A DNA stretch of 60,999 bases from a virus (Duplodnaviria; Caudoviricetes), in the IMG/VR virus record IMGVR_UViG_3300033148_005313, positions 1 to 60,999 of that record. One strand, 5' to 3'. How positions within the stretch are numbered: position 1 is the first letter of the stretch; every line of letters starts with the position of its first letter. A program made the position numbers and the translations under genes. The notes below the pieces were generated by a model. It was not told the origin of the DNA, did not search any database, and saw only the letters and a program-made list of their open reading frames with translations. This document shows positions 1-60,999 of the stretch, piece after piece.

Positions 1-876
1 TGGCCGGTTGCCTCCGGGCTTCCCGAAGAAGACCAGTGGCTCCGCGCAAAGGTACTGCGAGACCTTGCCACGCGCCATCGAATTTGACTTATGCCATGTC
101 CCCACCCACCCGCGCTGCCCATAGCCCGCCCACAACTCCACGTCGTTCCCAGGCGTCACTATCTGCCGCTCCGTCATCGTCCGCGCCAAGTCAAACCACT
201 CGCGCGTCCAGTTCGCGTAGGCGTCTTCGTCGCGGTCATCGTCGGTGCTGTCACCGTATTCGAGGCCGACGTTGTACGGCGGGTCTGTCAGGAGTAGTTC
301 GGGCCGCTCGCCCTGAAGCAGCGTCTCCCAGTCCGCTATCTGCGTCGCATCCCCACACATCACCCGATGCCGCCCGAGCGCATACACTTCCCCGCGCTTC
401 GAGTAGACAGGGCCTTCGACTTCCTGAGCGCCGGGGTCTTCGCGGGCGTCCTCTTCTCCGTTATTCGCGCCCGTCCGTATCAGCTCCACCTCCATCGGCT
501 CGAAGCCGACGGAACTCAGTTGCTCGAGGGGCATCGGATCGAGCAACGACAGCAGCTTGATCGGGTTGACTGTTGGGCCGCGTTCGGCGCTCGGATCACT
601 GGAACGATTGTCGCGCACCAACAGCCGTAGCGCCCTCTCGTCGTCGTGCGGATACGGCCGTACGTGAACCGGGACCTCGGTCAGGCCCTTACGCTTCGCG
701 GCCTCGACGAGGCCGTGGCCGGCCAGTAGGTAACCGTCGGAGGAGACGACGACGTTGCGGTACACGCCGTCATCTTCGATAGATTCCTCAAGCAGGCCGA
801 GCTGTGATTCGCCGTGCTCGTTGTAGTTGCTCGGATGGGGCTTCAGCCCATCGACGCCCCTCATCTCTATCAACAT
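1..876 (-). CDS. ParB-like N-terminal domain fused to N6A/N4C DNA methyltransferase (runs off the window edge)
   Basis: Not in the ORF track (no stop in the window). Manual translation from ATG 876 (GAGGAG RBS): MLIEMRGVDGLKPHPSNYNEH...LLAGHGLVEAAK (ParB-like), then LGRHRVMCGDAT...LTDPPYNV (motif IV)...WHKSN...EPLVFFGK. Confidence 0.88.
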   Translation of the reverse strand, partial: MLIEMRGVDGLKPHPSNYNEHGESQLGLLEESIEDDGVYRNVVVSSDGYLLAGHGLVEAAKRKGLTEVPVHVRPYPHDDERALRLLVRDNRSSDPSAERGPTVNPIKLLSLLDPMPLEQLSSVGFEPMEVELIRTGANNGEEDAREDPGAQEVEGPVYSKRGEVYALGRHRVMCGDATQIADWETLLQGERPELLLTDPPYNVGLEYGDSTDDDRDEDAYANWTREWFDLARTMTERQIVTPGNDVELWAGYGQRGWVGTWHKSNSMARGKVSQYLCAEPLVFFGKPGGNRP

Positions 877-887
877 GACAAGTCTCC

Positions 888-3074
888 TCAGACTACCCGG
901 CGCGCCGTGAACTGCGAGGCGCAGTCGAGCAGGTGCGGCCCCCAGTCATCCGCGAGCTCCGTCACCAAGAATCGATTGGCGACGAGCGTCCCGACGGCCA
1001 CGTTCCGAATCTGAAGCTGGTCGCGCCTCGAAACCTCCGGGTTGCCGGCGGTCTCGAGGCCGAGCCCGTAGGGCGACTCGTGCATCTGGTCGTACTGGTC
1101 GTTCGCCACAAAAACCGCCTCCGGCAACGCCCGGAACTCGTGCCCGTCGATGCGCCGCGCCATCTTCCAGCCGACGAACGGGACGTGGGTCGTCACGCGC
1201 TCGCGGCTGAAGTCGACGGCGTAGGCGGCGACGGCGCGTCCGTACTGGTCCTCGCCGCGGACGATGACGCGAGTGCCCTGGTCGCGCACGTTGGCCGAGT
1301 ACTCGACGGACAGGACCGCGTCATCGAGGTTGGCTGTGGCCCCGCCCTCGAAGGTGTGAAGGGTCGAGCCGACTCCTCCGCGCACCCGCGACTTGAGGAC
1401 GCCGTCGCCGGACACGAACAGCTCCACCCCGCCGAAGTCGGCGACCAGGCACATCGCGTCCCACACGGTCATGCCGACTCGGAGCTGCGGGTGCGGTCCC
1501 TCCCAATGCCACAGGGGCACGTCGGCGGCCCCGCCGTCCGTGAGCTGGCGCGTGTTGGCGACGAGGTCGGTGCGCGAAACGTGCCAGCCGCACTTCTGGC
1601 TGAGGTACAGGATCGCCTCGTTGACGGTCATGCTGTCGAGCGGCCGGAATCCCTCGTCGATCTCGGAGGTCTTGAATCGCCACGTCGCGTCGGCCATGCG
1701 CAGGTTCAGCCGGTGCCCCTGCCTCCACTGCGGCTCCTGCCGCGTGGTTACCTCGTCCACGTACCCCGCGAACTTGTGCCACATCTCATAGCTGTCGTTC
1801 GTGTAGCGGAACCCCGTGTCGATCTCGACGTAGCGCCAGCGATACTCGCCCTCGAAGGTCACGTCGGGCGCGAGCAGCGACTCGATCATGGCCGTGTTGG
1901 CCGTGAGGTCGTCGGGCTGCTCGACGGTGACCTTCACGACGCCGGGCGACCAGGCGAGGTCCGAGTAGTCCGCCGGCGACGGCGCCACCAGCACCGGGTC
2001 CCAGTAGAGGTCCACGCCGGCGAGCGCCGGGAAGGCGTACATCGAGTGGGGGGACCCGCCCGTCGTGACCAGGTCACAGGTGAACTCGGCCTCGTAGGCC
2101 GTGACGTTCAGCTCCGGTGTATCGGCCCGCTTCACCTCGACGTCCGTGTCCTCGGGGGCGAACTTGTGGTAGTCGTCGTTCAGGATGTAGGTCGGGGTCG
2201 TGAGACGATCCTCGAAGATCGGATGGAGCTGACTCTCGAAGCTCGACTTCTCGTCGCCGAGGCCCGGCACCAGCGGCCGCAGCTCGTTCCACCACCACTG
2301 CATCGCCTGCCCGGTAGCCTCGACGCGGATAGGCCCCTGCTGCGCGTGGGCGCCGCCGCCCGGCTCGTGGTAGGTCGCCCATGACTCGCCGCCGTTGAAA
2401 CTAATTGCAATATTGTCGCGGACGTGGAGCACGATGACGATGGCCGTCTTGTACTCCTGGCCTTCCGGATACATCGACCAGTCCTTGCCCCACGGATTCG
2501 GAAGGTCCATCCGCCAGTGCCACTCGCCGCCGTCGGCCTTGAAGAGCTGCGGGCCGTTCTCCGTGGTCCACTGGATCGCCCACGTCCCGCCGCCCCACAC
2601 GACGTTCAAGTATGGCTCGACTGTCGACAGCTCGTCGAAGTGGAGGCCCCCCCACCCCACCGTGAACGAGAACCACGGATCCTCGGGTAGATCAAAGTCG
2701 GAGTCGAGCCAGTAGTCCACGTCCGGATAGACATAGAGCTGGTAGCAGAACCGTCGTTTGAACGCGAACTGCGCCGTCGAGTCCTCCCACCCGCCGGTCG
2801 GCTGGGAGGGCCTGGTCGACCCGCCCGTCCAGTGGGTGAGTAGCGTGTCGCGCGGCACGACCTCGAAGTTCGGGACGACGACGCCGAGCTCGTGGATCAG
2901 CCGCGTGGTCGGCTTGTGGACGCCGCCGCTCACGATCGTGGATGGCCGGCAGTTGCGCCACGTCTGCGTGAGGATGTCCCGCACCCACCAGCCCGGGTCG
3001 GAGCAGAAGCCATCGGCCCCCGGCTCGAAGAGACGGACTGAAGTCATCGGGTAGAGGCGGGTGGACTCGGCCAT
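888..3074 (-). CDS. Tail tip / hub-like minor tail protein
   Basis: 728 aa; downstream of the tape measure gene; C-terminal half resembles tail hub/baseplate proteins (FAGYVDEV, TRVIVRG). Confidence 0.6.
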   Translation of the reverse strand: MAESTRLYPMTSVRLFEPGADGFCSDPGWWVRDILTQTWRNCRPSTIVSGGVHKPTTRLIHELGVVVPNFEVVPRDTLLTHWTGGSTRPSQPTGGWEDSTAQFAFKRRFCYQLYVYPDVDYWLDSDFDLPEDPWFSFTVGWGGLHFDELSTVEPYLNVVWGGGTWAIQWTTENGPQLFKADGGEWHWRMDLPNPWGKDWSMYPEGQEYKTAIVIVLHVRDNIAISFNGGESWATYHEPGGGAHAQQGPIRVEATGQAMQWWWNELRPLVPGLGDEKSSFESQLHPIFEDRLTTPTYILNDDYHKFAPEDTDVEVKRADTPELNVTAYEAEFTCDLVTTGGSPHSMYAFPALAGVDLYWDPVLVAPSPADYSDLAWSPGVVKVTVEQPDDLTANTAMIESLLAPDVTFEGEYRWRYVEIDTGFRYTNDSYEMWHKFAGYVDEVTTRQEPQWRQGHRLNLRMADATWRFKTSEIDEGFRPLDSMTVNEAILYLSQKCGWHVSRTDLVANTRQLTDGGAADVPLWHWEGPHPQLRVGMTVWDAMCLVADFGGVELFVSGDGVLKSRVRGGVGSTLHTFEGGATANLDDAVLSVEYSANVRDQGTRVIVRGEDQYGRAVAAYAVDFSRERVTTHVPFVGWKMARRIDGHEFRALPEAVFVANDQYDQMHESPYGLGLETAGNPEVSRRDQLQIRNVAVGTLVANRFLVTELADDWGPHLLDCASQFTARRVV

Positions 3075-4060
3075 CAGTCCCAGTCCTCCGTGTTCGCAGC
3101 GTCGAGCTTGCCCTGAACATACTGCACGGCGTCTGTAGGGTCAACGTAAAAGAAGGTGAAGCTGTCGTCGACCTCCTGCCTCAGGCTGCCCCGAGAATCC
3201 TGGGCGGCGACGATCACCTTCTCGGCGGAGTCCCCACCGAGGTTGATCCATGTGCCAACCGAGTCGATCTGGACCCAGTAGAGTATACGGCGGCAGTAGC
3301 TCGCTCCGTCGTGGACCATGACGCAGATGATTCCGCGGTGCGCCGACAGCTCCGCGACGGGAACGTCTCGGTCTGCTATCGCTAGGTTGGGCACTTCCCA
3401 GGTCCTCCCGTTGTCGTGGCTGTTCGCCGCGTACACGTCGGCTCCTCGTCCGAAGACGAGAATGAGCTGCCCCGGTATCTGCATGATGCTCGGCGAGTGA
3501 TCGTCGAGCTGCGCCGGCCAGAGGACCGTCTCCGCGGCCACGGAGTCGTCCCCCCAGTAGCGACGTCGTATCATCTGCCCCGAGAGGTTGGTGTAGTACA
3601 CCTGCATGGAGCCCTCGGAGTCGCGCAGGTGGTCGAGGTCGATGCTGCGGATCTTCAGGACGGCCGCGATGTACTCGCGGGTGTAGGCGTAGCCGTTCGG
3701 GCCGATAGCCTCGACGGCGTCGGCGTTCAGGCCGATGCCGTACTGCCAGCGCAGGCCAACCCCCTCGACGTAGCCCCAGAGCTCCGGGAGGCTCGTGCTC
3801 GTCCAATGTCCCCAGCCGTCGGAGTCGAGTTCCTCGACGGCCTCCCACTCCGCGCCGTCGGTAGGCGCCCGGCGCCAGAGCGTGATGAAGTCCGTCTCAT
3901 TCGGCGCGAGTACCCCGCCCTCCAACACGTTCCCGTGCGCCCGCCCGTCAACGATCTTGTCGGTGACGATACGGTACTTGGTGCCGGGGACGATGACCCA
4001 GGTCCCGCACCGGAGCGCCGTGTTGGCGGTTGTGCCGCGCCGCCCTATCAGGAGAAGCAT
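3074..4060 (-). CDS. Putative virion protein with Asp-box-like motif
   Basis: Tail-region position; SHDNGRTW Asp-box-like motif; coupled stop/start. Confidence 0.5.
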   Translation of the reverse strand: MLLLIGRRGTTANTALRCGTWVIVPGTKYRIVTDKIVDGRAHGNVLEGGVLAPNETDFITLWRRAPTDGAEWEAVEELDSDGWGHWTSTSLPELWGYVEGVGLRWQYGIGLNADAVEAIGPNGYAYTREYIAAVLKIRSIDLDHLRDSEGSMQVYYTNLSGQMIRRRYWGDDSVAAETVLWPAQLDDHSPSIMQIPGQLILVFGRGADVYAANSHDNGRTWEVPNLAIADRDVPVAELSAHRGIICVMVHDGASYCRRILYWVQIDSVGTWINLGGDSAEKVIVAAQDSRGSLRQEVDDSFTFFYVDPTDAVQYVQGKLDAANTEDWD

Positions 4061-4951
4061 CTAGTCATCCTCGCGCCAGCCAAGCAGCGAAGCGGTCACT
4101 ATCGCACCGCCCAGCGTAGAGAGCGCCCGAACCTCCACGTCGGTTTTCTCCGAGAACTTGTAGGGTAACGCGAACTCGCAGCACCAGAGGTTGTCGAGCG
4201 TTAGGGTGCCGAACTTGTAGCGCCAGATACCGCCGAACTCGCGGACCCAGAAGGCAATCTCGCAGCCCTTTGTCGAGCTCTCCGAACCAGACCAGAAGGT
4301 GAGGTAAGTTGTCTGGTCAGCGGGCACCGTATGTATGCAGGCGTGCGACTCGGCCTCCTGGGGCTCGATCTGATCCAGGGTGTTGTCCTCCGCGTTGTTC
4401 TTGATCGTGATGGTGCCCTCGTTGTAGCCCGTGCTCCCCGCCGTCGCTACCCAGCACTTCGTCACGCGGAGGAACGAGGCGTCTGTCAGGACGTGCGTCG
4501 TCCCGTTCATCGTGACTGTTTCCTGTAGGACTTCGTAGCTCGCGTCCAGGCCCTTGACCACGACGGTTCGCGCGCCGTTGCCTACCGGGGCGCCATCGTC
4601 GTCGGTGTCATCGCTTATCACGTAGAGGCGCTCTGCCGAGGTGAGGTAGGTGTAGAGGTCGGAGCCGTGATAGACGGTCTCCCACGCGCCCCCTACGGCA
4701 GCATTGTGGCCGAACCTGCGCACGGGATAGTGGCCGGACAGCCCCTCGGAAATGGCATCTCCGTGTGAGACGCTGATAACTATGGGGCGATTACCGTCCT
4801 GCTTGACGCCGTAGAGGGCACCATCCTCGTCGATGAATTCAGCGCCGGTTTTCTGGTGGTGCGCCGTGCCGTCCCAGTGGGTCGCTACGGTGTACTCAGT
4901 CGTTCCTGAGCCGCTTGCTGGCTCTACTACGTTGTCGCTAGTCTTGCCCAT
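4061..4951 (-). CDS. Putative virion structural protein
   Basis: Beta-rich, Gly/Thr-rich 296 aa protein in the tail region; GAGGAG RBS. Confidence 0.5.
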   Translation of the reverse strand: MGKTSDNVVEPASGSGTTEYTVATHWDGTAHHQKTGAEFIDEDGALYGVKQDGNRPIVISVSHGDAISEGLSGHYPVRRFGHNAAVGGAWETVYHGSDLYTYLTSAERLYVISDDTDDDGAPVGNGARTVVVKGLDASYEVLQETVTMNGTTHVLTDASFLRVTKCWVATAGSTGYNEGTITIKNNAEDNTLDQIEPQEAESHACIHTVPADQTTYLTFWSGSESSTKGCEIAFWVREFGGIWRYKFGTLTLDNLWCCEFALPYKFSEKTDVEVRALSTLGGAIVTASLLGWREDD

Positions 4952-4963
4952 CGCGTTGCTCCT

Positions 4964-7147
4964 CTAACTGATGGCCTGCTCCAGCGGGTCGTACTGCGTC
5001 TCGGGGTAGTTGTCGCCCATTGTGTCAGCGTTCGGGTAGCAGATACTGAAAGCGTAGAGGCCGGAAAGCGTGTTCGGCGGCTCCTCGTCATCGGTCAGCG
5101 CGTCCTCGCAGGCCGCCGTGTTTTTGTGGCAGAGGAAGACCTCGCCGACGCGCTCGATGATCGAAGCGAAGGATACCAGCGAGTAGGCCGTGGTGAGGTC
5201 GAGTCCGCTCGGGTGCCCGATGATTCGGTCGAAGAACCGCATCGTCTCCTCGGCGAGGTTCGCGCTGCCCAAGTTGTCCTCCAAGGCATCGTAGTACTCG
5301 TAAGCCGCGTCGGTGTGGAAGCTCGCGCCGCCCTCGTAGTACTCCCGCCCCTCGTGGGTCTTCAGGATCACCCGACCCGTGTCGGCCTTTGCGAGCACCG
5401 GTTCACCGATGATCCACTCGCCGGCGCCGAAGCCGGAGAGGCACATCGACACCACGCGCTCGAGCAGAGGGTACGGGTCCCGCGCCATGATCTGCACGAT
5501 GACGGTCTGCGCCCCGGCATCTACCATGATGCTGCGCGTGACCGTGCCCGACTCGAAGTCGTAGCTGAACTCCGTGGTCCGGCTCGCGTCGCTCCGATGG
5601 TTGTCGTTCAGTGTCGAGTACCAGCGGAACGGAAGCGTGAGTTGGAGCACGCCGGCGGCCGGCGCCGTGATCGGAATCTCGAGGTTCTGCCACCCGAGCC
5701 ACGAGTAGACGCCCTCGTTGAAGGGGCGCTCGGGGTAGTAGTAGTTCGCCTTCCGCGTCAGGTAAATCACCGGACAACCCTCGGGCGCGAGGCCCAGGGG
5801 CACGTCGTCCATCCGACCCTCGAAGTCGCAGGGGATTGTCAGCGTGAGCGAGCCGTCAGCGATGACCACGAAGTACCCGTCCGAGTTCGGTCGGGTCACC
5901 CCGCCGGTCGGCGCCCAGCTCGGGTGAGACAGCGCATCGTTCGGCCCGTAGATTCCCACGTCGTCCCTGCGTTCCAGATACACACCGTGGAAGTCACAGT
6001 CCGCGTGGCAGCTCGTCGCGCTGATGGGCGGCACCCGCTGGACGATGTTGAGGTCATCGTCTCGGACGGGTTCTTCGCGGGCGGAAGCCTCGGTGATCGC
6101 GAGGGTCCAGGAGGCGCCGGAATGGAGGTCGTACTGGTCAGCGGCTGTGCGGTACGTGAGGCCGGAGACGAGGCCGGCGGTCTGCACCCAGGTCCCGACT
6201 GCGCGGAGCTGGTTGACGGTCGGGTAGACCACGTCGCCCAGGACGGCAGGGATGCCCGTCTCCGTGTCCCAGTTCAGCGTGTCGGGCACGTAGTTGTTGG
6301 CCCGGAAGCCACCGTTGATGCGGAGGTCCCCCATCAGCTTCCCGACGCGATTCCAGACACCCACGACGGAGAGGTCCACGATGTACGGCGGGTTGTACTC
6401 TATCGCTCGCGTCAGTGCCCCAGCATTGCTCTTTTCCTCTACGTCGAGGCCACCGGATTTCCCGTTGAGGTAGACGCCGACCGCAGGCTCCGGGTGAGGG
6501 TAGTGATAGCGTGCGAAGTTGACCGTCCCGTCATCCCATTCGAGGTTAGATAGCTTCGCGTAGGTGACCCCGGCGACGCCTTTGTGTTGGTCAATTTCTA
6601 TTCTCAGGTACTCGACGGCGCCGGCATAGGGGCTCCATGGGGCGGGTGGGGGATTGGTGCCCGAGTCCTCTAGGGCGCCGAAGGTGACGACCCAACTAAC
6701 GGGCGCAATATCCTCCCACTTGTCCGTGTACGTGACTTCCTTCGCGTAGACCGGGGCGTTCTCTCGTCCCGCTCCCGGCGACGTACTCTCGGTCCTCCAT
6801 ATCTCTCGAGCGGTGATGGAGAAGTCGAACTCTGCTTCTACATCCCAAGGCGTATCACTGTCCGCGTAGAAGTAGAAGACCTCGTAAGCCAGGACGCCCT
6901 CGGTCTGTTCGATGACCAGCGCGAAGTAGAGGAAGCCCCCGAGCTCCTGCCGGGCCATGTCCGGGTCAACGACGACGCCTTCGTACCCCTGCGTCACGTC
7001 CACGATCTTGCAGCGAATACCACCCGCCTCGATGGAGATATACTCGGTAGCAGCCGAGATGAATAGCGGGGACTGCTCCTGGTTGAAAACACCAAGGCTC
7101 CCAGTAATGTGGGCGCCGCCGTCCTTCACCTGGGTCTTGGTCGCCAT
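4964..7147 (-). CDS. Putative minor tail protein
   Basis: 727 aa acidic, beta-rich protein two genes after the tape measure gene. Confidence 0.55.
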   Translation of the reverse strand: MATKTQVKDGGAHITGSLGVFNQEQSPLFISAATEYISIEAGGIRCKIVDVTQGYEGVVVDPDMARQELGGFLYFALVIEQTEGVLAYEVFYFYADSDTPWDVEAEFDFSITAREIWRTESTSPGAGRENAPVYAKEVTYTDKWEDIAPVSWVVTFGALEDSGTNPPPAPWSPYAGAVEYLRIEIDQHKGVAGVTYAKLSNLEWDDGTVNFARYHYPHPEPAVGVYLNGKSGGLDVEEKSNAGALTRAIEYNPPYIVDLSVVGVWNRVGKLMGDLRINGGFRANNYVPDTLNWDTETGIPAVLGDVVYPTVNQLRAVGTWVQTAGLVSGLTYRTAADQYDLHSGASWTLAITEASAREEPVRDDDLNIVQRVPPISATSCHADCDFHGVYLERRDDVGIYGPNDALSHPSWAPTGGVTRPNSDGYFVVIADGSLTLTIPCDFEGRMDDVPLGLAPEGCPVIYLTRKANYYYPERPFNEGVYSWLGWQNLEIPITAPAAGVLQLTLPFRWYSTLNDNHRSDASRTTEFSYDFESGTVTRSIMVDAGAQTVIVQIMARDPYPLLERVVSMCLSGFGAGEWIIGEPVLAKADTGRVILKTHEGREYYEGGASFHTDAAYEYYDALEDNLGSANLAEETMRFFDRIIGHPSGLDLTTAYSLVSFASIIERVGEVFLCHKNTAACEDALTDDEEPPNTLSGLYAFSICYPNADTMGDNYPETQYDPLEQAIS

Positions 7148-7159
7148 GCGGTCCTTGTC

Positions 7160-7417
7160 CTACTCAGCGTGGGCGAGTGCGCCGGGTCCGCTGAACTTCC
7201 ACTCTTCCTCGACGAATGGAACCGACTCAGCGACGTTCACCATATCCGTGTAGCAGGTGTTGCAGTACTGCTCTTGCCCGAGCTTGTGCTTGCATTGGTA
7301 GCAGGCTGGCTGGACCTTCTCCAAGCACCCCAGGAACAGCCCGCCCAGGAAGAAGGCCACCAACAGCACCGCCAGCACCACAACGTTGAGCCTCACGTAG
7401 ATCGACTTGCCGCTCAT
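7160..7417 (-). CDS. Small membrane-anchored protein with two CxxC motifs
   Basis: N-terminal hydrophobic helix, CYQC...CNTC, GGAG RBS. Confidence 0.55.
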   Translation of the reverse strand: MSGKSIYVRLNVVVLAVLLVAFFLGGLFLGCLEKVQPACYQCKHKLGQEQYCNTCYTDMVNVAESVPFVEEEWKFSGPGALAHAE

Positions 7418-7571
7418 GTCAGGTCTCCCGCAGAAACAGAATCAGCCCCTCGGGGCGTCGTCGGGAGACGGGCCACCCGTCGGGGCTGAAGATGCAGTGC
7501 GAAGCTATGGTCGATGCCGCGGCCCGTCTCCCACCTGTATACAACACATTTCGCTCCCCGTCGGCCTCCCG

Positions 7572-10500
7572 CTATCGCCCGTAGCCGAACTGCCCGTGGC
7601 CGGCCATCGTGCCGACGCGGGACTGGTGATAGTTGGCCTGGACCTGAAGCTCCTGCGACCACATCTCGAGCCCGCGCATCAAGGTCATTATGCCGGGCGA
7701 CATGCCCCCGGGCATCTGCGTCACCGGGAGACCGGCCTGCTGCAACTGGCCGCGGCCGCCGACGTACTGCTGCCAGTTGGTCGCCAGTTTCTCTCGCCGG
7801 GCGTCGATCTCGGCCGCGCGCTCGCGGAGCTCGATGCTCTTCTCGATGTGCCCGGCCTCGATACGCCGCAGCTCGTTGGTGCGCTCGATCGCCGAGAGCT
7901 GCGTCTGCATCGCCGCCGTCTGCTTATCGACGAACCGCTCCTTGAAGAACGCGCTGGCGAGCTGCTCCATCTCTCCGAGCCCGGCGCCCATGAGCTGTAG
8001 GGCCGCGATGTCACGGATGCCCTGGTTCTGCATCGCAGCCTGACGCTGTTGCTCGGGGGTCATCGCCCCGAGCTGCCCTCCTGTAACTCCAAGGAAGCCG
8101 GCCGCGGCGAGCTGCGGAATCTCGTTGATGAACTGGATGGCCTTCTGCATCGTCGCGGCCTGGGCGACGTAGCCGCCGACCGGCTGGTCTCCGAACCACT
8201 TCTTCGATGCTTTGGTGAAGGCGTCGATCTGATCCTTGAGTCGTCGCTCCAGGGCGCCCGACGCCTCGATCAGACCCTCGATCCCGTCCTTCGTCGCGCG
8301 GAGTTGCTCGGCAAGCATCATGGTCGGGTCGGCGTACTGCTTCTCCAGCGCCTTCTGCGCCTTGTCGACGGCGCTGGAAATCTCCATGAGCGCGTCCGCG
8401 TCCATGAAGCCTTCCATGTCACCGACCATCGCCTTGCCGAGCTCCTTGAACTTCGCGATGGCCCTGTCGACGACGCCGCGCGACTTGGCGAGGGTGCCGG
8501 TGAAACGATCGGCGAAGGCCAGCGCCTTGGCGATGGCGGGGTTGAAGGTAGCGTCAAAGGCCGCCGCGCCCTCACGGAAGCCGCGGAAGAAGCGCGCACC
8601 TGCCCCTTCGCCCTCCTCCAGTTTCGCGGTCATCATATCTATCGCCCCGCTGCTCTTATCGAGCAACTCGGACACGTCCAGCTCCCTCAAGAACTCGGCC
8701 CCCACCTTGAGCGACGTAGCAGTAGCCACCAGTCTGCGGTAGGTCTTAGATACTATGGCAAAGAGCCCAAACAGATCCTCCATCTTGTTTTCCATCGCTC
8801 TGAACGTCCAGTGCAATAGAGTCATCGTGAGCGTCAGCGCCTCTTTGACGATGATTACGAACAACTCGAACGTCGTCCTGGAGTCCTCGGTGAAGACCTT
8901 CTCCATCACGGCGCTAAGCCCGTACATGACGCCGACGACGAGTCTCCCCGATACTTGGAAAAACCCGACGATGGTCTTCCATACGGCTTCTATCGTCGCC
9001 GCCCCCTCAGGGGTCGACAACAACTTGAATCCCTCCGATAGGACAGTGAAAACCGTGGCTCCGATATTCCCCATGATCTGCAGGTAGGTGGCGATGGTGT
9101 TGATGACCTTGGGCCACAACTGCGCGATGTTGATCTTCGAGAGCCACTTGGTGAAGAGTCGCTCGCCCATCCTGGCCGCCGCCCCGAGCGCGTTGGCGAA
9201 GTTCTTGATCTGGTCGGACTCGGCGAGCTTGTTGACGAACGCCGCCAGCGACCGCAGCGCGTCGGCTAACGGCTTGCGCATCTTCTCGGTCAGCGTTATC
9301 GCCAGCTCCTCGATGGAGGATATGAGGAACTTGAACTGCCCACCGACCCCGGACGTCTGGATCGCCGCCTGTGTAAACGCTTGCTGCGTCGCGGTGACCG
9401 CGCGGGTGAGCTTGTTGAACTCGACCGTCCCCCCGCGCGCGAAGGCCAGCGCGCCCTCCACGCCGCGCGCCCCGAAGACCACGAACTGCTCCGACGTACT
9501 CAGGCCCGCGCGCTCGAGGTTCTTGAGCGCCTCGGTAAGACCAACCACGGCGGGGTTGACTTTGTGGGCAAGGCCCTTCCCGAGGTGCATCTCAAGGATC
9601 TTGCCGGTGATCGGCGTCTGGGCGGAGAGTGCCATCAGCATCCGACGCATCGCCGTGCCGGCGCGCGACGCGTCGAGTCCTGCGTTGAACATCATCATCA
9701 GGAAGCCGACGGTCTGCTCGAACGTGGCCCCGACGGCCTTCGCGGACTGCGACGCGTAAGATAATGCTTGGGCGAGCTTGCTGAACGTCGCGGCGGAGTA
9801 CTTGTTGGCCGCGGCGAGCACGTTGGCGATGCGAGTCGAGTCGGTGGCCCGCATGTTGAAGATTCGGATCTGAGTCGCCACCAGCTCGGCCGCCTCCGCG
9901 AGGTCGGCGCCCAGCGCCTCGGACAGCTTCGTGACTCCGGCGATCATGCCGGCGATGTCGGCCTCGGAGAAGCCCATCGACGCCAGGGAGAACGCGCCGC
10001 CGGCAAGTTCTCCGGGCCGGAAGGTCGAGGTCTTGGCGATGGAGCGGATGGTCTTCTCAAGGAAGCCCATCTGCGCCATGTTCTTCGAGAGCACACCGCC
10101 GACGCGCAGCATCGCCGTCTCGAAGTCGACGGCGAACTTCAACGCCATGCCAAGCGCGCCGATGATTCCGACATTGATCCCGACGGCGATCTTGAGGATG
10201 GTGGCGTTGATGCGGAACCACGCTCGCGCGAGGACGCGCACACCTCTTACGATGGCAGCAACGTATCGGGGGATCGCCTTGAGGTCTTCGACAATCGCGC
10301 CGACAACCTTCTTGACGGCAACGAAACCGGCCGCAGCCGCGATGGCCGGGGTTGGTATCTTAGAGGCCAGAAAACCAAGGCCTCCTACATCTCCCATTCC
10401 TCCGCCACCTCCACCTCCGAACCCCCCAGGATCACCCCCGCCCCCACCCCCACCTCCGCCGACGAAGCGCCCCTGCGCGTCGCGCTTCTGACCCTGCGCC

Positions 10501-10700
10501 TGCGCGCGACGGGCGCTGCGAATCGCCTTCTCGGCGTTCTTCATGCCGCGCGCGACCTTGTTGCCGGACTGGAGACCCTCCTTGCCCATCGAGTCAAGGG
10601 CGCGCTGGAGTGACCCGAGGACCTTGACGAGGTCCTTGATGCCGCCGACGATGTTGCCGCTGGCCTCCATCGCGATCTCGAGGGCTTCCTCGTTGTCCAC
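7572..10700 (-). CDS. Tail tape measure protein
   Basis: 1042 aa Ala-rich helical protein with a TP901-type core (DFETAMLRV...ELAGGAFSLASMG...AGTAMRRML); follows the chaperone pair. Confidence 0.92.
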   Translation of the reverse strand: MDNEEALEIAMEASGNIVGGIKDLVKVLGSLQRALDSMGKEGLQSGNKVARGMKNAEKAIRSARRAQAQGQKRDAQGRFVGGGGGGGGGDPGGFGGGGGGGMGDVGGLGFLASKIPTPAIAAAAGFVAVKKVVGAIVEDLKAIPRYVAAIVRGVRVLARAWFRINATILKIAVGINVGIIGALGMALKFAVDFETAMLRVGGVLSKNMAQMGFLEKTIRSIAKTSTFRPGELAGGAFSLASMGFSEADIAGMIAGVTKLSEALGADLAEAAELVATQIRIFNMRATDSTRIANVLAAANKYSAATFSKLAQALSYASQSAKAVGATFEQTVGFLMMMFNAGLDASRAGTAMRRMLMALSAQTPITGKILEMHLGKGLAHKVNPAVVGLTEALKNLERAGLSTSEQFVVFGARGVEGALAFARGGTVEFNKLTRAVTATQQAFTQAAIQTSGVGGQFKFLISSIEELAITLTEKMRKPLADALRSLAAFVNKLAESDQIKNFANALGAAARMGERLFTKWLSKINIAQLWPKVINTIATYLQIMGNIGATVFTVLSEGFKLLSTPEGAATIEAVWKTIVGFFQVSGRLVVGVMYGLSAVMEKVFTEDSRTTFELFVIIVKEALTLTMTLLHWTFRAMENKMEDLFGLFAIVSKTYRRLVATATSLKVGAEFLRELDVSELLDKSSGAIDMMTAKLEEGEGAGARFFRGFREGAAAFDATFNPAIAKALAFADRFTGTLAKSRGVVDRAIAKFKELGKAMVGDMEGFMDADALMEISSAVDKAQKALEKQYADPTMMLAEQLRATKDGIEGLIEASGALERRLKDQIDAFTKASKKWFGDQPVGGYVAQAATMQKAIQFINEIPQLAAAGFLGVTGGQLGAMTPEQQRQAAMQNQGIRDIAALQLMGAGLGEMEQLASAFFKERFVDKQTAAMQTQLSAIERTNELRRIEAGHIEKSIELRERAAEIDARREKLATNWQQYVGGRGQLQQAGLPVTQMPGGMSPGIMTLMRGLEMWSQELQVQANYHQSRVGTMAGHGQFGYGR

Positions 10701-10706
10701 GTCGGG

Positions 10707-11072
10707 TCACCTCTTACGCTTGCGCTTCCGTCTCCGCCCGGTCGGCTTCACCACGGTCTTGCCCTCGGCGGTTAGCCGATCGATCTCGCGGCGCGTCGGC
10801 TCCGGCAGGTCGTCTACGTCGCCGCCCTTGTCGCGCTGGCCCTTCTCCATCTCACGTTCGTGCTTGTCGTAGCAACCGGCCCGGTACGCGACGATGGCCT
10901 CGATCATGGCCGGGTTGTTGTCGGCGATGCAGTTCCCCCTCGGCAGGATGCCCTGCTCCCAGGCCGCCGCGCACAAGGCCACGTCCTCGAACCACGGAGG
11001 GATGAACTGCCGAAGTCGCTTCCAACCCTTCTCTTCGGCAGCCCATCGGCGTATCAGGCCTCCGATTCGTTT
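10707..11072 (-). CDS. Tail assembly chaperone -1 frameshift extension (gpGT-like)
   Basis: Frame is open back to G-CGA-AAC (11075-11069) near the end of the upstream chaperone, in its -1 frame; directly before the tape measure gene. Confidence 0.65.
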   Translation of the reverse strand, partial: KRIGGLIRRWAAEEKGWKRLRQFIPPWFEDVALCAAAWEQGILPRGNCIADNNPAMIEAIVAYRAGCYDKHEREMEKGQRDKGGDVDDLPEPTRREIDRLTAEGKTVVKPTGRRRKRKRKR

Positions 11073-11641
11073 CGCGACGAACGGCGCTCCCGTGTGAGTC
11101 CGTTGAACAGCATCAGAACGCGCTCCAGCCAGTCGCCGGTGCCGGGCAGCAGGCCGCCGAACACGCGCCGAATCTCCTTCTCGATGCTACCTCGCTCCGT
11201 GGCGCCCTCGACCTTGCGGTTGAAGCCGCCCTTCTCTAACTGCCCATTGACCGTGACGCAGTACTCGCCGATGCCGGCCTGACACAGGTACAGGAACGAG
11301 TCCGCGAGCTGGGGCTTGACCGACCCCTCCATCTCGTTAGTCTCGCCCTCGTCCTCGGTCATCTTCGCCTTGTACCTCACGTCCGAGGCCATCTGACGCC
11401 ACCGGCGTACCTGGAACGAGTCGATGCGACGTAGGACCACGAACTCATCTGGACGACCGGGGATGGGGATATTGGGAGTCAGCTCGTCGGCCGTGAACTG
11501 AGACTCCGCGCTAGCGGCCTCCTCCAATTCCTTGAGGTTCTTCTGCTCATCCTCCGACAACCCGAGCGCCGAGTAGTCAATGTCCTGCACGTCCCCGGCT
11601 TCCTGCAACACATCAGTCACGTCCACGTCAATCTGATCCAT
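11054..11641 (-). CDS. Tail assembly chaperone (gpG-like)
   Basis: Acidic 195 aa protein between tail tube and tape measure genes. Confidence 0.7.
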   Translation of the reverse strand: MDQIDVDVTDVLQEAGDVQDIDYSALGLSEDEQKNLKELEEAASAESQFTADELTPNIPIPGRPDEFVVLRRIDSFQVRRWRQMASDVRYKAKMTEDEGETNEMEGSVKPQLADSFLYLCQAGIGEYCVTVNGQLEKGGFNRKVEGATERGSIEKEIRRVFGGLLPGTGDWLERVLMLFNGLTRERRSSRNESEA

Positions 11642-11987
11642 CGTCTCCTCTCTCTCTCCGCCGGTTCTCCGGCGGCGCCGAATCCATCAGTCGATCCTGT
11701 AGGTCACGCAACGTCTTCAGGTACGTCTGCACGAACTCCTCCGGCTTCAGGTCAGGGGCGATCACCGTGTCCGGGTCTTGCCCCTGGCCGCGCCCGTACA
11801 GGCACGTCTTCTGATACAGCCTCCTGGCCTCGCGCACCTCGTCCGTTCGCGCGAACACCGCGGCCATGCGCTTGCCGCGCCCGACTATTCGATACCCGAC
11901 GGGCTCGATTCCGCAGAGCCCCAACCATGCAACGAGCCCCGAGTCCGCTGTCGCGAACTGACGGGGCCCTCCACCATTGCGTCCCAT
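11628..11987 (-). CDS. Hypothetical protein (DUF5659-like)
   Basis: FATADSGLVAWL..G pattern recalled from small phage DUF5659-like proteins; GAGGAG RBS. Confidence 0.45.
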   Translation of the reverse strand: MGRNGGGPRQFATADSGLVAWLGLCGIEPVGYRIVGRGKRMAAVFARTDEVREARRLYQKTCLYGRGQGQDPDTVIAPDLKPEEFVQTYLKTLRDLQDRLMDSAPPENRRRERGDDGSD

Positions 11988-12117
11988 GCCGATACTCCTC
12001 TCTGTGCCCCCGGCGTACGAAGGGGGTCTCGCTGGCTCACAGGGGTCGCCTGGGCGCCTTCGGAGCCTCGCCCTAGGGGTATACCCCCCATCGGCTCGCA
12101 GGGCACGCCTATGGCGC

Positions 12118-12999
12118 TCAGTACTCCGTCGCGGCCCACGTCAGGGCGGTCGCCACCCACGGCAGTTCCCACTCGATGTCCGGGTCGTCGCCGGGGATCG
12201 ACTGCGTATCGTCCTGAACCTTGAGTCCGGTGATCGTGAGCAGCAGCTCGTCGACGCTCGCCCCCTTGTCCACGAAGCGGAGCACGGGGCTGACGGCCGA
12301 GATCGTGGCGCCCTGTAAGTCCTTACCCGAGTCGTTGAACATGCTGTAGCTACCCGAGAAGTCGATGGGCCCCTCGGTGAGGTAGTCCCACACGCGCCCC
12401 GGGTCGCGGCTCGTGGATGTACTGGCAATCACCGGCACCATGCGGAGGTTGTTCCGGTACTCGCCGGAGATCCCCGACAGCTCGAACTCGCTGTAGATCG
12501 CCTCATGCATCTGCAGCGACGGGTCTTCCGTGAGGAACGACTGAGACTCGGAGAGCACCGGCGACGGCGTCGCGACCTTGCCGCCCATCGCCGTAACCGA
12601 GCATGTGAAGTTCCCCTCGGAGTCGCCGTTGAAGCTCAACGTGTCGAGCTTCGAGTCCTCGACCTGCTTGTCCGCGCCGCCGACAACACCCCACCCCAGT
12701 GTGACATAGGTGAGCGCCGTCGTGATCGGGCTGGCGATACAGTGGTTCAGGAACGCCGCCTGCTCGGTCGACGCCTGCACGGCCGGACAGTCGTACGACA
12801 CCTCGACCCCGGTCATGCCCTCGACCAGCTCGATGATCGCGCGCGAACCGGCGCTCCTCACGGGTTCGACACCGCCGATGATGCGGGCCCGGAAGTTCTC
12901 CCAGTCGCCGGTCGGCAACGTCGGGTTCACGGGCGTGCCCTTGCCGCTCGGCTGCGACGCGTAGTAGAAAAGGCCTTTCCAGCCTCGGTCGTGTCCCAT
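12118..12999 (-). CDS. Major tail (tube) protein
   Basis: 293 aa acidic beta-rich protein after the tail terminator and before the chaperones. Confidence 0.75.
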   Translation of the reverse strand: MGHDRGWKGLFYYASQPSGKGTPVNPTLPTGDWENFRARIIGGVEPVRSAGSRAIIELVEGMTGVEVSYDCPAVQASTEQAAFLNHCIASPITTALTYVTLGWGVVGGADKQVEDSKLDTLSFNGDSEGNFTCSVTAMGGKVATPSPVLSESQSFLTEDPSLQMHEAIYSEFELSGISGEYRNNLRMVPVIASTSTSRDPGRVWDYLTEGPIDFSGSYSMFNDSGKDLQGATISAVSPVLRFVDKGASVDELLLTITGLKVQDDTQSIPGDDPDIEWELPWVATALTWAATEY

Positions 13000-13023
13000 C
13001 GGTCATTGCCTCCCGCGTCAGCG

Positions 13024-13389
13024 TTACACGTCTTCCTCGTCACCCTTCGGAGGAGGGTTGACGAACACCCCTGTCTCTACGATCTCGGACGCCTTCCGAA
13101 TCTCACGTTCGATCCGCGTCTCGCCTGGCTCGCCGGTCGCCTTGGCGGCCCGCTTCAGGCGCTCTATCTGAAGAGGATTGCAGCGATGGTCCTCGGGCGC
13201 CGTCGGCTCGTAGCCCGCCGGGATGAGCGCCCCCGGAGTGTAGACCTTCGTCAGCGCCTCGTGGCAGTCCGGACAGGTCGGAGTTCGGCCCGCCGCGATC
13301 TCGGCATTGACGAAGTCCATGTCGAGCGTCGGTTGCAGCGGTTTGAGCGTCGGTCTCTGTGAGCTGCCTTCGGGCTTGCTCTTGGACAT
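13024..13389 (-). CDS. Hypothetical protein (CPDC...HRC, possibly Zn-binding)
   Basis: ORF with RBS in the neck/tail operon. Confidence 0.55.
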   Translation of the reverse strand: MSKSKPEGSSQRPTLKPLQPTLDMDFVNAEIAAGRTPTCPDCHEALTKVYTPGALIPAGYEPTAPEDHRCNPLQIERLKRAAKATGEPGETRIEREIRKASEIVETGVFVNPPPKGDEEDV

Positions 13390-13398
13390 CTCTCTCTC

Positions 13399-13884
13399 CT
13401 ATCCGTAGACCAGGCGCTTGCCGACCAACGTCATCACGCAGCGCCCGCCCTGCCAGGCCACCTTCTCGTCTGCGCCGTCGTTGCCGGCTGCGCCGCACTC
13501 GCACAGCTTGTTCGGGATCGCGTTCCAGAGCTCGCCCGTGCCGTCCTCGTACTGAGCGTTGTCGAACATGAGCGCCTCGGCTATGGACGCCATCTCCGCC
13601 CCGTCGAGGTAGCCGTCCTCGTTTCCGGTCCACTCCAGGGCGCAGACGACCATGAGCTTGTACATCCCCTGAAACCCGCCGCCTGCGGTGCGACTGTGCC
13701 GCTTGTAGTTCAGGTCGATGACGACCTGCGGAAGCTGGTTCTCCTCGTTCACGAGCACGTCGGCAAAAGTGAACGACGAGATCGCCGGGAGGCCGGCCGC
13801 CGACAACTTCGCGGGCATCCCATCCTCGAGGATGCTCTTGACCGCCTCCATCGCCCTGCGGATCGGGACCGGCGTGTAGGCCAT
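13399..13884 (-). CDS. Tail terminator-like protein
   Basis: Size, position and LPQVVI motif typical of tail completion/terminator proteins. Confidence 0.6.
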   Translation of the reverse strand: MAYTPVPIRRAMEAVKSILEDGMPAKLSAAGLPAISSFTFADVLVNEENQLPQVVIDLNYKRHSRTAGGGFQGMYKLMVVCALEWTGNEDGYLDGAEMASIAEALMFDNAQYEDGTGELWNAIPNKLCECGAAGNDGADEKVAWQGGRCVMTLVGKRLVYG

Positions 13885-13886
13885 CG

Positions 13887-14456
13887 TTACTTGTGCCCCT
13901 TCATCGTCCGGCTGCCGCGACGCATCTTACGCAGCAAGCGCATCCTCAACCGCGACATCACTCGGTTCACGATCTTCCCGCTCTCCTGCTTGATCTTCTG
14001 AAGAATCGGCCGCTCCCGCATCGTGCGGGTCCCGAGGATCAGGAACGCCGCCACCGGCATCGCCACGTTGAGCAGGCGGACCAAGAACTTCTTGCCCTGG
14101 CGCTTCACGCGCGCGGCGCGCCAGCCGGCCCGGAACGTACCGACGTGGGCGTTGATGATGAAGTCCCGCTTCTGCGGTGACCGTTGCGTCGAGTACTTGC
14201 CCGGCCTGCGCGCGCGGAGCTGCTGGCGGGTCATGGTCCCCGACGAGTACTTCTTCGCGCGCTCGACCTGCCAGTCCACGATCTCCGTCAGCGCCGCCGC
14301 CGGAATCTCCTCCGCGTCCTTCGCCGCGACCTTCATCGCACCGCCGATGCTGCGGGCGTTGGACGCAACCCGGATCGTGAAGTTGCGGATTCCGCCGCCG
14401 AACGTGGCGCCGGACATTCCGTAACGACCGCCGCCGCTCGTCAACTTCGTGGGCAT
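13887..14456 (-). CDS. HK97 gp10-like tail completion protein
   Basis: Basic protein with GTFRAGW and FLILGTRTMRERPIL motifs. Confidence 0.75.
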   Translation of the reverse strand: MPTKLTSGGGRYGMSGATFGGGIRNFTIRVASNARSIGGAMKVAAKDAEEIPAAALTEIVDWQVERAKKYSSGTMTRQQLRARRPGKYSTQRSPQKRDFIINAHVGTFRAGWRAARVKRQGKKFLVRLLNVAMPVAAFLILGTRTMRERPILQKIKQESGKIVNRVMSRLRMRLLRKMRRGSRTMKGHK

Positions 14457-14459
14457 AGA

Positions 14460-14855
14460 TCACGTCTGCCTCCGCGTCGTCTGAACCTCGAAGTGCTCGT
14501 CCGCCCCGCCCGGGTTCGGCGATCCCATGATGCCCCAGTTGCGGCCGTCGGCGTCAATGATCACGTTGCCTTCCTCGAGCAGGTCGTTTCCGTCGTCGCT
14601 GCGCGGGTCCTTCGTGTTGCCGTCTGCATCGATGTAGGCGGCGGCGAAGAAGAAGCGCCGCGTGTAGTTGAGCGTTACCGTTCCAATGTCGGTCGCGCCG
14701 ATTCCACGCTTCTCGCCGTCGGCCTTGGCCCGGACGTTGGTCGCCAGCTCTGTCTGCGTGTGGCCCGTCGCCGGCAGGGCGTTGATCGTGAGAACCTCGT
14801 TCTCCCAGTCGGCGAACTGCCAGTCGCCGCGGTAGCCGGTCCAGTCCTCGCTCAC
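14460..14855 (-). CDS. Head-closure (stopper) protein, putative
   Basis: GTG start overlaps the upstream TGA; EGNVIIDADGRNWGI...HFEV; position. Confidence 0.6.
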   Translation of the reverse strand: MSEDWTGYRGDWQFADWENEVLTINALPATGHTQTELATNVRAKADGEKRGIGATDIGTVTLNYTRRFFFAAAYIDADGNTKDPRSDDGNDLLEEGNVIIDADGRNWGIMGSPNPGGADEHFEVQTTRRQT

Positions 14856-15538
14856 AGCGCGACCTCGCTCGTCATGTTGCGAACCTGGGCGCCGTACTGA
14901 GCCACGTACGTCATGATCTCGTCGGACCAGCGACCATCCCCGTAGGACTCGGAGCGGTCGCCGAGCGACTTCGTCTTCAGGCCCTTGTCGCGGAAGCCTC
15001 GGTCGAAGAGCAGCACATCGGCGGCCACGCGGTCGGCCACGGCCTTGCGAACCGCGCCCGGCACGTTGCGCTGACCATAGGAGAGCGTGATCGAGATGTT
15101 GCGCCGGCCGTCGGGCCACCTCGGGAGGTCCAGCCGGCCGCCCCCCCACGACGCTTCGGATACGACGTTGGCCTCGGGCTCGTTCTTTAGGTAGAGGATA
15201 CCTGCCTCGCCGTCGAAGTCGTAGCTCGTGACCGACCCGCCGGAACTGACGTAGGAGACCGAGTCGATGCGCTGGATCGGGGTGTACCGTTTCGGCAGGA
15301 TCAGCTCGTTGGTGCCCGAGCCGTCGACGGTGATCGTCTCCGTGCGCGGGGAGATCGCGTAGCCGACATCGTCCTCGAACTGCGCCGACCATCGCGTGAT
15401 GAGCCCGGCGCCGTCGTCACTGTCCTCCGCACCGACGAGGAACACGTCCTCGTCATCGAGGTCGGCGAGCACGGTCGCGTGGACGAGCCCGCTCACGCGC
15501 TGCCGGATGTCCTGTTCATCGCAGAGGAGGGTCCGCAC
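14852..15538 (-). CDS. Head-tail adaptor protein
   Basis: GTG start at 15538; YG...VPGAVRKAV and KSLGDRSESY motifs typical of adaptors. Confidence 0.75.
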   Translation of the reverse strand: MRTLLCDEQDIRQRVSGLVHATVLADLDDEDVFLVGAEDSDDGAGLITRWSAQFEDDVGYAISPRTETITVDGSGTNELILPKRYTPIQRIDSVSYVSSGGSVTSYDFDGEAGILYLKNEPEANVVSEASWGGGRLDLPRWPDGRRNISITLSYGQRNVPGAVRKAVADRVAADVLLFDRGFRDKGLKTKSLGDRSESYGDGRWSDEIMTYVAQYGAQVRNMTSEVAL

Positions 15539-15870
15539 TACGGTTGCTCCCGCTCGGTGAAGGTGTCGCGACTCTCGTTCTTCGGGTCTGCCTCTGACGT
15601 CACCTCGCCGACCACCGCGAACACCGGCCCTCGGCTGCGCTTCAACGCCTCGGCGCGCTCTTCGTTGGTGTTGCAGCCGACGATCACGATCTCCGGGACG
15701 TCGAGTTCGTTGGCGATGAAACGCCCGTTGGTCCACTGAATCTGCCGAGCCCCGAGCTTCTCGACCATCCTGCCGGTCACCGGGTCTTTGACGACCACGG
15801 GAATCGCGCTCTGAAACGCGATAGATCCTGTCGGGTCGCCTTTCACATGCTCTATCCAGACGCGCGCCAT
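15538..15870 (-). CDS. Hypothetical head-associated protein
   Basis: Follows the capsid gene; GAGGAG RBS. Confidence 0.55.
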   Translation of the reverse strand: MARVWIEHVKGDPTGSIAFQSAIPVVVKDPVTGRMVEKLGARQIQWTNGRFIANELDVPEIVIVGCNTNEERAEALKRSRGPVFAVVGEVTSEADPKNESRDTFTEREQP

Positions 15871-15893
15871 GTGATTACTCCTCTCTGTATGTG

Positions 15894-15925
15894 CGAGGGG
15901 CGGGCGGGTAACCGCCCGCCCCTCG
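15894..15925. terminator. 14-bp GC stem-loop after the capsid gene (terminator or mRNA stabiliser)
   Basis: CGAGGGGCGGGCGG-GTAA-CCGCCCGCCCCTCG; no U-tract on the minus strand. Confidence 0.55.
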
Positions 15926-15954
15926 GCTTTGCGTGAGCGCCCTGCTCACAACGT

Positions 15955-17337
15955 CTACGCGGCCAGCGCGTTGCGAAGCACGCCGTGGGCCGCGCCTCGC
16001 TTGATCGCGAGGGTGCAGTAACTGCGAACCAGGAACTGCTCGTGGTCCGCGGTGGCTCCCAGCTTCTTCAGACCGATCAAGTCGTCGGCGCTGACCGCCT
16101 GTCCCTTCTGAGTCGAGGCCGGAATCTGGGCCCCGTTCTCCGGATCGGCGTTGACCAGGAACACGCACTCCTCGGGAGCGGTCACGCTACCGAGCAGCTC
16201 GGTGTCGGTGATGCTCGAGCTGATCCCGCCGCGCGTCTGCGTGAGGCCGGTATCGATGAGCGTTGTGCTAGCGCTCCCGACCGTGCCGGCGGCGTTGTAG
16301 ACCAGCGCCGGTACGGTCGCCACGAGTACCTCGCCGCCCGTCGCCGTGCCCCGGTAGATCTTGTAGTATAGGGCATCCGAGAACAGCGCGTTGGTGTTGC
16401 CGAACTGGAACGCCGTGACGGTGATCGTCACGATCTGCGTGGCGGTGGCGCCCACGAGGGTGACCCACGCCTCGGCGGAGGCGAGCTGTTCGCCCTCGAC
16501 GGTGACCGGAGCGACCTTGTAGTAGTACGTGTCGTCGGTCATGCTCCCCGTCCCCGGGTCACTGCCAGCGAGGGTGATCGTCCCCATCTTCGCGCGCGGG
16601 CGAGTCTGGTCGGAGGTCAGGATCGGGATGCCCTTGTACGTGGACATCGTGATCCCGAACGCGCCGGCGATCGTGGGAAGTTGTCGTGCGCCGCCGCTGG
16701 AGTACTCCTGCAGCTCGAGCCGCGACCGCATGTGACTCGACATCACGAAGACGCGCGACTCCTCGGCGCCGGCGATGTCGGTAGCATCGATCAGTCCGTT
16801 GATCTCTGCCAACGTCATCGCGTTCCCGCCGCCGTCCTTGCGGTAGATGTTGGCGTCGGCGTCGAACCCGGCCATCATGTACGCGTTGCCGCGGTTGGTG
16901 AGGGCGCCGACCGTGTAGGCGCTCGCGTTGCCGTCGCAACCCCACAGCACGCCGGCCGCGATCTGCATCGCGCAGTTCTCAGTGTGCGCCAGGATCTCCT
17001 CGAGCGCCACGTCGAACTCATCCGGGCCCATCGTCGCGGCGAGGAAGTCGGTGACGAAGCCCTTGGAGCGGACGATCTTGAGGTAGCGCGACTGCGTGCT
17101 GACCGAGGACTGCGTCTGGACGGAGGTCGCAGCGTCGCCCTCCCAGTGGCCGAACGGCTGCTTGTCGCGCCGGCGGAACTTGTGCGGATCGCCGGTCGCC
17201 GGGATCATGTTCAGGTACTTCAAGAGGGGTCGCTTCTTCTGCGCAGCGTCGGTCAGGACCGGATTGAGGTCCCGATCCTGCCACGGCCCGCCGCTGGTTG
17301 ATGCGGACGTGAGTCCCTTGTAGAGCTCCTCGTTCAC
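15955..17337 (-). CDS. Major capsid protein (HK97 fold) with an inserted Ig/FN3-like domain
   Basis: Follows the protease/scaffold gene; E-loop-like N-terminus, TYKGIPILTSD, C-terminal SYCTLAIK...HGVLRN; GGAGGT RBS. Confidence 0.85.
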   Translation of the reverse strand: MNEELYKGLTSASTSGGPWQDRDLNPVLTDAAQKKRPLLKYLNMIPATGDPHKFRRRDKQPFGHWEGDAATSVQTQSSVSTQSRYLKIVRSKGFVTDFLAATMGPDEFDVALEEILAHTENCAMQIAAGVLWGCDGNASAYTVGALTNRGNAYMMAGFDADANIYRKDGGGNAMTLAEINGLIDATDIAGAEESRVFVMSSHMRSRLELQEYSSGGARQLPTIAGAFGITMSTYKGIPILTSDQTRPRAKMGTITLAGSDPGTGSMTDDTYYYKVAPVTVEGEQLASAEAWVTLVGATATQIVTITVTAFQFGNTNALFSDALYYKIYRGTATGGEVLVATVPALVYNAAGTVGSASTTLIDTGLTQTRGGISSSITDTELLGSVTAPEECVFLVNADPENGAQIPASTQKGQAVSADDLIGLKKLGATADHEQFLVRSYCTLAIKRGAAHGVLRNALAA

Positions 17338-17452
17338 GGTGTCGTACCTCCGGTTGTAGTGTTGGCCTTGGCCGCTTCCAGCCTGCGCCGTCGTTGCTGC
17401 GTCGTTAGCTGCGTCGTTGCTGCGAGCCGGTGTTCGGCCGTGACGGGACGGG

Positions 17453-19417
17453 CTACTCAGCCTCGCCCCTCAGGATCTTGCCGTAGTGACTGGTACTCGA
17501 CGGAGCCACACCGCCGCCCTCGGCGGCGGCCTCGTTGACCTGGCCGACCTTGTACGCCACAGCGTCGCCGCGGGTCGGCTCGTCGGTCTCCTGCGCACCG
17601 ACCATGCCGAGTGACTTCTTGAGCTCGGCGCGCTCATCGCCCTTGAGCTTTGCGAGCGCCTTGTCGATCATGTCGCCGACCTCTTCGGCGGTAGCCGGCT
17701 CTTCGTCGCCGTCGCCCTTGGCAGCGTCGTCGCCGTCGCCCTTGTCGGTATCGGCGTCTTCGCCATTGTCGCCGTCGGAGCCATCCTCACCGGCGTCGCC
17801 CTTGCCGGCGTCGGCGGCCTCGGCCTCGTCCTCGGCCTTCTTGAGTTCGGCGACGATACCGGGAATGAGCTCGGTGACGAGCTCGGTAACCTGCTCCTTC
17901 GACATGCCCGAGTGCTGGGCGTCGGGCGACTTCTGCGCGTCCTTCTCGCGCTGCCCGGCCTTCGCCGCGCCAAGGTTGTCGAGGACCGGCAACGAGGCGA
18001 ACGCCTTGCTCAGAAGGTCGGCGCGCGCCTGGCCCTCCTCGACTAGCTCAATCGCCTTGCCCAGGTCGTCCTCCGGCAGGTCGGGGATCAGATCCCCTTC
18101 GTCCCCACCGAACCGCGTGATCAGTCCGTTCGCCGACTCGCGCTGCTTGCCTAGCGAGGCCACCATCTGCTCGGCCTCCTTGCCCTTGTCGTCCGTGCTC
18201 ATGGCATTGCCCTCCGGGTTGGCGGCCTCGCCGCCGTCTACGGTTTCGGTCGTCGCGTCGGCGACCGTTGTAGCTGCTTTGTCGGTCAGTTCCTCGGCTT
18301 CGGCCTTTGACAGCGTGCCGCCCCTCACGAGCGCCTCGACGGCATCCTGGTGCTCGTTGACCGCCGTCACCAGCGCCGCCCGCTTGTCTGGCAGTTCCTC
18401 GGTCGAAGCGCAGAGGATGTTGTCCACCACCGCCTTGAACAGGTCGGTCAGGCGCGGAAGCTCGGTCTTCAGTTTCGCCGCGGTGAGCGCGCCCTCGAAA
18501 CTGTAGACCTCGTAGCCCGCGTACTTGTACTCGTCGTCGTCGGTCTTGACGTAGCCTGTAAGCTCCACGCCGTTCGGCCCGTATACCCTCACCTCGGCCT
18601 TGTCGAGCTCGTCCTTCGGCGCTTCGTCGAGCGCCTTGCTCATCGCGGCGATGGCCCCCATGCGCGGGTTCGCCGCCTTGCCGGCGGGGAGCAGCGCGTG
18701 GTGGTCGAGCCAGCCGTCCCCGATCACACGGACGTAGCCGCCGAGGTCCTTCCTCATTTCGATCTTGACGTCACTGATCCCGCCGTGGACCGAGACGCCT
18801 CGGTCGTCCTCCCCGGCGGCGGCCTTCTCGAACACGTCGTCGGCGCGCGGGTCGTTGGCCCGCAGCTCGAACAGCGTGACGAACGTGTTGTGCTTGACCT
18901 GCTTGCTAAAATCCACGCCTTCGGGGACGTTCAGGTGGGCACCAGGCGTCTCGCCGACCGGGACGACTACGGCTTGCACCGGATCGGCGATAGGGATGTC
19001 CTCAAAGGCTGACTGGTGTGAGTCGACGAGTCCGATCCCGTCCTCGATGGTCTGTTTCGCCATCACATCCAGGAACTCGCGGTCGATCACGTCGGCGACG
19101 GTGGCGAGGCCCGTGCGCTTGTCCCGCCCCTTCTGCAGGTCGGGCCCGTCGTCGGCACAGGCGTACGCCACGTATCGCTTGCCGTCGTCTTCGTACGCCT
19201 TCAGCAGCTCGACTCCAGCCTCGAAGCCTACGCCTTGCTGGTCGACCATATTGCCCCCCTTGGACAGTCGAGACATCGCCGCGCCGCACTCGGGGCACTC
19301 CATCTCGTAGCAGGGAACTCCGGTCTTGTGCAGCGCCGTCGCCCCACACTCGGGACATACGCAGTCACCGTCTGGCCCGTCGCCCGAACCACCAGGCATC
19401 CTGCCCATCGTAGCCAT
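17453..19417 (-). CDS. Prohead protease-scaffold fusion with N-terminal Cys-rich domain
   Basis: DSH, GVSVHG (putative catalytic Ser) and HHALLP..KAANP motifs; long acidic helical C-terminus; directly upstream of capsid. Confidence 0.78.
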   Translation of the reverse strand: MATMGRMPGGSGDGPDGDCVCPECGATALHKTGVPCYEMECPECGAAMSRLSKGGNMVDQQGVGFEAGVELLKAYEDDGKRYVAYACADDGPDLQKGRDKRTGLATVADVIDREFLDVMAKQTIEDGIGLVDSHQSAFEDIPIADPVQAVVVPVGETPGAHLNVPEGVDFSKQVKHNTFVTLFELRANDPRADDVFEKAAAGEDDRGVSVHGGISDVKIEMRKDLGGYVRVIGDGWLDHHALLPAGKAANPRMGAIAAMSKALDEAPKDELDKAEVRVYGPNGVELTGYVKTDDDEYKYAGYEVYSFEGALTAAKLKTELPRLTDLFKAVVDNILCASTEELPDKRAALVTAVNEHQDAVEALVRGGTLSKAEAEELTDKAATTVADATTETVDGGEAANPEGNAMSTDDKGKEAEQMVASLGKQRESANGLITRFGGDEGDLIPDLPEDDLGKAIELVEEGQARADLLSKAFASLPVLDNLGAAKAGQREKDAQKSPDAQHSGMSKEQVTELVTELIPGIVAELKKAEDEAEAADAGKGDAGEDGSDGDNGEDADTDKGDGDDAAKGDGDEEPATAEEVGDMIDKALAKLKGDERAELKKSLGMVGAQETDEPTRGDAVAYKVGQVNEAAAEGGGVAPSSTSHYGKILRGEAE

Positions 19418-19423
19418 GTCGCG

Positions 19424-19921
19424 CTACCTCATGTCCGCTTGTCTGTTGTACCACACGATCCGCGCCCGAACGGTCCAGCCGTAGGAATAGGTGTAGCCGG
19501 CCGCGTCGCTAACAGAGGCCCAGAGATTCTGTCCGTAAACGGGGACATCAATGGCGTACTGGCCCTCGGTCAGGTCCGGCGTCTGGTGTTCCTGCTTCGT
19601 CTCGGCGGACGCGAGCACATCGGTGGAGAGGATGCCCTCGATCAGGCGAGGGTATACGAGCCAGCCCTTCGCCTCCTGGGCCCCGGACGGATCGGCGGCG
19701 GCCGCGTCGAGCCCCGTCGCGAACCGGAGGTCCACGCTAGCGTTCGCGTCACCACCGAAGTCGAGATCGAAGTAAACCCTGGCGAAGTCGTAGGAAGCGT
19801 TGGGGTTTTGCGCGAAGTTGTTCACGGCGGGCAGATCGGTCGCCGAGTCCGCCGCCGCCTGCGTGACAGTGCGCCACGGACCGGAGGCAACGAGCTTTGG
19901 GGCCAGTCCTGCGTTGTCCAT
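19424..19921 (-). CDS. Hypothetical (possibly virion) protein
   Basis: ATG 19921 with AGGAG RBS; first gene of the head operon. Confidence 0.55.
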   Translation of the reverse strand: MDNAGLAPKLVASGPWRTVTQAAADSATDLPAVNNFAQNPNASYDFARVYFDLDFGGDANASVDLRFATGLDAAAADPSGAQEAKGWLVYPRLIEGILSTDVLASAETKQEHQTPDLTEGQYAIDVPVYGQNLWASVSDAAGYTYSYGWTVRARIVWYNRQADMR

Positions 19922-19928
19922 GTGTTGA

Positions 19929-20095
19929 GTTCTCCTCGGCCAGGAGAACAAAAACGACCCCGGCCACTACCTGTGAGGTTGCCCGCGCCGTAGCGCTGGG
20001 ACGTTCCTCTCGGGCAGTGGGCCGGGGCCTCAACGCACTCCTGGTCCCCGAGGACCGGAGGGGGCTCAATGCACGGCGCACTCACAACTGGACCG
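19929..20095 (-). ncRNA. Structured leader RNA upstream of the head operon (candidate attenuator or cis-regulator)
   Basis: Hairpin CTCCGGTCC-TCGG-GGACCAGGAG; long irregular stem capped by GCGC-TACG-GCGC and followed by GTTTTTGTT; SD-sequestering hairpin GTTCTCCT...AGGAGAAC. Confidence 0.45.
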
Positions 20096-20107
20096 CTTGG
20101 CAGGGAA

Positions 20108-20136
20108 TGAATAGCACGTTGGGGGGGATGTGTCAA
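20108..20136 (-). promoter_or_regulatory. Putative sigma70-type promoter
   Basis: TTGACA-17 nt-TATTCA with a TG extended -10 element. Confidence 0.5.
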
Positions 20137-20765
20137 GAGGGGGATGGCACAGGATAGGGCCACTTATCACGCTTGGTGGAATTGCATGACCAGCAAATCG
20201 GACGGAGGTTCGACGGCCAGTTGGAGCCGCCCTTCGAGAGCGGCTTGACATGGTCCATGGCCTCAGACGGGGCATTGCATAGATAGCATCGATGCCCAAA
20301 GACGGCCGAGCGTTGACGAGCCTTATCGGCCGTGCAGACACCAGCAGCTCCGAGCTTCAGACCTTTGCGTTTTCGATGATACGCAGCGTATATCTCCGGG
20401 TTGGCCTTCCGGTGACGTCTTTGTTTAGCACGCATCGCATCTGTACGTACCCGACGTGGTCTATTACGCTCGCGCGCACGCTCGCGCTTGGCATCTGGGT
20501 TGGCTGCATATCTAGCGCGCGCCTGCGCGTTGAGTCTCTCACGATTCTCAGCACGATAATTGCGCTGCCACCCCAGTTGCCGTACATTGATCGCCTTACG
20601 ATTCTCGACATGATACTTCTTGTTGTATGCGGCAAGCTTGGCGCGATTCTTGGCGCGGTACACCCGGTCGTGCTCCCGCTTCCGATCCCGCCGCTTCGCC
20701 AAAATAGACTCTCGGTTCTTGGCGTAGTACGCCCGCTGCTTTTCCTTCCGCTGCTCGTCATCCAT
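20133..20765 (-). CDS. HNH endonuclease with basic helical repeats
   Basis: CYLC...DHVKPLSKGGSNWPSNLRPICWSCNSTK; N-terminal YRAKNR-type repeats. Confidence 0.92.
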   Translation of the reverse strand: MDDEQRKEKQRAYYAKNRESILAKRRDRKREHDRVYRAKNRAKLAAYNKKYHVENRKAINVRQLGWQRNYRAENRERLNAQARARYAANPDAKRERARERNRPRRVRTDAMRAKQRRHRKANPEIYAAYHRKRKGLKLGAAGVCTADKARQRSAVFGHRCYLCNAPSEAMDHVKPLSKGGSNWPSNLRPICWSCNSTKRDKWPYPVPSPS

Positions 20766-20772
20766 AGTATCC

Positions 20773-21141
20773 CTACCGCGCCCTCCGTATCATGTCCCGC
20801 ACGCACTCGCTACGGTTGAGCCCGCGCTTCTTCGCGAGCGCGTCGAGCTTGGCGAGCGTGGGGTCCGTGAGCACGACCAGTACCTGCTTGCTTCCCTCGG
20901 GGTTGGCGGGGCGGCCGACCTTCGACAGCGTCGGGTCTTCCTCCCTCATCCGTGTATGCTCGGCGCTATGGCACGCCGGACACAGCCACCGGACGTCAAG
21001 CGGCTCCGAGTAATCGTCGTGGTGGCCGTGGACATTCTCCGTCACCCCGCAACACTCACATGGCTCGCGAGATAGCGACCCGTCATTGACTGCGTTGCGC
21101 GCCCTGCAGCGAGCGCGCTCTTTTGCCTGAGAGCTAACCAC
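20773..21141 (-). CDS. HNH-like Zn domain fused to a ribbon-helix-helix domain
   Basis: PCECCG...HGHHDDYSEPLDVRWLCPACH; C-terminal VLVVL...LDALAKKRGLNRSECVRDMI. Confidence 0.75.
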   Translation of the reverse strand: MVSSQAKERARCRARNAVNDGSLSREPCECCGVTENVHGHHDDYSEPLDVRWLCPACHSAEHTRMREEDPTLSKVGRPANPEGSKQVLVVLTDPTLAKLDALAKKRGLNRSECVRDMIRRAR

Positions 21142-21322
21142 TGCTATTCCCTCCTTGCGCCTCGTCGATGATCGCTCGAAGCATGTGGCTCCGGTTGGTC
21201 AACCGACGGCGCTTCGTCTCCGCGTCCAGCCACTTTACCTGTCTTGGCTCCAGCCGGACTGAGTAGGTCTCGGTCTTGTATGGGAGGCCTGGGTTACCTG
21301 GTCGGCCGACTGGCTTGGTCAT
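21134..21322 (-). CDS. CopG-like ribbon-helix-helix protein
   Basis: YSVRLE...WLDAE...NRSHMLRAII. Confidence 0.75.
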   Translation of the reverse strand: MTKPVGRPGNPGLPYKTETYSVRLEPRQVKWLDAETKRRRLTNRSHMLRAIIDEAQGGNSSG

Positions 21323-21558
21323 GCGGTCACCTCGGCAATCTCGGCGTCGACCACCTCGTCGAACTCGATGCCGGTCAGCTTGCGTTGTCGGCCGTCCTCG
21401 TCCAGGCCAATGACACGCCGGTCGGAGTAGCCTCCTCCGCGCTTACAAGCTCGGTCGTCTCGACGACAACACCGCACCGCTGCCGCGATGCTTCGGTGAG
21501 TGACTCCGCAGTCTCCTCGGACTCCGCCCGTGCAGGTGTATCGCTCGGTGGTCTCCAT
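21319..21558 (-). CDS. Small Cys/His hypothetical protein
   Basis: VRGDCGVTHRS..AA..C...YSDR; AGGAG RBS. Confidence 0.6.
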   Translation of the reverse strand: METTERYTCTGGVRGDCGVTHRSIAAAVRCCRRDDRACKRGGGYSDRRVIGLDEDGRQRKLTGIEFDEVVDAEIAEVTA

Positions 21559-21613
21559 GTCGTCTCTCCTTCCGCGCGTAAGGCGCGCGCCCCCCCGTGA
21601 GTGGTGAGGCTGG

Positions 21614-21808
21614 TTAGTCCTGGCCTGCGATACCGACGATGCACATGGCCTCCCAATCTGATAGGAAGCTGTTGCAGGAGGGGCAGTAGGTTACCTCAGT
21701 GCCCGCGTCCGCCCCGCAGTGCCAACACCACTCCGGGAATTCGCCTGTCCGCCAGTACTCGTTTTTGTAGGTCTGTTCTCTGGTGAGCTTCGCGGTGGTT
21801 GTTGTCAT
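21614..21808 (-). CDS. Small zinc-ribbon protein
   Basis: CWHCG...CPSC; GGAGG RBS; first gene after a strong promoter. Confidence 0.6.
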   Translation of the reverse strand: MTTTTAKLTREQTYKNEYWRTGEFPEWCWHCGADAGTEVTYCPSCNSFLSDWEAMCIVGIAGQD

Positions 21809-21847
21809 CTCGGGCCTCCTGGGTTCCTGTCTCCTGATTGCCTAATG

Positions 21848-21906
21848 ATTATATATCCATTACACAAGAATGTAAAGGGGTTCGGATAAAATAGTTGGAC
21901 TATTTT
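21848..21906 (-). promoter_or_regulatory. Strong sigma70-type promoter with upstream palindromic operator
   Basis: TTTACA (21876-21871)-17 nt-TATAAT (21853-21848); inverted repeat AAAATAGT-tgg-ACTATTTT at 21888-21906; AT-rich island. Confidence 0.8.
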
Positions 21907-21948
21907 CTCAGACGGTTTAGGGGGGGGTACGAGGGGAACGACGTCAAC

Positions 21949-22191
21949 TCACAGCCGGTTGACCGCTCCGCACCTCGGGCAGATCGCGACGAGGACGTAG
22001 CGGCCGTCGTCGGAGTGGTCGCCGGCGAGGACGGCGGAGAGGCTAGTTACGTGAAGCACGCGGGAATGGGCGAAGCGACGACCCCTACAACTCGAAGAGC
22101 CGCACGACACGCGACACGCATCGCCGTTGCTGCTAGACAGAACCGGCTGCACCATCACCGGCTGATCGTCACGGAATAGGGGCTGTTCCAT
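21949..22191 (-). CDS. Small zinc-ribbon protein
   Basis: C...C and CPRCG motifs. Confidence 0.45.
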   Translation of the reverse strand: MEQPLFRDDQPVMVQPVLSSSNGDACRVSCGSSSCRGRRFAHSRVLHVTSLSAVLAGDHSDDGRYVLVAICPRCGAVNRL

Positions 22192-22577
22192 CGCCTGCGC
22201 GCGCGGCGCCCTCCCTTCTCGTGTGACTCACGCGTCGACGCCAGCGCCGCCGCCACGAGGCGCCGGAAGTTGAGGGGGGTGCCTCTGGGATTCTGTCGGT
22301 GCCAGCGGATCTGAGCGTAGGTGTATCCGACCTTGAACGACCTGTCAGGATCGAGGTTGTCGTGGAACAGCACCAAGCCGCGGCGCTCGTCGAACTCAGT
22401 CAGTTCGGCCGGCCAGTCGCAGATGTGGAAGAAGTCCTCCGAGCAGAGCCCCTTCGGCGGTACGAGCACGCGCCCGCGCGGGGGACGCAGCGCGTGGCCC
22501 GCCTGCGCCACGTCCATCGTTGGGCCGCCGGGGGCATAGGGCGTCAGCTCTGTACCCGTTGACATAGCTCCTCCCAC
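22155..22577 (-). CDS. Hypothetical protein
   Basis: ORF in the gene stream; overlaps neighbours. Confidence 0.5.
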   Translation of the reverse strand: MGGAMSTGTELTPYAPGGPTMDVAQAGHALRPPRGRVLVPPKGLCSEDFFHICDWPAELTEFDERRGLVLFHDNLDPDRSFKVGYTYAQIRWHRQNPRGTPLNFRRLVAAALASTRESHEKGGRRARRRWNSPYSVTISR

Positions 22578-22882
22578 AACCTGTCGTCCCAGAAGGCGAT
22601 GCTGTCGATCGAATAAGTAAAGATCATATCAACCATTCCAATCCCGACCGTCGACTGCTCGACAATACACACATCGGCGAAATCGTCCCGATGATGCGCA
22701 AGGACCTTCTCGGCCTCGGCGCGCACCGCCTCACCCTCACCGCCTTCGGGACTCATGTGCCCCGGCGCTCCGTGCCAGACGATGCAGTTCATACCCCACG
22801 GCAGGCGCCCGTCTCGGTCGAACAACTCCCTGAGCCTGTCTCGCTGTCTCACCCAAAGGTCCATCAGTTGCTGGTCAGTCAT
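22544..22882 (-). CDS. Hypothetical protein
   Basis: GAGGAG RBS; lower-GC coding. Confidence 0.55.
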   Translation of the reverse strand: MTDQQLMDLWVRQRDRLRELFDRDGRLPWGMNCIVWHGAPGHMSPEGGEGEAVRAEAEKVLAHHRDDFADVCIVEQSTVGIGMVDMIFTYSIDSIAFWDDRLWEELCQRVQS

Positions 22883-22908
22883 CGTCGTGCTCCTCTCTGT
22901 TGGTCATC

Positions 22909-23838
22909 CTACGCCACCCCCGTTATCGTCCCGTGCTTCTCGGCCCACCGTGTCGCCTTGTCGCGGTTGGCCCTCGAGCGGAGCTTCTGGCCGCCCGGCC
23001 GGAACTCCACCGTGCAACGCTCGTTGGCGTGCATCACGAAGTGCTTGGGCCTCCACGCGCCGAGCCGCTTCGCCGCCTTCACCAGGCCTCTTCGGGTGTA
23101 CGGATTCTTCCGCTGCATCGCCCGGCACCGCTTGCACGGACCCTCGGCCCGCTTCGTCTTGCCTGCCTTCCGGCCCTTGCCTTTGCCGCGCGCCGTCGTC
23201 CTGCGGTTGATGCTCGAGGAACCCGACGCCGTGGTCAGCCAATACCAGGCCTTGTCCCGCTTCGGGTTGGCGATCCCCGACTCGCGGTACATCTCGTCGC
23301 CAGCCCGCATGTCGGCCACCATCATCTCCGAGTCGGAGACCTGCTTGGCCTTCCAGACAGCGCGGCCCTCGTTCCAGTCGTCGAACTCGCGGGCCACGAC
23401 GTAGCGGTTCTTGCGCCCGCCCGTCTTCTTCATCTTCTTGGCCCAGCGATCTCGGTCCTTGTCGTAGGTGTCGGCGATGCCGATGGAGGACTTCTCGGAC
23501 TCGGCCCACATCGCCGTGCGCGTGTAGTCGTCAGACGCCATCCGCCAACGCTGGCCCTTCTTGATCGAGCCGGTGCGCCGGAGCTCGCTCGTCACGCGGT
23601 CCTCGTAGGCCCGGACCTTCGTGCGGAAGATGTTCTCCGTCAACGCGTCCTTCTCAGCCTGCGTGTAGCCGGTCGCGCTCGAGACGGAGTCGATCCACCC
23701 GTCTCGCGTGCGGGCGCCCGCGAGCTTCCTCAGCGACGCGTCGGACAACCAGGGGAACTGAGGGGGCCGCGCGAAGCCGCGCACGGCGCCGAGGCCGCGC
23801 CGCTTGCCGACGCCGGGGAGTCGGAGGGCAGGGGGCAT
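22909..23838 (-). CDS. Head morphogenesis protein (MuF/SPP1 gp7-like)
   Basis: PCKRC...HANERC (variant of HPNCRC); downstream of portal. Confidence 0.7.
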   Translation of the reverse strand: MPPALRLPGVGKRRGLGAVRGFARPPQFPWLSDASLRKLAGARTRDGWIDSVSSATGYTQAEKDALTENIFRTKVRAYEDRVTSELRRTGSIKKGQRWRMASDDYTRTAMWAESEKSSIGIADTYDKDRDRWAKKMKKTGGRKNRYVVAREFDDWNEGRAVWKAKQVSDSEMMVADMRAGDEMYRESGIANPKRDKAWYWLTTASGSSSINRRTTARGKGKGRKAGKTKRAEGPCKRCRAMQRKNPYTRRGLVKAAKRLGAWRPKHFVMHANERCTVEFRPGGQKLRSRANRDKATRWAEKHGTITGVA

Positions 23839-24134
23839 TATCCTGTGATCCTAGCTAGCATGTCATCTGCAAGCGCAACGTCGGAATCCATCGGCCGGAT
23901 CGTGCCGTACTCCACGTTCGCACTGTAGTGCTGTCTGTCGTCAGTCCATTCGTCCATGTGCGTACAATCCACCCAGCCGTCAGCGGGAGGCTTCTCAGAT
24001 GCTTCCTCCAAATCATCGGCGATCTGACGCAGCATCTTGACGATGTTCTCTTTCTCGTCAGCGACGACGGTCGTCTTGAGCTTCAGCATCACGACACCTC
24101 GCCTATCACGGGAGTTGACGATAACCCAGACCAA
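23838..24134 (-). CDS. Hypothetical protein
   Basis: MLRQIADDLEE pattern; coupled to the next gene. Confidence 0.5.
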   Translation of the reverse strand: MVWVIVNSRDRRGVVMLKLKTTVVADEKENIVKMLRQIADDLEEASEKPPADGWVDCTHMDEWTDDRQHYSANVEYGTIRPMDSDVALADDMLARITG

Positions 24135-24614
24135 GAGGCCGTTCGCGTGCCAACCCTTTCAAGCCAAGCCGCATCCCTCGGCGCACAGCCCGGCCGCACG
24201 CACGCGACGACGCCCATCTCCACGTCTTCCATCCTCCGCGCTTGACGAGGAACCGCTCCCACCACCGGAGCATCCTCATCTCACTCACTCCTCTCTCTCG
24301 GCTGCCGGAGCGCCGACAACTGCTTCCCGAGCGCCCCGGCTATCTGCCGCATCCGACGGCCCTTGACCTCAAGCTGCTCGTACACGAACTGCGCTAGCTT
24401 GCCCCCGCTCGCGTCGTCCGCGGACTGTCGCATCGCCCTCTTCCTCCAGGCCGCCCGACTCTCGCCCGGGCGCCTGCTCGACTCGAGGTTCAAGGTCGCC
24501 ACTCCTCGTCGAAGGCCTCGGGCGCGCCGGGTCCGCCCAAGATGCAGAACACGAACACCCAGAAACATCCGATCATCTCGGACACCCAACCGAGCACGCG
24601 GTTCTTCAAGGTCC

Positions 24615-26429
24615 TCATTCCGTCAGCCCCTTCTTGAGCTCTGTCCGCGCGGGCGCGAACGCGTCGCTCACGTCCTGGACGGTCGTCGCCTTCTCCAGCG
24701 CCTCGTCGACGGCGAGCATCAGCGGCTCCGGCACGTCGGCTATCGACTCATCATCCGGCCACGCGGTCAGCGGATCCATGTTGTTGCGCACCGCATCGGC
24801 GGCGAGCGACTGCCACTTGTCGAGCACCTGCAGCGACTTCTCGACCGGGGGTTTCTCCTCGAACGGGTTGCCCTCGTCATCCTCGTCCTCGCCGTTCTCG
24901 CCGGGCAGGGGCGCCCCCTCGGCGCGCATCGCGGCCGTCAGCGGATCGAAGTCCGCGGCAACGCCACCCTCCGGCGGGACGACGGAGGTCAGCGGAATCC
25001 AGCCCTTGCCCTGCTTGAACCACGGCATCTTCCACGAGTCGGCGTCGAGGCCGCGCTTCTTCAGCTCGTCGTACACGCGGTCGGCCTCCTCCTGCCCGTT
25101 CTCGTCGGCGAAGGCATTGTACGGCGTGCGCTGGCCGGTCTCGAGGTCGATCGTCTCCTGCTTGTGCCGCTCCTCAGTCGACCGGAAGTCCGGCTCGACG
25201 AACTCGTGGCACCACTGGTCAGAACCCATCTCCTCGATGATGAGCCGGTCGTTGATCGGCTCGTCGATGTCCTCGAACAGCGGCCACCAGGTGTAGTCCT
25301 TGAAGACCTCATTCAACGTCTGGGTGGCGGCCCGGTTCATTGTCTGCCATTCTTTGACAATGGGCGCCGGCGTGCCGAAGATGCCGAACTTGCGCTTGTC
25401 GATTCCCTTGTCCCACTCGAGCCACTGGGCGTCGCGGTCCTTCTTCGAGAGGCTTACATCGTGGACCACGGGCGCCCGCCCCTGGAACGTCGAGGTGAGC
25501 CGGATCACGATGGGGATCCACGAGAGGTCCGTCTGGCTCGGGTTAGCCCGCTGATACATGAGCGCCATCAGGCGATCACGCTCGGCCTCGCTCATCCCCT
25601 CAATGGCGAGCATCAGGTCGGCCATGCCTCCCGTGCGCGCCGCGTCGCGGTTCAGCATGAACGCCCAGAGCGATGCGTCACTCTGCTCCTCCACGGCTTC
25701 GAGCGCCGACAGCGGGCCGCCGTCGTGCGGGTTCATACGGATGAACTCGATGATGTTCTCGGCGGGCCAGTACTTCTTATTGGGGGTGCTCCCGCCGACG
25801 ACCTGGACGAACCGCTTCGGGTCCTCCTTGTCGCGAGCGACGTAGCCTTGGAGCCACTCGAAGCCGACGATGTCTCCGGCGCTCGCCCCGGCGAGTTCGC
25901 CCGATACAGCATCGTCCAACGCCTTGCTGAGCAGGGGCAGCGCGTCGGCGGGGATGCCCCCCTCGTGGAGCACTCGCGCGAACTGGTCTATGCGCTTCTC
26001 GAGGCCCTCGCGCATGTCGCCGGCTCGACGGAGCAGCCAGTGAGCCGAGCCCAGGCACTTGAGCCGGTCGACCGTCACGGCGAGGATCTGCCGGTAGGAG
26101 TGGGCGCCGTCGGGCCGGTGAAAGACCGACTCGATCTCGGCCTTCACGGTCGCGTCGCCCGTGCCCTCGTTGCCCGGAGACTCGACGATGCGATACTCAG
26201 GAACCCGCGACCGTATCCGGTCCATCGCCGCGAACACGTCCGGATCCTTGAGCCGCGTCTTCATCTGGCGCGAGATCACCATGTTGCGGGCCATGTTGTC
26301 CAGCGTGTGACCCGTTCCGGTCCTGCGCTGGAGGCCGATAGGCCCCGACGGAGATCGTTGATCCACGAACGCGGTCGCCTTCTGGAGGACGGGGGCGTGA
26401 GACGGCGGCGGCATCGTCGCGAGCTTCAT
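24615..26429 (-). CDS. Portal protein
   Basis: 604 aa; DRLKCLGSAHW, NP...GPLSALE, DAQWLE...IFGTP pattern of HK97-like portals; after TerL. Confidence 0.88.
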   Translation of the reverse strand: MKLATMPPPSHAPVLQKATAFVDQRSPSGPIGLQRRTGTGHTLDNMARNMVISRQMKTRLKDPDVFAAMDRIRSRVPEYRIVESPGNEGTGDATVKAEIESVFHRPDGAHSYRQILAVTVDRLKCLGSAHWLLRRAGDMREGLEKRIDQFARVLHEGGIPADALPLLSKALDDAVSGELAGASAGDIVGFEWLQGYVARDKEDPKRFVQVVGGSTPNKKYWPAENIIEFIRMNPHDGGPLSALEAVEEQSDASLWAFMLNRDAARTGGMADLMLAIEGMSEAERDRLMALMYQRANPSQTDLSWIPIVIRLTSTFQGRAPVVHDVSLSKKDRDAQWLEWDKGIDKRKFGIFGTPAPIVKEWQTMNRAATQTLNEVFKDYTWWPLFEDIDEPINDRLIIEEMGSDQWCHEFVEPDFRSTEERHKQETIDLETGQRTPYNAFADENGQEEADRVYDELKKRGLDADSWKMPWFKQGKGWIPLTSVVPPEGGVAADFDPLTAAMRAEGAPLPGENGEDEDDEGNPFEEKPPVEKSLQVLDKWQSLAADAVRNNMDPLTAWPDDESIADVPEPLMLAVDEALEKATTVQDVSDAFAPARTELKKGLTE

Positions 26430-26481
26430 GGCTCACCTCGTTGCGGCATCGTGACACAGAAACGCGCAGGGCGCAAGGCGC

Positions 26482-26943
26482 TCACCCGACCTGTTCGCCG
26501 TGGGGAACGCCGACACCCTCCGTCGCCTCCGAGAGATCGAGCTCGAACGCCTCCGGAAACGACCCGGGGGCCACGCCGGGCGGCGCCTCCTCGTCCGGCT
26601 CTTGGGGCGCGAAGTCAGTGGCTCCCTTGTCCCACAAGAAACGCTCCTGCCCCGGCGTGAACCTCGCCTCGAGGGCGTCGGCCTGGCGAAGCAGTCGCGC
26701 GATGGTCCGGTCGATCTCGCGCGGGCGGAAACCGCACCTAACCACGAGCCGCGGGACGCGCGTCGCCGGTATGCCGACGTCGGCTCCGAGCGTGACGACC
26801 ACGGCCCGCTCACTCCCGAACATGGGCTCCACGCTCACGGGGTAGGCGCGGCCCCCGGGCGACAAGTAGCGTTCGTGCTCGTCCTGCACGAGTGCGCCGC
26901 CCCACATGACCCAGTGGACGAGTCGACGTAGCAGCTCTCTCAT
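26482..26943 (-). CDS. Hypothetical protein
   Basis: AGGAG RBS; between TerL and portal. Confidence 0.5.
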   Translation of the reverse strand: MRELLRRLVHWVMWGGALVQDEHERYLSPGGRAYPVSVEPMFGSERAVVVTLGADVGIPATRVPRLVVRCGFRPREIDRTIARLLRQADALEARFTPGQERFLWDKGATDFAPQEPDEEAPPGVAPGSFPEAFELDLSEATEGVGVPHGEQVG

Positions 26944-27279
26944 TTTCGTGCTCCTTCCATGCTTTCACGAACGCGACGACGCGGCGCATGGCCTCCGCCA
27001 GCGACTCGATGAATGACCGAGCGGCACGGACCCAGGTCGCGAGCGTCTCACGCACCTTCGCCAGGGCGCGCCTGAGCGCCTCCCGGTCGGCCACGAGGGG
27101 TATCACCCGCGGAAGCATCGTAACGACGCTGGCGGGCTCCTGAGGGGCGGCGCGGACCATCATAGATGCGATCTCCTCGCCGGTCAACGGAACCCTCGAT
27201 TTGGCCGTAATCACGGTGGCTCGTCTCATCGGCTGTGCTCCTCTCGAAATGCCTTGATTTCGTGGTTTCCGGCCCATCC

Positions 27280-27520
27280 GCCGAAATCACGCCGGGCAGT
27301 TCGGGTCGGATACTAGGACCTTTGCCAGCGGGATTTAGCTAGAAATAGCGTGGATTTCGCCACAGCTAAATCTCCATATATCCGTTAGGGCGCTGCCAGG
27401 CCCCTATACGCGCGAGATCACTTTGGGAAATAGCATTTAGCACGAGGTCCCCTCGCGCGCGGGCGCGCCGGCGCCCCGGCGCGCGCATTGGGAGCTAAAT
27501 CCCGTGAAATCGCTAAATCC
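27280..27520. repeat. Iteron-like GCTAAAT(C) cluster with a GC hairpin
   Basis: GCTAAAT on + at 27365, 27494, 27512 and on - at 27333, 27435, plus variants; hairpin 27463-27484. Confidence 0.65.
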
Positions 27521-27522
27521 GG

Positions 27523-29379
27523 TCATATCGGCAGCTTCTCCCGCAGCTTCTTGAGATTCTCCAGCCCGTCGGATAGCACCCCGTCGAGCGTCTCCTTCGT
27601 GGCCTTTGCCCGGGCGACGGAGGCCTCGTCGATCGGCTCGCCGCCCGTGACCTCCGTGGACACGATCTGCCGTCCGTGGAGCGAGGCCATGTAGGTGCAA
27701 CCGGCGACTGCATCTGATGTATCTTTGCTGCCGTTGACGGGATGCTCGACCTTCTTCCCGAGCTTCAGCTCAAGGTGCCGGTACTCGCGCAGCCAGTACG
27801 TGTCTCCGTACACGAGCTTCCGCTCGTGGATCAAGCCCTTCAGGGTTCCGTACGGCTCGATCTTCTTGTCCACGCTCACGAGCGCCGTCTGGACGCCCTG
27901 GGCCGAGAGCAGTTGTCGCGTGTCCTCCGACTCGAAGCCGTCCGTGGAGACGAGGGCGATATTGAAGCCGCGTGCCCGGAGGTGATACACGAGCTGCCGG
28001 CACCGCTCGAAGCTGATCCGGCCGCCGACCTCCTGGGGCATGACGCGGGCCGCGATATCTACTACGACGCGGATCTTGTCGTCGGCGCCCTCGAGGGCGT
28101 AGGGATCGAAGTCGCAGTGGGCCATGCCGATGCCTGTGGCGTTGCTCACCGTCGAGTAGTCGAAGTGCACGAAGTACTCGGCATGGGCGACCGGCTTGAA
28201 CCAGTCGGCGATGCTGATGATCGGCGTCTCGTCGTCGCCCTCGCCGACATGAATGATCGGGTCTTGGTGGTCGGGGTCCGGCCCGCGCCCTTCGGGCGGC
28301 GGGGGTTCCGGCGGCGTGGCCCCGCCGACGCCGCCCATGATCTTCTCGGCCAGCCCGTCGAACGGCTGTAGCGCCGCCGAGGGCATCGCCCCGAGGTGAC
28401 GCTTGCTCGTTTCGGCGTCGCGGTCGAAGCTCGGCCAATAGCGCTCGGGAACCTCGATCGGCGGTTCGCAGTACGGTTTCCAGTTGACGTGCTCCACGCC
28501 GTCAAGTTCCCACGTCGCCGCTCGGCTCACGTAGAGGCGCTCGTCGCCGGTCTTCGTCGCCTCCTCGATCATAGTCATGGCGACGCCGCCGGCCCACGAC
28601 GGCGAGGTGATTCGGATGGCTTTGCCGTGGTGACGGGGGCAGCGCGTGAGCATCTGCGTGAACGCCAGCAGGTCCAGGTCCTCGGCCCGGCGCAGGCCGG
28701 CCTCGGTCACCGTCTCGGGGAAGAAGTCGAACTCATCGAGCACGTAACCGTAAATCGCCTCGCCGAGGATGCCGCGGTCCTCGCTCGTGGCCGCGTGGAC
28801 CTCGAGCGGGATCTCGTCGCCCTGGTAGTCGAGGAACTTCAGCGTCGTCGCCGTGGGGACCACCTCGAACTGCGACGAGAACCACGGCGACTTCTCGATG
28901 AACTGCTGCGCATAGCGGAAGACGACCTTCTTCGCCTGCTTGGCCGAGACGGACATGACGGGGATGTTGATCAGCGTCCCGGGTTCGAGCTCGTTGCCCT
29001 CCCAGAACCAGCCGTCGCGGATTCCGACGAGCACCTCGTAGGTCATGCGGGCGACGCACCCCCCAGCCCAATATGACTTGCCGCCGCCCTTGCCCCACAT
29101 GCAGACGGCACCGAGGTACTTGTCGTCGAACACGTTGACGAAGTGCTCGCGGATAGGCAGCCGGAGGTTGACGCCGCCGAAGAACTCGGGGTCGTCGATC
29201 CACGTGCTCGCGGGTTGGAACGGGTCGGTCTCGGGTAGCACGCGCTGGGCGGCGAGGTGCTCGGCGCGGGCCTGCAGCTCATAGAGCAGGAGCCGCGCCT
29301 CTTCGACGGAGCGCACGTTCATGCCTTCGACGACGGCGAGGAGCCGGGCGGCGTCGGGGGGGGTCATGCGCAGCAGCAC
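27523..29379 (-). CDS. terL: Terminase large subunit
   Basis: Walker A WGKGGGKS, Walker B YVLDEFD, ITSP motif, nuclease HFDYS...STDGF...HPVNGSKDTSDAVAG. Confidence 0.92.
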   Translation of the reverse strand: MLLRMTPPDAARLLAVVEGMNVRSVEEARLLLYELQARAEHLAAQRVLPETDPFQPASTWIDDPEFFGGVNLRLPIREHFVNVFDDKYLGAVCMWGKGGGKSYWAGGCVARMTYEVLVGIRDGWFWEGNELEPGTLINIPVMSVSAKQAKKVVFRYAQQFIEKSPWFSSQFEVVPTATTLKFLDYQGDEIPLEVHAATSEDRGILGEAIYGYVLDEFDFFPETVTEAGLRRAEDLDLLAFTQMLTRCPRHHGKAIRITSPSWAGGVAMTMIEEATKTGDERLYVSRAATWELDGVEHVNWKPYCEPPIEVPERYWPSFDRDAETSKRHLGAMPSAALQPFDGLAEKIMGGVGGATPPEPPPPEGRGPDPDHQDPIIHVGEGDDETPIISIADWFKPVAHAEYFVHFDYSTVSNATGIGMAHCDFDPYALEGADDKIRVVVDIAARVMPQEVGGRISFERCRQLVYHLRARGFNIALVSTDGFESEDTRQLLSAQGVQTALVSVDKKIEPYGTLKGLIHERKLVYGDTYWLREYRHLELKLGKKVEHPVNGSKDTSDAVAGCTYMASLHGRQIVSTEVTGGEPIDEASVARAKATKETLDGVLSDGLENLKKLREKLPI

Positions 29380-29594
29380 CTCGCGAGGTCGAGTTCATCC
29401 CATAAATCGCCGCATGTCGCGCACTGATATGCGTCGATGGTTATTGGTTTTGGTGTTCCGCAGACGGGGCATCGGTGTGTTTTCAGGTTACTACCGGCGA
29501 GATAGATCAGGGGGCTATCGCCGATGTGATAGACCATCTCGCATCGACGGCATTGGAAGCCTGTTATCCGTCCCGCGATTGCCTTCTTAGCCAT
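29364..29594 (-). CDS. Small Cys-rich protein
   Basis: CRRC, CPVC and CATCGDLWD...CCC. Confidence 0.6.
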   Translation of the reverse strand: MAKKAIAGRITGFQCRRCEMVYHIGDSPLIYLAGSNLKTHRCPVCGTPKPITIDAYQCATCGDLWDELDLARCCCA

Positions 29595-29787
29595 CGCAGC
29601 ACCCCTCCGCGAAGTCCTCATCGTCCCACATCTCGCCGCAGGCCGGGCAGACGTAGCCGTGCGCCGGGTCGAGGCTGCACCTGTCGTCGAGGCACTCGGG
29701 GCACGGCCCGCAGTCCTCCGTGGCCTCGGTCTTCGGCGTGAGTACCCCGCACCGGCTTCCCTTCCAGCAGTCGACTTGGTTAGCCAT
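29587..29787 (-). CDS. Small Cys-rich protein
   Basis: CPEC and CPACGEMWD...CC. Confidence 0.6.
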   Translation of the reverse strand: MANQVDCWKGSRCGVLTPKTEATEDCGPCPECLDDRCSLDPAHGYVCPACGEMWDDEDFAEGCCDG

Positions 29788-30185
29788 CAGGGGGTCTCCC
29801 CCCCATCGCCCTCCGCCTCCACCGCCATTCCGTGTTCGTAGTCGATGGCCCTGACGGCCGCGGTGTCCGCCCGCAGGCCGCACATCGCGAGGTCGGGGAC
29901 GTACGCGGCGCAGGCGGCGCCGAGGCAGATCAGGAACGGCTCGGGCCTCACGAACTGGACGGGTTCCTGTGGTTGGGCCGGTGTGCCGTCGGCTGTAGCT
30001 ATGGCGACCTTCGACTGCTCGCGCTGGTCCTTGCGCACCTCCTTGACCGTGTGGAGGAACGTCATCTGCGCGGCGATCATCTGCCCTATCGACAGCATCG
30101 GACAGACGAGCTGTTTCTGCTCAGGGACCTCGGGGTCCTGGCCGTCAGCAGGTGTCGGGGGCTGATCGGTCGGGTGTCTTGTCAT
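29787..30185 (-). CDS. Hypothetical protein (CP...C...CA.Y...C motif)
   Basis: GAGGAG RBS; Cys pattern shared with 60217..60501. Confidence 0.55.
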   Translation of the reverse strand: MTRHPTDQPPTPADGQDPEVPEQKQLVCPMLSIGQMIAAQMTFLHTVKEVRKDQREQSKVAIATADGTPAQPQEPVQFVRPEPFLICLGAACAAYVPDLAMCGLRADTAAVRAIDYEHGMAVEAEGDGGETP

Positions 30186-31443
30186 CGGTGGTGCTCCTCT
30201 CTGTGGGTTGAGCGGCTGGATGGACGGGGTCGGTCTCGTCGACCGTCGGAAACGGCCCGCTCCCCGGCGGGGGAGGCGGAAGGTCCTTGATGGGCGGAAG
30301 AGAGATGCGACTGTCCTTTATCAATTCACCCTCGGTCTCTGCCTCGTCGGCCGGTGGCTTCCCCATCGTCTGCGGCTCGATATCCTCCAGCGCAGCAGCC
30401 TCGCGCGCCCATTGGCCGAGCACGTCGATGGAAACGATCCGGTTACCACCGTCTTGGTACTTCCGGTCTATCACTCCCAGGATGCAGAATGACAGCGGTG
30501 TGTCGTTGGCGCCGCGCACGAATGGCTCGGTCTCCGCGCCGTCACACGGACGCAGGGGTATCTGGTCGGCGATGTGGTCGAAGTGGGCCTTGCGCAGTTG
30601 GTCCACGAGCCAGCCTCGGTTGAGTGAGGTTTCAATCTGCAGGGACACGGTGTCCTTCGTGAGATGCCACTGCTCAGCATCGTCAACCGTCGGCGCCTTC
30701 CTCATCGTCTGCGGCTCGGTGTCCTTGCGGGGGTCGGGGTCCTGCAGGTGCGCCACCTGCGGGTCGCCGAGGAACGGCTCGGTCTCGCCCTCCCTCGCCT
30801 TCCCTAAGATCGCCTGCGCCAGCTCGTGCGGTTCGGCGAGCTCGGTGCGCTGGCATTCCGCCCGCAGTTCACCGAGGAATGGTTCACATTCCGGCCAGTG
30901 ACTACAGCGCTCGCTGGAATGTCCTACGTAGATTCCCCTGTACGAACAGTATATCTCGCCAGTCATCTCTCGCTCGGTGCAGGGCGCCCGATCCATCCTC
31001 GGCATGACCGGCGGGGCGCAGAAAGAACACCGCTGAACGGCACCAACCAAGCAGTCACGGCACTCCTGTAGGAGCAGCGTTCCTGGCTCCGCGGTCGCCT
31101 CCTCCTCCCGCCGCTCGCGGTTTACCTGGCGCAGCTTCTTGACGACGGTGACGAGGGTGCCGACGCGTCTTCGGTAGTCGTCGGTCACGAGGAGGATCGT
31201 GCGCCGTCCTGTTCCCCGGCACTTGGTACACGGCGCTCCTTGATCGGTCAGGCCGTCGTCATCGCAAGCTGCGCACTTCTCAATTCTTATCTGCTGGCTG
31301 ACCAACCCGTCCAGCTCATCGTCGCTCATCGCCTCGATCTCTTCGACCGTCTTCATGGGGCGCTCCTCTCTTTTGGTGGACTCGTAACCGACACCATCCC
31401 CGCAGTCGGGGCACCCACTGAGGCACCACTCGATCTTGCTCAC
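30145..31443 (-). CDS. Mosaic hypothetical protein with DnaJ-like CxxC motifs and internal repeats
   Basis: CAAC...CTKCRGTG; repeated ETEPF and EPQTM.K. Confidence 0.5.
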   Translation of the reverse strand: MSKIEWCLSGCPDCGDGVGYESTKREERPMKTVEEIEAMSDDELDGLVSQQIRIEKCAACDDDGLTDQGAPCTKCRGTGRRTILLVTDDYRRRVGTLVTVVKKLRQVNRERREEEATAEPGTLLLQECRDCLVGAVQRCSFCAPPVMPRMDRAPCTEREMTGEIYCSYRGIYVGHSSERCSHWPECEPFLGELRAECQRTELAEPHELAQAILGKAREGETEPFLGDPQVAHLQDPDPRKDTEPQTMRKAPTVDDAEQWHLTKDTVSLQIETSLNRGWLVDQLRKAHFDHIADQIPLRPCDGAETEPFVRGANDTPLSFCILGVIDRKYQDGGNRIVSIDVLGQWAREAAALEDIEPQTMGKPPADEAETEGELIKDSRISLPPIKDLPPPPPGSGPFPTVDETDPVHPAAQPTERSTTDDKTPDRSAPDTC

Positions 31444-31745
31444 GTCCTCACTCCTCTCTGTCGTCTGACCTCGGCAACGAGGGCGCGGATGATCTTGCGA
31501 CGCCGCTTCAGTTGGCGTCTCCGCCGGGCCGTCGCTTCCTTCTCCCAGTCCGCGAGCTTTATGATGCCCTTTGCCAAGCTGTCGGTTGCCTCTTGGGCGC
31601 GTTCCTGAGCACGAGTTGCCGTGTCCCGCATACTGTCCATCCTGGATTCCAGAAATGAGACGCGGGCTTCGGGGCTCTGGATTACGGTCTTGTCTTCCTT
31701 CTTCGCGGTGCAGGCAGCTACCCTCATAGATGGATGGCTTGGCAT
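31440..31745 (-). CDS. Coiled-coil hypothetical protein
   Basis: ORF with RBS; coupled to the next gene. Confidence 0.5.
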   Translation of the reverse strand: MPSHPSMRVAACTAKKEDKTVIQSPEARVSFLESRMDSMRDTATRAQERAQEATDSLAKGIIKLADWEKEATARRRRQLKRRRKIIRALVAEVRRQRGVRT

Positions 31746-31749
31746 AGTC

Positions 31750-32469
31750 TCACTCCTCTCTTTCGTGCGTCTCGACGATCTCGCCTTCCTCGCCGTTGCC
31801 CCCCGACGGAGGTAGGGCCGACAGCGCCACCCTCGTGATCTCCAGCACCTTGACCGCCGCCTCCTCCGGCGACGCGTCCTCCATCATGCCCTTCATCAGT
31901 CTGTCAGCGACCGCCCCGAGCTGCTCGGCGTCCATCGTCCTCGGGGCTCTAGGCTGGGCCAGGTCGTCGGTCTGCTTCAGGATGTCGCAGATTATAGCTT
32001 GGACCATGCGCAGGTCCTTCGGACTCTCCAGCCGCATCTTCGGCTCTTCGCCTCGCCCGAGCGGCCCGAGGATCAGGTCGTTGATCTCCCAGACGAGCCA
32101 GTTGAGTAGCTGCCGGCCGACGTCGTGCATGGTCCTGACGTCGGAGACGATAGAGGCGGCGAGGTCGGTGGAGAGCTCCTCGCGGGCGCGTTCGAGCGCA
32201 AGGACTGTCGTTTGGCGGCGGAATACGTACCAGTCTTGGCCGTCTGGCTCGGCGTTCCTCCTCCAGTCCCCGACGGTCACCTTGCCTTGTATCTCCCCCA
32301 TCCCGAGGTGTTCGGCGATCTCGACGTCCGTCTTTCCCTGAATCCACATGGCGCGCGCTTCGGTCTTGGCTTCATGGCCGTAGCCGCCGCGGCCGGGGTG
32401 TCGCTTCCCGGGTCCGTATCCGCCGCGCGGGGCCGGTTCTTCTTTCGCTCCTCCGCCGTCGCCGCTCAT
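31750..32469 (-). CDS. terS: Terminase small subunit (HTH), putative
   Basis: ARAMWIQGKTDVEIAEHLG...TVGDWRR...W N-terminal HTH and helical body; upstream of TerL. Confidence 0.65.
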   Translation of the reverse strand: MSGDGGGAKEEPAPRGGYGPGKRHPGRGGYGHEAKTEARAMWIQGKTDVEIAEHLGMGEIQGKVTVGDWRRNAEPDGQDWYVFRRQTTVLALERAREELSTDLAASIVSDVRTMHDVGRQLLNWLVWEINDLILGPLGRGEEPKMRLESPKDLRMVQAIICDILKQTDDLAQPRAPRTMDAEQLGAVADRLMKGMMEDASPEEAAVKVLEITRVALSALPPSGGNGEEGEIVETHEREE

Positions 32470-32574
32470 GTGGCCCTCCTTGCCTCTCTGGCCGCCCGTG
32501 TGGTCCGTTGACGCTCTTCCCTAGGGTATACCCCCGAAACGGGGTCCGAGGCGCTTAGGGAGCGCGAGACGCGC

Positions 32575-33327
32575 CTACTCATTAGTAGGCATCCTTCGTA
32601 TCTTAGCCCACGTCGCATATACACGTCCACTCTTTGGACGTATACACCACTGGGGCCACTTCGATATGAGGAGGTCGTTGTCTTCCTGCTCGGACTGCTC
32701 GCGCGACTCGAGGAGCGAGTCGAGTCCACCAGCTACCGTCCCCATCTTCGGCTTCGCGATCGTGTACTTGTGGACGAGGATGGTCTCCCAGCCCGCGGCG
32801 AGGGTCGCGATACAGAAGTCGATGTCCTCCCGCGCCTGAAAGCGCTGGTCGTAGTTGATCCCCGTCGTGGTTGACGTTAGCTTGCAGCACATCGGTCGTC
32901 CGTGTCGGCGCCACTGCAGCTTCTTGTTCCACGCCCACAGCGCGAAGTCGGGTCCCAGGAGCACGATGCGAGACGAGGTCGCCAGGTCCTCGATACTGGT
33001 GAGCACATCGGTAGCCGTCGTCGTGCGAACTCTCTTGTTGACGACGACCCCGAACTGCCGAATATTGTCGTCGATCTGCCAGTACCGCTCCCACCCGTTC
33101 GCGCGAGTATACTCCAGCATCGACTGTCTCGCGAAGGCAACGCCGCGGTCGTTCTCCCCTAGCACGACGATGTCCGTCGACGGGTACGCACTGCGATAGG
33201 CGCCCTCGTCCTGCGGCTCGATGAACAACGTGAACGGCAACCCCTCGTCACTTAGCGTCCTGAGTGTCGTCGCAGTCCCCGCTCGCTGCCGGCTCGGGAT
33301 CAGAATTGGATGTTGAACTTGCGCCAT
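32575..33327 (-). CDS. GREB1/TAGT-like glycosyltransferase (copy 2)
   Basis: ATG 33327 with AAGGAGG RBS; ILIPSRQRA, FIEPQD...Y, GVAFARQ, WQIDDNI, EDIDF. Confidence 0.8.
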   Translation of the reverse strand: MAQVQHPILIPSRQRAGTATTLRTLSDEGLPFTLFIEPQDEGAYRSAYPSTDIVVLGENDRGVAFARQSMLEYTRANGWERYWQIDDNIRQFGVVVNKRVRTTTATDVLTSIEDLATSSRIVLLGPDFALWAWNKKLQWRRHGRPMCCKLTSTTTGINYDQRFQAREDIDFCIATLAAGWETILVHKYTIAKPKMGTVAGGLDSLLESREQSEQEDNDLLISKWPQWCIRPKSGRVYATWAKIRRMPTNE

Positions 33328-34279
33328 CAGGTTCCTCCTTCGACGTAGGAGTAGGATCCATTTTAGGAGCATCGCCCGGGAGGCCATCATTATATATCTG
33401 AGCAGCTAGGTCTTTACGCTCTTTACGAGGCCCATCGGAGACGATCTTCGGGACTGCCGCGTTCCAGTCAACCGAGTGGTGGAGCCTACGTTCGGTACGC
33501 CCCATCGGCCTGACCTTGACGCACGACGGGGCCGCCATTACCGTATAGAAGCTCTTCACGTAGGTGCCCGCGTCAAGGTATAGCTCCGTGATCCCGCCCG
33601 GATTCGATTGGGTCGGCTCCTGGTCTAACTGCAGCCCCGTATAGGTAAAGAACAGGCCCCCGCGATTCCCCAGCGCAACGTAGGTGTTTACATCGTCGTT
33701 CATCCGGCCCGCGAACATGAATAGCCGGTCCGTCGTACAGACGAAGCTATTCATCGCCTTCCGGGTGAGGCGTCGCTCCGTATTCCCTTCCGCGCCGCCG
33801 AAATGATCTCCACCTTGCGACATGCAGATGGTAAGCGCGGGCGTAGCGATCAAGAACTCGACTAAGGCCTCCCAGACCCTATCGAGATTCCGTATAGCCC
33901 ACCCGTGAAACTGCGGTAGCTGCTCGTCCGGTTTTCGCCCAGCGACGCGATACATCCAAGCCCGGTAGTCATCGTCAAGTTGCACGAAGTACCGGCACCC
34001 GACCTGTTCGGCGAGACTCCAACAGGCATTCCTCGCCCATAGCGGAGAACCCCTACCGGGGAAGTTATCGTACTGGTCCGTGTACTTCGCCACCTCGTCC
34101 TTCGAGAACTCCAGCACCGCGTCCCCGTACCTCTCCCGGTACTCGTCGCCGGTCTCGTCCTCATCGTCAATGACGATATAGGTCTCCCCCGTGTAGCCGC
34201 TACGCTTCAGCGTGTCCCTGGTCTTCACGCTGTCCGGCCTGCCGTGGCTTAGGATGAACACGCAGAAGTCGTCACGCAT
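33248..34279 (-). CDS. GREB1/TAGT-like glycosyltransferase (copy 1)
   Basis: FILSHGRP, ARNAC, QLDDDY, RKAMNSF, GRMNDDVNTY, Q.N.GG.TELY...GTYVKSFY. Confidence 0.85.
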   Translation of the reverse strand: MRDDFCVFILSHGRPDSVKTRDTLKRSGYTGETYIVIDDEDETGDEYRERYGDAVLEFSKDEVAKYTDQYDNFPGRGSPLWARNACWSLAEQVGCRYFVQLDDDYRAWMYRVAGRKPDEQLPQFHGWAIRNLDRVWEALVEFLIATPALTICMSQGGDHFGGAEGNTERRLTRKAMNSFVCTTDRLFMFAGRMNDDVNTYVALGNRGGLFFTYTGLQLDQEPTQSNPGGITELYLDAGTYVKSFYTVMAAPSCVKVRPMGRTERRLHHSVDWNAAVPKIVSDGPRKERKDLAAQIYNDGLPGDAPKMDPTPTSKEEPDGASSTSNSDPEPAASGDCDDTQDAK

Positions 34280-35060
34280 CGGGGTAGTCCTCCGCGAAGG
34301 TGTCCATCACGGACTTGTCGAGTCGTACGAACCCGTCTTCGATGGCCCGCTTGAAGTCGATGATAACCAGCGCCGACTGCTGCATGAGTTCCCGGATATC
34401 AGCGGGTGCGTAGGCGTAGTAGTCTGCTATCCGGTCGTATCGAAAGACGACGTGGCGCTCTGCTGCATCACGGAGGAAGGCGGCGATGTCGGGCGGGATG
34501 TCGACGGCTTCGATACTCGCGAGGAGGTCGTCTGTCTTCGCCCTGTCCCGTAGTTCGCTGACGTGCGGCTGCTCCCCGTGCGGCTCGTAGTTCGGTGACT
34601 CGACCTTCTGGGTATAGGCGCCCTCGCCGTCCCCGTCCTGTAGCCCCGCCGCCTCCCCCCTCAGCGCCTCGACCTCCACCTCCTCGACCCCGGTCGCGAC
34701 CAGCTCGACGACGGGGATCTGCTCCAGCATCTTCAGTTTCGCTAGCGGGTTCTCCTCGGCCTGCTTCCCGATCTCGGCCTTGGCGACCATGTAGAGCCGG
34801 ACCTCCTCGTCGGTGAGGTCGACGATCTCGACGCGGAGTTCGGCGTCGGCGGCGATGCCGGCGCGGAGGTGGCCGTCGATCAGGACGAGCTCGCCGTCGC
34901 GTTCGACGACGTAGAGCGCGTCGACCTGGCCGACGGTCTCGAACTGCGAGGTCATGTGCCCGGTCTGCCGGTCGCCGTGGATTCGGTACTGCTCGGGGTG
35001 CTCCTTGAGGTCGGCTCCCCGGACACGTCTTCGGTCGGTTACGCGGTCGCGGATGGTCAT
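34272..35060 (-). CDS. ParB-like domain fused to a glycosyltransferase-associated helical domain
   Basis: LIDGHLR ParB motif; C-terminal YTQKVESPNYEP...AAERH..F.Y..IADYYA...SALVIIDF..AI. Confidence 0.75.
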   Translation of the reverse strand: MTIRDRVTDRRRVRGADLKEHPEQYRIHGDRQTGHMTSQFETVGQVDALYVVERDGELVLIDGHLRAGIAADAELRVEIVDLTDEEVRLYMVAKAEIGKQAEENPLAKLKMLEQIPVVELVATGVEEVEVEALRGEAAGLQDGDGEGAYTQKVESPNYEPHGEQPHVSELRDRAKTDDLLASIEAVDIPPDIAAFLRDAAERHVVFRYDRIADYYAYAPADIRELMQQSALVIIDFKRAIEDGFVRLDKSVMDTFAEDYPDA

Positions 35061-35352
35061 ACCGGCGGCCCCTTCTCGTAGCAGGGACCGCAGTAGTTGT
35101 TCTGGCTCGGAATCAGCGTCCCGCACGTCGCGCAACGCTTGGTCATATTCTGGCACCTCGCCCACATCCCGCACCGCTCGCGGCGGCAGGGCGGGCGCTC
35201 GTTGAGAATCCTCTCGATATAGTCAAGTTCGCCAGGCGTATACTTCCCGCCCACCTTGGGAATGAACACTATCGTCGGCCCGTGAGGGCAGGTCAGCTCT
35301 TCTTCTCGTGGGTCCATGATCGTCCTCCTGTATTTGGGGCGAAACGCCACTC

Positions 35353-35565
35353 CTATCCTTCCTCCAGACCGTCGTACCAATCATACACCCGAGGGACGAC
35401 TTGCATCAGGACGATGCAGATAACGCCCGCCAAGCCCGTCCCGATCAGCGCGCCCCCTAGCTTCATCAACGCTTCAGACGGGGTCGTAGTCGCCAGGAGA
35501 TATCCGACGCCGCACAGCAGAAACGGAAGGATGTAGAGCGCCTTTCGTATACGTGTCTTGGTCAT
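35353..35565 (-). CDS. Small two-TM membrane protein
   Basis: Two hydrophobic segments. Confidence 0.55.
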   Translation of the reverse strand: MTKTRIRKALYILPFLLCGVGYLLATTTPSEALMKLGGALIGTGLAGVICIVLMQVVPRVYDWYDGLEEG

Positions 35566-35635
35566 TGCCCCTCTCCTATTCAGTCAAGCGCCTTGCGCGC
35601 CCGACGAGTTTCTTCGACGGCACAACCACGGCACC

Positions 35636-36202
35636 TTATCGCTTGAAGTCCTTCCCGACCTTCTCGACGCGCGCTGTCTTCGGGATCGGCTCACCGGACT
35701 GGAACATCCTAACGCGATTCCACTCAGCGACAGAGCGCTCACGGACACGCTTGACGCGCCGCATGAACGCCTCGTGCGTCTCGCCCTTTTGCTGGTCGAT
35801 GGAGCAACCGGAGTATTCGTGTGGAGGCCCGAGACTGTAGCAGCCGATGTGTGCCTCCCACAGCCGGTCGTCGTACTGCTGCTTGTGGATTCGAACATCG
35901 GCGTCGTCGAGCGTGAGTTCCCGGTATTCCGGCTTATCGCACAAGGTCTTCTTCAGCGCGGCGGTCGCGTCCGTCTTTTCGGCGTGCTTTACCCACAACC
36001 CCCTAGCATCGTCCCTCAGCGTAGTAACGGCCGCGCGGCACCTCTCGACCAGCTTCTCGCGCGGCTCCAGATTGACGTTGCTGAGGCCGATACCTTCCCC
36101 GTCCGATTGCAGGGAGATGGCTTGGATGCTGCCGAACTCGTAGGAGTAGATCTCGTAACGGCGTCCGTCAAAGGAGAACTTCTCGATTCTCCAGATGTCC
36201 AC
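35636..36202 (-). CDS. Hypothetical protein
   Basis: 188 aa; GAGGAG RBS. Confidence 0.6.
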   Translation of the reverse strand: MDIWRIEKFSFDGRRYEIYSYEFGSIQAISLQSDGEGIGLSNVNLEPREKLVERCRAAVTTLRDDARGLWVKHAEKTDATAALKKTLCDKPEYRELTLDDADVRIHKQQYDDRLWEAHIGCYSLGPPHEYSGCSIDQQKGETHEAFMRRVKRVRERSVAEWNRVRMFQSGEPIPKTARVEKVGKDFKR

Positions 36203-36251
36203 GACGCATCACTCCTCTCTCTCATGTATTCACGCGCCCGACGAGTTTCGC

Positions 36252-38081
36252 CTACAGCTCCATGACCTCCTGCCCCGCCCTCTCCGCCTCCACCACCTTC
36301 TTCGTCTTCCCGGTCTCGTGGATCCTCGCGGAGGCCATGACACTATAATCCCTCGATACATCTATGCCCACGTAGCGGAGGCCCTGCTCTTTGCAGCCGA
36401 CCCCCGTTGTCCCGGTGCCGGAGAAGGGGTCGAGTACTGTGCCCGCTTCGGTGCCTCCGTCGCACTCGCAGGTCGGGCGGAAGCCGAGGGTCTCGCGCTC
36501 CACGTCCGCGAAGTTCTTCCCAACGCCTCCCGATATGGCACCGCCCGTTGCTGTCTGGCGATCTGCCCGCGCCTTGTGATTAGTAGCCGTCCGTTTGACT
36601 TCCCTCACCCACGGCGCCCCGCAGTCAGCGCAGACCTGCGTCGGACAACCGGCTTTCAGGAGAGGCTCGATGAGCTTCACGCTGAACGCCGCGAAATGGT
36701 CGACGCGCACTTCGACGCACGGGCACTTCGCCGCCTTCGGGTCGGCGTCGCCGGCCCGGGCTTCGATCTCGCGGCCAGAGGCGTACCCGAGCTTCTGCCA
36801 CTTGTCGGCCTGGTGGTAGTGGGCATGGTCTTTGCAGTCCGGGTGCGCGATGTACCAGACCTCGATCTTCTTCTGCCCGTCGCCCGCCGGTCGCCACTCC
36901 TTGCGTGGCCAGTCTCCGAGGTAGGGGGTCCCCTTGAACGGGACCGGGTTCTGCAGGACCGCCACGGGATCCCCGGCCTCGTCGAGCAGCAGGCCCCCGT
37001 TCTTGCGCACGGACTCGATGTGCGCGAGCCGGGCCTTCTGCGCTTCGATCTCCGCGTCCAGGCTCTCCAGCAGCATGTCGCCCGTGCGGTAGGTGCGGCC
37101 CGAGGATGTCTTGTTCGGGTCGCCGCCCTTCGAGTGTTGCCCGCGCCCCTCGCGGGAGGCCCCGCCGAAGGTATCCTGCTCGGAGCGGACGCGGCGCGGC
37201 ATCCTGGACACGTTGCCCGAGGCCACCTTGCCGAGTTCGTCCTGAGCTCCGACCCGACCACAGGTGCCTCCGCCTCGGTGAGTGAGCGTCTTCGGTCGAA
37301 GTTGCTTCCTGATTCCGTCAGCATCCCAGAAATAGCGCCCCGACTTCGCGAGCATGATCCAGTATTCGGTGCTCACCGCTGGACGATCTCGAATCGACTC
37401 AGGCATCGCGCTCGACGGCTTCACCCAGGGCAACATCGCCCGCCACCACCAACCGTCTGCCTGGAGGGCGACCGCGAGGCGGAACGGCTGGCCGATGAGG
37501 TCCTTGGGTTTGAGGCCGGGGGAGTTGCTGCGCTGGGCGATTTCCTCGTTCTCCCAGTACCCATGCTCCGCGGTCTTCGTCGGCTTCCGCTTGGCAGAGG
37601 TCCCCGCGTTGTAGCTGTCACCGCAGTTGACCATGCAGACCCCGTCGTCACGCAACACGCGACGGACTTCTCTGAAGATGGAGACCAGGTTCGCGACCCA
37701 CATGGTTGCGTCGGGTTCAAGCCCGAGGGCGCCGCGCCAGGCTCCGCAGAGCTGACAGAATGTCTGCTCCCGCCATCGGGCCTTCTTCAGGCGCTCCACG
37801 TTCTCCGGGCCGGGCTTCTGGAAGGCCTCTCCGCTTGATCGGCCTGCGCTCTTCTCCGTGTAGACGCGCTCCGACTGCCACTCATGTTCACAATCCTCGG
37901 CACCTCCCCATATCTGAATCTGCTCTCCGCCGACGTCCGCATACTGCCGGAGGGCCCAGAAGGGGACCGAGGTCACGACGCAGTGAACCGACCCCTCGGG
38001 CAGCCCGCGCAGGACCTCCAGCGCATCGCCCAAGTAGAGGGTCCGCTCACCGTCGCTCCAGAAGCTATCCATCGCTGGCAT
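36252..38081 (-). CDS. N4C/N6A DNA methyltransferase (beta-type order) with insertions
   Basis: ATG 38081 (GGAGGTG RBS); VHCVVTSVPFW (motif IV variant), LGLEP, NCGDSY, KPKDLIGQP, HFAAF, VLDPFSGTGTT. Confidence 0.88.
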   Translation of the reverse strand: MPAMDSFWSDGERTLYLGDALEVLRGLPEGSVHCVVTSVPFWALRQYADVGGEQIQIWGGAEDCEHEWQSERVYTEKSAGRSSGEAFQKPGPENVERLKKARWREQTFCQLCGAWRGALGLEPDATMWVANLVSIFREVRRVLRDDGVCMVNCGDSYNAGTSAKRKPTKTAEHGYWENEEIAQRSNSPGLKPKDLIGQPFRLAVALQADGWWWRAMLPWVKPSSAMPESIRDRPAVSTEYWIMLAKSGRYFWDADGIRKQLRPKTLTHRGGGTCGRVGAQDELGKVASGNVSRMPRRVRSEQDTFGGASREGRGQHSKGGDPNKTSSGRTYRTGDMLLESLDAEIEAQKARLAHIESVRKNGGLLLDEAGDPVAVLQNPVPFKGTPYLGDWPRKEWRPAGDGQKKIEVWYIAHPDCKDHAHYHQADKWQKLGYASGREIEARAGDADPKAAKCPCVEVRVDHFAAFSVKLIEPLLKAGCPTQVCADCGAPWVREVKRTATNHKARADRQTATGGAISGGVGKNFADVERETLGFRPTCECDGGTEAGTVLDPFSGTGTTGVGCKEQGLRYVGIDVSRDYSVMASARIHETGKTKKVVEAERAGQEVMEL

Positions 38082-38410
38082 CACCTCCTCCCTCGCCCTC
38101 CTGGGCGCCCGGAATTGTCGGCGTAGGTGGTAGGTCCACTTCGGCCCCGCGAGCGCGTGAGGCGCGTCCTGTGCGGCATGGGCGGGCATCCCAGAGGGCC
38201 ACGCAGCGCAGGATGTAGTACTGGTAGGAGCGGACGGAGATGCTCATGCGGGGTCCTCCTCACCCTCTCCCGACAACACGAGCCGCTGGTAGACGCCGGG
38301 GTCGAGCACGACAGAGAGTTCCATGTGATCCTCTGGCAGCTTGGCGCTTGCCATGACCTGCCCCACCTGCTCCCCCTCGGCGTCGTGTACGCGCCCCCAC
38401 GGGTCGATGC

Positions 38411-38689
38411 TCAGGTGACTCCCGAAGCGGCCTCCAATTCTTCCCGCACCAGCGCCGCCGCTGCCTCGTGCCCCGCTGCTTCGAGGATAGCGCAGGCGAC
38501 TGCGGGGGCGTCGTCGATTGGGAGGGCCATCACCGTGCGGTCTTCCTCGGGCCCGTGACCGTCCTGACACAGCCAGAGGGTATCGCCGGCGGTCGCAACG
38601 AGCAGCGCCTCCCCCTGCACCGGGTTCGTCGGGTGCAGGTCGAGCTCAACGGCCTGCCCCGACTCCATCGGCAGCACTTGGTTCATCAC
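38411..38689 (-). CDS. Hypothetical protein
   Basis: GGAGG RBS. Confidence 0.5.
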   Translation of the reverse strand: MMNQVLPMESGQAVELDLHPTNPVQGEALLVATAGDTLWLCQDGHGPEEDRTVMALPIDDAPAVACAILEAAGHEAAAALVREELEAASGVT

Positions 38690-38735
38690 TCGCCCTCCGT
38701 TCTTGCCGCGACCTCCGCCGCGACCTCGGGCGGCA

Positions 38736-38978
38736 TCATCGCCATGCCTGCCCGGTTGCCTTGGTCTGAGCTGACCATGCAGCTACGAGAAACTCGATCA
38801 TGTTGCGCACCGGATCGCTCGGCCAGAGGGTCATTGCGTTGCCCTCGTCCTCCTCCCACTCCTGATTCATCTCGCCGCGAAACCAGCGTCGTATGTTGAG
38901 CGCCGAGTCTCCATTGGAGTCGGTCTGCGGCTCTACCGTTAGGCGTGTCAGGTTGTCTTGGCTCAGGAATTCAAACAC
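38736..38978 (-). CDS. Hypothetical protein (possibly PC4-like)
   Basis: LNIRRWF...W pattern; weak. Confidence 0.4.
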   Translation of the reverse strand: MFEFLSQDNLTRLTVEPQTDSNGDSALNIRRWFRGEMNQEWEEDEGNAMTLWPSDPVRNMIEFLVAAWSAQTKATGQAWR

Positions 38979-39432
38979 GTTGCGCCTCCTCTGATTTCAG
39001 TAGTCTTCGTTCCACTTCTCGGGCGACCTCGGGCGGCAGCTTGGCCCAGACCTGCGCTCCCCGCTTGGGCTGCCAGGGCAGCGGCTCCTTGAGGGCCACA
39101 ACGTCCGAGAGGACCCAGGCGTAGCACGGGCCGCCCTCGTCTGGAGGCCCGTAGCCGGGCTGCTTCCGATCCCAACGCCAATCCGAGAGGCGACACTCCG
39201 CGATTGTCGCGACGGCCACGATTGCCGAACGCACCTTAGCGAAGTGCCGCTGTTTCGGCGCGAGCATGTAGTGGTCATTGATACCGCTGCCCCCCCCGCT
39301 CCGTATCGCCACCCGCTTCCCGACCATGCCGGGGCACGGGCGCGACCGGAACTCGACGGTCTTGAGCCCCGCCGCGATGAGGCCAGCCCAGGGTTGCAGG
39401 ACTGTCAGGGCGTGCGTGATGGGCTTACTCAC
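38971..39432 (-). CDS. ASCH domain protein
   Basis: ALTVLQPWAGLIAAGLKTVEFRS...RGAQVW; GTG 39432 after GAGGAGG. Confidence 0.85.
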   Translation of the reverse strand: MSKPITHALTVLQPWAGLIAAGLKTVEFRSRPCPGMVGKRVAIRSGGGSGINDHYMLAPKQRHFAKVRSAIVAVATIAECRLSDWRWDRKQPGYGPPDEGGPCYAWVLSDVVALKEPLPWQPKRGAQVWAKLPPEVAREVERRLLKSEEAQRV

Positions 39433-39786
39433 GGGAGGCCTCCTCGGCGGCAAATCGGGCAGTCGGCGAATTGGTCGGCAAGCGCGGCCCCAGAAGAGGT
39501 GTCGCTCTCCTCGCGCAGCAGTTTGCCAACCGACCGCAGCCAGGGGACACACGTATCCAATGGGGCCGGCAGCGGCCCGCGCACCACTGCGTCCCCGAGC
39601 GGGGCGGCTTCGAGGGAGGCGGCGAGGTCGGCGGACGTGTTCGCGCAGGAAGTGCGTGCGGAACGCGGTGCGGCCCTGCACCCGCTTGGAGCATAGCGGG
39701 CACAGGAACTCGTCATCGGCATTGCCGATTGCGTTCTCCATTGTCCCGTCCAGGAACGAGATGACCAGATCACTTGTCGAGACCAT
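39429..39786 (-). pseudogene. Apparently frameshifted C2H2-finger protein, paralogous to the C-terminus of 40618..42060
   Basis: CPLC-x12-H-x4-H in one frame; after an extra C at ~39633, ADLAASLEAAPLGDAVVRGPLP continues in the +1 frame. Confidence 0.55.
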
Positions 39787-40399
39787 CGGAGACCCCCTTG
39801 AGCTTGGCGATGAGGTCGGCAATCTCATTCAGCGTGTCTATGGCCTCGCCGGGCGAGAGCTTGTCATTGTGCTCGCAGCCCTCGCAGTTGCTCTCGCACA
39901 GGAAGCAGGCTGCAATGTGCCGCGCTCTCTGCGCAAGCCCCTCCGTCACCGTCACCCCCGCAACCACGCAGGCTCGAGAGGCGGTTGGGTCCTTGCCATC
40001 GCCTCCACACCTCGCACAAGTCTCAACGCTATGCCAGCCCGTGCAGAGTAAGCCCGTCCCTTGGCAGCTAGTACATCCCTTCGGGTCCTCCGCCTCCACC
40101 ACCTGCGCCTCGGAGACGGCGAAGTCGCCGCGAAGAAATAGCTCGTTGAGAGCCTCCTCGAGACCATCCCGTTCCATGTACTTCCGCCAGTCCGCGTGAC
40201 AACGGACCACGAGGCCCACCGCTATCTGGTCTCTGTCCTTTCCGGTCTGCTCAGGCTCCGGTGCCTCCCCGTAGGGACTCCCGTCCGGGTTGATTGCGTC
40301 GGCCTCTATCGGCTGGCGACACGCCTCCTCGACGTTCGCGCGTATCTCCTCAGGAGTCGGTCCTCCGCCAATCATCTCGCTACCGTCAGGCAGTTTCAT
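39770..40399 (-). CDS. Hypothetical protein with DnaJ-like CxxCxGxG motifs
   Basis: CTSCQGTG...CARCGGDG. Confidence 0.6.
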   Translation of the reverse strand: MKLPDGSEMIGGGPTPEEIRANVEEACRQPIEADAINPDGSPYGEAPEPEQTGKDRDQIAVGLVVRCHADWRKYMERDGLEEALNELFLRGDFAVSEAQVVEAEDPKGCTSCQGTGLLCTGWHSVETCARCGGDGKDPTASRACVVAGVTVTEGLAQRARHIAACFLCESNCEGCEHNDKLSPGEAIDTLNEIADLIAKLKGVSDGLDK

Positions 40400-40631
40400 C
40401 GTCGCTCTCCTCCAGTCGCAGCCAGCGGGTGATCCACTCGCGGCATACACGTTTGGCGTAGCACAGACTGTCGTAAGGCCCATGATAGAAGTCGCAGCGC
40501 GCATGGCCTACCCAGACGCGCACCTTGAGCTTCTGACCGTCACGGGAGGGCATAATCCACGCCGTAACGCCCGGCGCGACTTCCGCAAGCCAACATCCCT
40601 CGCCCCGGTCTTCCCACCTAATGCGTTTCAT
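40386..40631 (-). CDS. Hypothetical protein
   Basis: MKRIRW start with GAGGAGG RBS. Confidence 0.5.
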   Translation of the reverse strand: MKRIRWEDRGEGCWLAEVAPGVTAWIMPSRDGQKLKVRVWVGHARCDFYHGPYDSLCYAKRVCREWITRWLRLEESDDETA

Positions 40632-42060
40632 CGTCGTCACCCTCCTCGGGCTTGTCTTCCAGCCAACGGGCGAGAGTCGGCCCGTTCGCCGCGCCCATCG
40701 CGATACACCAATGCGCCCACGAACTATAGGTGGCAGGCACCTCCGGCAGCGGCCCGCGCACAACCGCGTCCCCGAGCGGGGCGGCGGAGTCGAGGGCGGC
40801 GGCGAGTCCGTCGAGTGCGTTTGCCCATATCGGCAATGATTCGCGTATTGCATTGGCGCCACGCCTGACTATAACTGCCCACATCTCGGGAGCCATGGGG
40901 TCTTCGTCATCCAAGATCGGCACCTTCACCATCGGCACCAACCGGAGGGCAGCGATCTCGGCCCGCGCTTCGGCAAGTTGGGTCTCCATTGTCTGAGCGT
41001 CGAGAGTGGCGGCCTCGGCGCGTTGCTCAAGGGCGGTTACCTGTCTGCCGCGTCTCACATATTGCCCTGACCACTGTTCTGCTGCCTTCTCCGCCTCCGC
41101 CTTCTCGCGGGCGAGGGCGCGGAGCTTGCACTGCCGTCGAGACGATTGCCCCGCTTGTCCGGCTATCCCCACGCAGGGCATTCCAACCAACGGGCAGGGA
41201 TCGGGGTATGATTCCCGCCAGTGAGGACACTCCCCCTCGGCAGGCGCGTCCTGCGGGGAGGGCTTGGCCTCGGCGGCCTTCAGTTTTCCCGCCAATTCCA
41301 CGAGCTGCTCAAGGGCGGTGTCGCGTTCCCGAGCAACACCTTCCCTGTCAGCCTCGGCGGCCTCCGCGCGTTGCTTCTCGTCGACACGTCGATTCTCGGC
41401 ATCTCTCCAGACAGCATGGTATCGATCTCTCTCCTCCTCCGCCTCGGCCTTCTCGCAGGCGAGGGCGCGGATGAGCTTCAGGCCATCCTCAAACATCGAC
41501 AACGTGTACTCGTCGACCGGGCTCACCAGCAGGTGACTCTCCACGCGCTGGAGCCAAGTCTCCGGGTCCAACTCCCCCTCGGTGGGTGGGTCCGAGCGCT
41601 TATAAACGCGCCCATTCATCAGTATCTGGGGCCCGTCCATAACCTCGGGAGGTAGCCGTGACTCGAACTGCAGCATACATACCGGGTGCGATGGCAGCCG
41701 GATGGGTGCCCCCATCTTGCACCGGAGGTAGCCAGGGTAGTTGGCGCTAACCTCGGAGTGTTTGCAGATGCTGCAGGAGACGAGTATCAGGTGACCATCT
41801 GCGGTTTCAGCCACGAGCTCAGGGGGGTGAGCGGGGAACATCGGCATCCCCTTGGGCTCTTCCTCCTCGGCCTCAGTCTCCGGCGCGTCCTCCGGGTCGG
41901 AGAGGAGGGCGTCGGCCCACTGCTGGAACGCGCTTGCCGTTCCGTCGAGTAGTGCGTCTGCGGCGTCGCGAGCGCACACACTGAAGAACTCGACCCACGC
42001 TTCCGGCGTGCGACCTTCCGGCACCGCTACCCTCGCCAACTCGTCTCGGTGGTCAGTCAT
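40618..42060 (-). CDS. Mosaic coiled-coil hypothetical protein
   Basis: Repeated RALA.EKAEAE...QRAEAA and Cys modules. Confidence 0.6.
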   Translation of the reverse strand: MTDHRDELARVAVPEGRTPEAWVEFFSVCARDAADALLDGTASAFQQWADALLSDPEDAPETEAEEEEPKGMPMFPAHPPELVAETADGHLILVSCSICKHSEVSANYPGYLRCKMGAPIRLPSHPVCMLQFESRLPPEVMDGPQILMNGRVYKRSDPPTEGELDPETWLQRVESHLLVSPVDEYTLSMFEDGLKLIRALACEKAEAEEERDRYHAVWRDAENRRVDEKQRAEAAEADREGVARERDTALEQLVELAGKLKAAEAKPSPQDAPAEGECPHWRESYPDPCPLVGMPCVGIAGQAGQSSRRQCKLRALAREKAEAEKAAEQWSGQYVRRGRQVTALEQRAEAATLDAQTMETQLAEARAEIAALRLVPMVKVPILDDEDPMAPEMWAVIVRRGANAIRESLPIWANALDGLAAALDSAAPLGDAVVRGPLPEVPATYSSWAHWCIAMGAANGPTLARWLEDKPEEGDDDETH

Positions 42061-42091
42061 CGGTCTTCCTCTCTTTCCTCGGCGGAGTCGT

Positions 42092-42763
42092 CTAGCGGGC
42101 ATCGGCCTTTGCTACCCTCCCGACGACCCAGCCGGTCGTTTTCGTGTGACTGTATCTCTTCGCCAGGGCGCGGTAGGCGCCCACGTCGATCACACATACG
42201 TCGAGGTCGTCGCCGTCGATGGCGCCGCCGCGGTCCACGGCGACGAGGAGCTGCGGAAGGCCCTCCAGCACGACCACGGAACCGAACGGCACGACGGCCG
42301 TGTCCACCGCGCAGTGTCCGTCGCGCAGGCGCGGGCCCCACGCCGAGCCGGGCCCGCCGCCCGGCGGGTCAGCCGGCACCCATCGACCTCTGCGCTCGCT
42401 CCAGTCGCAGCCCTGTCCCGTCCTCGTCGAGAACGGGCAGTAGCAGGTGGCGTTGAACGTCCTGCGCTCGATCTTGCGGGAGGCGATCACCGGCACGAGT
42501 TCGCGCTTCCACGACGGCGCCGCGCCTCCCTGGGCGGAGATCCTCGCGCACGCCTCACGGAGCGGCGCCGGCAGCGAGGCCAGCGCGTCGACGTGCATCC
42601 TCACCGCGTCCTCGGGGGTGAACTTCTGAGGTTCGACACTTCGCGGCTTCCCGAATATGCTGACCAGTACTACTACGCTCATAAAGATCGCCACGAGTAG
42701 TACGAGTGTCCAGTTCGTCTTACCTCTTCTATTCATATGGTCAGTCACTCCTCTCTGTTTCAC
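42092..42763 (-). CDS. Membrane-anchored 3D-domain protein (peptidoglycan lytic transglycosylase-like)
   Basis: N-terminal TM; ATCY, AVD...VPFGS, DRGGAI...DLDV (three-Asp motif). Confidence 0.82.
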   Translation of the reverse strand: MKQRGVTDHMNRRGKTNWTLVLLVAIFMSVVVLVSIFGKPRSVEPQKFTPEDAVRMHVDALASLPAPLREACARISAQGGAAPSWKRELVPVIASRKIERRTFNATCYCPFSTRTGQGCDWSERRGRWVPADPPGGGPGSAWGPRLRDGHCAVDTAVVPFGSVVVLEGLPQLLVAVDRGGAIDGDDLDVCVIDVGAYRALAKRYSHTKTTGWVVGRVAKADAR

Positions 42764-43446
42764 GTCTGCGTCGCGAGCCAGGCGGCGACGAGCGTCGCGG
42801 CGTCGGCTCGGTGTTCGGCTGCGCTACGTTCTTTGATCTCCTCCGGCGGCGGGCCGGGCCATGAGTAGCCTCCCTGTTCGAGGGCGCGCTTCGCGCCCCG
42901 CCAGCGTTCGGGCTTCGACGCCTTGCCCTTCCGGCGCACGAGCACGTTCTTCGTCCAGTCGGGAGGGGCGAGGTAGACGTTCTTGACCCCGGCCACCGAC
43001 GCCGCGCCCGCCCGGACAGAGGCCACGGCCATCCCGTACTTGATGATCGACTTCGGCGAGGCCTTCGTGCCGCCGCCGTGGTACGCGCCCTCCACGATCA
43101 CCGTCGCCTGCGGGGCGCAGGACGCTCGCAGCGCCGTCGCGACGAACGTCCGCGCTTCCTCCATCAGTCGCGCGAGCCGTACGTCCATCAGCCGCCATTC
43201 CTCACCGAGGGGGGCCGGGTCGCCGGGAGGCAACTCGCGCTTCAGGACGAAGTCCTCCACCCACCACTCGCCCGTCGCGAGGCTCAGCGCCGCGGCGCCG
43301 GTCGCACGTAGCGACGGGTCGAACGCGGCCACCACCTCGCGCCGCGCGGCAGGCGGCGACTCCGGCCGCTCGACGCGGTGGACGCGGCCCTCGTCGTCGA
43401 CCTCGAAGCCCTGAGCGAGGAGGTCCTCGGTGGTGATGCCGCTCAT
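42760..43446 (-). CDS. RuvC-like Holliday junction resolvase
   Basis: AAFDPSLRATG, VIVEG, KASK, HRADA. Confidence 0.8.
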   Translation of the reverse strand: MSGITTEDLLAQGFEVDDEGRVHRVERPESPPAARREVVAAFDPSLRATGAAALSLATGEWWVEDFVLKRELPPGDPAPLGEEWRLMDVRLARLMEEARTFVATALRASCAPQATVIVEGAYHGGGTKASPKSIIKYGMAVASVRAGAASVAGVKNVYLAPPDWTKNVLVRRKGKASKPERWRGAKRALEQGGYSWPGPPPEEIKERSAAEHRADAATLVAAWLATQT

Positions 43447-43886
43447 CTTCCCCCCAAGCCATGCAACAGTCGTGATGCCTCGACGCATGTCTCGTGCATC
43501 GCGTACTGCTCTGGAGATACGACGCGCGGAATCCCGGCGGCGAGCGGTATCACCATCATCAATACTAGGAGTAACCCCGCCGTGTAATACCAGATACGAT
43601 CATCGTCATCAGCGTGCTTTGCGCGTCGAAATACCAGCGTCGCTATAACGAGCAGGATAGCAGACACCACACACCAGAAGACGCCCATGGTGAATTGTCG
43701 TCGAAGGGCGGCTTCGTAATACTGGGCGACGATGGGCTCGGCTGTGTCCTTGACGGCGTCACTCGTCTCCGACGCGATGCTACCTAGCACCTCAATGACA
43801 TCTACGAGCTCGGTAGGCTTCTCAGCGGCCTGTGCGCAGATATTGACTGTGATGACAACGAGCGCGGCTACTGATAGTATACGCAT
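43443..43886 (-). CDS. Membrane protein (signal peptide plus two TM segments)
   Basis: Hydrophobic segments; lower GC. Confidence 0.6.
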   Translation of the reverse strand: MRILSVAALVVITVNICAQAAEKPTELVDVIEVLGSIASETSDAVKDTAEPIVAQYYEAALRRQFTMGVFWCVVSAILLVIATLVFRRAKHADDDDRIWYYTAGLLLVLMMVIPLAAGIPRVVSPEQYAMHETCVEASRLLHGLGGR

Positions 43887-43936
43887 GTTAGTCGTCTCCC
43901 TTTAGTTTGGTGTCAGTTCGTTCTTATACCGCTTCC

Positions 43937-44386
43937 TCACAGGTGAACCACCTCGCAGCCTCCCGGCACGAGCGCCGCGACGGCCTCGGCGACCTTGACG
44001 CGGTGGCACTCGCGCTTGGTGCCGACCATCGGCTTCTTCTCGCAGCACATCAGGACGAGGGTCTTACCCTCGTGGACCGCCTTCGCCGCTGCCTCGACGT
44101 GCGCGTTCGCCCTGTTACTCCAAGGCGGCTTCCAGGCGCCGGGGCCGCCCGTGTTCCCGAGGATGCCTTTGCCGGTGTCATCGTCGTGCGGCCACTCGTA
44201 GGCGAAGCCGAAGACACTCGCCAGCGTGGTGTTGTTTCCCTGAAAGATCGTGTTCCGGGATGTGCGCGTAAGGCGACAGTCGATGACGTTGAAGACAGGA
44301 ACCTCGGGGTCGACCTTCTCCAGCGCCTCCCTCAGCTTAGCCCAGCTTCCGTCTCGTCCGTAGCCGTAGGTGTAGATCGTCTTCAT
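43937..44386 (-). CDS. DUF488-like protein
   Basis: IYTYGY, IDCR, LG, LMCCE...CHR. Confidence 0.75.
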   Translation of the reverse strand: MKTIYTYGYGRDGSWAKLREALEKVDPEVPVFNVIDCRLTRTSRNTIFQGNNTTLASVFGFAYEWPHDDDTGKGILGNTGGPGAWKPPWSNRANAHVEAAAKAVHEGKTLVLMCCEKKPMVGTKRECHRVKVAEAVAALVPGGCEVVHL

Positions 44387-44590
44387 ACCGCCTCCCGTAG
44401 GTCCGGCACTTCGTCGACCGACCGATAGACGACGAGGCCTGTGGTCATTGGCTACCCCACTTCCACAAGTGTGATGCCCTCGGCAGACCGCCGGACCGTT
44501 GGAGCCGCGCGCCTCCCGGGTCCCCGACGCGCGGCCTCGGGTCGCACACTTGGCGGCTTGTCGCTACCGGTTCTTGCGCCCGCCCAAAAC

Positions 44591-45208
44591 CTAGTTCGGC
44601 GGCGTCGTGGCGATGCCCTGATCGGCCAGCTTCCTCATGGCGCCGGTCGTCGTCTCCGCGGTCTTCCCGCCCGCGGTGAGCGTCACGGCGACGTCCTCCT
44701 CCTCGTCGTCGCCCGCCTCGTCGAGGGCGAGTTCGAGCTGCTTGACCTTCTCGACGGCCTTCGCGCCGAAGTCCTTCAGGCCGTCGTCCCACAGGCCGTA
44801 CTCGTCGAGCACGTCGTCGAACTCCTGCACGTCCACGACCCGGAACGCGAAGAGCAGCTCGTGGTGGATCAGGGCCTGCTTCCCGTTCCGGTTGAGCCCG
44901 TTGTAGAAGGTCCGGTTCAGGATCACGGCCGCGTACGGCGGCACCTCGGCGGGGAGCCCGGCGTCGACGGGGACCTCCCAGAGGCTCGGGTCGCTGACCG
45001 CCTTCGCCACGTCGTTGAGCTTCGCGAACTTGCCGCGAACCGTAGCGCCCTTCTGCACCCACGGGTCTTCGGGCGTGGTGCATCTGAACAGCGCGACAAC
45101 CGGCTTGCCGACGAAGTGCTCTGCCTCATCGTCGTCCGAGAAGTGCTGCTTGATCACCGACTGCAGAATCTCTTGGGCCTCTTTCGAGGCGATCTGAATG
45201 TCCGCCAT
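44591..45208 (-). CDS. Phage metallopeptidase-like protein (degenerate site)
   Basis: ALIHHELL...DVQEF..V...YGLW. Confidence 0.65.
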   Translation of the reverse strand: MADIQIASKEAQEILQSVIKQHFSDDDEAEHFVGKPVVALFRCTTPEDPWVQKGATVRGKFAKLNDVAKAVSDPSLWEVPVDAGLPAEVPPYAAVILNRTFYNGLNRNGKQALIHHELLFAFRVVDVQEFDDVLDEYGLWDDGLKDFGAKAVEKVKQLELALDEAGDDEEEDVAVTLTAGGKTAETTTGAMRKLADQGIATTPPN

Positions 45209-45282
45209 GCTGTCTATCCTCCTTGGTTGGTGTTGACGGGGCGGAGCCCGAACCCCTCAGAACCGGCCCCGCCCCGCCGGGT

Positions 45283-45678
45283 TCACTCCCCGTCTGTTGG
45301 GGGCGGGGAGTCCTCGGCCTTCTTCCCCTTGATAGCCTCCTCCGTCTCGGTCTTCAGGCCGGCGACCGCGCTCTTGAACGCGGCGCGGGCGTCGGTGACG
45401 CGCCTGTCGAACGTCGTCAGCCACGCCGTCGCTGCGTCGTCGAACTGGCCTATAGCAATGTCCTTGTAGGCGCGAGCGTCGCGCTTCTCACGGTTCGTCG
45501 TCGGCATCGGAACGGCCGTCGCGGCGAGTGACCTGGCCTTTGCCAGGACGAGCTCGGCGTGCGGCCCCTTCACGTCTTTCGTGACGGCCTCCATCAGCGC
45601 CCGTCGCGCCGGCGTGGCATCTCCCTCGGCCCTTGCGTCAGTCCCGTCTTCCGGCTTGGTGTCTCTGTCGGTCATCAT
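45283..45678 (-). CDS. Hypothetical protein
   Basis: AGAGGA RBS; helical. Confidence 0.55.
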   Translation of the reverse strand: MMTDRDTKPEDGTDARAEGDATPARRALMEAVTKDVKGPHAELVLAKARSLAATAVPMPTTNREKRDARAYKDIAIGQFDDAATAWLTTFDRRVTDARAAFKSAVAGLKTETEEAIKGKKAEDSPPPTDGE

Positions 45679-45793
45679 CGTGTTCCTCTCTGTTAGTCCG
45701 TCGATTCTAAGCGCCCCTAAGCGCCTTTCAGCACTGTTTAGGGTACTACCCCCGCCCGAGCGCCCGCGAGCCAGCCACGGCGCCCCTGCACGC

Positions 45794-46249
45794 CTACAGC
45801 AGGTCCTTGATGCTCAGGACCGAGGCGACCTCCAGCGCGTTCTCGCCGGCGTCGTCCGTCCACTCGACCGCGAACGTGACCACGACCTTGAACGGCCCGC
45901 GCGTCCCCACGTCCACGTCGAGGTCCGCGTCGTTCATCTGGTCGCCGTTGATGGTGACTACAGCTTCCTCGGGCTCGCCCCACAGGTTGCGGGTCACGGC
46001 GAAGTGCGAAGACCCGCTGCCACTCGGGACGTTCAGCTCAAACGCCAACACCAACGTCCCGAGGTGTTCGTCCACCGCCGGCGTCACCTTGACAACTCCG
46101 TTCCTGATTGTGCGCGGGGTGCGCCCGTCGTCCTCGCCGACGAGCACCGCCTTCCGCCTCAGCTTCCGTTCCTGCCTGAACTTCCCGAGCACGTCAACCA
46201 TTCCGAGCAGGCCGCCGAGCGGCCCGCCCAACAGCGCCTCTCTCAACAT
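45794..46249 (-). CDS. Hypothetical protein
   Basis: ATG 46249 with GGGAG RBS. Confidence 0.5.
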   Translation of the reverse strand: MLREALLGGPLGGLLGMVDVLGKFRQERKLRRKAVLVGEDDGRTPRTIRNGVVKVTPAVDEHLGTLVLAFELNVPSGSGSSHFAVTRNLWGEPEEAVVTINGDQMNDADLDVDVGTRGPFKVVVTFAVEWTDDAGENALEVASVLSIKDLL

Positions 46250-46275
46250 ATCGGTCTCCCTTCCTTCGTCCGATT

Positions 46276-47917
46276 TTACGCCAACCACTCCACGGCCTCG
46301 CGCCCTGCGGCCGCGCACAAGGTCAGCTTCTCCCGGGCGCGCGTCATGGCGACGTAGTACTGCCGCAACACCGAGTCGGTGTCGTCCTGCCGGTAGGTGT
46401 GGAAGCCCTTTTTTGAGAGGTCCGGATAGACCCAGACGTGATCCGCCTGCGCCCCCTTGAACGAGTGGATCGTGCCGACGAACAGGCGCGGCTCCTCCTC
46501 CAGAGCGCCGACGCCCTGGTTCGCCAACACCTGAAGCGCGTACTCACCGGGCCCGCGCCGCGCCTGGAGGAGGTTGCGGGCCAGCCAATCGAGGCACTCG
46601 GGCGGCAGCGCCCACGCGCCGTCGAGGTGCTCCGCCCTCATGTGGGCCGTCAACGCCTCGACCACCTCGGCCTCGGAGGCGTCCTCGTCGAGGTCGGTTA
46701 CAGCGGCCTTGCCGTAGCGCCGGAAGACGCCCTTCGTGATCTTCGCCCAGGCTGCGACCTGCTCCGCGGTCCATATTCGCGTCGCGCCCTCCTGGTGCGG
46801 GGCGACGAACGCCCGCACTGCGTCGACCGTCGAGCCCTCGCCGCGCTTCGCGAGAGGGTTCCACGCGCCCTGCTTCCGGCGCCACGGGTTGCCGAACGGA
46901 ATCGCCTCGGCCCGCAGCAGCCTGACCAGCGGCTCGATCATGTACGAGCACGAGCCCATGATCATACACGTCGCCGGCCGCCACTCCTCGCGATCCTCAT
47001 CCCACGCCATCTCCTCCAACGCCGCCAACACATCCTCCAGCAGCTTCTCCGGCTTCAGGAACGTCGCGTCCGACATCGCCACCTCGCCGTCCGCGGGGCG
47101 CGGATAGTACTCGACATCCTCGCGGCCCTGCACCTGCCGAATCCACTCCATCGCGACGGAGTGGACCGCGCGCGGTACCCGGTACGATTGGGCGAGGACC
47201 TTCTGCTCGCGCGGCTCGATCTCGAGGAACACGGCCGGATCGGAGCCGGCCCATGAGTAGAGGACCTGGTCGGTGTCGAGCGCCATGACGACCTTGTTCA
47301 CGTTCTGCGCCCACCGCCAGACGAGCTGCAACTCGAGCCGGGAGAAGTCCTGCGCCTCGTCACAGACTATCACCTGCGGGCACTGCTCCGGGCTCCCGGT
47401 GTCGTTCAGCGCGACCTCGATCATGTCCGCGAAGTCGATCCCGCCGGTCGCCGCCTTGTAGTCCTCCCAGACCGCGGCGAACGCGAGGACCGACGCCGGC
47501 CAGGCCTCACGCGGAACGCAGAGGTTTCGGAGCCGCGAGTACTCGGCCCGGACCTCGTCGCCGCGCGTCGAGAGCGGCATCATGCCCTCGTGCTTCTCGA
47601 CGGCCGGGCCGCTGATCCGGTACGCCTCCTGACCCTCGTTGAACTGCTTGATCCCCGCGTCGTCCTCGACCATGTGCGGACGGCCGATGGCCCGGTAGGC
47701 GAAGGCGTGAAGCGTGCCGACGTTGTCGCGCGGCAGGGGGACATTGCGCGAGGCGATCTCGTGAGCGGCCGCGCGCGTGAAACTCATGGCGACGACGTTC
47801 TCACTACCCCACGCCTGGGCGTCGCGCTCGATCTGACGGGCGAGGAACGTCGTTTTCCCGGTGTCAACCGGGTGGACCTATGAGCCTGCATTCGCCGAGC
47901 TGCGTGAACTCGTCCAC
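46276..47917 (-). CDS. UvrD/Rep-like SF1 helicase; Walker A interrupted by a 4-nt insert (recoded gene or pseudogene)
   Basis: GTG 47917 after GGAGGTGAT: MDEFTQLGECRLIGPPG-[TGAC]-TGKTTFLA...SFTRAAA; later TLHAFAY, DEAQD, DTDQ, QSYR, TIHSFKG, YVAMTRAR. Confidence 0.85.
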
Positions 47918-47964
47918 CCTCGATCACCTCCCTTTGATTGCATGATTGACATATTCCCCGTAGG

Positions 47965-48831
47965 TCACTGGGCCTCCAGCACAAGCAGATACTCGTGGAC
48001 TCGCACGAGCCGCTTACTCCCCTTCTCGAATTGCCCTACCCGCTGAATAGCGGGCGTGCCGGTGTGGTGAACCACAACCTCTTCGAGTAGGCGGAAGCCT
48101 GCTGCCTGGTGCGCCCTCGTGGTGTCGTGGTGCAGCGGTAGCAGCGAACCCGCCGCGTCTCTATGCAGCCCCACAACCCAGCAGGACTTCGCGCCCGTCT
48201 TCAGCGCCGCGCGGGTTGCTTGGGCGACCTCGCCGATGGCGCCGCAAAACTCCTCATAGTTGGCGCATTCCGAGAGGTCTTCCGGTCCGCCCTTGTAGGT
48301 CTCCAGGTCGAAGTAGGGCGGGCAGGTATAGCAGAAGTCTCCAACGCCTTCGCCGATGTGCTTCTCCATGTACCGGGCATCGCCCCTGTAAATGGCCACG
48401 CGGTCTCCGTACCCCTTCGCCTCGCAGCGTTCGGCCACCGCCTCGACCTCTTCCTCACGAAGTTCCGTGCCCGCATAGCGCAGTCCACGGGCGGCTGCCA
48501 TGATAGCCCGTGTGCCGCCTCCCGCGAACGGGTCAATGACCAAGCCCTCTTCCGGCGCGTAGCAGTTGAGGATGTACGAGCAGAGCGCCGGACTGAATAT
48601 CGACGCTAACAGCTTGCCGCGATATATCGACTTCTCGTCGATGTCGCCGCGATACAACGGCACCTCACGAACAGCGCCCTCGTCGCCCACAGCGTCTCTC
48701 AGCGTCCTGTGTTTCTTGTCCGCGTGGTCAACAGGCCAGACGGTTGTAGGCCAGACCCCGTAGCGTTCCTGTGCGGTCTTGAAACGGTCGGGCAGCGCCT
48801 CTTCTGGGAACAGGCTGCTGTCAGTCGCCAT
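47965..48831 (-). CDS. DNA amino-methyltransferase (motif I before motif IV)
   Basis: SIFSP, DPFAGGGTR, GTELR, TCPPYFDLETY, HEYLLV. Confidence 0.85.
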   Translation of the reverse strand: MATDSSLFPEEALPDRFKTAQERYGVWPTTVWPVDHADKKHRTLRDAVGDEGAVREVPLYRGDIDEKSIYRGKLLASIFSPALCSYILNCYAPEEGLVIDPFAGGGTRAIMAAARGLRYAGTELREEEVEAVAERCEAKGYGDRVAIYRGDARYMEKHIGEGVGDFCYTCPPYFDLETYKGGPEDLSECANYEEFCGAIGEVAQATRAALKTGAKSCWVVGLHRDAAGSLLPLHHDTTRAHQAAGFRLLEEVVVHHTGTPAIQRVGQFEKGSKRLVRVHEYLLVLEAQ

Positions 48832-49057
48832 GCTCGCCTTCCTCCTCCTCGTCATCTCCGTCGAATCCCTCCAGCTTGTACAGCACGACCCGCGCCGCCA
48901 GGACCGCGACCACGGCGCAGGGGACTCCGTCCCAAAACGACGCGCCGGACCAAGGAACGAGGGCCAGCGCGACGGCTACAAACGCGGACCGCACCGCCCA
49001 CACGATCAGGTATGCTACTACCGCGCCTAGCGCGCCCGAGAACTTGGTGTTGGTCAT
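48821..49057 (-). CDS. Small membrane protein
   Basis: Two hydrophobic segments. Confidence 0.55.
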   Translation of the reverse strand: MTNTKFSGALGAVVAYLIVWAVRSAFVAVALALVPWSGASFWDGVPCAVVAVLAARVVLYKLEGFDGDDEEEEGEHGD

Positions 49058-49443
49058 GGGGTCTCTTCCTCCTGGGTCGCCTTTACCCCCGATCGCTTCC
49101 CGTGTTTGTCGGCAACCGGCAACACTACATCCACGCTAATGCCCCCCTCAGCGATAGCCCTCATCATGTCAACAGCCTCATCCGGGGTCCGGCATGGGCG
49201 GAGTGAGAACGCGGTAAACCAGGCGTTCGTGTTGACGACCTCCACGTCGTAAACGTAAGAGGCCCAGCAGTCGCACTTGCGCCTTGTCGCACGCAGCTCA
49301 AACCCGACCTCGAAGGAGGGCCACAGCCGGATATCGTCGCCTTTCTCTAGGTGCCCGACAGCCGCTTCGTCGGAGACCTCTTGATACCTGTCGTCCCCGA
49401 AGTAGGTGCCGTTGTCTACTTCGATGCTCGTTGGATCGCTCAC
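49054..49443 (-). CDS. Hypothetical protein
   Basis: Coupled to the primase stop codon. Confidence 0.55.
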   Translation of the reverse strand: MSDPTSIEVDNGTYFGDDRYQEVSDEAAVGHLEKGDDIRLWPSFEVGFELRATRRKCDCWASYVYDVEVVNTNAWFTAFSLRPCRTPDEAVDMMRAIAEGGISVDVVLPVADKHGKRSGVKATQEEETP

Positions 49444-51083
49444 TCTCCACCTTCCTCTCCGTTGTCCGGCACGCCCCAGAAGCTCAGCGTCGTCGTGCGG
49501 GGTCCGCGCTTGACCGAGTGGGTCGAGCGCACGGCGCCGACCGTCTTGAGGCGCTTCAGCGCGTCCTGCTTCGAGAGCCTCACCTCCAACGACCGGGCGT
49601 GCCTCACGAACTCGTCGACGCGCAGCCAGAGCCGCCCCCCGCGCCGGAACGGCTGCCCGGGGTTAGCGACGATCTCGCCTGGCTTGTAGGCGTTCTCGCC
49701 GCGGTCGTTGCGGTACGACAGGATGACATCTAGCGTCTCGCCGTCGAGTGTCCCCTCGTCGCCCACGTCCAGCGGCTCGGCGGCCCGCGCCATCAAGTTC
49801 GCGAACGTCCTCCAACCAGGCTGCGAACCTCGCTCGAAGCTGCGCGGCATGACCAACGCCACGTCGAAGATCAGCGACATGAATCGATTCTGCTGGACGA
49901 CGGCCGAACTCGGCATCTCCACGCAGTCCTCGCCTACCCAGAACCGGAAGGTCTTCGGAACGCCGGTGATGACCTGGATGTTGGTGATCGGCACGTCGAG
50001 CCGCCGGGCGACGGCCTGTATCTGCTCCTCGCGACTGACCTCGTCCCCTGCGACGATCTCCGCTATGCGCTGCTCGTCGCCGTCCTGGTCGTGAGCCCGC
50101 CGCGCCGTGAAGATCGTCCGTTGGTAGTAGTCTACGCGGTTGAGCTTGTCGGTGCCGTCCCCGTTGCGCTGCCGGTGGCGCCGCAGGACCGCGGCGATCT
50201 CGTCGCCGCCGAGCCCGGCCTGCACGAGCTGGTTCGCCAGCGACTGGTCGTACTGCGAGAGGCTGGCCCCGCGCATGTCAGAGCGCGCGTGCTCCCAGGT
50301 ACGCTTGTACTGGGCGGAGTTCTCGATCAGCGCGGAGTGCTTGTCGTCGGGGAAGGGGCCGAGGATGTTGACCGAGGGCCAGTCGTCGCGCGTCGGGGTC
50401 GCGCCGGCGGCGACCGTCTTGCCCGTGGTGTCGTCGTGATACGGGACGAAGAGGTCTCGGAGCTGCTCCGGCTCGTAGGTGGCCTTCGCGTTGAGCGTGT
50501 GAATCGTGACCAGCTTCGAGTCATCCTTCTGCTTGTGGTTGAAGGTGCCCGGAACGCGCATCACGCGGGCCACGTCCCACACCGAATCGACCGTCCAGCC
50601 GCGCCGCCGCGCGTGCTCCTTCACGGTGTCGTGCCAGCCGCGAGACAGCGCTGTGAGGTCGTCGGCGCCGGCCTCGTGCGGCTCGTTGAACAGCCACCAG
50701 CACTGTAGGCCGTTGCCGCTGTGGACGACGACCGTCGGCTCGGCGCCGGTGGCCTCGATCACGGCCAGCGCCTCGGCCTCGGACGGCGGGTATCCTGGCT
50801 TGCCCTCGCCGGCGAAGTCCACGTCGGCCACGACGCCGACCAACGCCTTCACCGTGTCGCGGCTCGTGCGCTTCTTCTCGCCCAGGTCCTCGGCGACCAG
50901 GCCGACGCCGCAGTACATGTCCTTGCCGGCGCCGTGCTTCACGACGTGCGCGGCGGCCTTCTCGGGGTCGGAGAACCACTTGCTCTGCTTGTCCTGCAGC
51001 GACCACACCAGGAACAGCAAGCCCTCGGGGAGGTCGCCGTAGAGCAGCTTCAAGAACTTCTGCGTCTGCTTCGCCATCGCCAT
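49440..51083 (-). CDS. RepB-type (AEP) DNA primase with helix-bundle domain
   Basis: ADVDF, VHSGNGLQCWW, ARVMRVPGTFNHK, S..D..LAN, Y..RTI. Confidence 0.85.
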   Translation of the reverse strand: MAMAKQTQKFLKLLYGDLPEGLLFLVWSLQDKQSKWFSDPEKAAAHVVKHGAGKDMYCGVGLVAEDLGEKKRTSRDTVKALVGVVADVDFAGEGKPGYPPSEAEALAVIEATGAEPTVVVHSGNGLQCWWLFNEPHEAGADDLTALSRGWHDTVKEHARRRGWTVDSVWDVARVMRVPGTFNHKQKDDSKLVTIHTLNAKATYEPEQLRDLFVPYHDDTTGKTVAAGATPTRDDWPSVNILGPFPDDKHSALIENSAQYKRTWEHARSDMRGASLSQYDQSLANQLVQAGLGGDEIAAVLRRHRQRNGDGTDKLNRVDYYQRTIFTARRAHDQDGDEQRIAEIVAGDEVSREEQIQAVARRLDVPITNIQVITGVPKTFRFWVGEDCVEMPSSAVVQQNRFMSLIFDVALVMPRSFERGSQPGWRTFANLMARAAEPLDVGDEGTLDGETLDVILSYRNDRGENAYKPGEIVANPGQPFRRGGRLWLRVDEFVRHARSLEVRLSKQDALKRLKTVGAVRSTHSVKRGPRTTTLSFWGVPDNGEEGGE

Positions 51084-51157
51084 CGCAACCCTCCCGGAAG
51101 TCGTTCGCGGAGGGGGACACAACGCCCCCCTCCGTGCGTCGCCTCAGTGCGAACGAC

Positions 51158-51973
51158 CTACTCGGGGTCGATGGGGGCCTCCGTCTCCGCGGGTTCAGCG
51201 ACGGGCGCTGTGGCCGCCGGCGTCGGCTGGCGCGTGGCGGCGTCGATGGTGCTGGCGAGGATGTCGTCGCGGTACGCGTCGGCCGCCGCGCGCATGTCCT
51301 CGGAGAGCGCCCCGAGGAACTCGGGCTCGACGGCGGAGTACTCGATACCGCCCTTGTTGGCCTCCTTCTTCAGCTTCAGGCGCGTCACGGCGTGCCAGTA
51401 CCTCAGTGCGTGCTTGTTCGCCAGCACCATGATGCTGTACCGCTCGACGGCCTTGACGCTGGTCGGCGGCGCGGAGAGGCGGATCGGCAGGATACCAAGC
51501 CCCTCCACGAGCAGCAGTATGATCTTGCGCTCGCTGCACGCCTGGCCGGCTCCGAGATCGCCCTTCTCGTTCGTGGCAGTTCCGAACCTCGACTTCGGAC
51601 ACGCGTGGCAGGCCCCGCCGTAGTCGAGCGCCTCGCCGTTGACGGCTCGGGGCACGCCGGTCTCGCAGTCGTTGCTCGTACAGCTCGGCGGTCCGCCCGC
51701 CCCGGTGAACGGCTCGTCGTAGTACACGCGGACGTTGTGCATCCACAGCATCACGCCGTCGATGTGTGGCGCGTTGTCGAGGCCCAGCTCCGCGAGCTCC
51801 CAACTCGTCGTGCCGCCCGCCGGGACCTTGATCCCGTCGAGACTCCAGAGGTCGAGGTTGCCGGCGGCGTTCGCCTCCAGCGCCTCCCGGTGCGGCGACG
51901 CGTCTCCGGCCAACGTCGCCAGCGGCCCGAAGTCGTTTACGACCTTCGCCAGCTCGTCTGTCTTCTTGCCCAT
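51158..51973 (-). CDS. Putative ssDNA-binding/annealing protein
   Basis: PSCTSND, CHACP..RFG, ACSERK, PPTS; acidic tail; located between ATPase and primase. Confidence 0.6.
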   Translation of the reverse strand: MGKKTDELAKVVNDFGPLATLAGDASPHREALEANAAGNLDLWSLDGIKVPAGGTTSWELAELGLDNAPHIDGVMLWMHNVRVYYDEPFTGAGGPPSCTSNDCETGVPRAVNGEALDYGGACHACPKSRFGTATNEKGDLGAGQACSERKIILLLVEGLGILPIRLSAPPTSVKAVERYSIMVLANKHALRYWHAVTRLKLKKEANKGGIEYSAVEPEFLGALSEDMRAAADAYRDDILASTIDAATRQPTPAATAPVAEPAETEAPIDPE

Positions 51974-52037
51974 GATCGCTGCCTCTTTCCGTTCAGGTGT
52001 TCCCCGTTGTTCTTGGCCCGCCTGAAGGCGCGGCCTG

Positions 52038-52859
52038 CTACGACTTGACGCCCACGCGCCACTTCGCCGCGTAGTCGATGAGGCCCTCGAACTCTGACGG
52101 GAGCCTGTCGTGCTGCTTGATCTGCTCCCGGACGTACGCGTGAAGCGTGTTCTTGTTGAAGCCGAACGCGAGCATCGCGCCCGTGCCGTCGCCCGCGATG
52201 GCCGCGACCACCGCTTGCCAGTCCTCCGACTCGGCCGCCGCCCGAACCGCGTCCCAGTCCGTCTTCCGAAGCGCATCGACCGCCACCTCCTCCCCCGCCG
52301 GGAATACGGCGAAGCCGAACTCGTGGGCGTGGACGTTGCTATCGTCCACATTGACAGAACTCACCCCCGCCTCCGCGTACATGCCCCCGATCACCTGCTC
52401 GGCGTCGTTCTTGTCGGACTTGAGGCGCCGGTCCTCGGCGCTGATCTCCTTCCGCCGGTCCACGATGACGACGTACTCGCGCAGAAGCTCGAGGTCGACG
52501 TTGCCGGCGGGCGGGTCGGGCTTCTCTTCGTCCTCAAGGGGGTTGGGGGCTTCCGTGTACGCTGGCGGAGGAAAGGGCGACGCCTCTCCCGGCAGCGTCC
52601 ACGCTAACGTACCCCGCACCTCGTCAGCGGACATACTCGGCATTGGTCGGGCGCATGTGCCATCCTCGCTGAACTCGATCACTGATGAACAAGCACGCAG
52701 CCTATCATGCACGCTATCTACATCAACCGTATTGTCTCCCGTTATGCGGAGCATTACCTCCACATCAACAAACGCACCCCTCGGTTTAGAGCAACCATCA
52801 ATCAGAAACTCCACCGCCCTCCCGACCGCTGCACACAGATCCTCTTCCGAATAGGCCAT
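52038..52859 (-). CDS. Hypothetical replication-module protein
   Basis: ATG 52859; C-terminal coiled coil and NTLHAYVREQ. Confidence 0.55.
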   Translation of the reverse strand: MAYSEEDLCAAVGRAVEFLIDGCSKPRGAFVDVEVMLRITGDNTVDVDSVHDRLRACSSVIEFSEDGTCARPMPSMSADEVRGTLAWTLPGEASPFPPPAYTEAPNPLEDEEKPDPPAGNVDLELLREYVVIVDRRKEISAEDRRLKSDKNDAEQVIGGMYAEAGVSSVNVDDSNVHAHEFGFAVFPAGEEVAVDALRKTDWDAVRAAAESEDWQAVVAAIAGDGTGAMLAFGFNKNTLHAYVREQIKQHDRLPSEFEGLIDYAAKWRVGVKS

Positions 52860-52881
52860 CTCGTCGTTCCCCTTTCGGGCG

Positions 52882-53175
52882 CTAGTCCTTCGCCGTCCGT
52901 TGCACCTTCTGAATCCACCGCTCATGCCCCGCCTTGGCCTCCTCCTCCGTCGAGTACCGCTCGCACTCCTGGTCGAGTTCGCCACCGAACACCATCGTCT
53001 CGAAGATGAGTGGAGGCCCATCACCGAACTGATGATCGAGACCAAGCCAGACGGTACTCACTTCACCCTCGGGAAGCTCTGTCTGGGCAACGATCTTCAA
53101 CTCCGGATTCTCGAAGGATTCCGCCCACTCCAGCATCTCGCACGGCGTTCCGTCCCGTCGATAGTACTTCGCCAT
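52882..53175 (-). CDS. Conserved phage hypothetical protein
   Basis: VSTVWLGLDH...PLIFETMVFGG...RYST..EA..GH. Confidence 0.7.
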   Translation of the reverse strand: MAKYYRRDGTPCEMLEWAESFENPELKIVAQTELPEGEVSTVWLGLDHQFGDGPPLIFETMVFGGELDQECERYSTEEEAKAGHERWIQKVQRTAKD

Positions 53176-53220
53176 CTCGTCGTTCCCCTTTCTGTCGTCC
53201 GTCGATTCGCGCCACCGTCT

Positions 53221-54654
53221 CTACGCCGCCAGCGCGCCGTCCTCGATCACGAAGCCGACCGCGCCGCTCTCGTCCACGCGGGCCATCCATACCTGGTAGC
53301 CGTTCTCGGCCGCCATCTCGCGAATCAGGGCGAGGTTCTTCTGGTCGAACCGCTCGCCGTCGTCGATCCGGATGACCTTGATGCCGCTGTCCTCGGCCAT
53401 CGCCACGGCCATCGCCACGCGGAGCTTGACGCCCGTACCCTCCTGCGCCAGCGGGTGCTCTACGCCGTCTTCACCGACCCACGTGAGCCCGTCGTCGCCG
53501 AAGCCGAGGCCCGGCACCTTCAAGTCAGCGCCGGCGACCAGGACGCGCTTCTCCGCGTCGACGCCCTTGATCTCGTTGGAGAGAGCCGTGGAAGCCGCGT
53601 CCTGCGTCGACTGTACCTGCAGCTTGGCCGCCCGATCGTCGAACGCTCGCGCCTGGGTCCGGGCCTCGTCGGCGCCGGTGACCTGCGCGTCCAGGTCGGA
53701 GTAGTCGGGGTCGGGGACTTCGACGGGAGTGGGGAGCTTCTCGACGGTCTCCTCGGCCTTCCCGAGTTCGGTTTCGAGATGCTCTAACGTACCGACGAGG
53801 TGATTCCGATTCTCGACCGCCTTCCCTAGCTCGGCCGTCAACCGTGCGACCTCTACGGTCGCCTGTGCCAACTCTCGCTTTCCACGGTCCTGCAGGTCGA
53901 CGAAGGTCTGGGCCTCGGCCTGCGCGTCGTTCAACGCCTTCTGCTTCGCGCTCTCCTCGTCGTTGGCCGCGCGCCACTCAGCCTCCCGCTGCGTGCGCTG
54001 CGCGAGGATCTCCGTCACGTCAGGCACGTCCGGTCGCTCGTCCGGCGCCTCGATCTCGTTAGCCGCGGCCTTCGCGCTGTCACGCGCGGAGTTGACCCCT
54101 GTGCGCTTCACGTAGAGCGCGTCTCGCCGCCCGTCGAGCGCGGATAGTTCGTCGGTCAGCCCGGCGAGCTCGATGGCCGTGTCAAGCTGGTCCTTCGGGT
54201 CCGCGTCGAGAAAGGTCGTCAGGTCCAGCGTGAACCGGCCGATGAGTTCGTTGAGAAGCGTCTGCGGGGAGTTGTAGGTCAAGCTCCCCTCGGCGTTGGT
54301 CACGACGAGGCCGCTGTCCTTGTAGACGCGCGCCCCGGTCTCCTCGCCCTCTTCGTCGAGCACCGCCTCGGTTCGGAACCGGCGCCGGACGACGATGTCG
54401 CCCAGGTCGAGCGTGATCTCCGCCTCCTCGGCGCCATCGCTGACCGGACTGCCCGGGGCGATCTCGGAGACGACTCCCTCCCCGCCGAGCGCGCACCAGA
54501 TCATGTTCAGCACCGTCGACTTCCCGACGCCGTTCGCGCCGGTGATCAGCACCAGCGGGTCGTCCGGGTCGGTCACCAGCGTGATCGCCTTCAGGCGCAT
54601 GAACCCCTCGCCCTGGAGGCTTACCACCGTCAGGCCTTTCAGGTCTTCGGACAT
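53221..54654 (-). CDS. SMC/Rad50-like ATPase
   Basis: GANGVGKST Walker A, central coiled coil, IRIDDGE Walker B. Confidence 0.85.
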   Translation of the reverse strand: MSEDLKGLTVVSLQGEGFMRLKAITLVTDPDDPLVLITGANGVGKSTVLNMIWCALGGEGVVSEIAPGSPVSDGAEEAEITLDLGDIVVRRRFRTEAVLDEEGEETGARVYKDSGLVVTNAEGSLTYNSPQTLLNELIGRFTLDLTTFLDADPKDQLDTAIELAGLTDELSALDGRRDALYVKRTGVNSARDSAKAAANEIEAPDERPDVPDVTEILAQRTQREAEWRAANDEESAKQKALNDAQAEAQTFVDLQDRGKRELAQATVEVARLTAELGKAVENRNHLVGTLEHLETELGKAEETVEKLPTPVEVPDPDYSDLDAQVTGADEARTQARAFDDRAAKLQVQSTQDAASTALSNEIKGVDAEKRVLVAGADLKVPGLGFGDDGLTWVGEDGVEHPLAQEGTGVKLRVAMAVAMAEDSGIKVIRIDDGERFDQKNLALIREMAAENGYQVWMARVDESGAVGFVIEDGALAA

Positions 54655-54694
54655 GGCCGTTGCTCCTCTCTGTCATGTTGCTCCGTCGAGTCCG

Positions 54695-55210
54695 CTACTC
54701 GTCGTCGCCCATATCATCATCTTCCGGATCATCCTCGTCCAGCGGCGGCGGAGGAAGGGTCGTAGCAGAGGCCAGCGGGCGACCCGCCTTCTTCTTCGGC
54801 TTGTGCGTCCTCGTCTTGTGCAAGGCCAATCCCTGTTTCGAATCGAAGGTACGGCTACACATATCGCAGTCATGCGAGACCCGATGAGGGTCATCGTCAA
54901 CGTCATCCTCGACCTTGTGCATCCTCGCATTGTGCATCTTCAACCCGCGCGCCGTCGTGAATGAGCGATCGCACTCGTCACACTCATAAGGGGCGCGGGC
55001 GGAGGTGTCATCGTCGACGTCCTCTTCGACGGGCGGAGGTGGCTTCGACGACTCCTCGGCCTCCGCCGACGCGCCGGACGAATCCCTAATGCCGACTAGC
55101 CGGATTACGGCACCTGCACGAAGTAACGCATCGAACACCTCGGAGAGTCCATCATGACGGTCGGAATCGACCTCGACGAGGTAACCCCATTTCGCCTGCT
55201 GTGACATCAT
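54695..55210 (-). CDS. Protein with two classical C2H2 zinc fingers
   Basis: YECDECDRSFTTARGLKMHNARMH and HDCDMCSRTFDSKQGLALHKTRTH. Confidence 0.85.
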   Translation of the reverse strand: MMSQQAKWGYLVEVDSDRHDGLSEVFDALLRAGAVIRLVGIRDSSGASAEAEESSKPPPPVEEDVDDDTSARAPYECDECDRSFTTARGLKMHNARMHKVEDDVDDDPHRVSHDCDMCSRTFDSKQGLALHKTRTHKPKKKAGRPLASATTLPPPPLDEDDPEDDDMGDDE

Positions 55211-55237
55211 CGATAGGCTCCTCTCTGTTTTGCGGTT

Positions 55238-56878
55238 TCACCCGCGCATATCGTCGACCACCGCGTTCACGACGTCGGCCTTCCGCTCCAGCGCGTCGAG
55301 CACCACCTCGTCCACCGTGCCCGCCGCGACCAGGTGGACGTACGTGACGTGGTTCTCCTGACCCGGACGGTGAATGCGGGCCCGACTCTGCTCGTAGTTG
55401 CCGAGGCTCCAGTCCAGCGAGTAGTAGAGGCCGTACCGGGCCCGGCTGAGGTCGATACCCAGGCCGCCGGCCTGCACCTGCACGGCGATGAGGTGACCGT
55501 TCCGCTGGAAGTCCTCGAGGTCGTTTTGCCGACCCGACAGCTCCCAGCACGTCATGTTGAGATCGCGACAGACCTCGTGTACGGCGTCAAGGTCGTTATG
55601 GAACCGGCAGAAGACGACGACCGACGGGGGGTCCGCGCCGGCGAAGCCCATATCCTCGAGGACCTCGGCCAGCAGCTCCCTCTTCGAGTCGTCCACGACG
55701 GCGGTCTCGCCGTCAATAGGCAGGTAGCCGCTCGTGATTTGCTGGAGCCGCATTAGCCGGGCGAGGCCGTTCGCCGCCGTGATCTCGCCTGTTCCGACCT
55801 GAGCCCGCAGCTCCTTGTCCATCTGCCGGTAAACCCGCGCCGCGCCCTTCGACAGCTCGCACGTCCGGGTCTGGTCCGTGGTCGGAGGCAGGTCGAGCAC
55901 GTCGTCGGCCCGTACGCGGAACGCAATCCGGTACATGCGCTCGTGGAGCTCGTCCAGGTTCTTGAACCCGTCGAGCTGCCTATAGCTCCGCAGGCCGAGC
56001 TCCCTCATCCACGACACGAGCACGCCGGCGTTCACGCCGAGCTGGCCCGCGCAGTCGGCCACCGACCTACCGCCGAAAATCTGGCCCGTCACCCATGAGC
56101 GCAGGGCGCCGCCGACCTTAGCCTCGGCCTCCGCGATCTTGCGCCACTTGTAGGCAACGGCGCGGGCGACGCCCGACGCCCGGGCGCCCTCGGCCGCGGA
56201 GGCGTGCCCGGCACGTTCCCACGCCGGAGTCGCGTGCGTCGTCTTCACGCCGTCGGTATGGGTCGCGTACTCGCTCACGAACAGTCGGTGGGAGTCGCCG
56301 AAGATCGAGGGGTCGAGCGCCCGGTACTGCGCGTAGATGTCCAGGGGGTCGTGCGGCATCGGCGTGCCGGTGAGGGCGAGGCGCGTGCCGCTGCGGGCGG
56401 ATACACGGGCCGCGATGTTCTGGCAGACGAGCGACGCCTTACCCTCGGGGCCCTTGATCCTGTGACTCTCGTCAAAGACCAGGCCGTCCCACCGGCACCG
56501 CGTGAGCAAGGCCTTCATCGGATCACGCAGGACGGCCTCGTAGTTGAGGACGGCCATGATGGGCTTGTTGAATTGGTGCCCGTTACGAACGGCCGTCTCC
56601 AGCGCCTCCGCGCGCTTCGTCGTGGAACCCTTGACGAGCGGCAGCACGTCCCAGCGTTCGGGGTGGTGCTTCGCCGCCTCCTTCGGCCAGACGGCGATCA
56701 CGCTCTTCGGGCACAGGACCAGGACGCGCGAGCAGTCGCGCGCGGCCAGGAGGTCAAGCGCGACCTTCGTTTTCCCTGTTCCCATATCCAACGCCAGCAT
56801 CGCCGCCGGCTTGTCTTCGCAAAACTGAAACGCATCGTCCTGGTGTTTCCATCTGTCCGTGGGGGTCGCCGTTGCCAA
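55238..56878 (-). CDS. SNF2-family helicase with HTH insertion
   Basis: DMGTGKT, DESHRIK, LTGTP, RLQQI, GLGIDL, QSRARIHRPGQ. Confidence 0.9.
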   Translation of the reverse strand: MATATPTDRWKHQDDAFQFCEDKPAAMLALDMGTGKTKVALDLLAARDCSRVLVLCPKSVIAVWPKEAAKHHPERWDVLPLVKGSTTKRAEALETAVRNGHQFNKPIMAVLNYEAVLRDPMKALLTRCRWDGLVFDESHRIKGPEGKASLVCQNIAARVSARSGTRLALTGTPMPHDPLDIYAQYRALDPSIFGDSHRLFVSEYATHTDGVKTTHATPAWERAGHASAAEGARASGVARAVAYKWRKIAEAEAKVGGALRSWVTGQIFGGRSVADCAGQLGVNAGVLVSWMRELGLRSYRQLDGFKNLDELHERMYRIAFRVRADDVLDLPPTTDQTRTCELSKGAARVYRQMDKELRAQVGTGEITAANGLARLMRLQQITSGYLPIDGETAVVDDSKRELLAEVLEDMGFAGADPPSVVVFCRFHNDLDAVHEVCRDLNMTCWELSGRQNDLEDFQRNGHLIAVQVQAGGLGIDLSRARYGLYYSLDWSLGNYEQSRARIHRPGQENHVTYVHLVAAGTVDEVVLDALERKADVVNAVVDDMRG

Positions 56879-56908
56879 GCGGTCGCCCCTCCTCTCCGCG
56901 GCCGCCGC

Positions 56909-57136
56909 CTACTCGACGACGGCGACCGTCTTCGTGTTGATGCCGAGGCGCTTCAGCCAGCAATTCTCCGAGCCGGCCAACGCCTGAAACGAGATGCCCA
57001 GCCGCTTCGCGATCCAGGTCTTCGACTCGCCCGCGTTGAACGACGCGACGATGAATTCGCGGACACACCGCCCGCCGAGCCGTCGCCGCTCCACCTCGCG
57101 CATCTTGTCGGTCTTCTGAATCTCCGTCTGGGCCAT
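56909..57136 (-). CDS. HTH DNA-binding protein
   Basis: SKTWIAKRLGISFQAL; AAGGAGG RBS; first gene after a promoter. Confidence 0.7.
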   Translation of the reverse strand: MAQTEIQKTDKMREVERRRLGGRCVREFIVASFNAGESKTWIAKRLGISFQALAGSENCWLKRLGINTKTVAVVE

Positions 57137-57170
57137 CGAACCGCCTCCTTCCTCTGTCCTACGGGCGGTC

Positions 57171-57200
57171 ATCATACGTCTTTACGTTTAGAAATGTCAA
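57171..57200 (-). promoter_or_regulatory. sigma70-type promoter of the replication operon
   Basis: TTGACA-18 nt-TATGAT. Confidence 0.7.
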
Positions 57201-57745
57201 GACGGCGGCGGTATCGGCGGCGTCGGATATACCGAAGACGGCAAGGTCTTCTCTGGGGGTGTCGAGGATGCCTGCGGTTTCGCCGGCAATTCCGGAGGAA
57301 TCTGCGTCGTCCGATCGACGACGGCGATCTGCTCCTTCTTGGCCGCCATCCCCATCGCCTTCGCCCCGATGACCGATAACTCCATGCGTTCCCTCACGTA
57401 GTTGGTCATCTCCCGACCGTTGCGGGAGATCTGACGGCTCGCATACTGACCCGCCCTGAAGATACCTCGAAGCACCTTCTTCCAGCGCCGTCCCGTCTCC
57501 GGCAACGCGTCGTCGGCAGAGGCGATCACGATGCCCCAACCGCCGCCCGGCGGCGCGGGGCGATGCCCGGCGTGGCCCGCGCGCAGGATCGCGCGGCGCA
57601 TCTTGTCCTTCCCGGCAAGATCCATCGCGACGCCGGTGTCGTCCTCGATCATCGTGTAGGACAGCTCGGTCCCCGGCTTCTGGTCCCTGAAGTACTCCGT
57701 CAACGTAATCAAGTCCTCGCTCGGGGGAAACAGATTGGTCGGCAT
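57197..57745 (-). CDS. Hypothetical protein, candidate accessory of the RAMP-repeat locus
   Basis: Starts 25 nt after pentamer unit D; possible winged-helix N-terminus; Pro-rich tail. Confidence 0.65.
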   Translation of the reverse strand: MPTNLFPPSEDLITLTEYFRDQKPGTELSYTMIEDDTGVAMDLAGKDKMRRAILRAGHAGHRPAPPGGGWGIVIASADDALPETGRRWKKVLRGIFRAGQYASRQISRNGREMTNYVRERMELSVIGAKAMGMAAKKEQIAVVDRTTQIPPELPAKPQASSTPPEKTLPSSVYPTPPIPPPS

Positions 57746-57769
57746 GATGGGCCTCTCTTCCTTGGTAGT

Positions 57770-57896
57770 CGTTGAGTTGCGTTGCGCGGAAACGTGTCGC
57801 GGAGCACAGAGCGGCGGCGAAACGCAAAGCTGCGAGGGGCATTGCGGCGTGCTGCAAGGCGCCGTGGAGCGAAGCGTGGCGCAGAAGCGTGATGCG
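57770..57896 (-). ncRNA. Pentamer-periodic unit D (25 x YDC-NN, ends CAACTCAACG), candidate guide RNA
   Basis: cgcat cacgc ttctg cgcca cgctt cgctc cacgg cgcct tgcag cacgc cgcaa tgccc ctcgc agctt tgcgt ttcgc cgccg ctctg tgctc cgcga cacgt ttccg cgcaa cgcaa ctcaa cg. Confidence 0.8.
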
Positions 57897-57908
57897 CTGG
57901 TGAATACC

Positions 57909-58472
57909 CTACTTTACCCACTCCATCTCGACGATGCTAAAGCGTCCGTAGTACCCGCCGTTCTCGGGGCGGAAACGACCGACGCCGACGAACAGCCCGG
58001 CGGTCTCCAGGTGCTCCTTGAAGATGGCCTCGGTGATCTCGGCGTCGAGTACGTGGAACGTCACCGTCGCCTCCCACGCCTTCGTCGTCGGGTAGCGACG
58101 CCATACGCGCTTGCTCGTGCTACCCTTCGACCCTTGGCTGTCCGCGTAGATCATGTCGCACTCGAACTCGTCCTTACGGATCCCGAGCATGACCGGGTCG
58201 ACGACCATCACCCCCGACACGAACAGCTTGGTGAATGTCGCCTGACCCTTGTTCTTACGCTTCATACCCGTGCGCGCAGCGGCGGCGTCGAGAACCTTCT
58301 TGAACGCCATCGGCGGGATGAAGACCTCATCGTTCTCATCGTAGTGGAGGTGCTCCATCCAAGTGCGCTCGTCGTACGCTTCGGCGGCCTCCTTGTCCTC
58401 CTTCGGAACACCTATGGGCTTGCTTTGAGAGTACGGACCTTCCGACTTCAGCTTGACGATTGCGACTGGCAT
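57909..58472 (-). CDS. Stand-alone RAMP / Cas7-like RNA-binding protein
   Basis: FIPPMAFKKVL (RAMP IP...K motif) and C-terminal glycine-rich loop AGLFVGVGRFRPENGGYYGRF; 187 aa. Confidence 0.8.
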   Translation of the reverse strand: MPVAIVKLKSEGPYSQSKPIGVPKEDKEAAEAYDERTWMEHLHYDENDEVFIPPMAFKKVLDAAAARTGMKRKNKGQATFTKLFVSGVMVVDPVMLGIRKDEFECDMIYADSQGSKGSTSKRVWRRYPTTKAWEATVTFHVLDAEITEAIFKEHLETAGLFVGVGRFRPENGGYYGRFSIVEMEWVK

Positions 58473-58490
58473 GGCGGTACTCCTCTCTTT

Positions 58491-58785
58491 CGTTGAGTTG
58501 CGTTACGGCGTAGTGTGAGGCGAAGTGCTGTGCTGTAGGGCATGGCAGCGAAAAGCGGCGTGGAGCGGGGCAATGTCCTACAGGCAATGATGGCGAACAT
58601 CGTTGAGTTGAGGGGCGCAGCGACGAGCTGTAGTGCAAAGTATCGCGAAGTGATGCACGGCGGCGTGAAGCGAAGTGGTGGACGACACTATGATAGCAGA
58701 CATCGTTGAGTTGAGGTGCAAAGCGATGAGGCGTACCGCGCGGCAAAGCGCTGCGTGGTGTTGAGCCGTGGAGCGCAGCGATGTC
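58491..58785 (-). ncRNA. Array of three pentamer-periodic units A (58704-58785), B (58601-58682) and C (58491-58577), candidate guide RNAs
   Basis: 16, 16 and 17 in-phase YDC-NN pentamers, each ending CAACTCAACG; linkers begin ATGT(CT/TC)GC(T/C)ATCAT. Confidence 0.8.
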
Positions 58786-58794
58786 ATCACACAG

Positions 58795-59304
58795 TCAGTC
58801 TATCGGGAGTACCAGCCCGTCGCCGGCGTCGCGCTCTCCGCCCTCGTGCGGCTGCACCCGCAGGCCGGGGATCGCGGCCGGCTCGTCGGCGTCCCTGGCT
58901 CGGAGGTACTCTGTGATGGCGTTGTTCGTGATCGGCGGCGCCTCGGCGCGAACGGCGGAGAGCTGCGCGTGGAGACGGTCGGGCTCGAGGGAGGAGGCTA
59001 CCTGCCTGCCCTTGGGTCGACGCAACTTGGCGACCTGCGCCTCGAGGGTGATGATCGCTACGTCCTTCCTCTCGATCTCGGCACCAGCCAAGTCGAGGTA
59101 CGCCCACGACTTCTTCGCCCGCGCCTCCGCACGCTCGCGCTTCTCCTCGAGGCCGTTGGCCGTCGCGATCATCGCGTAGGACCAGGCCGTCGTGTGCTCG
59201 CCCAGTTCGGAGAACAGCGACCACAGGTGGCGCCTCGCGCGCCAGAGCGACCGCAGCGTCTCGAAGAACGTCGGGGCCCGCTGTCTCTTAGGAATCGGGA
59301 TCAC
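58795..59304 (-). CDS. Coiled-coil hypothetical protein
   Basis: GGAGGTG start; ends 10 nt before unit A. Confidence 0.55.
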   Translation of the reverse strand: MIPIPKRQRAPTFFETLRSLWRARRHLWSLFSELGEHTTAWSYAMIATANGLEEKRERAEARAKKSWAYLDLAGAEIERKDVAIITLEAQVAKLRRPKGRQVASSLEPDRLHAQLSAVRAEAPPITNNAITEYLRARDADEPAAIPGLRVQPHEGGERDAGDGLVLPID

Positions 59305-59494
59305 CTCCTCGGGCCGGTGCCGGCGCAGCCACGACTTCTATCCGCAGCAATGTGGTGTCTCTCGCCGCATAGGTGCCGACCTGCATCTTGCAAAGACGCG
59401 CGGCGATGAAGCGCTCCAGCACCTTTCGGATTCCCGGTTCGTCGGACTCGACCTCGATCCGCAAGGCAACGTCGAATATAGAGGACCGCATCAC
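59288..59494 (-). CDS. Hypothetical protein
   Basis: Coupled overlaps with neighbours. Confidence 0.45.
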   Translation of the reverse strand: MMRSSIFDVALRIEVESDEPGIRKVLERFIAARLCKMQVGTYAARDTTLLRIEVVAAPAPARGGDPDS

Positions 59495-60009
59495 CCCTCA
59501 CCCCCCATCTCCGTCGTCGGCTCGACCGGCGCGCCCTTCGTGAACTGGTCCAGCGGGCACCATCCGGCGTAAAGGTCATCGAGGGGAATCGGAACACGAT
59601 CCTCGTTGTCCGTCACGGCATCGCGGACCTTGACGATCTCCCTTCGTTCGACGCCGTCGTTCGCGTAGGCGATGTTGACCACGTGGACGCACCGCAGGCT
59701 TGACCGATGAACCCATTCGGCGTGAGGCTCGGCCCGCACGAACCGGCCCGCCTTTGCCAGTTCGTTGCCCGTCCTCAGCGCCGCGCGGAGCGCGACCCAC
59801 GCCGCCTGCTTCGCCGACTCGTAGCCGTAGGCCGAGAAGCCGCGGACCGCGGTCGGAACGCCCGTGCCCTCGTCTCCGACGAAGACGTTGGCGCCGACTA
59901 TGGGGCCACCGCCGGGTAGACAGTCCTTCTTCTCGCGCAGCGACTCGTCGCGTCCGCGCCACATCCAGAACGTGTAGAACTCGACGGACTCAACAGGGAT
60001 CATCGTCAT
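59491..60009 (-). CDS. Hypothetical protein
   Basis: 172 aa ORF in the gene stream. Confidence 0.55.
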   Translation of the reverse strand: MTMIPVESVEFYTFWMWRGRDESLREKKDCLPGGGPIVGANVFVGDEGTGVPTAVRGFSAYGYESAKQAAWVALRAALRTGNELAKAGRFVRAEPHAEWVHRSSLRCVHVVNIAYANDGVERREIVKVRDAVTDNEDRVPIPLDDLYAGWCPLDQFTKGAPVEPTTEMGGEG

Positions 60010-60013
60010 CGCC

Positions 60014-60214
60014 TCACCACCTCCCGTCGCAGATCGCCGCCGGCGAACGAGGCGGCGCGTCCATCGCCCGGGCGACGTGGCGCCCGAGCGTCACGACCAA
60101 CGTCGCGGAGACCGCGAGCAACGTCAACCAGGCCAGAAGGCACCCGACGCCGCGGCTGATTGACCAACCGATTCGCACCCGCCTGCGCGGGCGCTTGATC
60201 AGGAACCAGCCCAT
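60014..60214 (-). CDS. Small membrane protein
   Basis: Single hydrophobic segment. Confidence 0.45.
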   Translation of the reverse strand: MGWFLIKRPRRRVRIGWSISRGVGCLLAWLTLLAVSATLVVTLGRHVARAMDAPPRSPAAICDGRW

Positions 60215-60216
60215 GA

Positions 60217-60501
60217 TTATCCGTCCCCTTTCTCGATAAGAAAACGGACGAGTAAGCGATCGAGACGCGCCTCGATCCTGGCAGGCAGGTGTTCAAGCTG
60301 AGCAGCGATGCCGCCGAGGACCTCGACTTGCCTCGCGTGAGCGCAAGCGCCACGTCGATCCGGGTCGGTCGCGTTTGGACGATGCACCCACAGCGCGCAC
60401 TTCCCCTCGTCGCAGTCGGGCTGAACTTGGTGCAACGGCTGACCATCTACTTCTCCGGTTTTCCGTACCATCATGGACTCTTTGATAGGACACAGCATCA
60501 C
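60217..60501 (-). CDS. Hypothetical protein (CP...C...CALW...C motif)
   Basis: Cys pattern shared with 29787..30185. Confidence 0.55.
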   Translation of the reverse strand: MMLCPIKESMMVRKTGEVDGQPLHQVQPDCDEGKCALWVHRPNATDPDRRGACAHARQVEVLGGIAAQLEHLPARIEARLDRLLVRFLIEKGDG

Positions 60502-60839
60502 ACTTCCTCCCCTCCCCGCGCCGCGCGGTGCGCGTCGATCCAGGCGTCGACCGCTTCAACCGAACCCCAGCACACCGACGGCAGCTCGTTGACGACGAAC
60601 TTGGCGATGTTGACGAACGCCTCCTGGCTCGCCTCGTCCGCGCGGCAGACCGAGCCCGTGAAGTCGTTGGTCAGGACGGCTCGGAGGAAGTCGCCGGTCG
60701 GGCGGCCGTCGACGACGTAGCACGACAGCCCCTCCAGGATGCCCAGAGGGATCTTGAGCGCGTACCTCTTCGCCGCGGCGGCCATGTCCAGCACGAGCGC
60801 CTCTCGCGTCGTCTTGAGTCCGCAGATGTTTAGGTTCAT
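60498..60839 (-). CDS. Conserved phage hypothetical protein
   Basis: G.PTGDFLRAVL.ND...RAD...P..CWGS...V..W. Confidence 0.65.
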   Translation of the reverse strand: MNLNICGLKTTREALVLDMAAAAKRYALKIPLGILEGLSCYVVDGRPTGDFLRAVLTNDFTGSVCRADEASQEAFVNIAKFVVNELPSVCWGSVEAVDAWIDAHRAARGGEEV

Positions 60840-60999
60840 CGGTCACCTTCCTCCCGTCAGCAGTTCGGTCAGCACACAGGCCCACCCCATCACGCCGAGC
60901 ATGATCACCACAGCAGGACCGCGTCTCGGCCCGAGCAACTTCTCCGAACTGTCGACGATCACTAACGCGCAGCGATAGCCGAACCACAGCACCAGCACC

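What the first reader, a model, noticed from the sequence alone, without database searches (positions are those of the whole stretch)
58578..58713. Conserved 3' handle and mini-hairpin linker between units suggest precursor processing
Seen: units A and B are followed by CAACTCAACG-ATGT(CT/TC)GC(T/C)ATCAT. This folds as GATG-5 nt loop-CATC in one copy and GATG-5 nt loop-TATC (G.U) in the other, so pairing is preserved. After units C and D the handle runs straight into the purine-rich RBS of the next gene. A and C both start with GACAT. Inference: the linker acts like a CRISPR repeat, marking cleavage of a polycistronic transcript into unit-length RNAs. RAMP binding next to the RBSs could also autoregulate translation.
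Basis: partly seen in the sequence, partly recalled or inferred. Interest (0 to 1): 0.7.

Follow-up and report, generated by a model that had tools for sequence, protein, structure and literature searches.

The report
Guide-RNA array of a phage VIPR system
The repeated "handle" marks the 3' end of each guide RNA in a phage VIPR system, an RNA-guided DNA-silencing system first described in 2026, so this is a new member of a known kind; the proposed mini-hairpin is not supported.

Summary
The sequence facts are right. CAACTCAACG occurs exactly 4 times, all on the minus strand within 950 nt. Two copies are followed by a conserved 14-mer and two run into a ribosome-binding site.

The units are not CRISPR-like repeat-spacer units. 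Each is a tract of 16, 16, 17 or 26 pentamers with a fixed scaffold (Y-D-C) and two variable bases. This matches the vrRNAs of VIPR systems described in four bioRxiv preprints (April-October 2026).

- The 187-aa "RAMP" (57909-58472, minus) is a Vipr homologue. Its family profile hits PDB "SUSP1 Vipr protein" at E 2.3e-7, and its fold matches Cas7.
- The next gene (57197-57745) matches the SUSP1 vap1 ORF by profile.
- The "handle" is the last two in-register repeats, with the variable bases fixed as AA, plus the first two bases of an aborted repeat. An (NNCAA)x2+NN ending closes tracts in 65 of 80 related viral loci and 25 of 35 genomic loci.
- The 14-mer is a minimal 3' tail. Its hairpin folds no better than shuffled sequence.

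Excision from a long transcript is plausible but untested. Translational autoregulation is an open hypothesis. Verdict: a new member of a known kind, with a non-GGY scaffold and no pseudoknot tail.

The parts
58704..58785 (-). vrRNA A: 16 pentamer repeats (58785-58706) plus terminal CG.
   Evidence: the scaffold C is in register in 16 of 16 pentamers; exact 10-mer.
58690..58703 (-). Conserved 14-nt tail after vrRNA A (ATGTCTGCTATCAT). A non-conserved 7-nt spacer follows (58689-58683).
   Evidence: Fold no better than shuffles.
58601..58682 (-). vrRNA B: 16 pentamer repeats (58682-58603) plus CG. Handle at 58610-58601.
58587..58600 (-). Conserved 14-nt tail after vrRNA B (ATGTTCGCCATCAT). A 9-nt spacer follows (58586-58578).
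58491..58577 (-). vrRNA C: 17 pentamer repeats (58577-58493) plus CG. It has no tail; the Shine-Dalgarno sequence of vipr begins 3 nt downstream.
57909..58472 (-). vipr: 187-aa Cas7-like RAMP, homologous to SUSP1 Vipr.
   Evidence: Profile against PDB 36pp_D 'SUSP1 Vipr protein', E 2.3e-7. AF2 pLDDT 93. Foldseek Cas7/Csm3/Cmr4, E 1e-8 to 1e-5. Profile hit in the phiSUSP1 genome, E 1.3e-9.
57770..57901 (-). vrRNA D: 26 pentamer repeats in one register (57901-57772) plus CG. It runs into the RBS of the next gene.
   Evidence: The length exceeds the published range of 9-16 repeats and is unexplained.
57197..57745 (-). vap1-like accessory gene (182 aa): a winged-helix-like N-terminal domain followed by a long helical hairpin.
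   Evidence: The family profile A2 hits an ORF beside vipr in 58 of 94 loci, including the SUSP1 vap1 ORF at E 4.9e-6. AF2 pLDDT 89.5. Foldseek gave only weak matches to winged-helix regulators, 0 at E <= 0.001.

Best explanation
The region is the guide-RNA array of a VIPR (Viral Interference Programmable Repeat) system on the minus strand. The order is vrRNA A, B, C, then vipr, then vrRNA D, then a vap1-like gene.

Each 'unit' is a tract of pentamers. Positions 1-3 form a scaffold (Y, not-C, C) and positions 4-5 are variable guide bases.

By analogy with SUSP1, where this was shown by cryo-EM, one Vipr protomer binds each pentamer. The filament then presents the variable dinucleotides to double-stranded DNA, skipping one target base per repeat, and silences competing mobile elements.

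I infer that this completes the last protomer's site and recruits no further protomer. The 14-nt conserved sequence after A and B is a minimal, essentially unstructured 3' tail. It takes the place of the 40-60-nt pseudoknot tail of SUSP1.

Also inferred: the array is transcribed as part of the long leftward operon, and host RNases trim the transcript down to the Vipr-protected tracts, cutting in the unprotected tail and spacer.

Odds: VIPR identity about 0.93. Handle as terminal repeats about 0.9. Maturation from a precursor about 0.55.
For: Protein evidence:
- A1 profile against PDB 'SUSP1 Vipr protein', E 2.3e-7.
- Foldseek best hits are Cas7 of type VII and type III complexes.
- The neighbouring gene matches the SUSP1 vap1 ORF.

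RNA evidence in the window:
- 75 pentamers in 4 tracts. Position 1 is Y in 71 of 75, position 2 is not C in 73 of 75, position 3 is C in 74 of 75, and positions 4-5 are near uniform.
- Periodic runs of 28, 18, 17 and 16 pentamers lie side by side on one strand. Fifty Markov surrogates gave a mean longest run of 13 and a maximum of 17.
- Whole units fold less stably than shuffles, z +0.4 to +1.4, as expected for single-stranded guides.

Family conservation:
- 10 of the 53 loci found by the two-handle pattern encode a Vipr homologue of 32-39% identity on the same strand, with 3-8 exact handles. 3 more carry arrays.
- Periodic tracts ending CAAnnCAA occur in 65 of 80 viral Vipr loci, 175 ends in all. 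The next two bases are C or G, then G or A. The same ending occurs in 25 of 35 genomic loci.
- The motif is 4 times denser on the vipr strand, 1.02 against 0.24 per kb.
- In phiSUSP1 itself every tract ends in a partial repeat, GG, before the tail.

Tail assignment: the 14-mer keeps a fixed position relative to the upstream handle, but it sits in different registers relative to the next tract (handle spacings 103 and 110 nt). It therefore belongs to the upstream unit.

Processing:
- No sigma-70-like promoter and no terminator lies inside the array.
- No Rfam ribozyme was found.
- The upstream genes overlap or abut on the same strand.
- Published mechanism and architecture.
Against: - No RNA data exist for this record, so mature ends, strand and expression are all inferred.
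- The scaffold is not the canonical GGY. Position 2 is only 51% G and position 1 is a pyrimidine.
- SUSP1's G1-contact residue D177 aligns with an arginine here.
- Tract D has 26 repeats, outside the published range of 9-16.
- No DNA target obeying the 1-nt-skip rule was found in the 0.99 Mb held. The best scores, 21-22 of 32 or 34 and 29 of 52, lie within the shuffled-guide null.
- The promoter scan knows only the E. coli-type consensus, so promoters of an unknown 65%-GC host could be missed.
- The 14-mer has no relatives in the collections scanned, so its conservation rests on two copies.
Confidence: 0.62

Rival explanations
1. The linker folds into a 4-bp mini-hairpin that acts as a specific cleavage signal, read by the RAMP as Cas6 reads a CRISPR repeat.
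For: The stems can be drawn in both copies, and the only difference in the 3' arm keeps pairing (G-C to G-U). Some other lineages have clear hairpins after the tract, for example L080 and L100.
Against: - Fold energies are -2.9 and -3.2 kcal/mol with z about -0.1 to -0.2; 88 and 75 of 200 shuffles fold as well.
- In copy A the predicted fold is a different one.
- In the ATTTGTTTGT lineage, which shares the handle, the equivalent stem is complete in 6 of 12 distinct tails, and variation breaks pairing rather than compensating.
- Units C and D have no linker at all.
- In the parts I read, the preprints report no nuclease activity for Vipr.
Confidence: 0.1
2. Each unit is its own transcription unit, and the conserved 14-mer is part of a promoter for the next vrRNA.
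For: The linker is the most A+T-rich stretch of the array and appears only where another unit follows. phiSUSP1 has a consensus promoter directly upstream of vrRNA1.
Against: - No promoter-like site lies in the array.
- The distance from the 14-mer to the next tract varies (7 and 9 nt).
- Unit A, the first in the array, has no such element upstream.
- Units C and D must in any case share a transcript with the downstream genes or be cut from it.
Confidence: 0.15
3. The handle next to the RBS mainly serves translational control. Vipr assembling on unit C (and D) occludes the Shine-Dalgarno sequence and so limits its own synthesis (and that of Vap). This may hold in addition to the guide function.
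For: The tract ends 3 nt before the vipr SD. A CAAnnCAA motif ends within 80 nt upstream of the vipr start in 49 of 80 loci, mostly 6-35 nt upstream. Tail-less tracts that run into an RBS also occur in GGY relatives, for example L131 and L081.
Against: Position alone is no evidence of regulation. The same layout would arise if the vrRNA were simply cut off the mRNA. I found no mention of autoregulation in two preprints.
Confidence: 0.25
4. The repeats act as DNA, for example as iterons or protein-binding sites of a replication module, and not as RNA.
For: The locus lies among replication and recombination genes: an SNF2 helicase and an SbcC-like ATPase.
Against: - The motif shows strict strand bias and sits on the gene strand in 80 loci.
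- The 5-nt scaffold-plus-variable pattern is the same as in sequenced and structurally resolved vrRNAs.
- The locus is linked to a RAMP, not to an initiator protein.
Confidence: 0.03

Closest known systems
Type II VIPR systems (Escherichia phage SUSP1, Pseudomonas fulva prophage); bioRxiv 10.64898/2026.04.26.720920 and 10.64898/2026.04.26.720927
   Same: - A small Cas7-like Vipr and a vap1-like gene.
- vrRNAs of about 16 pentamer repeats flanking vipr on its strand.
- A scaffold pyrimidine at position 3 and variable positions 4-5.
- Each tract closed by a partial repeat and then a conserved 3' element.
- A phage context.
   Different: - The scaffold is Y-D-C here, not G-G-Y.
- The tail is a 14-nt unstructured sequence, or absent, rather than a 40-60-nt pseudoknot.
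- The last two guide dinucleotides are fixed as AA.
- Three vrRNAs lie upstream of vipr and one between vipr and vap. SUSP1 has one upstream and three downstream of vap1.
- One tract has 26 repeats.
Non-canonical VIPR arrays (GAC/NN, CAC/NN, WGT/NN, TGH/NN); bioRxiv 10.64898/2026.10.21.760802 (passages read)
   Same: 5-nt periodic arrays beside Vipr-like folds, with a trinucleotide other than GGY. In my own tally of 49 classifiable relatives there are 15 GG, 12 C-G, 9 C-A, 4 G-A, 1 G-T, 2 Y-D and 6 mixed.
   Different: The window's scaffold is degenerate at two positions: T makes up a third of position 1, and position 2 is G, A or T. That preprint names no such pattern in the passages I saw; its Fig. 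S10 was not visible.
Class 1 CRISPR crRNA with Cas7 backbone and Cas6 processing
   Same: The RAMP fold. The guide is capped by a conserved 3' element. Several guides lie in tandem on one strand.
   Different: - There are no 23-50-nt direct repeats separating unique spacers.
- The guide is interrupted every 5 nt by scaffold bases.
- No homologue of cas1, cas2 or cas6 appeared among the 10 neighbouring proteins scanned.
- There is no stable repeat hairpin.
Hammerhead-interspersed and staggered VIPR arrays (types I and V; legends of Figs S18-S19 of the discovery preprint)
   Same: Several vrRNAs are released from one array. The authors speak of 'processed vrRNAs'.
   Different: No ribozyme match in the window. 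The units here are separated by 21-23 nt and do not overlap by 1 nt.

Membership tests
VIPR system | A Vipr protein: a small single-RRM RAMP with a G-loop and a thumb, homologous to SUSP1 Vipr | tested here: met
   Profile A1 against PDB 36pp_D, E 2.3e-7 over residues 91-181. Profile hit on the phiSUSP1 vipr ORF, E 1.3e-9. AF2 pLDDT 93. Foldseek Cas7/Csm3/Cmr4, TM about 0.5-0.6. The single-sequence match alone is weak, E 0.82.
VIPR system | vrRNA: at least 4 (typically 9-16) tandem pentamers with a conserved trinucleotide and variable NN, beside vipr | tested here: met
   Four tracts of 16, 16, 17 and 26 pentamers. C at position 3 in 74 of 75; positions 4-5 near uniform. The trinucleotide is Y-D-C, a 'related consensus', not GGY.
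VIPR system | An invariable 3' tail after the repeat tract (a pseudoknot in the SUSP1 clade) | tested here: inconclusive
   A conserved 14-mer follows 2 of 4 tracts, with no stable structure. The other 2 tracts run into an RBS. Relatives range from no tail to hairpin tails of about 55 nt.
VIPR system | An accessory vap gene in the operon | tested here: met
   The p182 family profile hits the SUSP1 vap1 ORF at E 4.9e-6, and an ORF beside vipr in 58 of 94 loci.
VIPR system | vrRNAs of about 100 nt are expressed and co-purify with Vipr | not testable with these tools
   No sequencing run was listed for the region.
VIPR system | The guide dinucleotides match a DNA target with one skipped base per repeat | tested here: inconclusive
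   Only the window and the held loci (0.99 Mb) were scanned. Nothing exceeded the shuffled-guide null, and no self-target was found. The public collections were not scanned.
CRISPR array with Cas6-type processing | Direct repeats of 23-50 nt separating unique spacers, with a repeat hairpin or handle cut by Cas6 | tested here: not met
   The only shared block is 10 + 14 nt. The 10-mer is part of the periodic tract. The hairpin is no better than shuffles.
Ribozyme-interspersed VIPR array | A hammerhead (or other self-cleaving) ribozyme between vrRNAs | tested here: not met
   Rfam: 0 matches at the gathering score in the window, and 0 at E <= 1 in 57600-58900. The linkers are only 21-23 nt long.

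The most novel reading that the evidence does not exclude
In this large Vipr clade the pseudoknot tail is dispensable. The short motif (N1N2-CAA)x2 plus N1N2 would itself set the 3' boundary and register of the Vipr filament. When the motif sits a few nucleotides from a Shine-Dalgarno sequence, filament assembly or the accompanying cleavage would couple guide maturation to translation of vipr and vap, a built-in feedback not described for VIPR.
Probability: 0.25. Interest if true: 0.55.

Novelty: new member of a known kind. Interest (0 to 1): 0.4.

Why it matters
VIPR is a newly described way of reading DNA with RNA. All of its biochemistry so far comes from two GGY-type systems with structured tails.

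This locus, and the several hundred relatives found here, show that the same protein family also works with C-first, degenerate scaffolds. They show tails shrunk to 14 nt or to nothing, and guides placed directly in the 5' UTRs of the system's own genes.

That gives specialists compact natural variants for three open questions:
- what nucleates and terminates the Vipr filament;
- how vrRNAs are matured, which I did not find addressed in the main texts I searched;
- which residues read the first two scaffold bases.

For genome annotation, a tract-ending CAAnnCAA motif on the vipr strand is a simple marker of vrRNA 3' ends in this clade.

Tried and rejected
- Rfam: no family matched in the window or the region.
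- DNA similarity to phage records: none.
- Close relatives by protein pattern: none in the viral contigs or the metagenome contigs.
- Relatives that share the 14-nt tail: a 16-nt junction word gave 10 viral loci, all chance matches with no periodic tract. A 24-position junction pattern gave 0 metagenome matches. The hairpin could therefore not be tested by covariation.
- Sequencing runs: none was listed, and no RNA holder was listed.
- Small ORFs starting at the ATG of the linkers (41-70 aa): rejected. They have no RBS, and the conservation is 5-nt periodic, not codon periodic.
- Linker as the conserved first repeats of the next tract: 6 of 8 linker pentamers fit Y-D-Y in the downstream register. 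But the two homologous 14-mers sit in different registers relative to their downstream tracts, so I rejected this reading.
- Sigma-70, sigma-54 and alphaproteobacterial promoter readings of the linker, done by eye: no convincing match. The scan found none.
- A purine after the terminal dinucleotide as a universal filament stop: it holds in 4 of 4 window units but in only 78 of 175 family ends. Rejected as a general rule.
- Target search with 0-3 skipped bases over the held 0.99 Mb: only the trivial self-match at skip 3.
- Earlier findings of this scan: not open.

Full report
**Observation.** All genes around the finding lie on the minus strand. On that strand the 10-mer CAACTCAACG occurs exactly four times, at 58713-58704, 58610-58601, 58500-58491 and 57779-57770, and nowhere else in the 60,999-base window. 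The first two copies are followed by ATGTCTGCTATCAT and ATGTTCGCCATCAT. The last two run into purine-rich ribosome-binding sites and the start codons at 58472 and 57745. Tracts A and C begin with GACAT. So the sequence facts in the finding are correct. The hairpin is another matter. The handle-plus-linker stretches fold at -2.9 and -3.2 kcal/mol, with z-scores of -0.09 and -0.18; 88 and 75 of 200 shuffles fold as well. Copy A prefers a different pairing.

**What the units are.** I read each unit backwards from the handle in steps of five. Every pentamer has C at its third position: 74 of 75 pentamers across tracts of 16 (A), 16 (B), 17 (C) and 26 (D) repeats. Position 1 is a pyrimidine in 71 of 75. 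Position 2 is G, A or T in 73 of 75. Positions 4 and 5 are close to uniform. The four periodic runs (28, 18, 17 and 16 pentamers when one miss is allowed) sit side by side on one strand. Fifty Markov surrogates of the window gave a mean longest run of 13 and a maximum of 17. No other place in the window combines the periodicity with the end motif. Whole units are less structured than their shuffles, z +0.4 to +1.4. The handle is therefore not a separate module. It is the last two in-register repeats with their variable bases fixed as AA, followed by CG, which is the first two bases of a repeat that is never completed.

**The neighbouring protein.** The 187-aa product of 57909-58472 has no Pfam match and one PHROG of unknown function. 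It has 228 homologues at E <= 0.001 in the large protein collection. A profile of 41 of them hits one PDB sequence, 'SUSP1 Vipr protein', at E 2.3e-7. It also hits one ORF of the phiSUSP1 genome at E 1.3e-9. The AlphaFold model (pLDDT 93) matches the Cas7 subunits of type VII and type III CRISPR complexes at E 1e-8 to 1e-5 and TM about 0.5-0.6.

**Literature.** 'Vipr' led to four bioRxiv preprints of April-October 2026.
- Discovery preprint (10.64898/2026.04.26.720920). I read the Results, the Discussion, the type-classification methods and some legends. It describes VIPR systems as a small ancestral RAMP (Vipr), an accessory gene (vap) and vrRNAs of about 100 nt. The vrRNAs are made of 9-16 pentamers in which GGY alternates with hypervariable NN, and they are followed by an invariable 3' tail. 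The NN bases recognise double-stranded DNA with one skipped base per repeat. The preprint defines seven types, some with related consensus repeats (NNNGG, YNNNG, NNNNG), staggered arrays and hammerhead-interspersed arrays.
- Structure preprint (10.64898/2026.04.26.720927). I read section 5 and passages. It shows one protomer per repeat. G1 and G2 are held by one protomer, and Y3 sits in a purine-excluding pocket of the next. A 3' pseudoknot caps the RNA.
- Third preprint (10.64898/2026.10.15.759431). I read the outline, two methods sections and passages. It treats the tail as what makes a vrRNA competent for Vipr complex formation.
- Fourth preprint (10.64898/2026.10.21.760802). I read passages. 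It reports 21 clusters with non-canonical trinucleotides such as GAC/NN and CAC/NN.

The window's locus fits this description, with a Y-D-C scaffold.

**Accessory gene.** The 182-aa product of 57197-57745 has 55 relatives in the representative library. A profile of 43 of them hits an ORF next to vipr, on its strand, in 58 of the 94 loci examined. One of these is the phiSUSP1 ORF annotated at 28031-28471, directly downstream of vipr, at E 4.9e-6. From its position I take this ORF to be the vap1 of the preprints. The model (pLDDT 89.5) has a winged-helix-like N-terminal domain and a long helical hairpin. Foldseek matches to winged-helix regulators are weak, with none at E <= 0.001. By gene content the locus looks type II-like. 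I could not check this against the authors' tree.

**Conservation of the handle.**
- A scan of viral contigs for two handles 85-115 nt apart gave 53 loci.
  - 10 of them encode a Vipr homologue of only 32-39% identity on the same strand, with 3-8 exact handles beside it.
  - 3 more carry periodic arrays without vipr in the held part.
  - The other 40 look like coding repeats or chance.
- Among the 80 best viral Vipr loci (43-52% identity), only 7 carry the exact 10-mer. But most end their tracts in the same way.
  - 175 periodic tracts in 65 of 80 loci end in CAAnnCAA, followed by two bases that repeat the clade's positions 1-2: C or G, then G or A.
  - The same holds in 25 of 35 loci from bacterial genomes of many phyla.
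  - The motif is about four times denser on the vipr strand.
- The scaffold varies by clade. Among the 49 classifiable relatives, 15 are GG, 12 C-G, 9 C-A, 4 G-A, 1 G-T, 2 Y-D and 6 mixed. The window itself classes as C-G.
- In phiSUSP1 all four tracts end with a partial repeat, GG, before the tail, and 3 of 4 end GGTAT-GG.

**The linker.** What follows the handle is lineage specific:
- ATTTGTTTGT... in one lineage;
- CAACGGTTCATTA... in another;
- a short hairpin-prone CAACGTCTCGAAG... in a third;
- tails of about 55 nt with two hairpins in L051 and L016;
- nothing at all before an RBS.

It is complete in only 6 of 12 distinct tails, and its 5' arm never varies. In the window the 14-mer is fixed relative to the upstream handle. 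It lies in different registers relative to the next tract, and spacers of 7 and 9 unrelated bases separate it from that tract. It is therefore a short 3' tail of the upstream unit, not the start of the next one. No relative with this tail was found.

**Mechanism.**
- Shown for SUSP1 by others: one Vipr per pentamer, the filament as guide, and silencing of double-stranded DNA.
- Shown here by homology and sequence: the window has the protein, the accessory gene and four tracts with the right anatomy on the right strand.
- Inferred: the terminal dinucleotide completes the last protomer's site while the absent scaffold pyrimidine recruits no further protomer, so the handle defines the 3' end of the filament.
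- Also inferred: the array is read through from the tightly packed upstream operon. Genes overlap or abut, and no promoter-like or terminator-like site lies in the array; the only promoter-like site is at 57200-57171. Host RNases would then trim the transcript to the protected tracts.
- Units C and D lie 3 and about 6 nt from a Shine-Dalgarno sequence. In 49 of 80 relatives an end motif lies within 80 nt upstream of the vipr start. This makes coupling to translation possible but unproven.

**What speaks against, or stays open.**
- There are no RNA data.
- The single-sequence match to SUSP1 Vipr is weak, E 0.82. The G1-contact residue D177 of SUSP1 aligns with an arginine that is invariant in this family, including its GG clades.
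- Tract D is far longer than published vrRNAs.
- No target was found in the 0.99 Mb held, and the public collections were not searched for targets.
- I did not find vrRNA biogenesis addressed in the searched main texts: 'biogenesis' and 'matur' have 0 occurrences in the discovery preprint, and 'processing' and 'precursor' have 0 in the third preprint.
They may already cover this clade.

**Verdict.** This is a real feature, correctly seen, and largely explained by a system published in 2026. It is a new member of a known kind, notable for its degenerate C-first scaffold, its minimal tail and its guides abutting ribosome-binding sites. The mini-hairpin is not supported. Precursor processing and autoregulation remain testable hypotheses.

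Noticed in passing
window 57772-57901 (minus strand): Tract D holds 26 pentamers in one unbroken register, starting 7 nt after the vipr stop codon. The published range is 9-16. A single CAA repeat at its 12th pentamer might mark an internal boundary between two abutting guides.
   Followed up: partly
window 57909-58472, residues 107-111 and 125-126 of Vipr: These alignment columns best separate relatives with G-first scaffolds (20 loci) from those with C-first scaffolds (24 loci). They flank the low-confidence thumb loop and lie next to the residue aligned with SUSP1 R138, a G2 contact. Relatedness of the sequences was not controlled.
   Followed up: partly
window 57171-57200 (minus strand): The only sigma-70-like promoter match in 57000-60999 (TTGACA, 18 nt, TATGAT; 11 of 12) lies just after the vap1-like gene. 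It sits upstream of a small ORF (56909-57175; by eye the start may be the ATG near 57137) whose sequence looks helix-turn-helix-like to me. It may mark the end of the VIPR transcription unit.
   Followed up: no
window 53221-56878 (minus strand): Downstream genes encode an SNF2-family helicase (55238-56878), a 171-aa protein with C2H2 zinc fingers (54695-55210) and an SbcC-like AAA ATPase of PHROG 1499 (53221-54654).
   Followed up: no
L022 5012-5140, L033 (reverse-complement coordinates) 6508-6533 and 6692-6719: Some relatives carry mini-units in which two exact handles are only 25-27 nt apart, separated by the lineage's conserved tail. These are tracts of about five pentamers.
   Followed up: no
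L137 (phiSUSP1 26500-30500), minus strand: Each SUSP1 vrRNA is preceded by a conserved leader of about 35 nt with inverted-repeat ends. vrRNA1 lies between a consensus promoter (TTGACA, 17 nt, TATACT) and the vipr RBS, so it too sits in the vipr 5' UTR.
   Followed up: no
L003, L008, L011, L028, L037, L044, L045 (viral contigs of one metagenome): The handle 10-mer also occurs inside long 24-nt tandem repeats that lack pentamer periodicity. These are unrelated to VIPR and are probably coding repeats.
   Followed up: no
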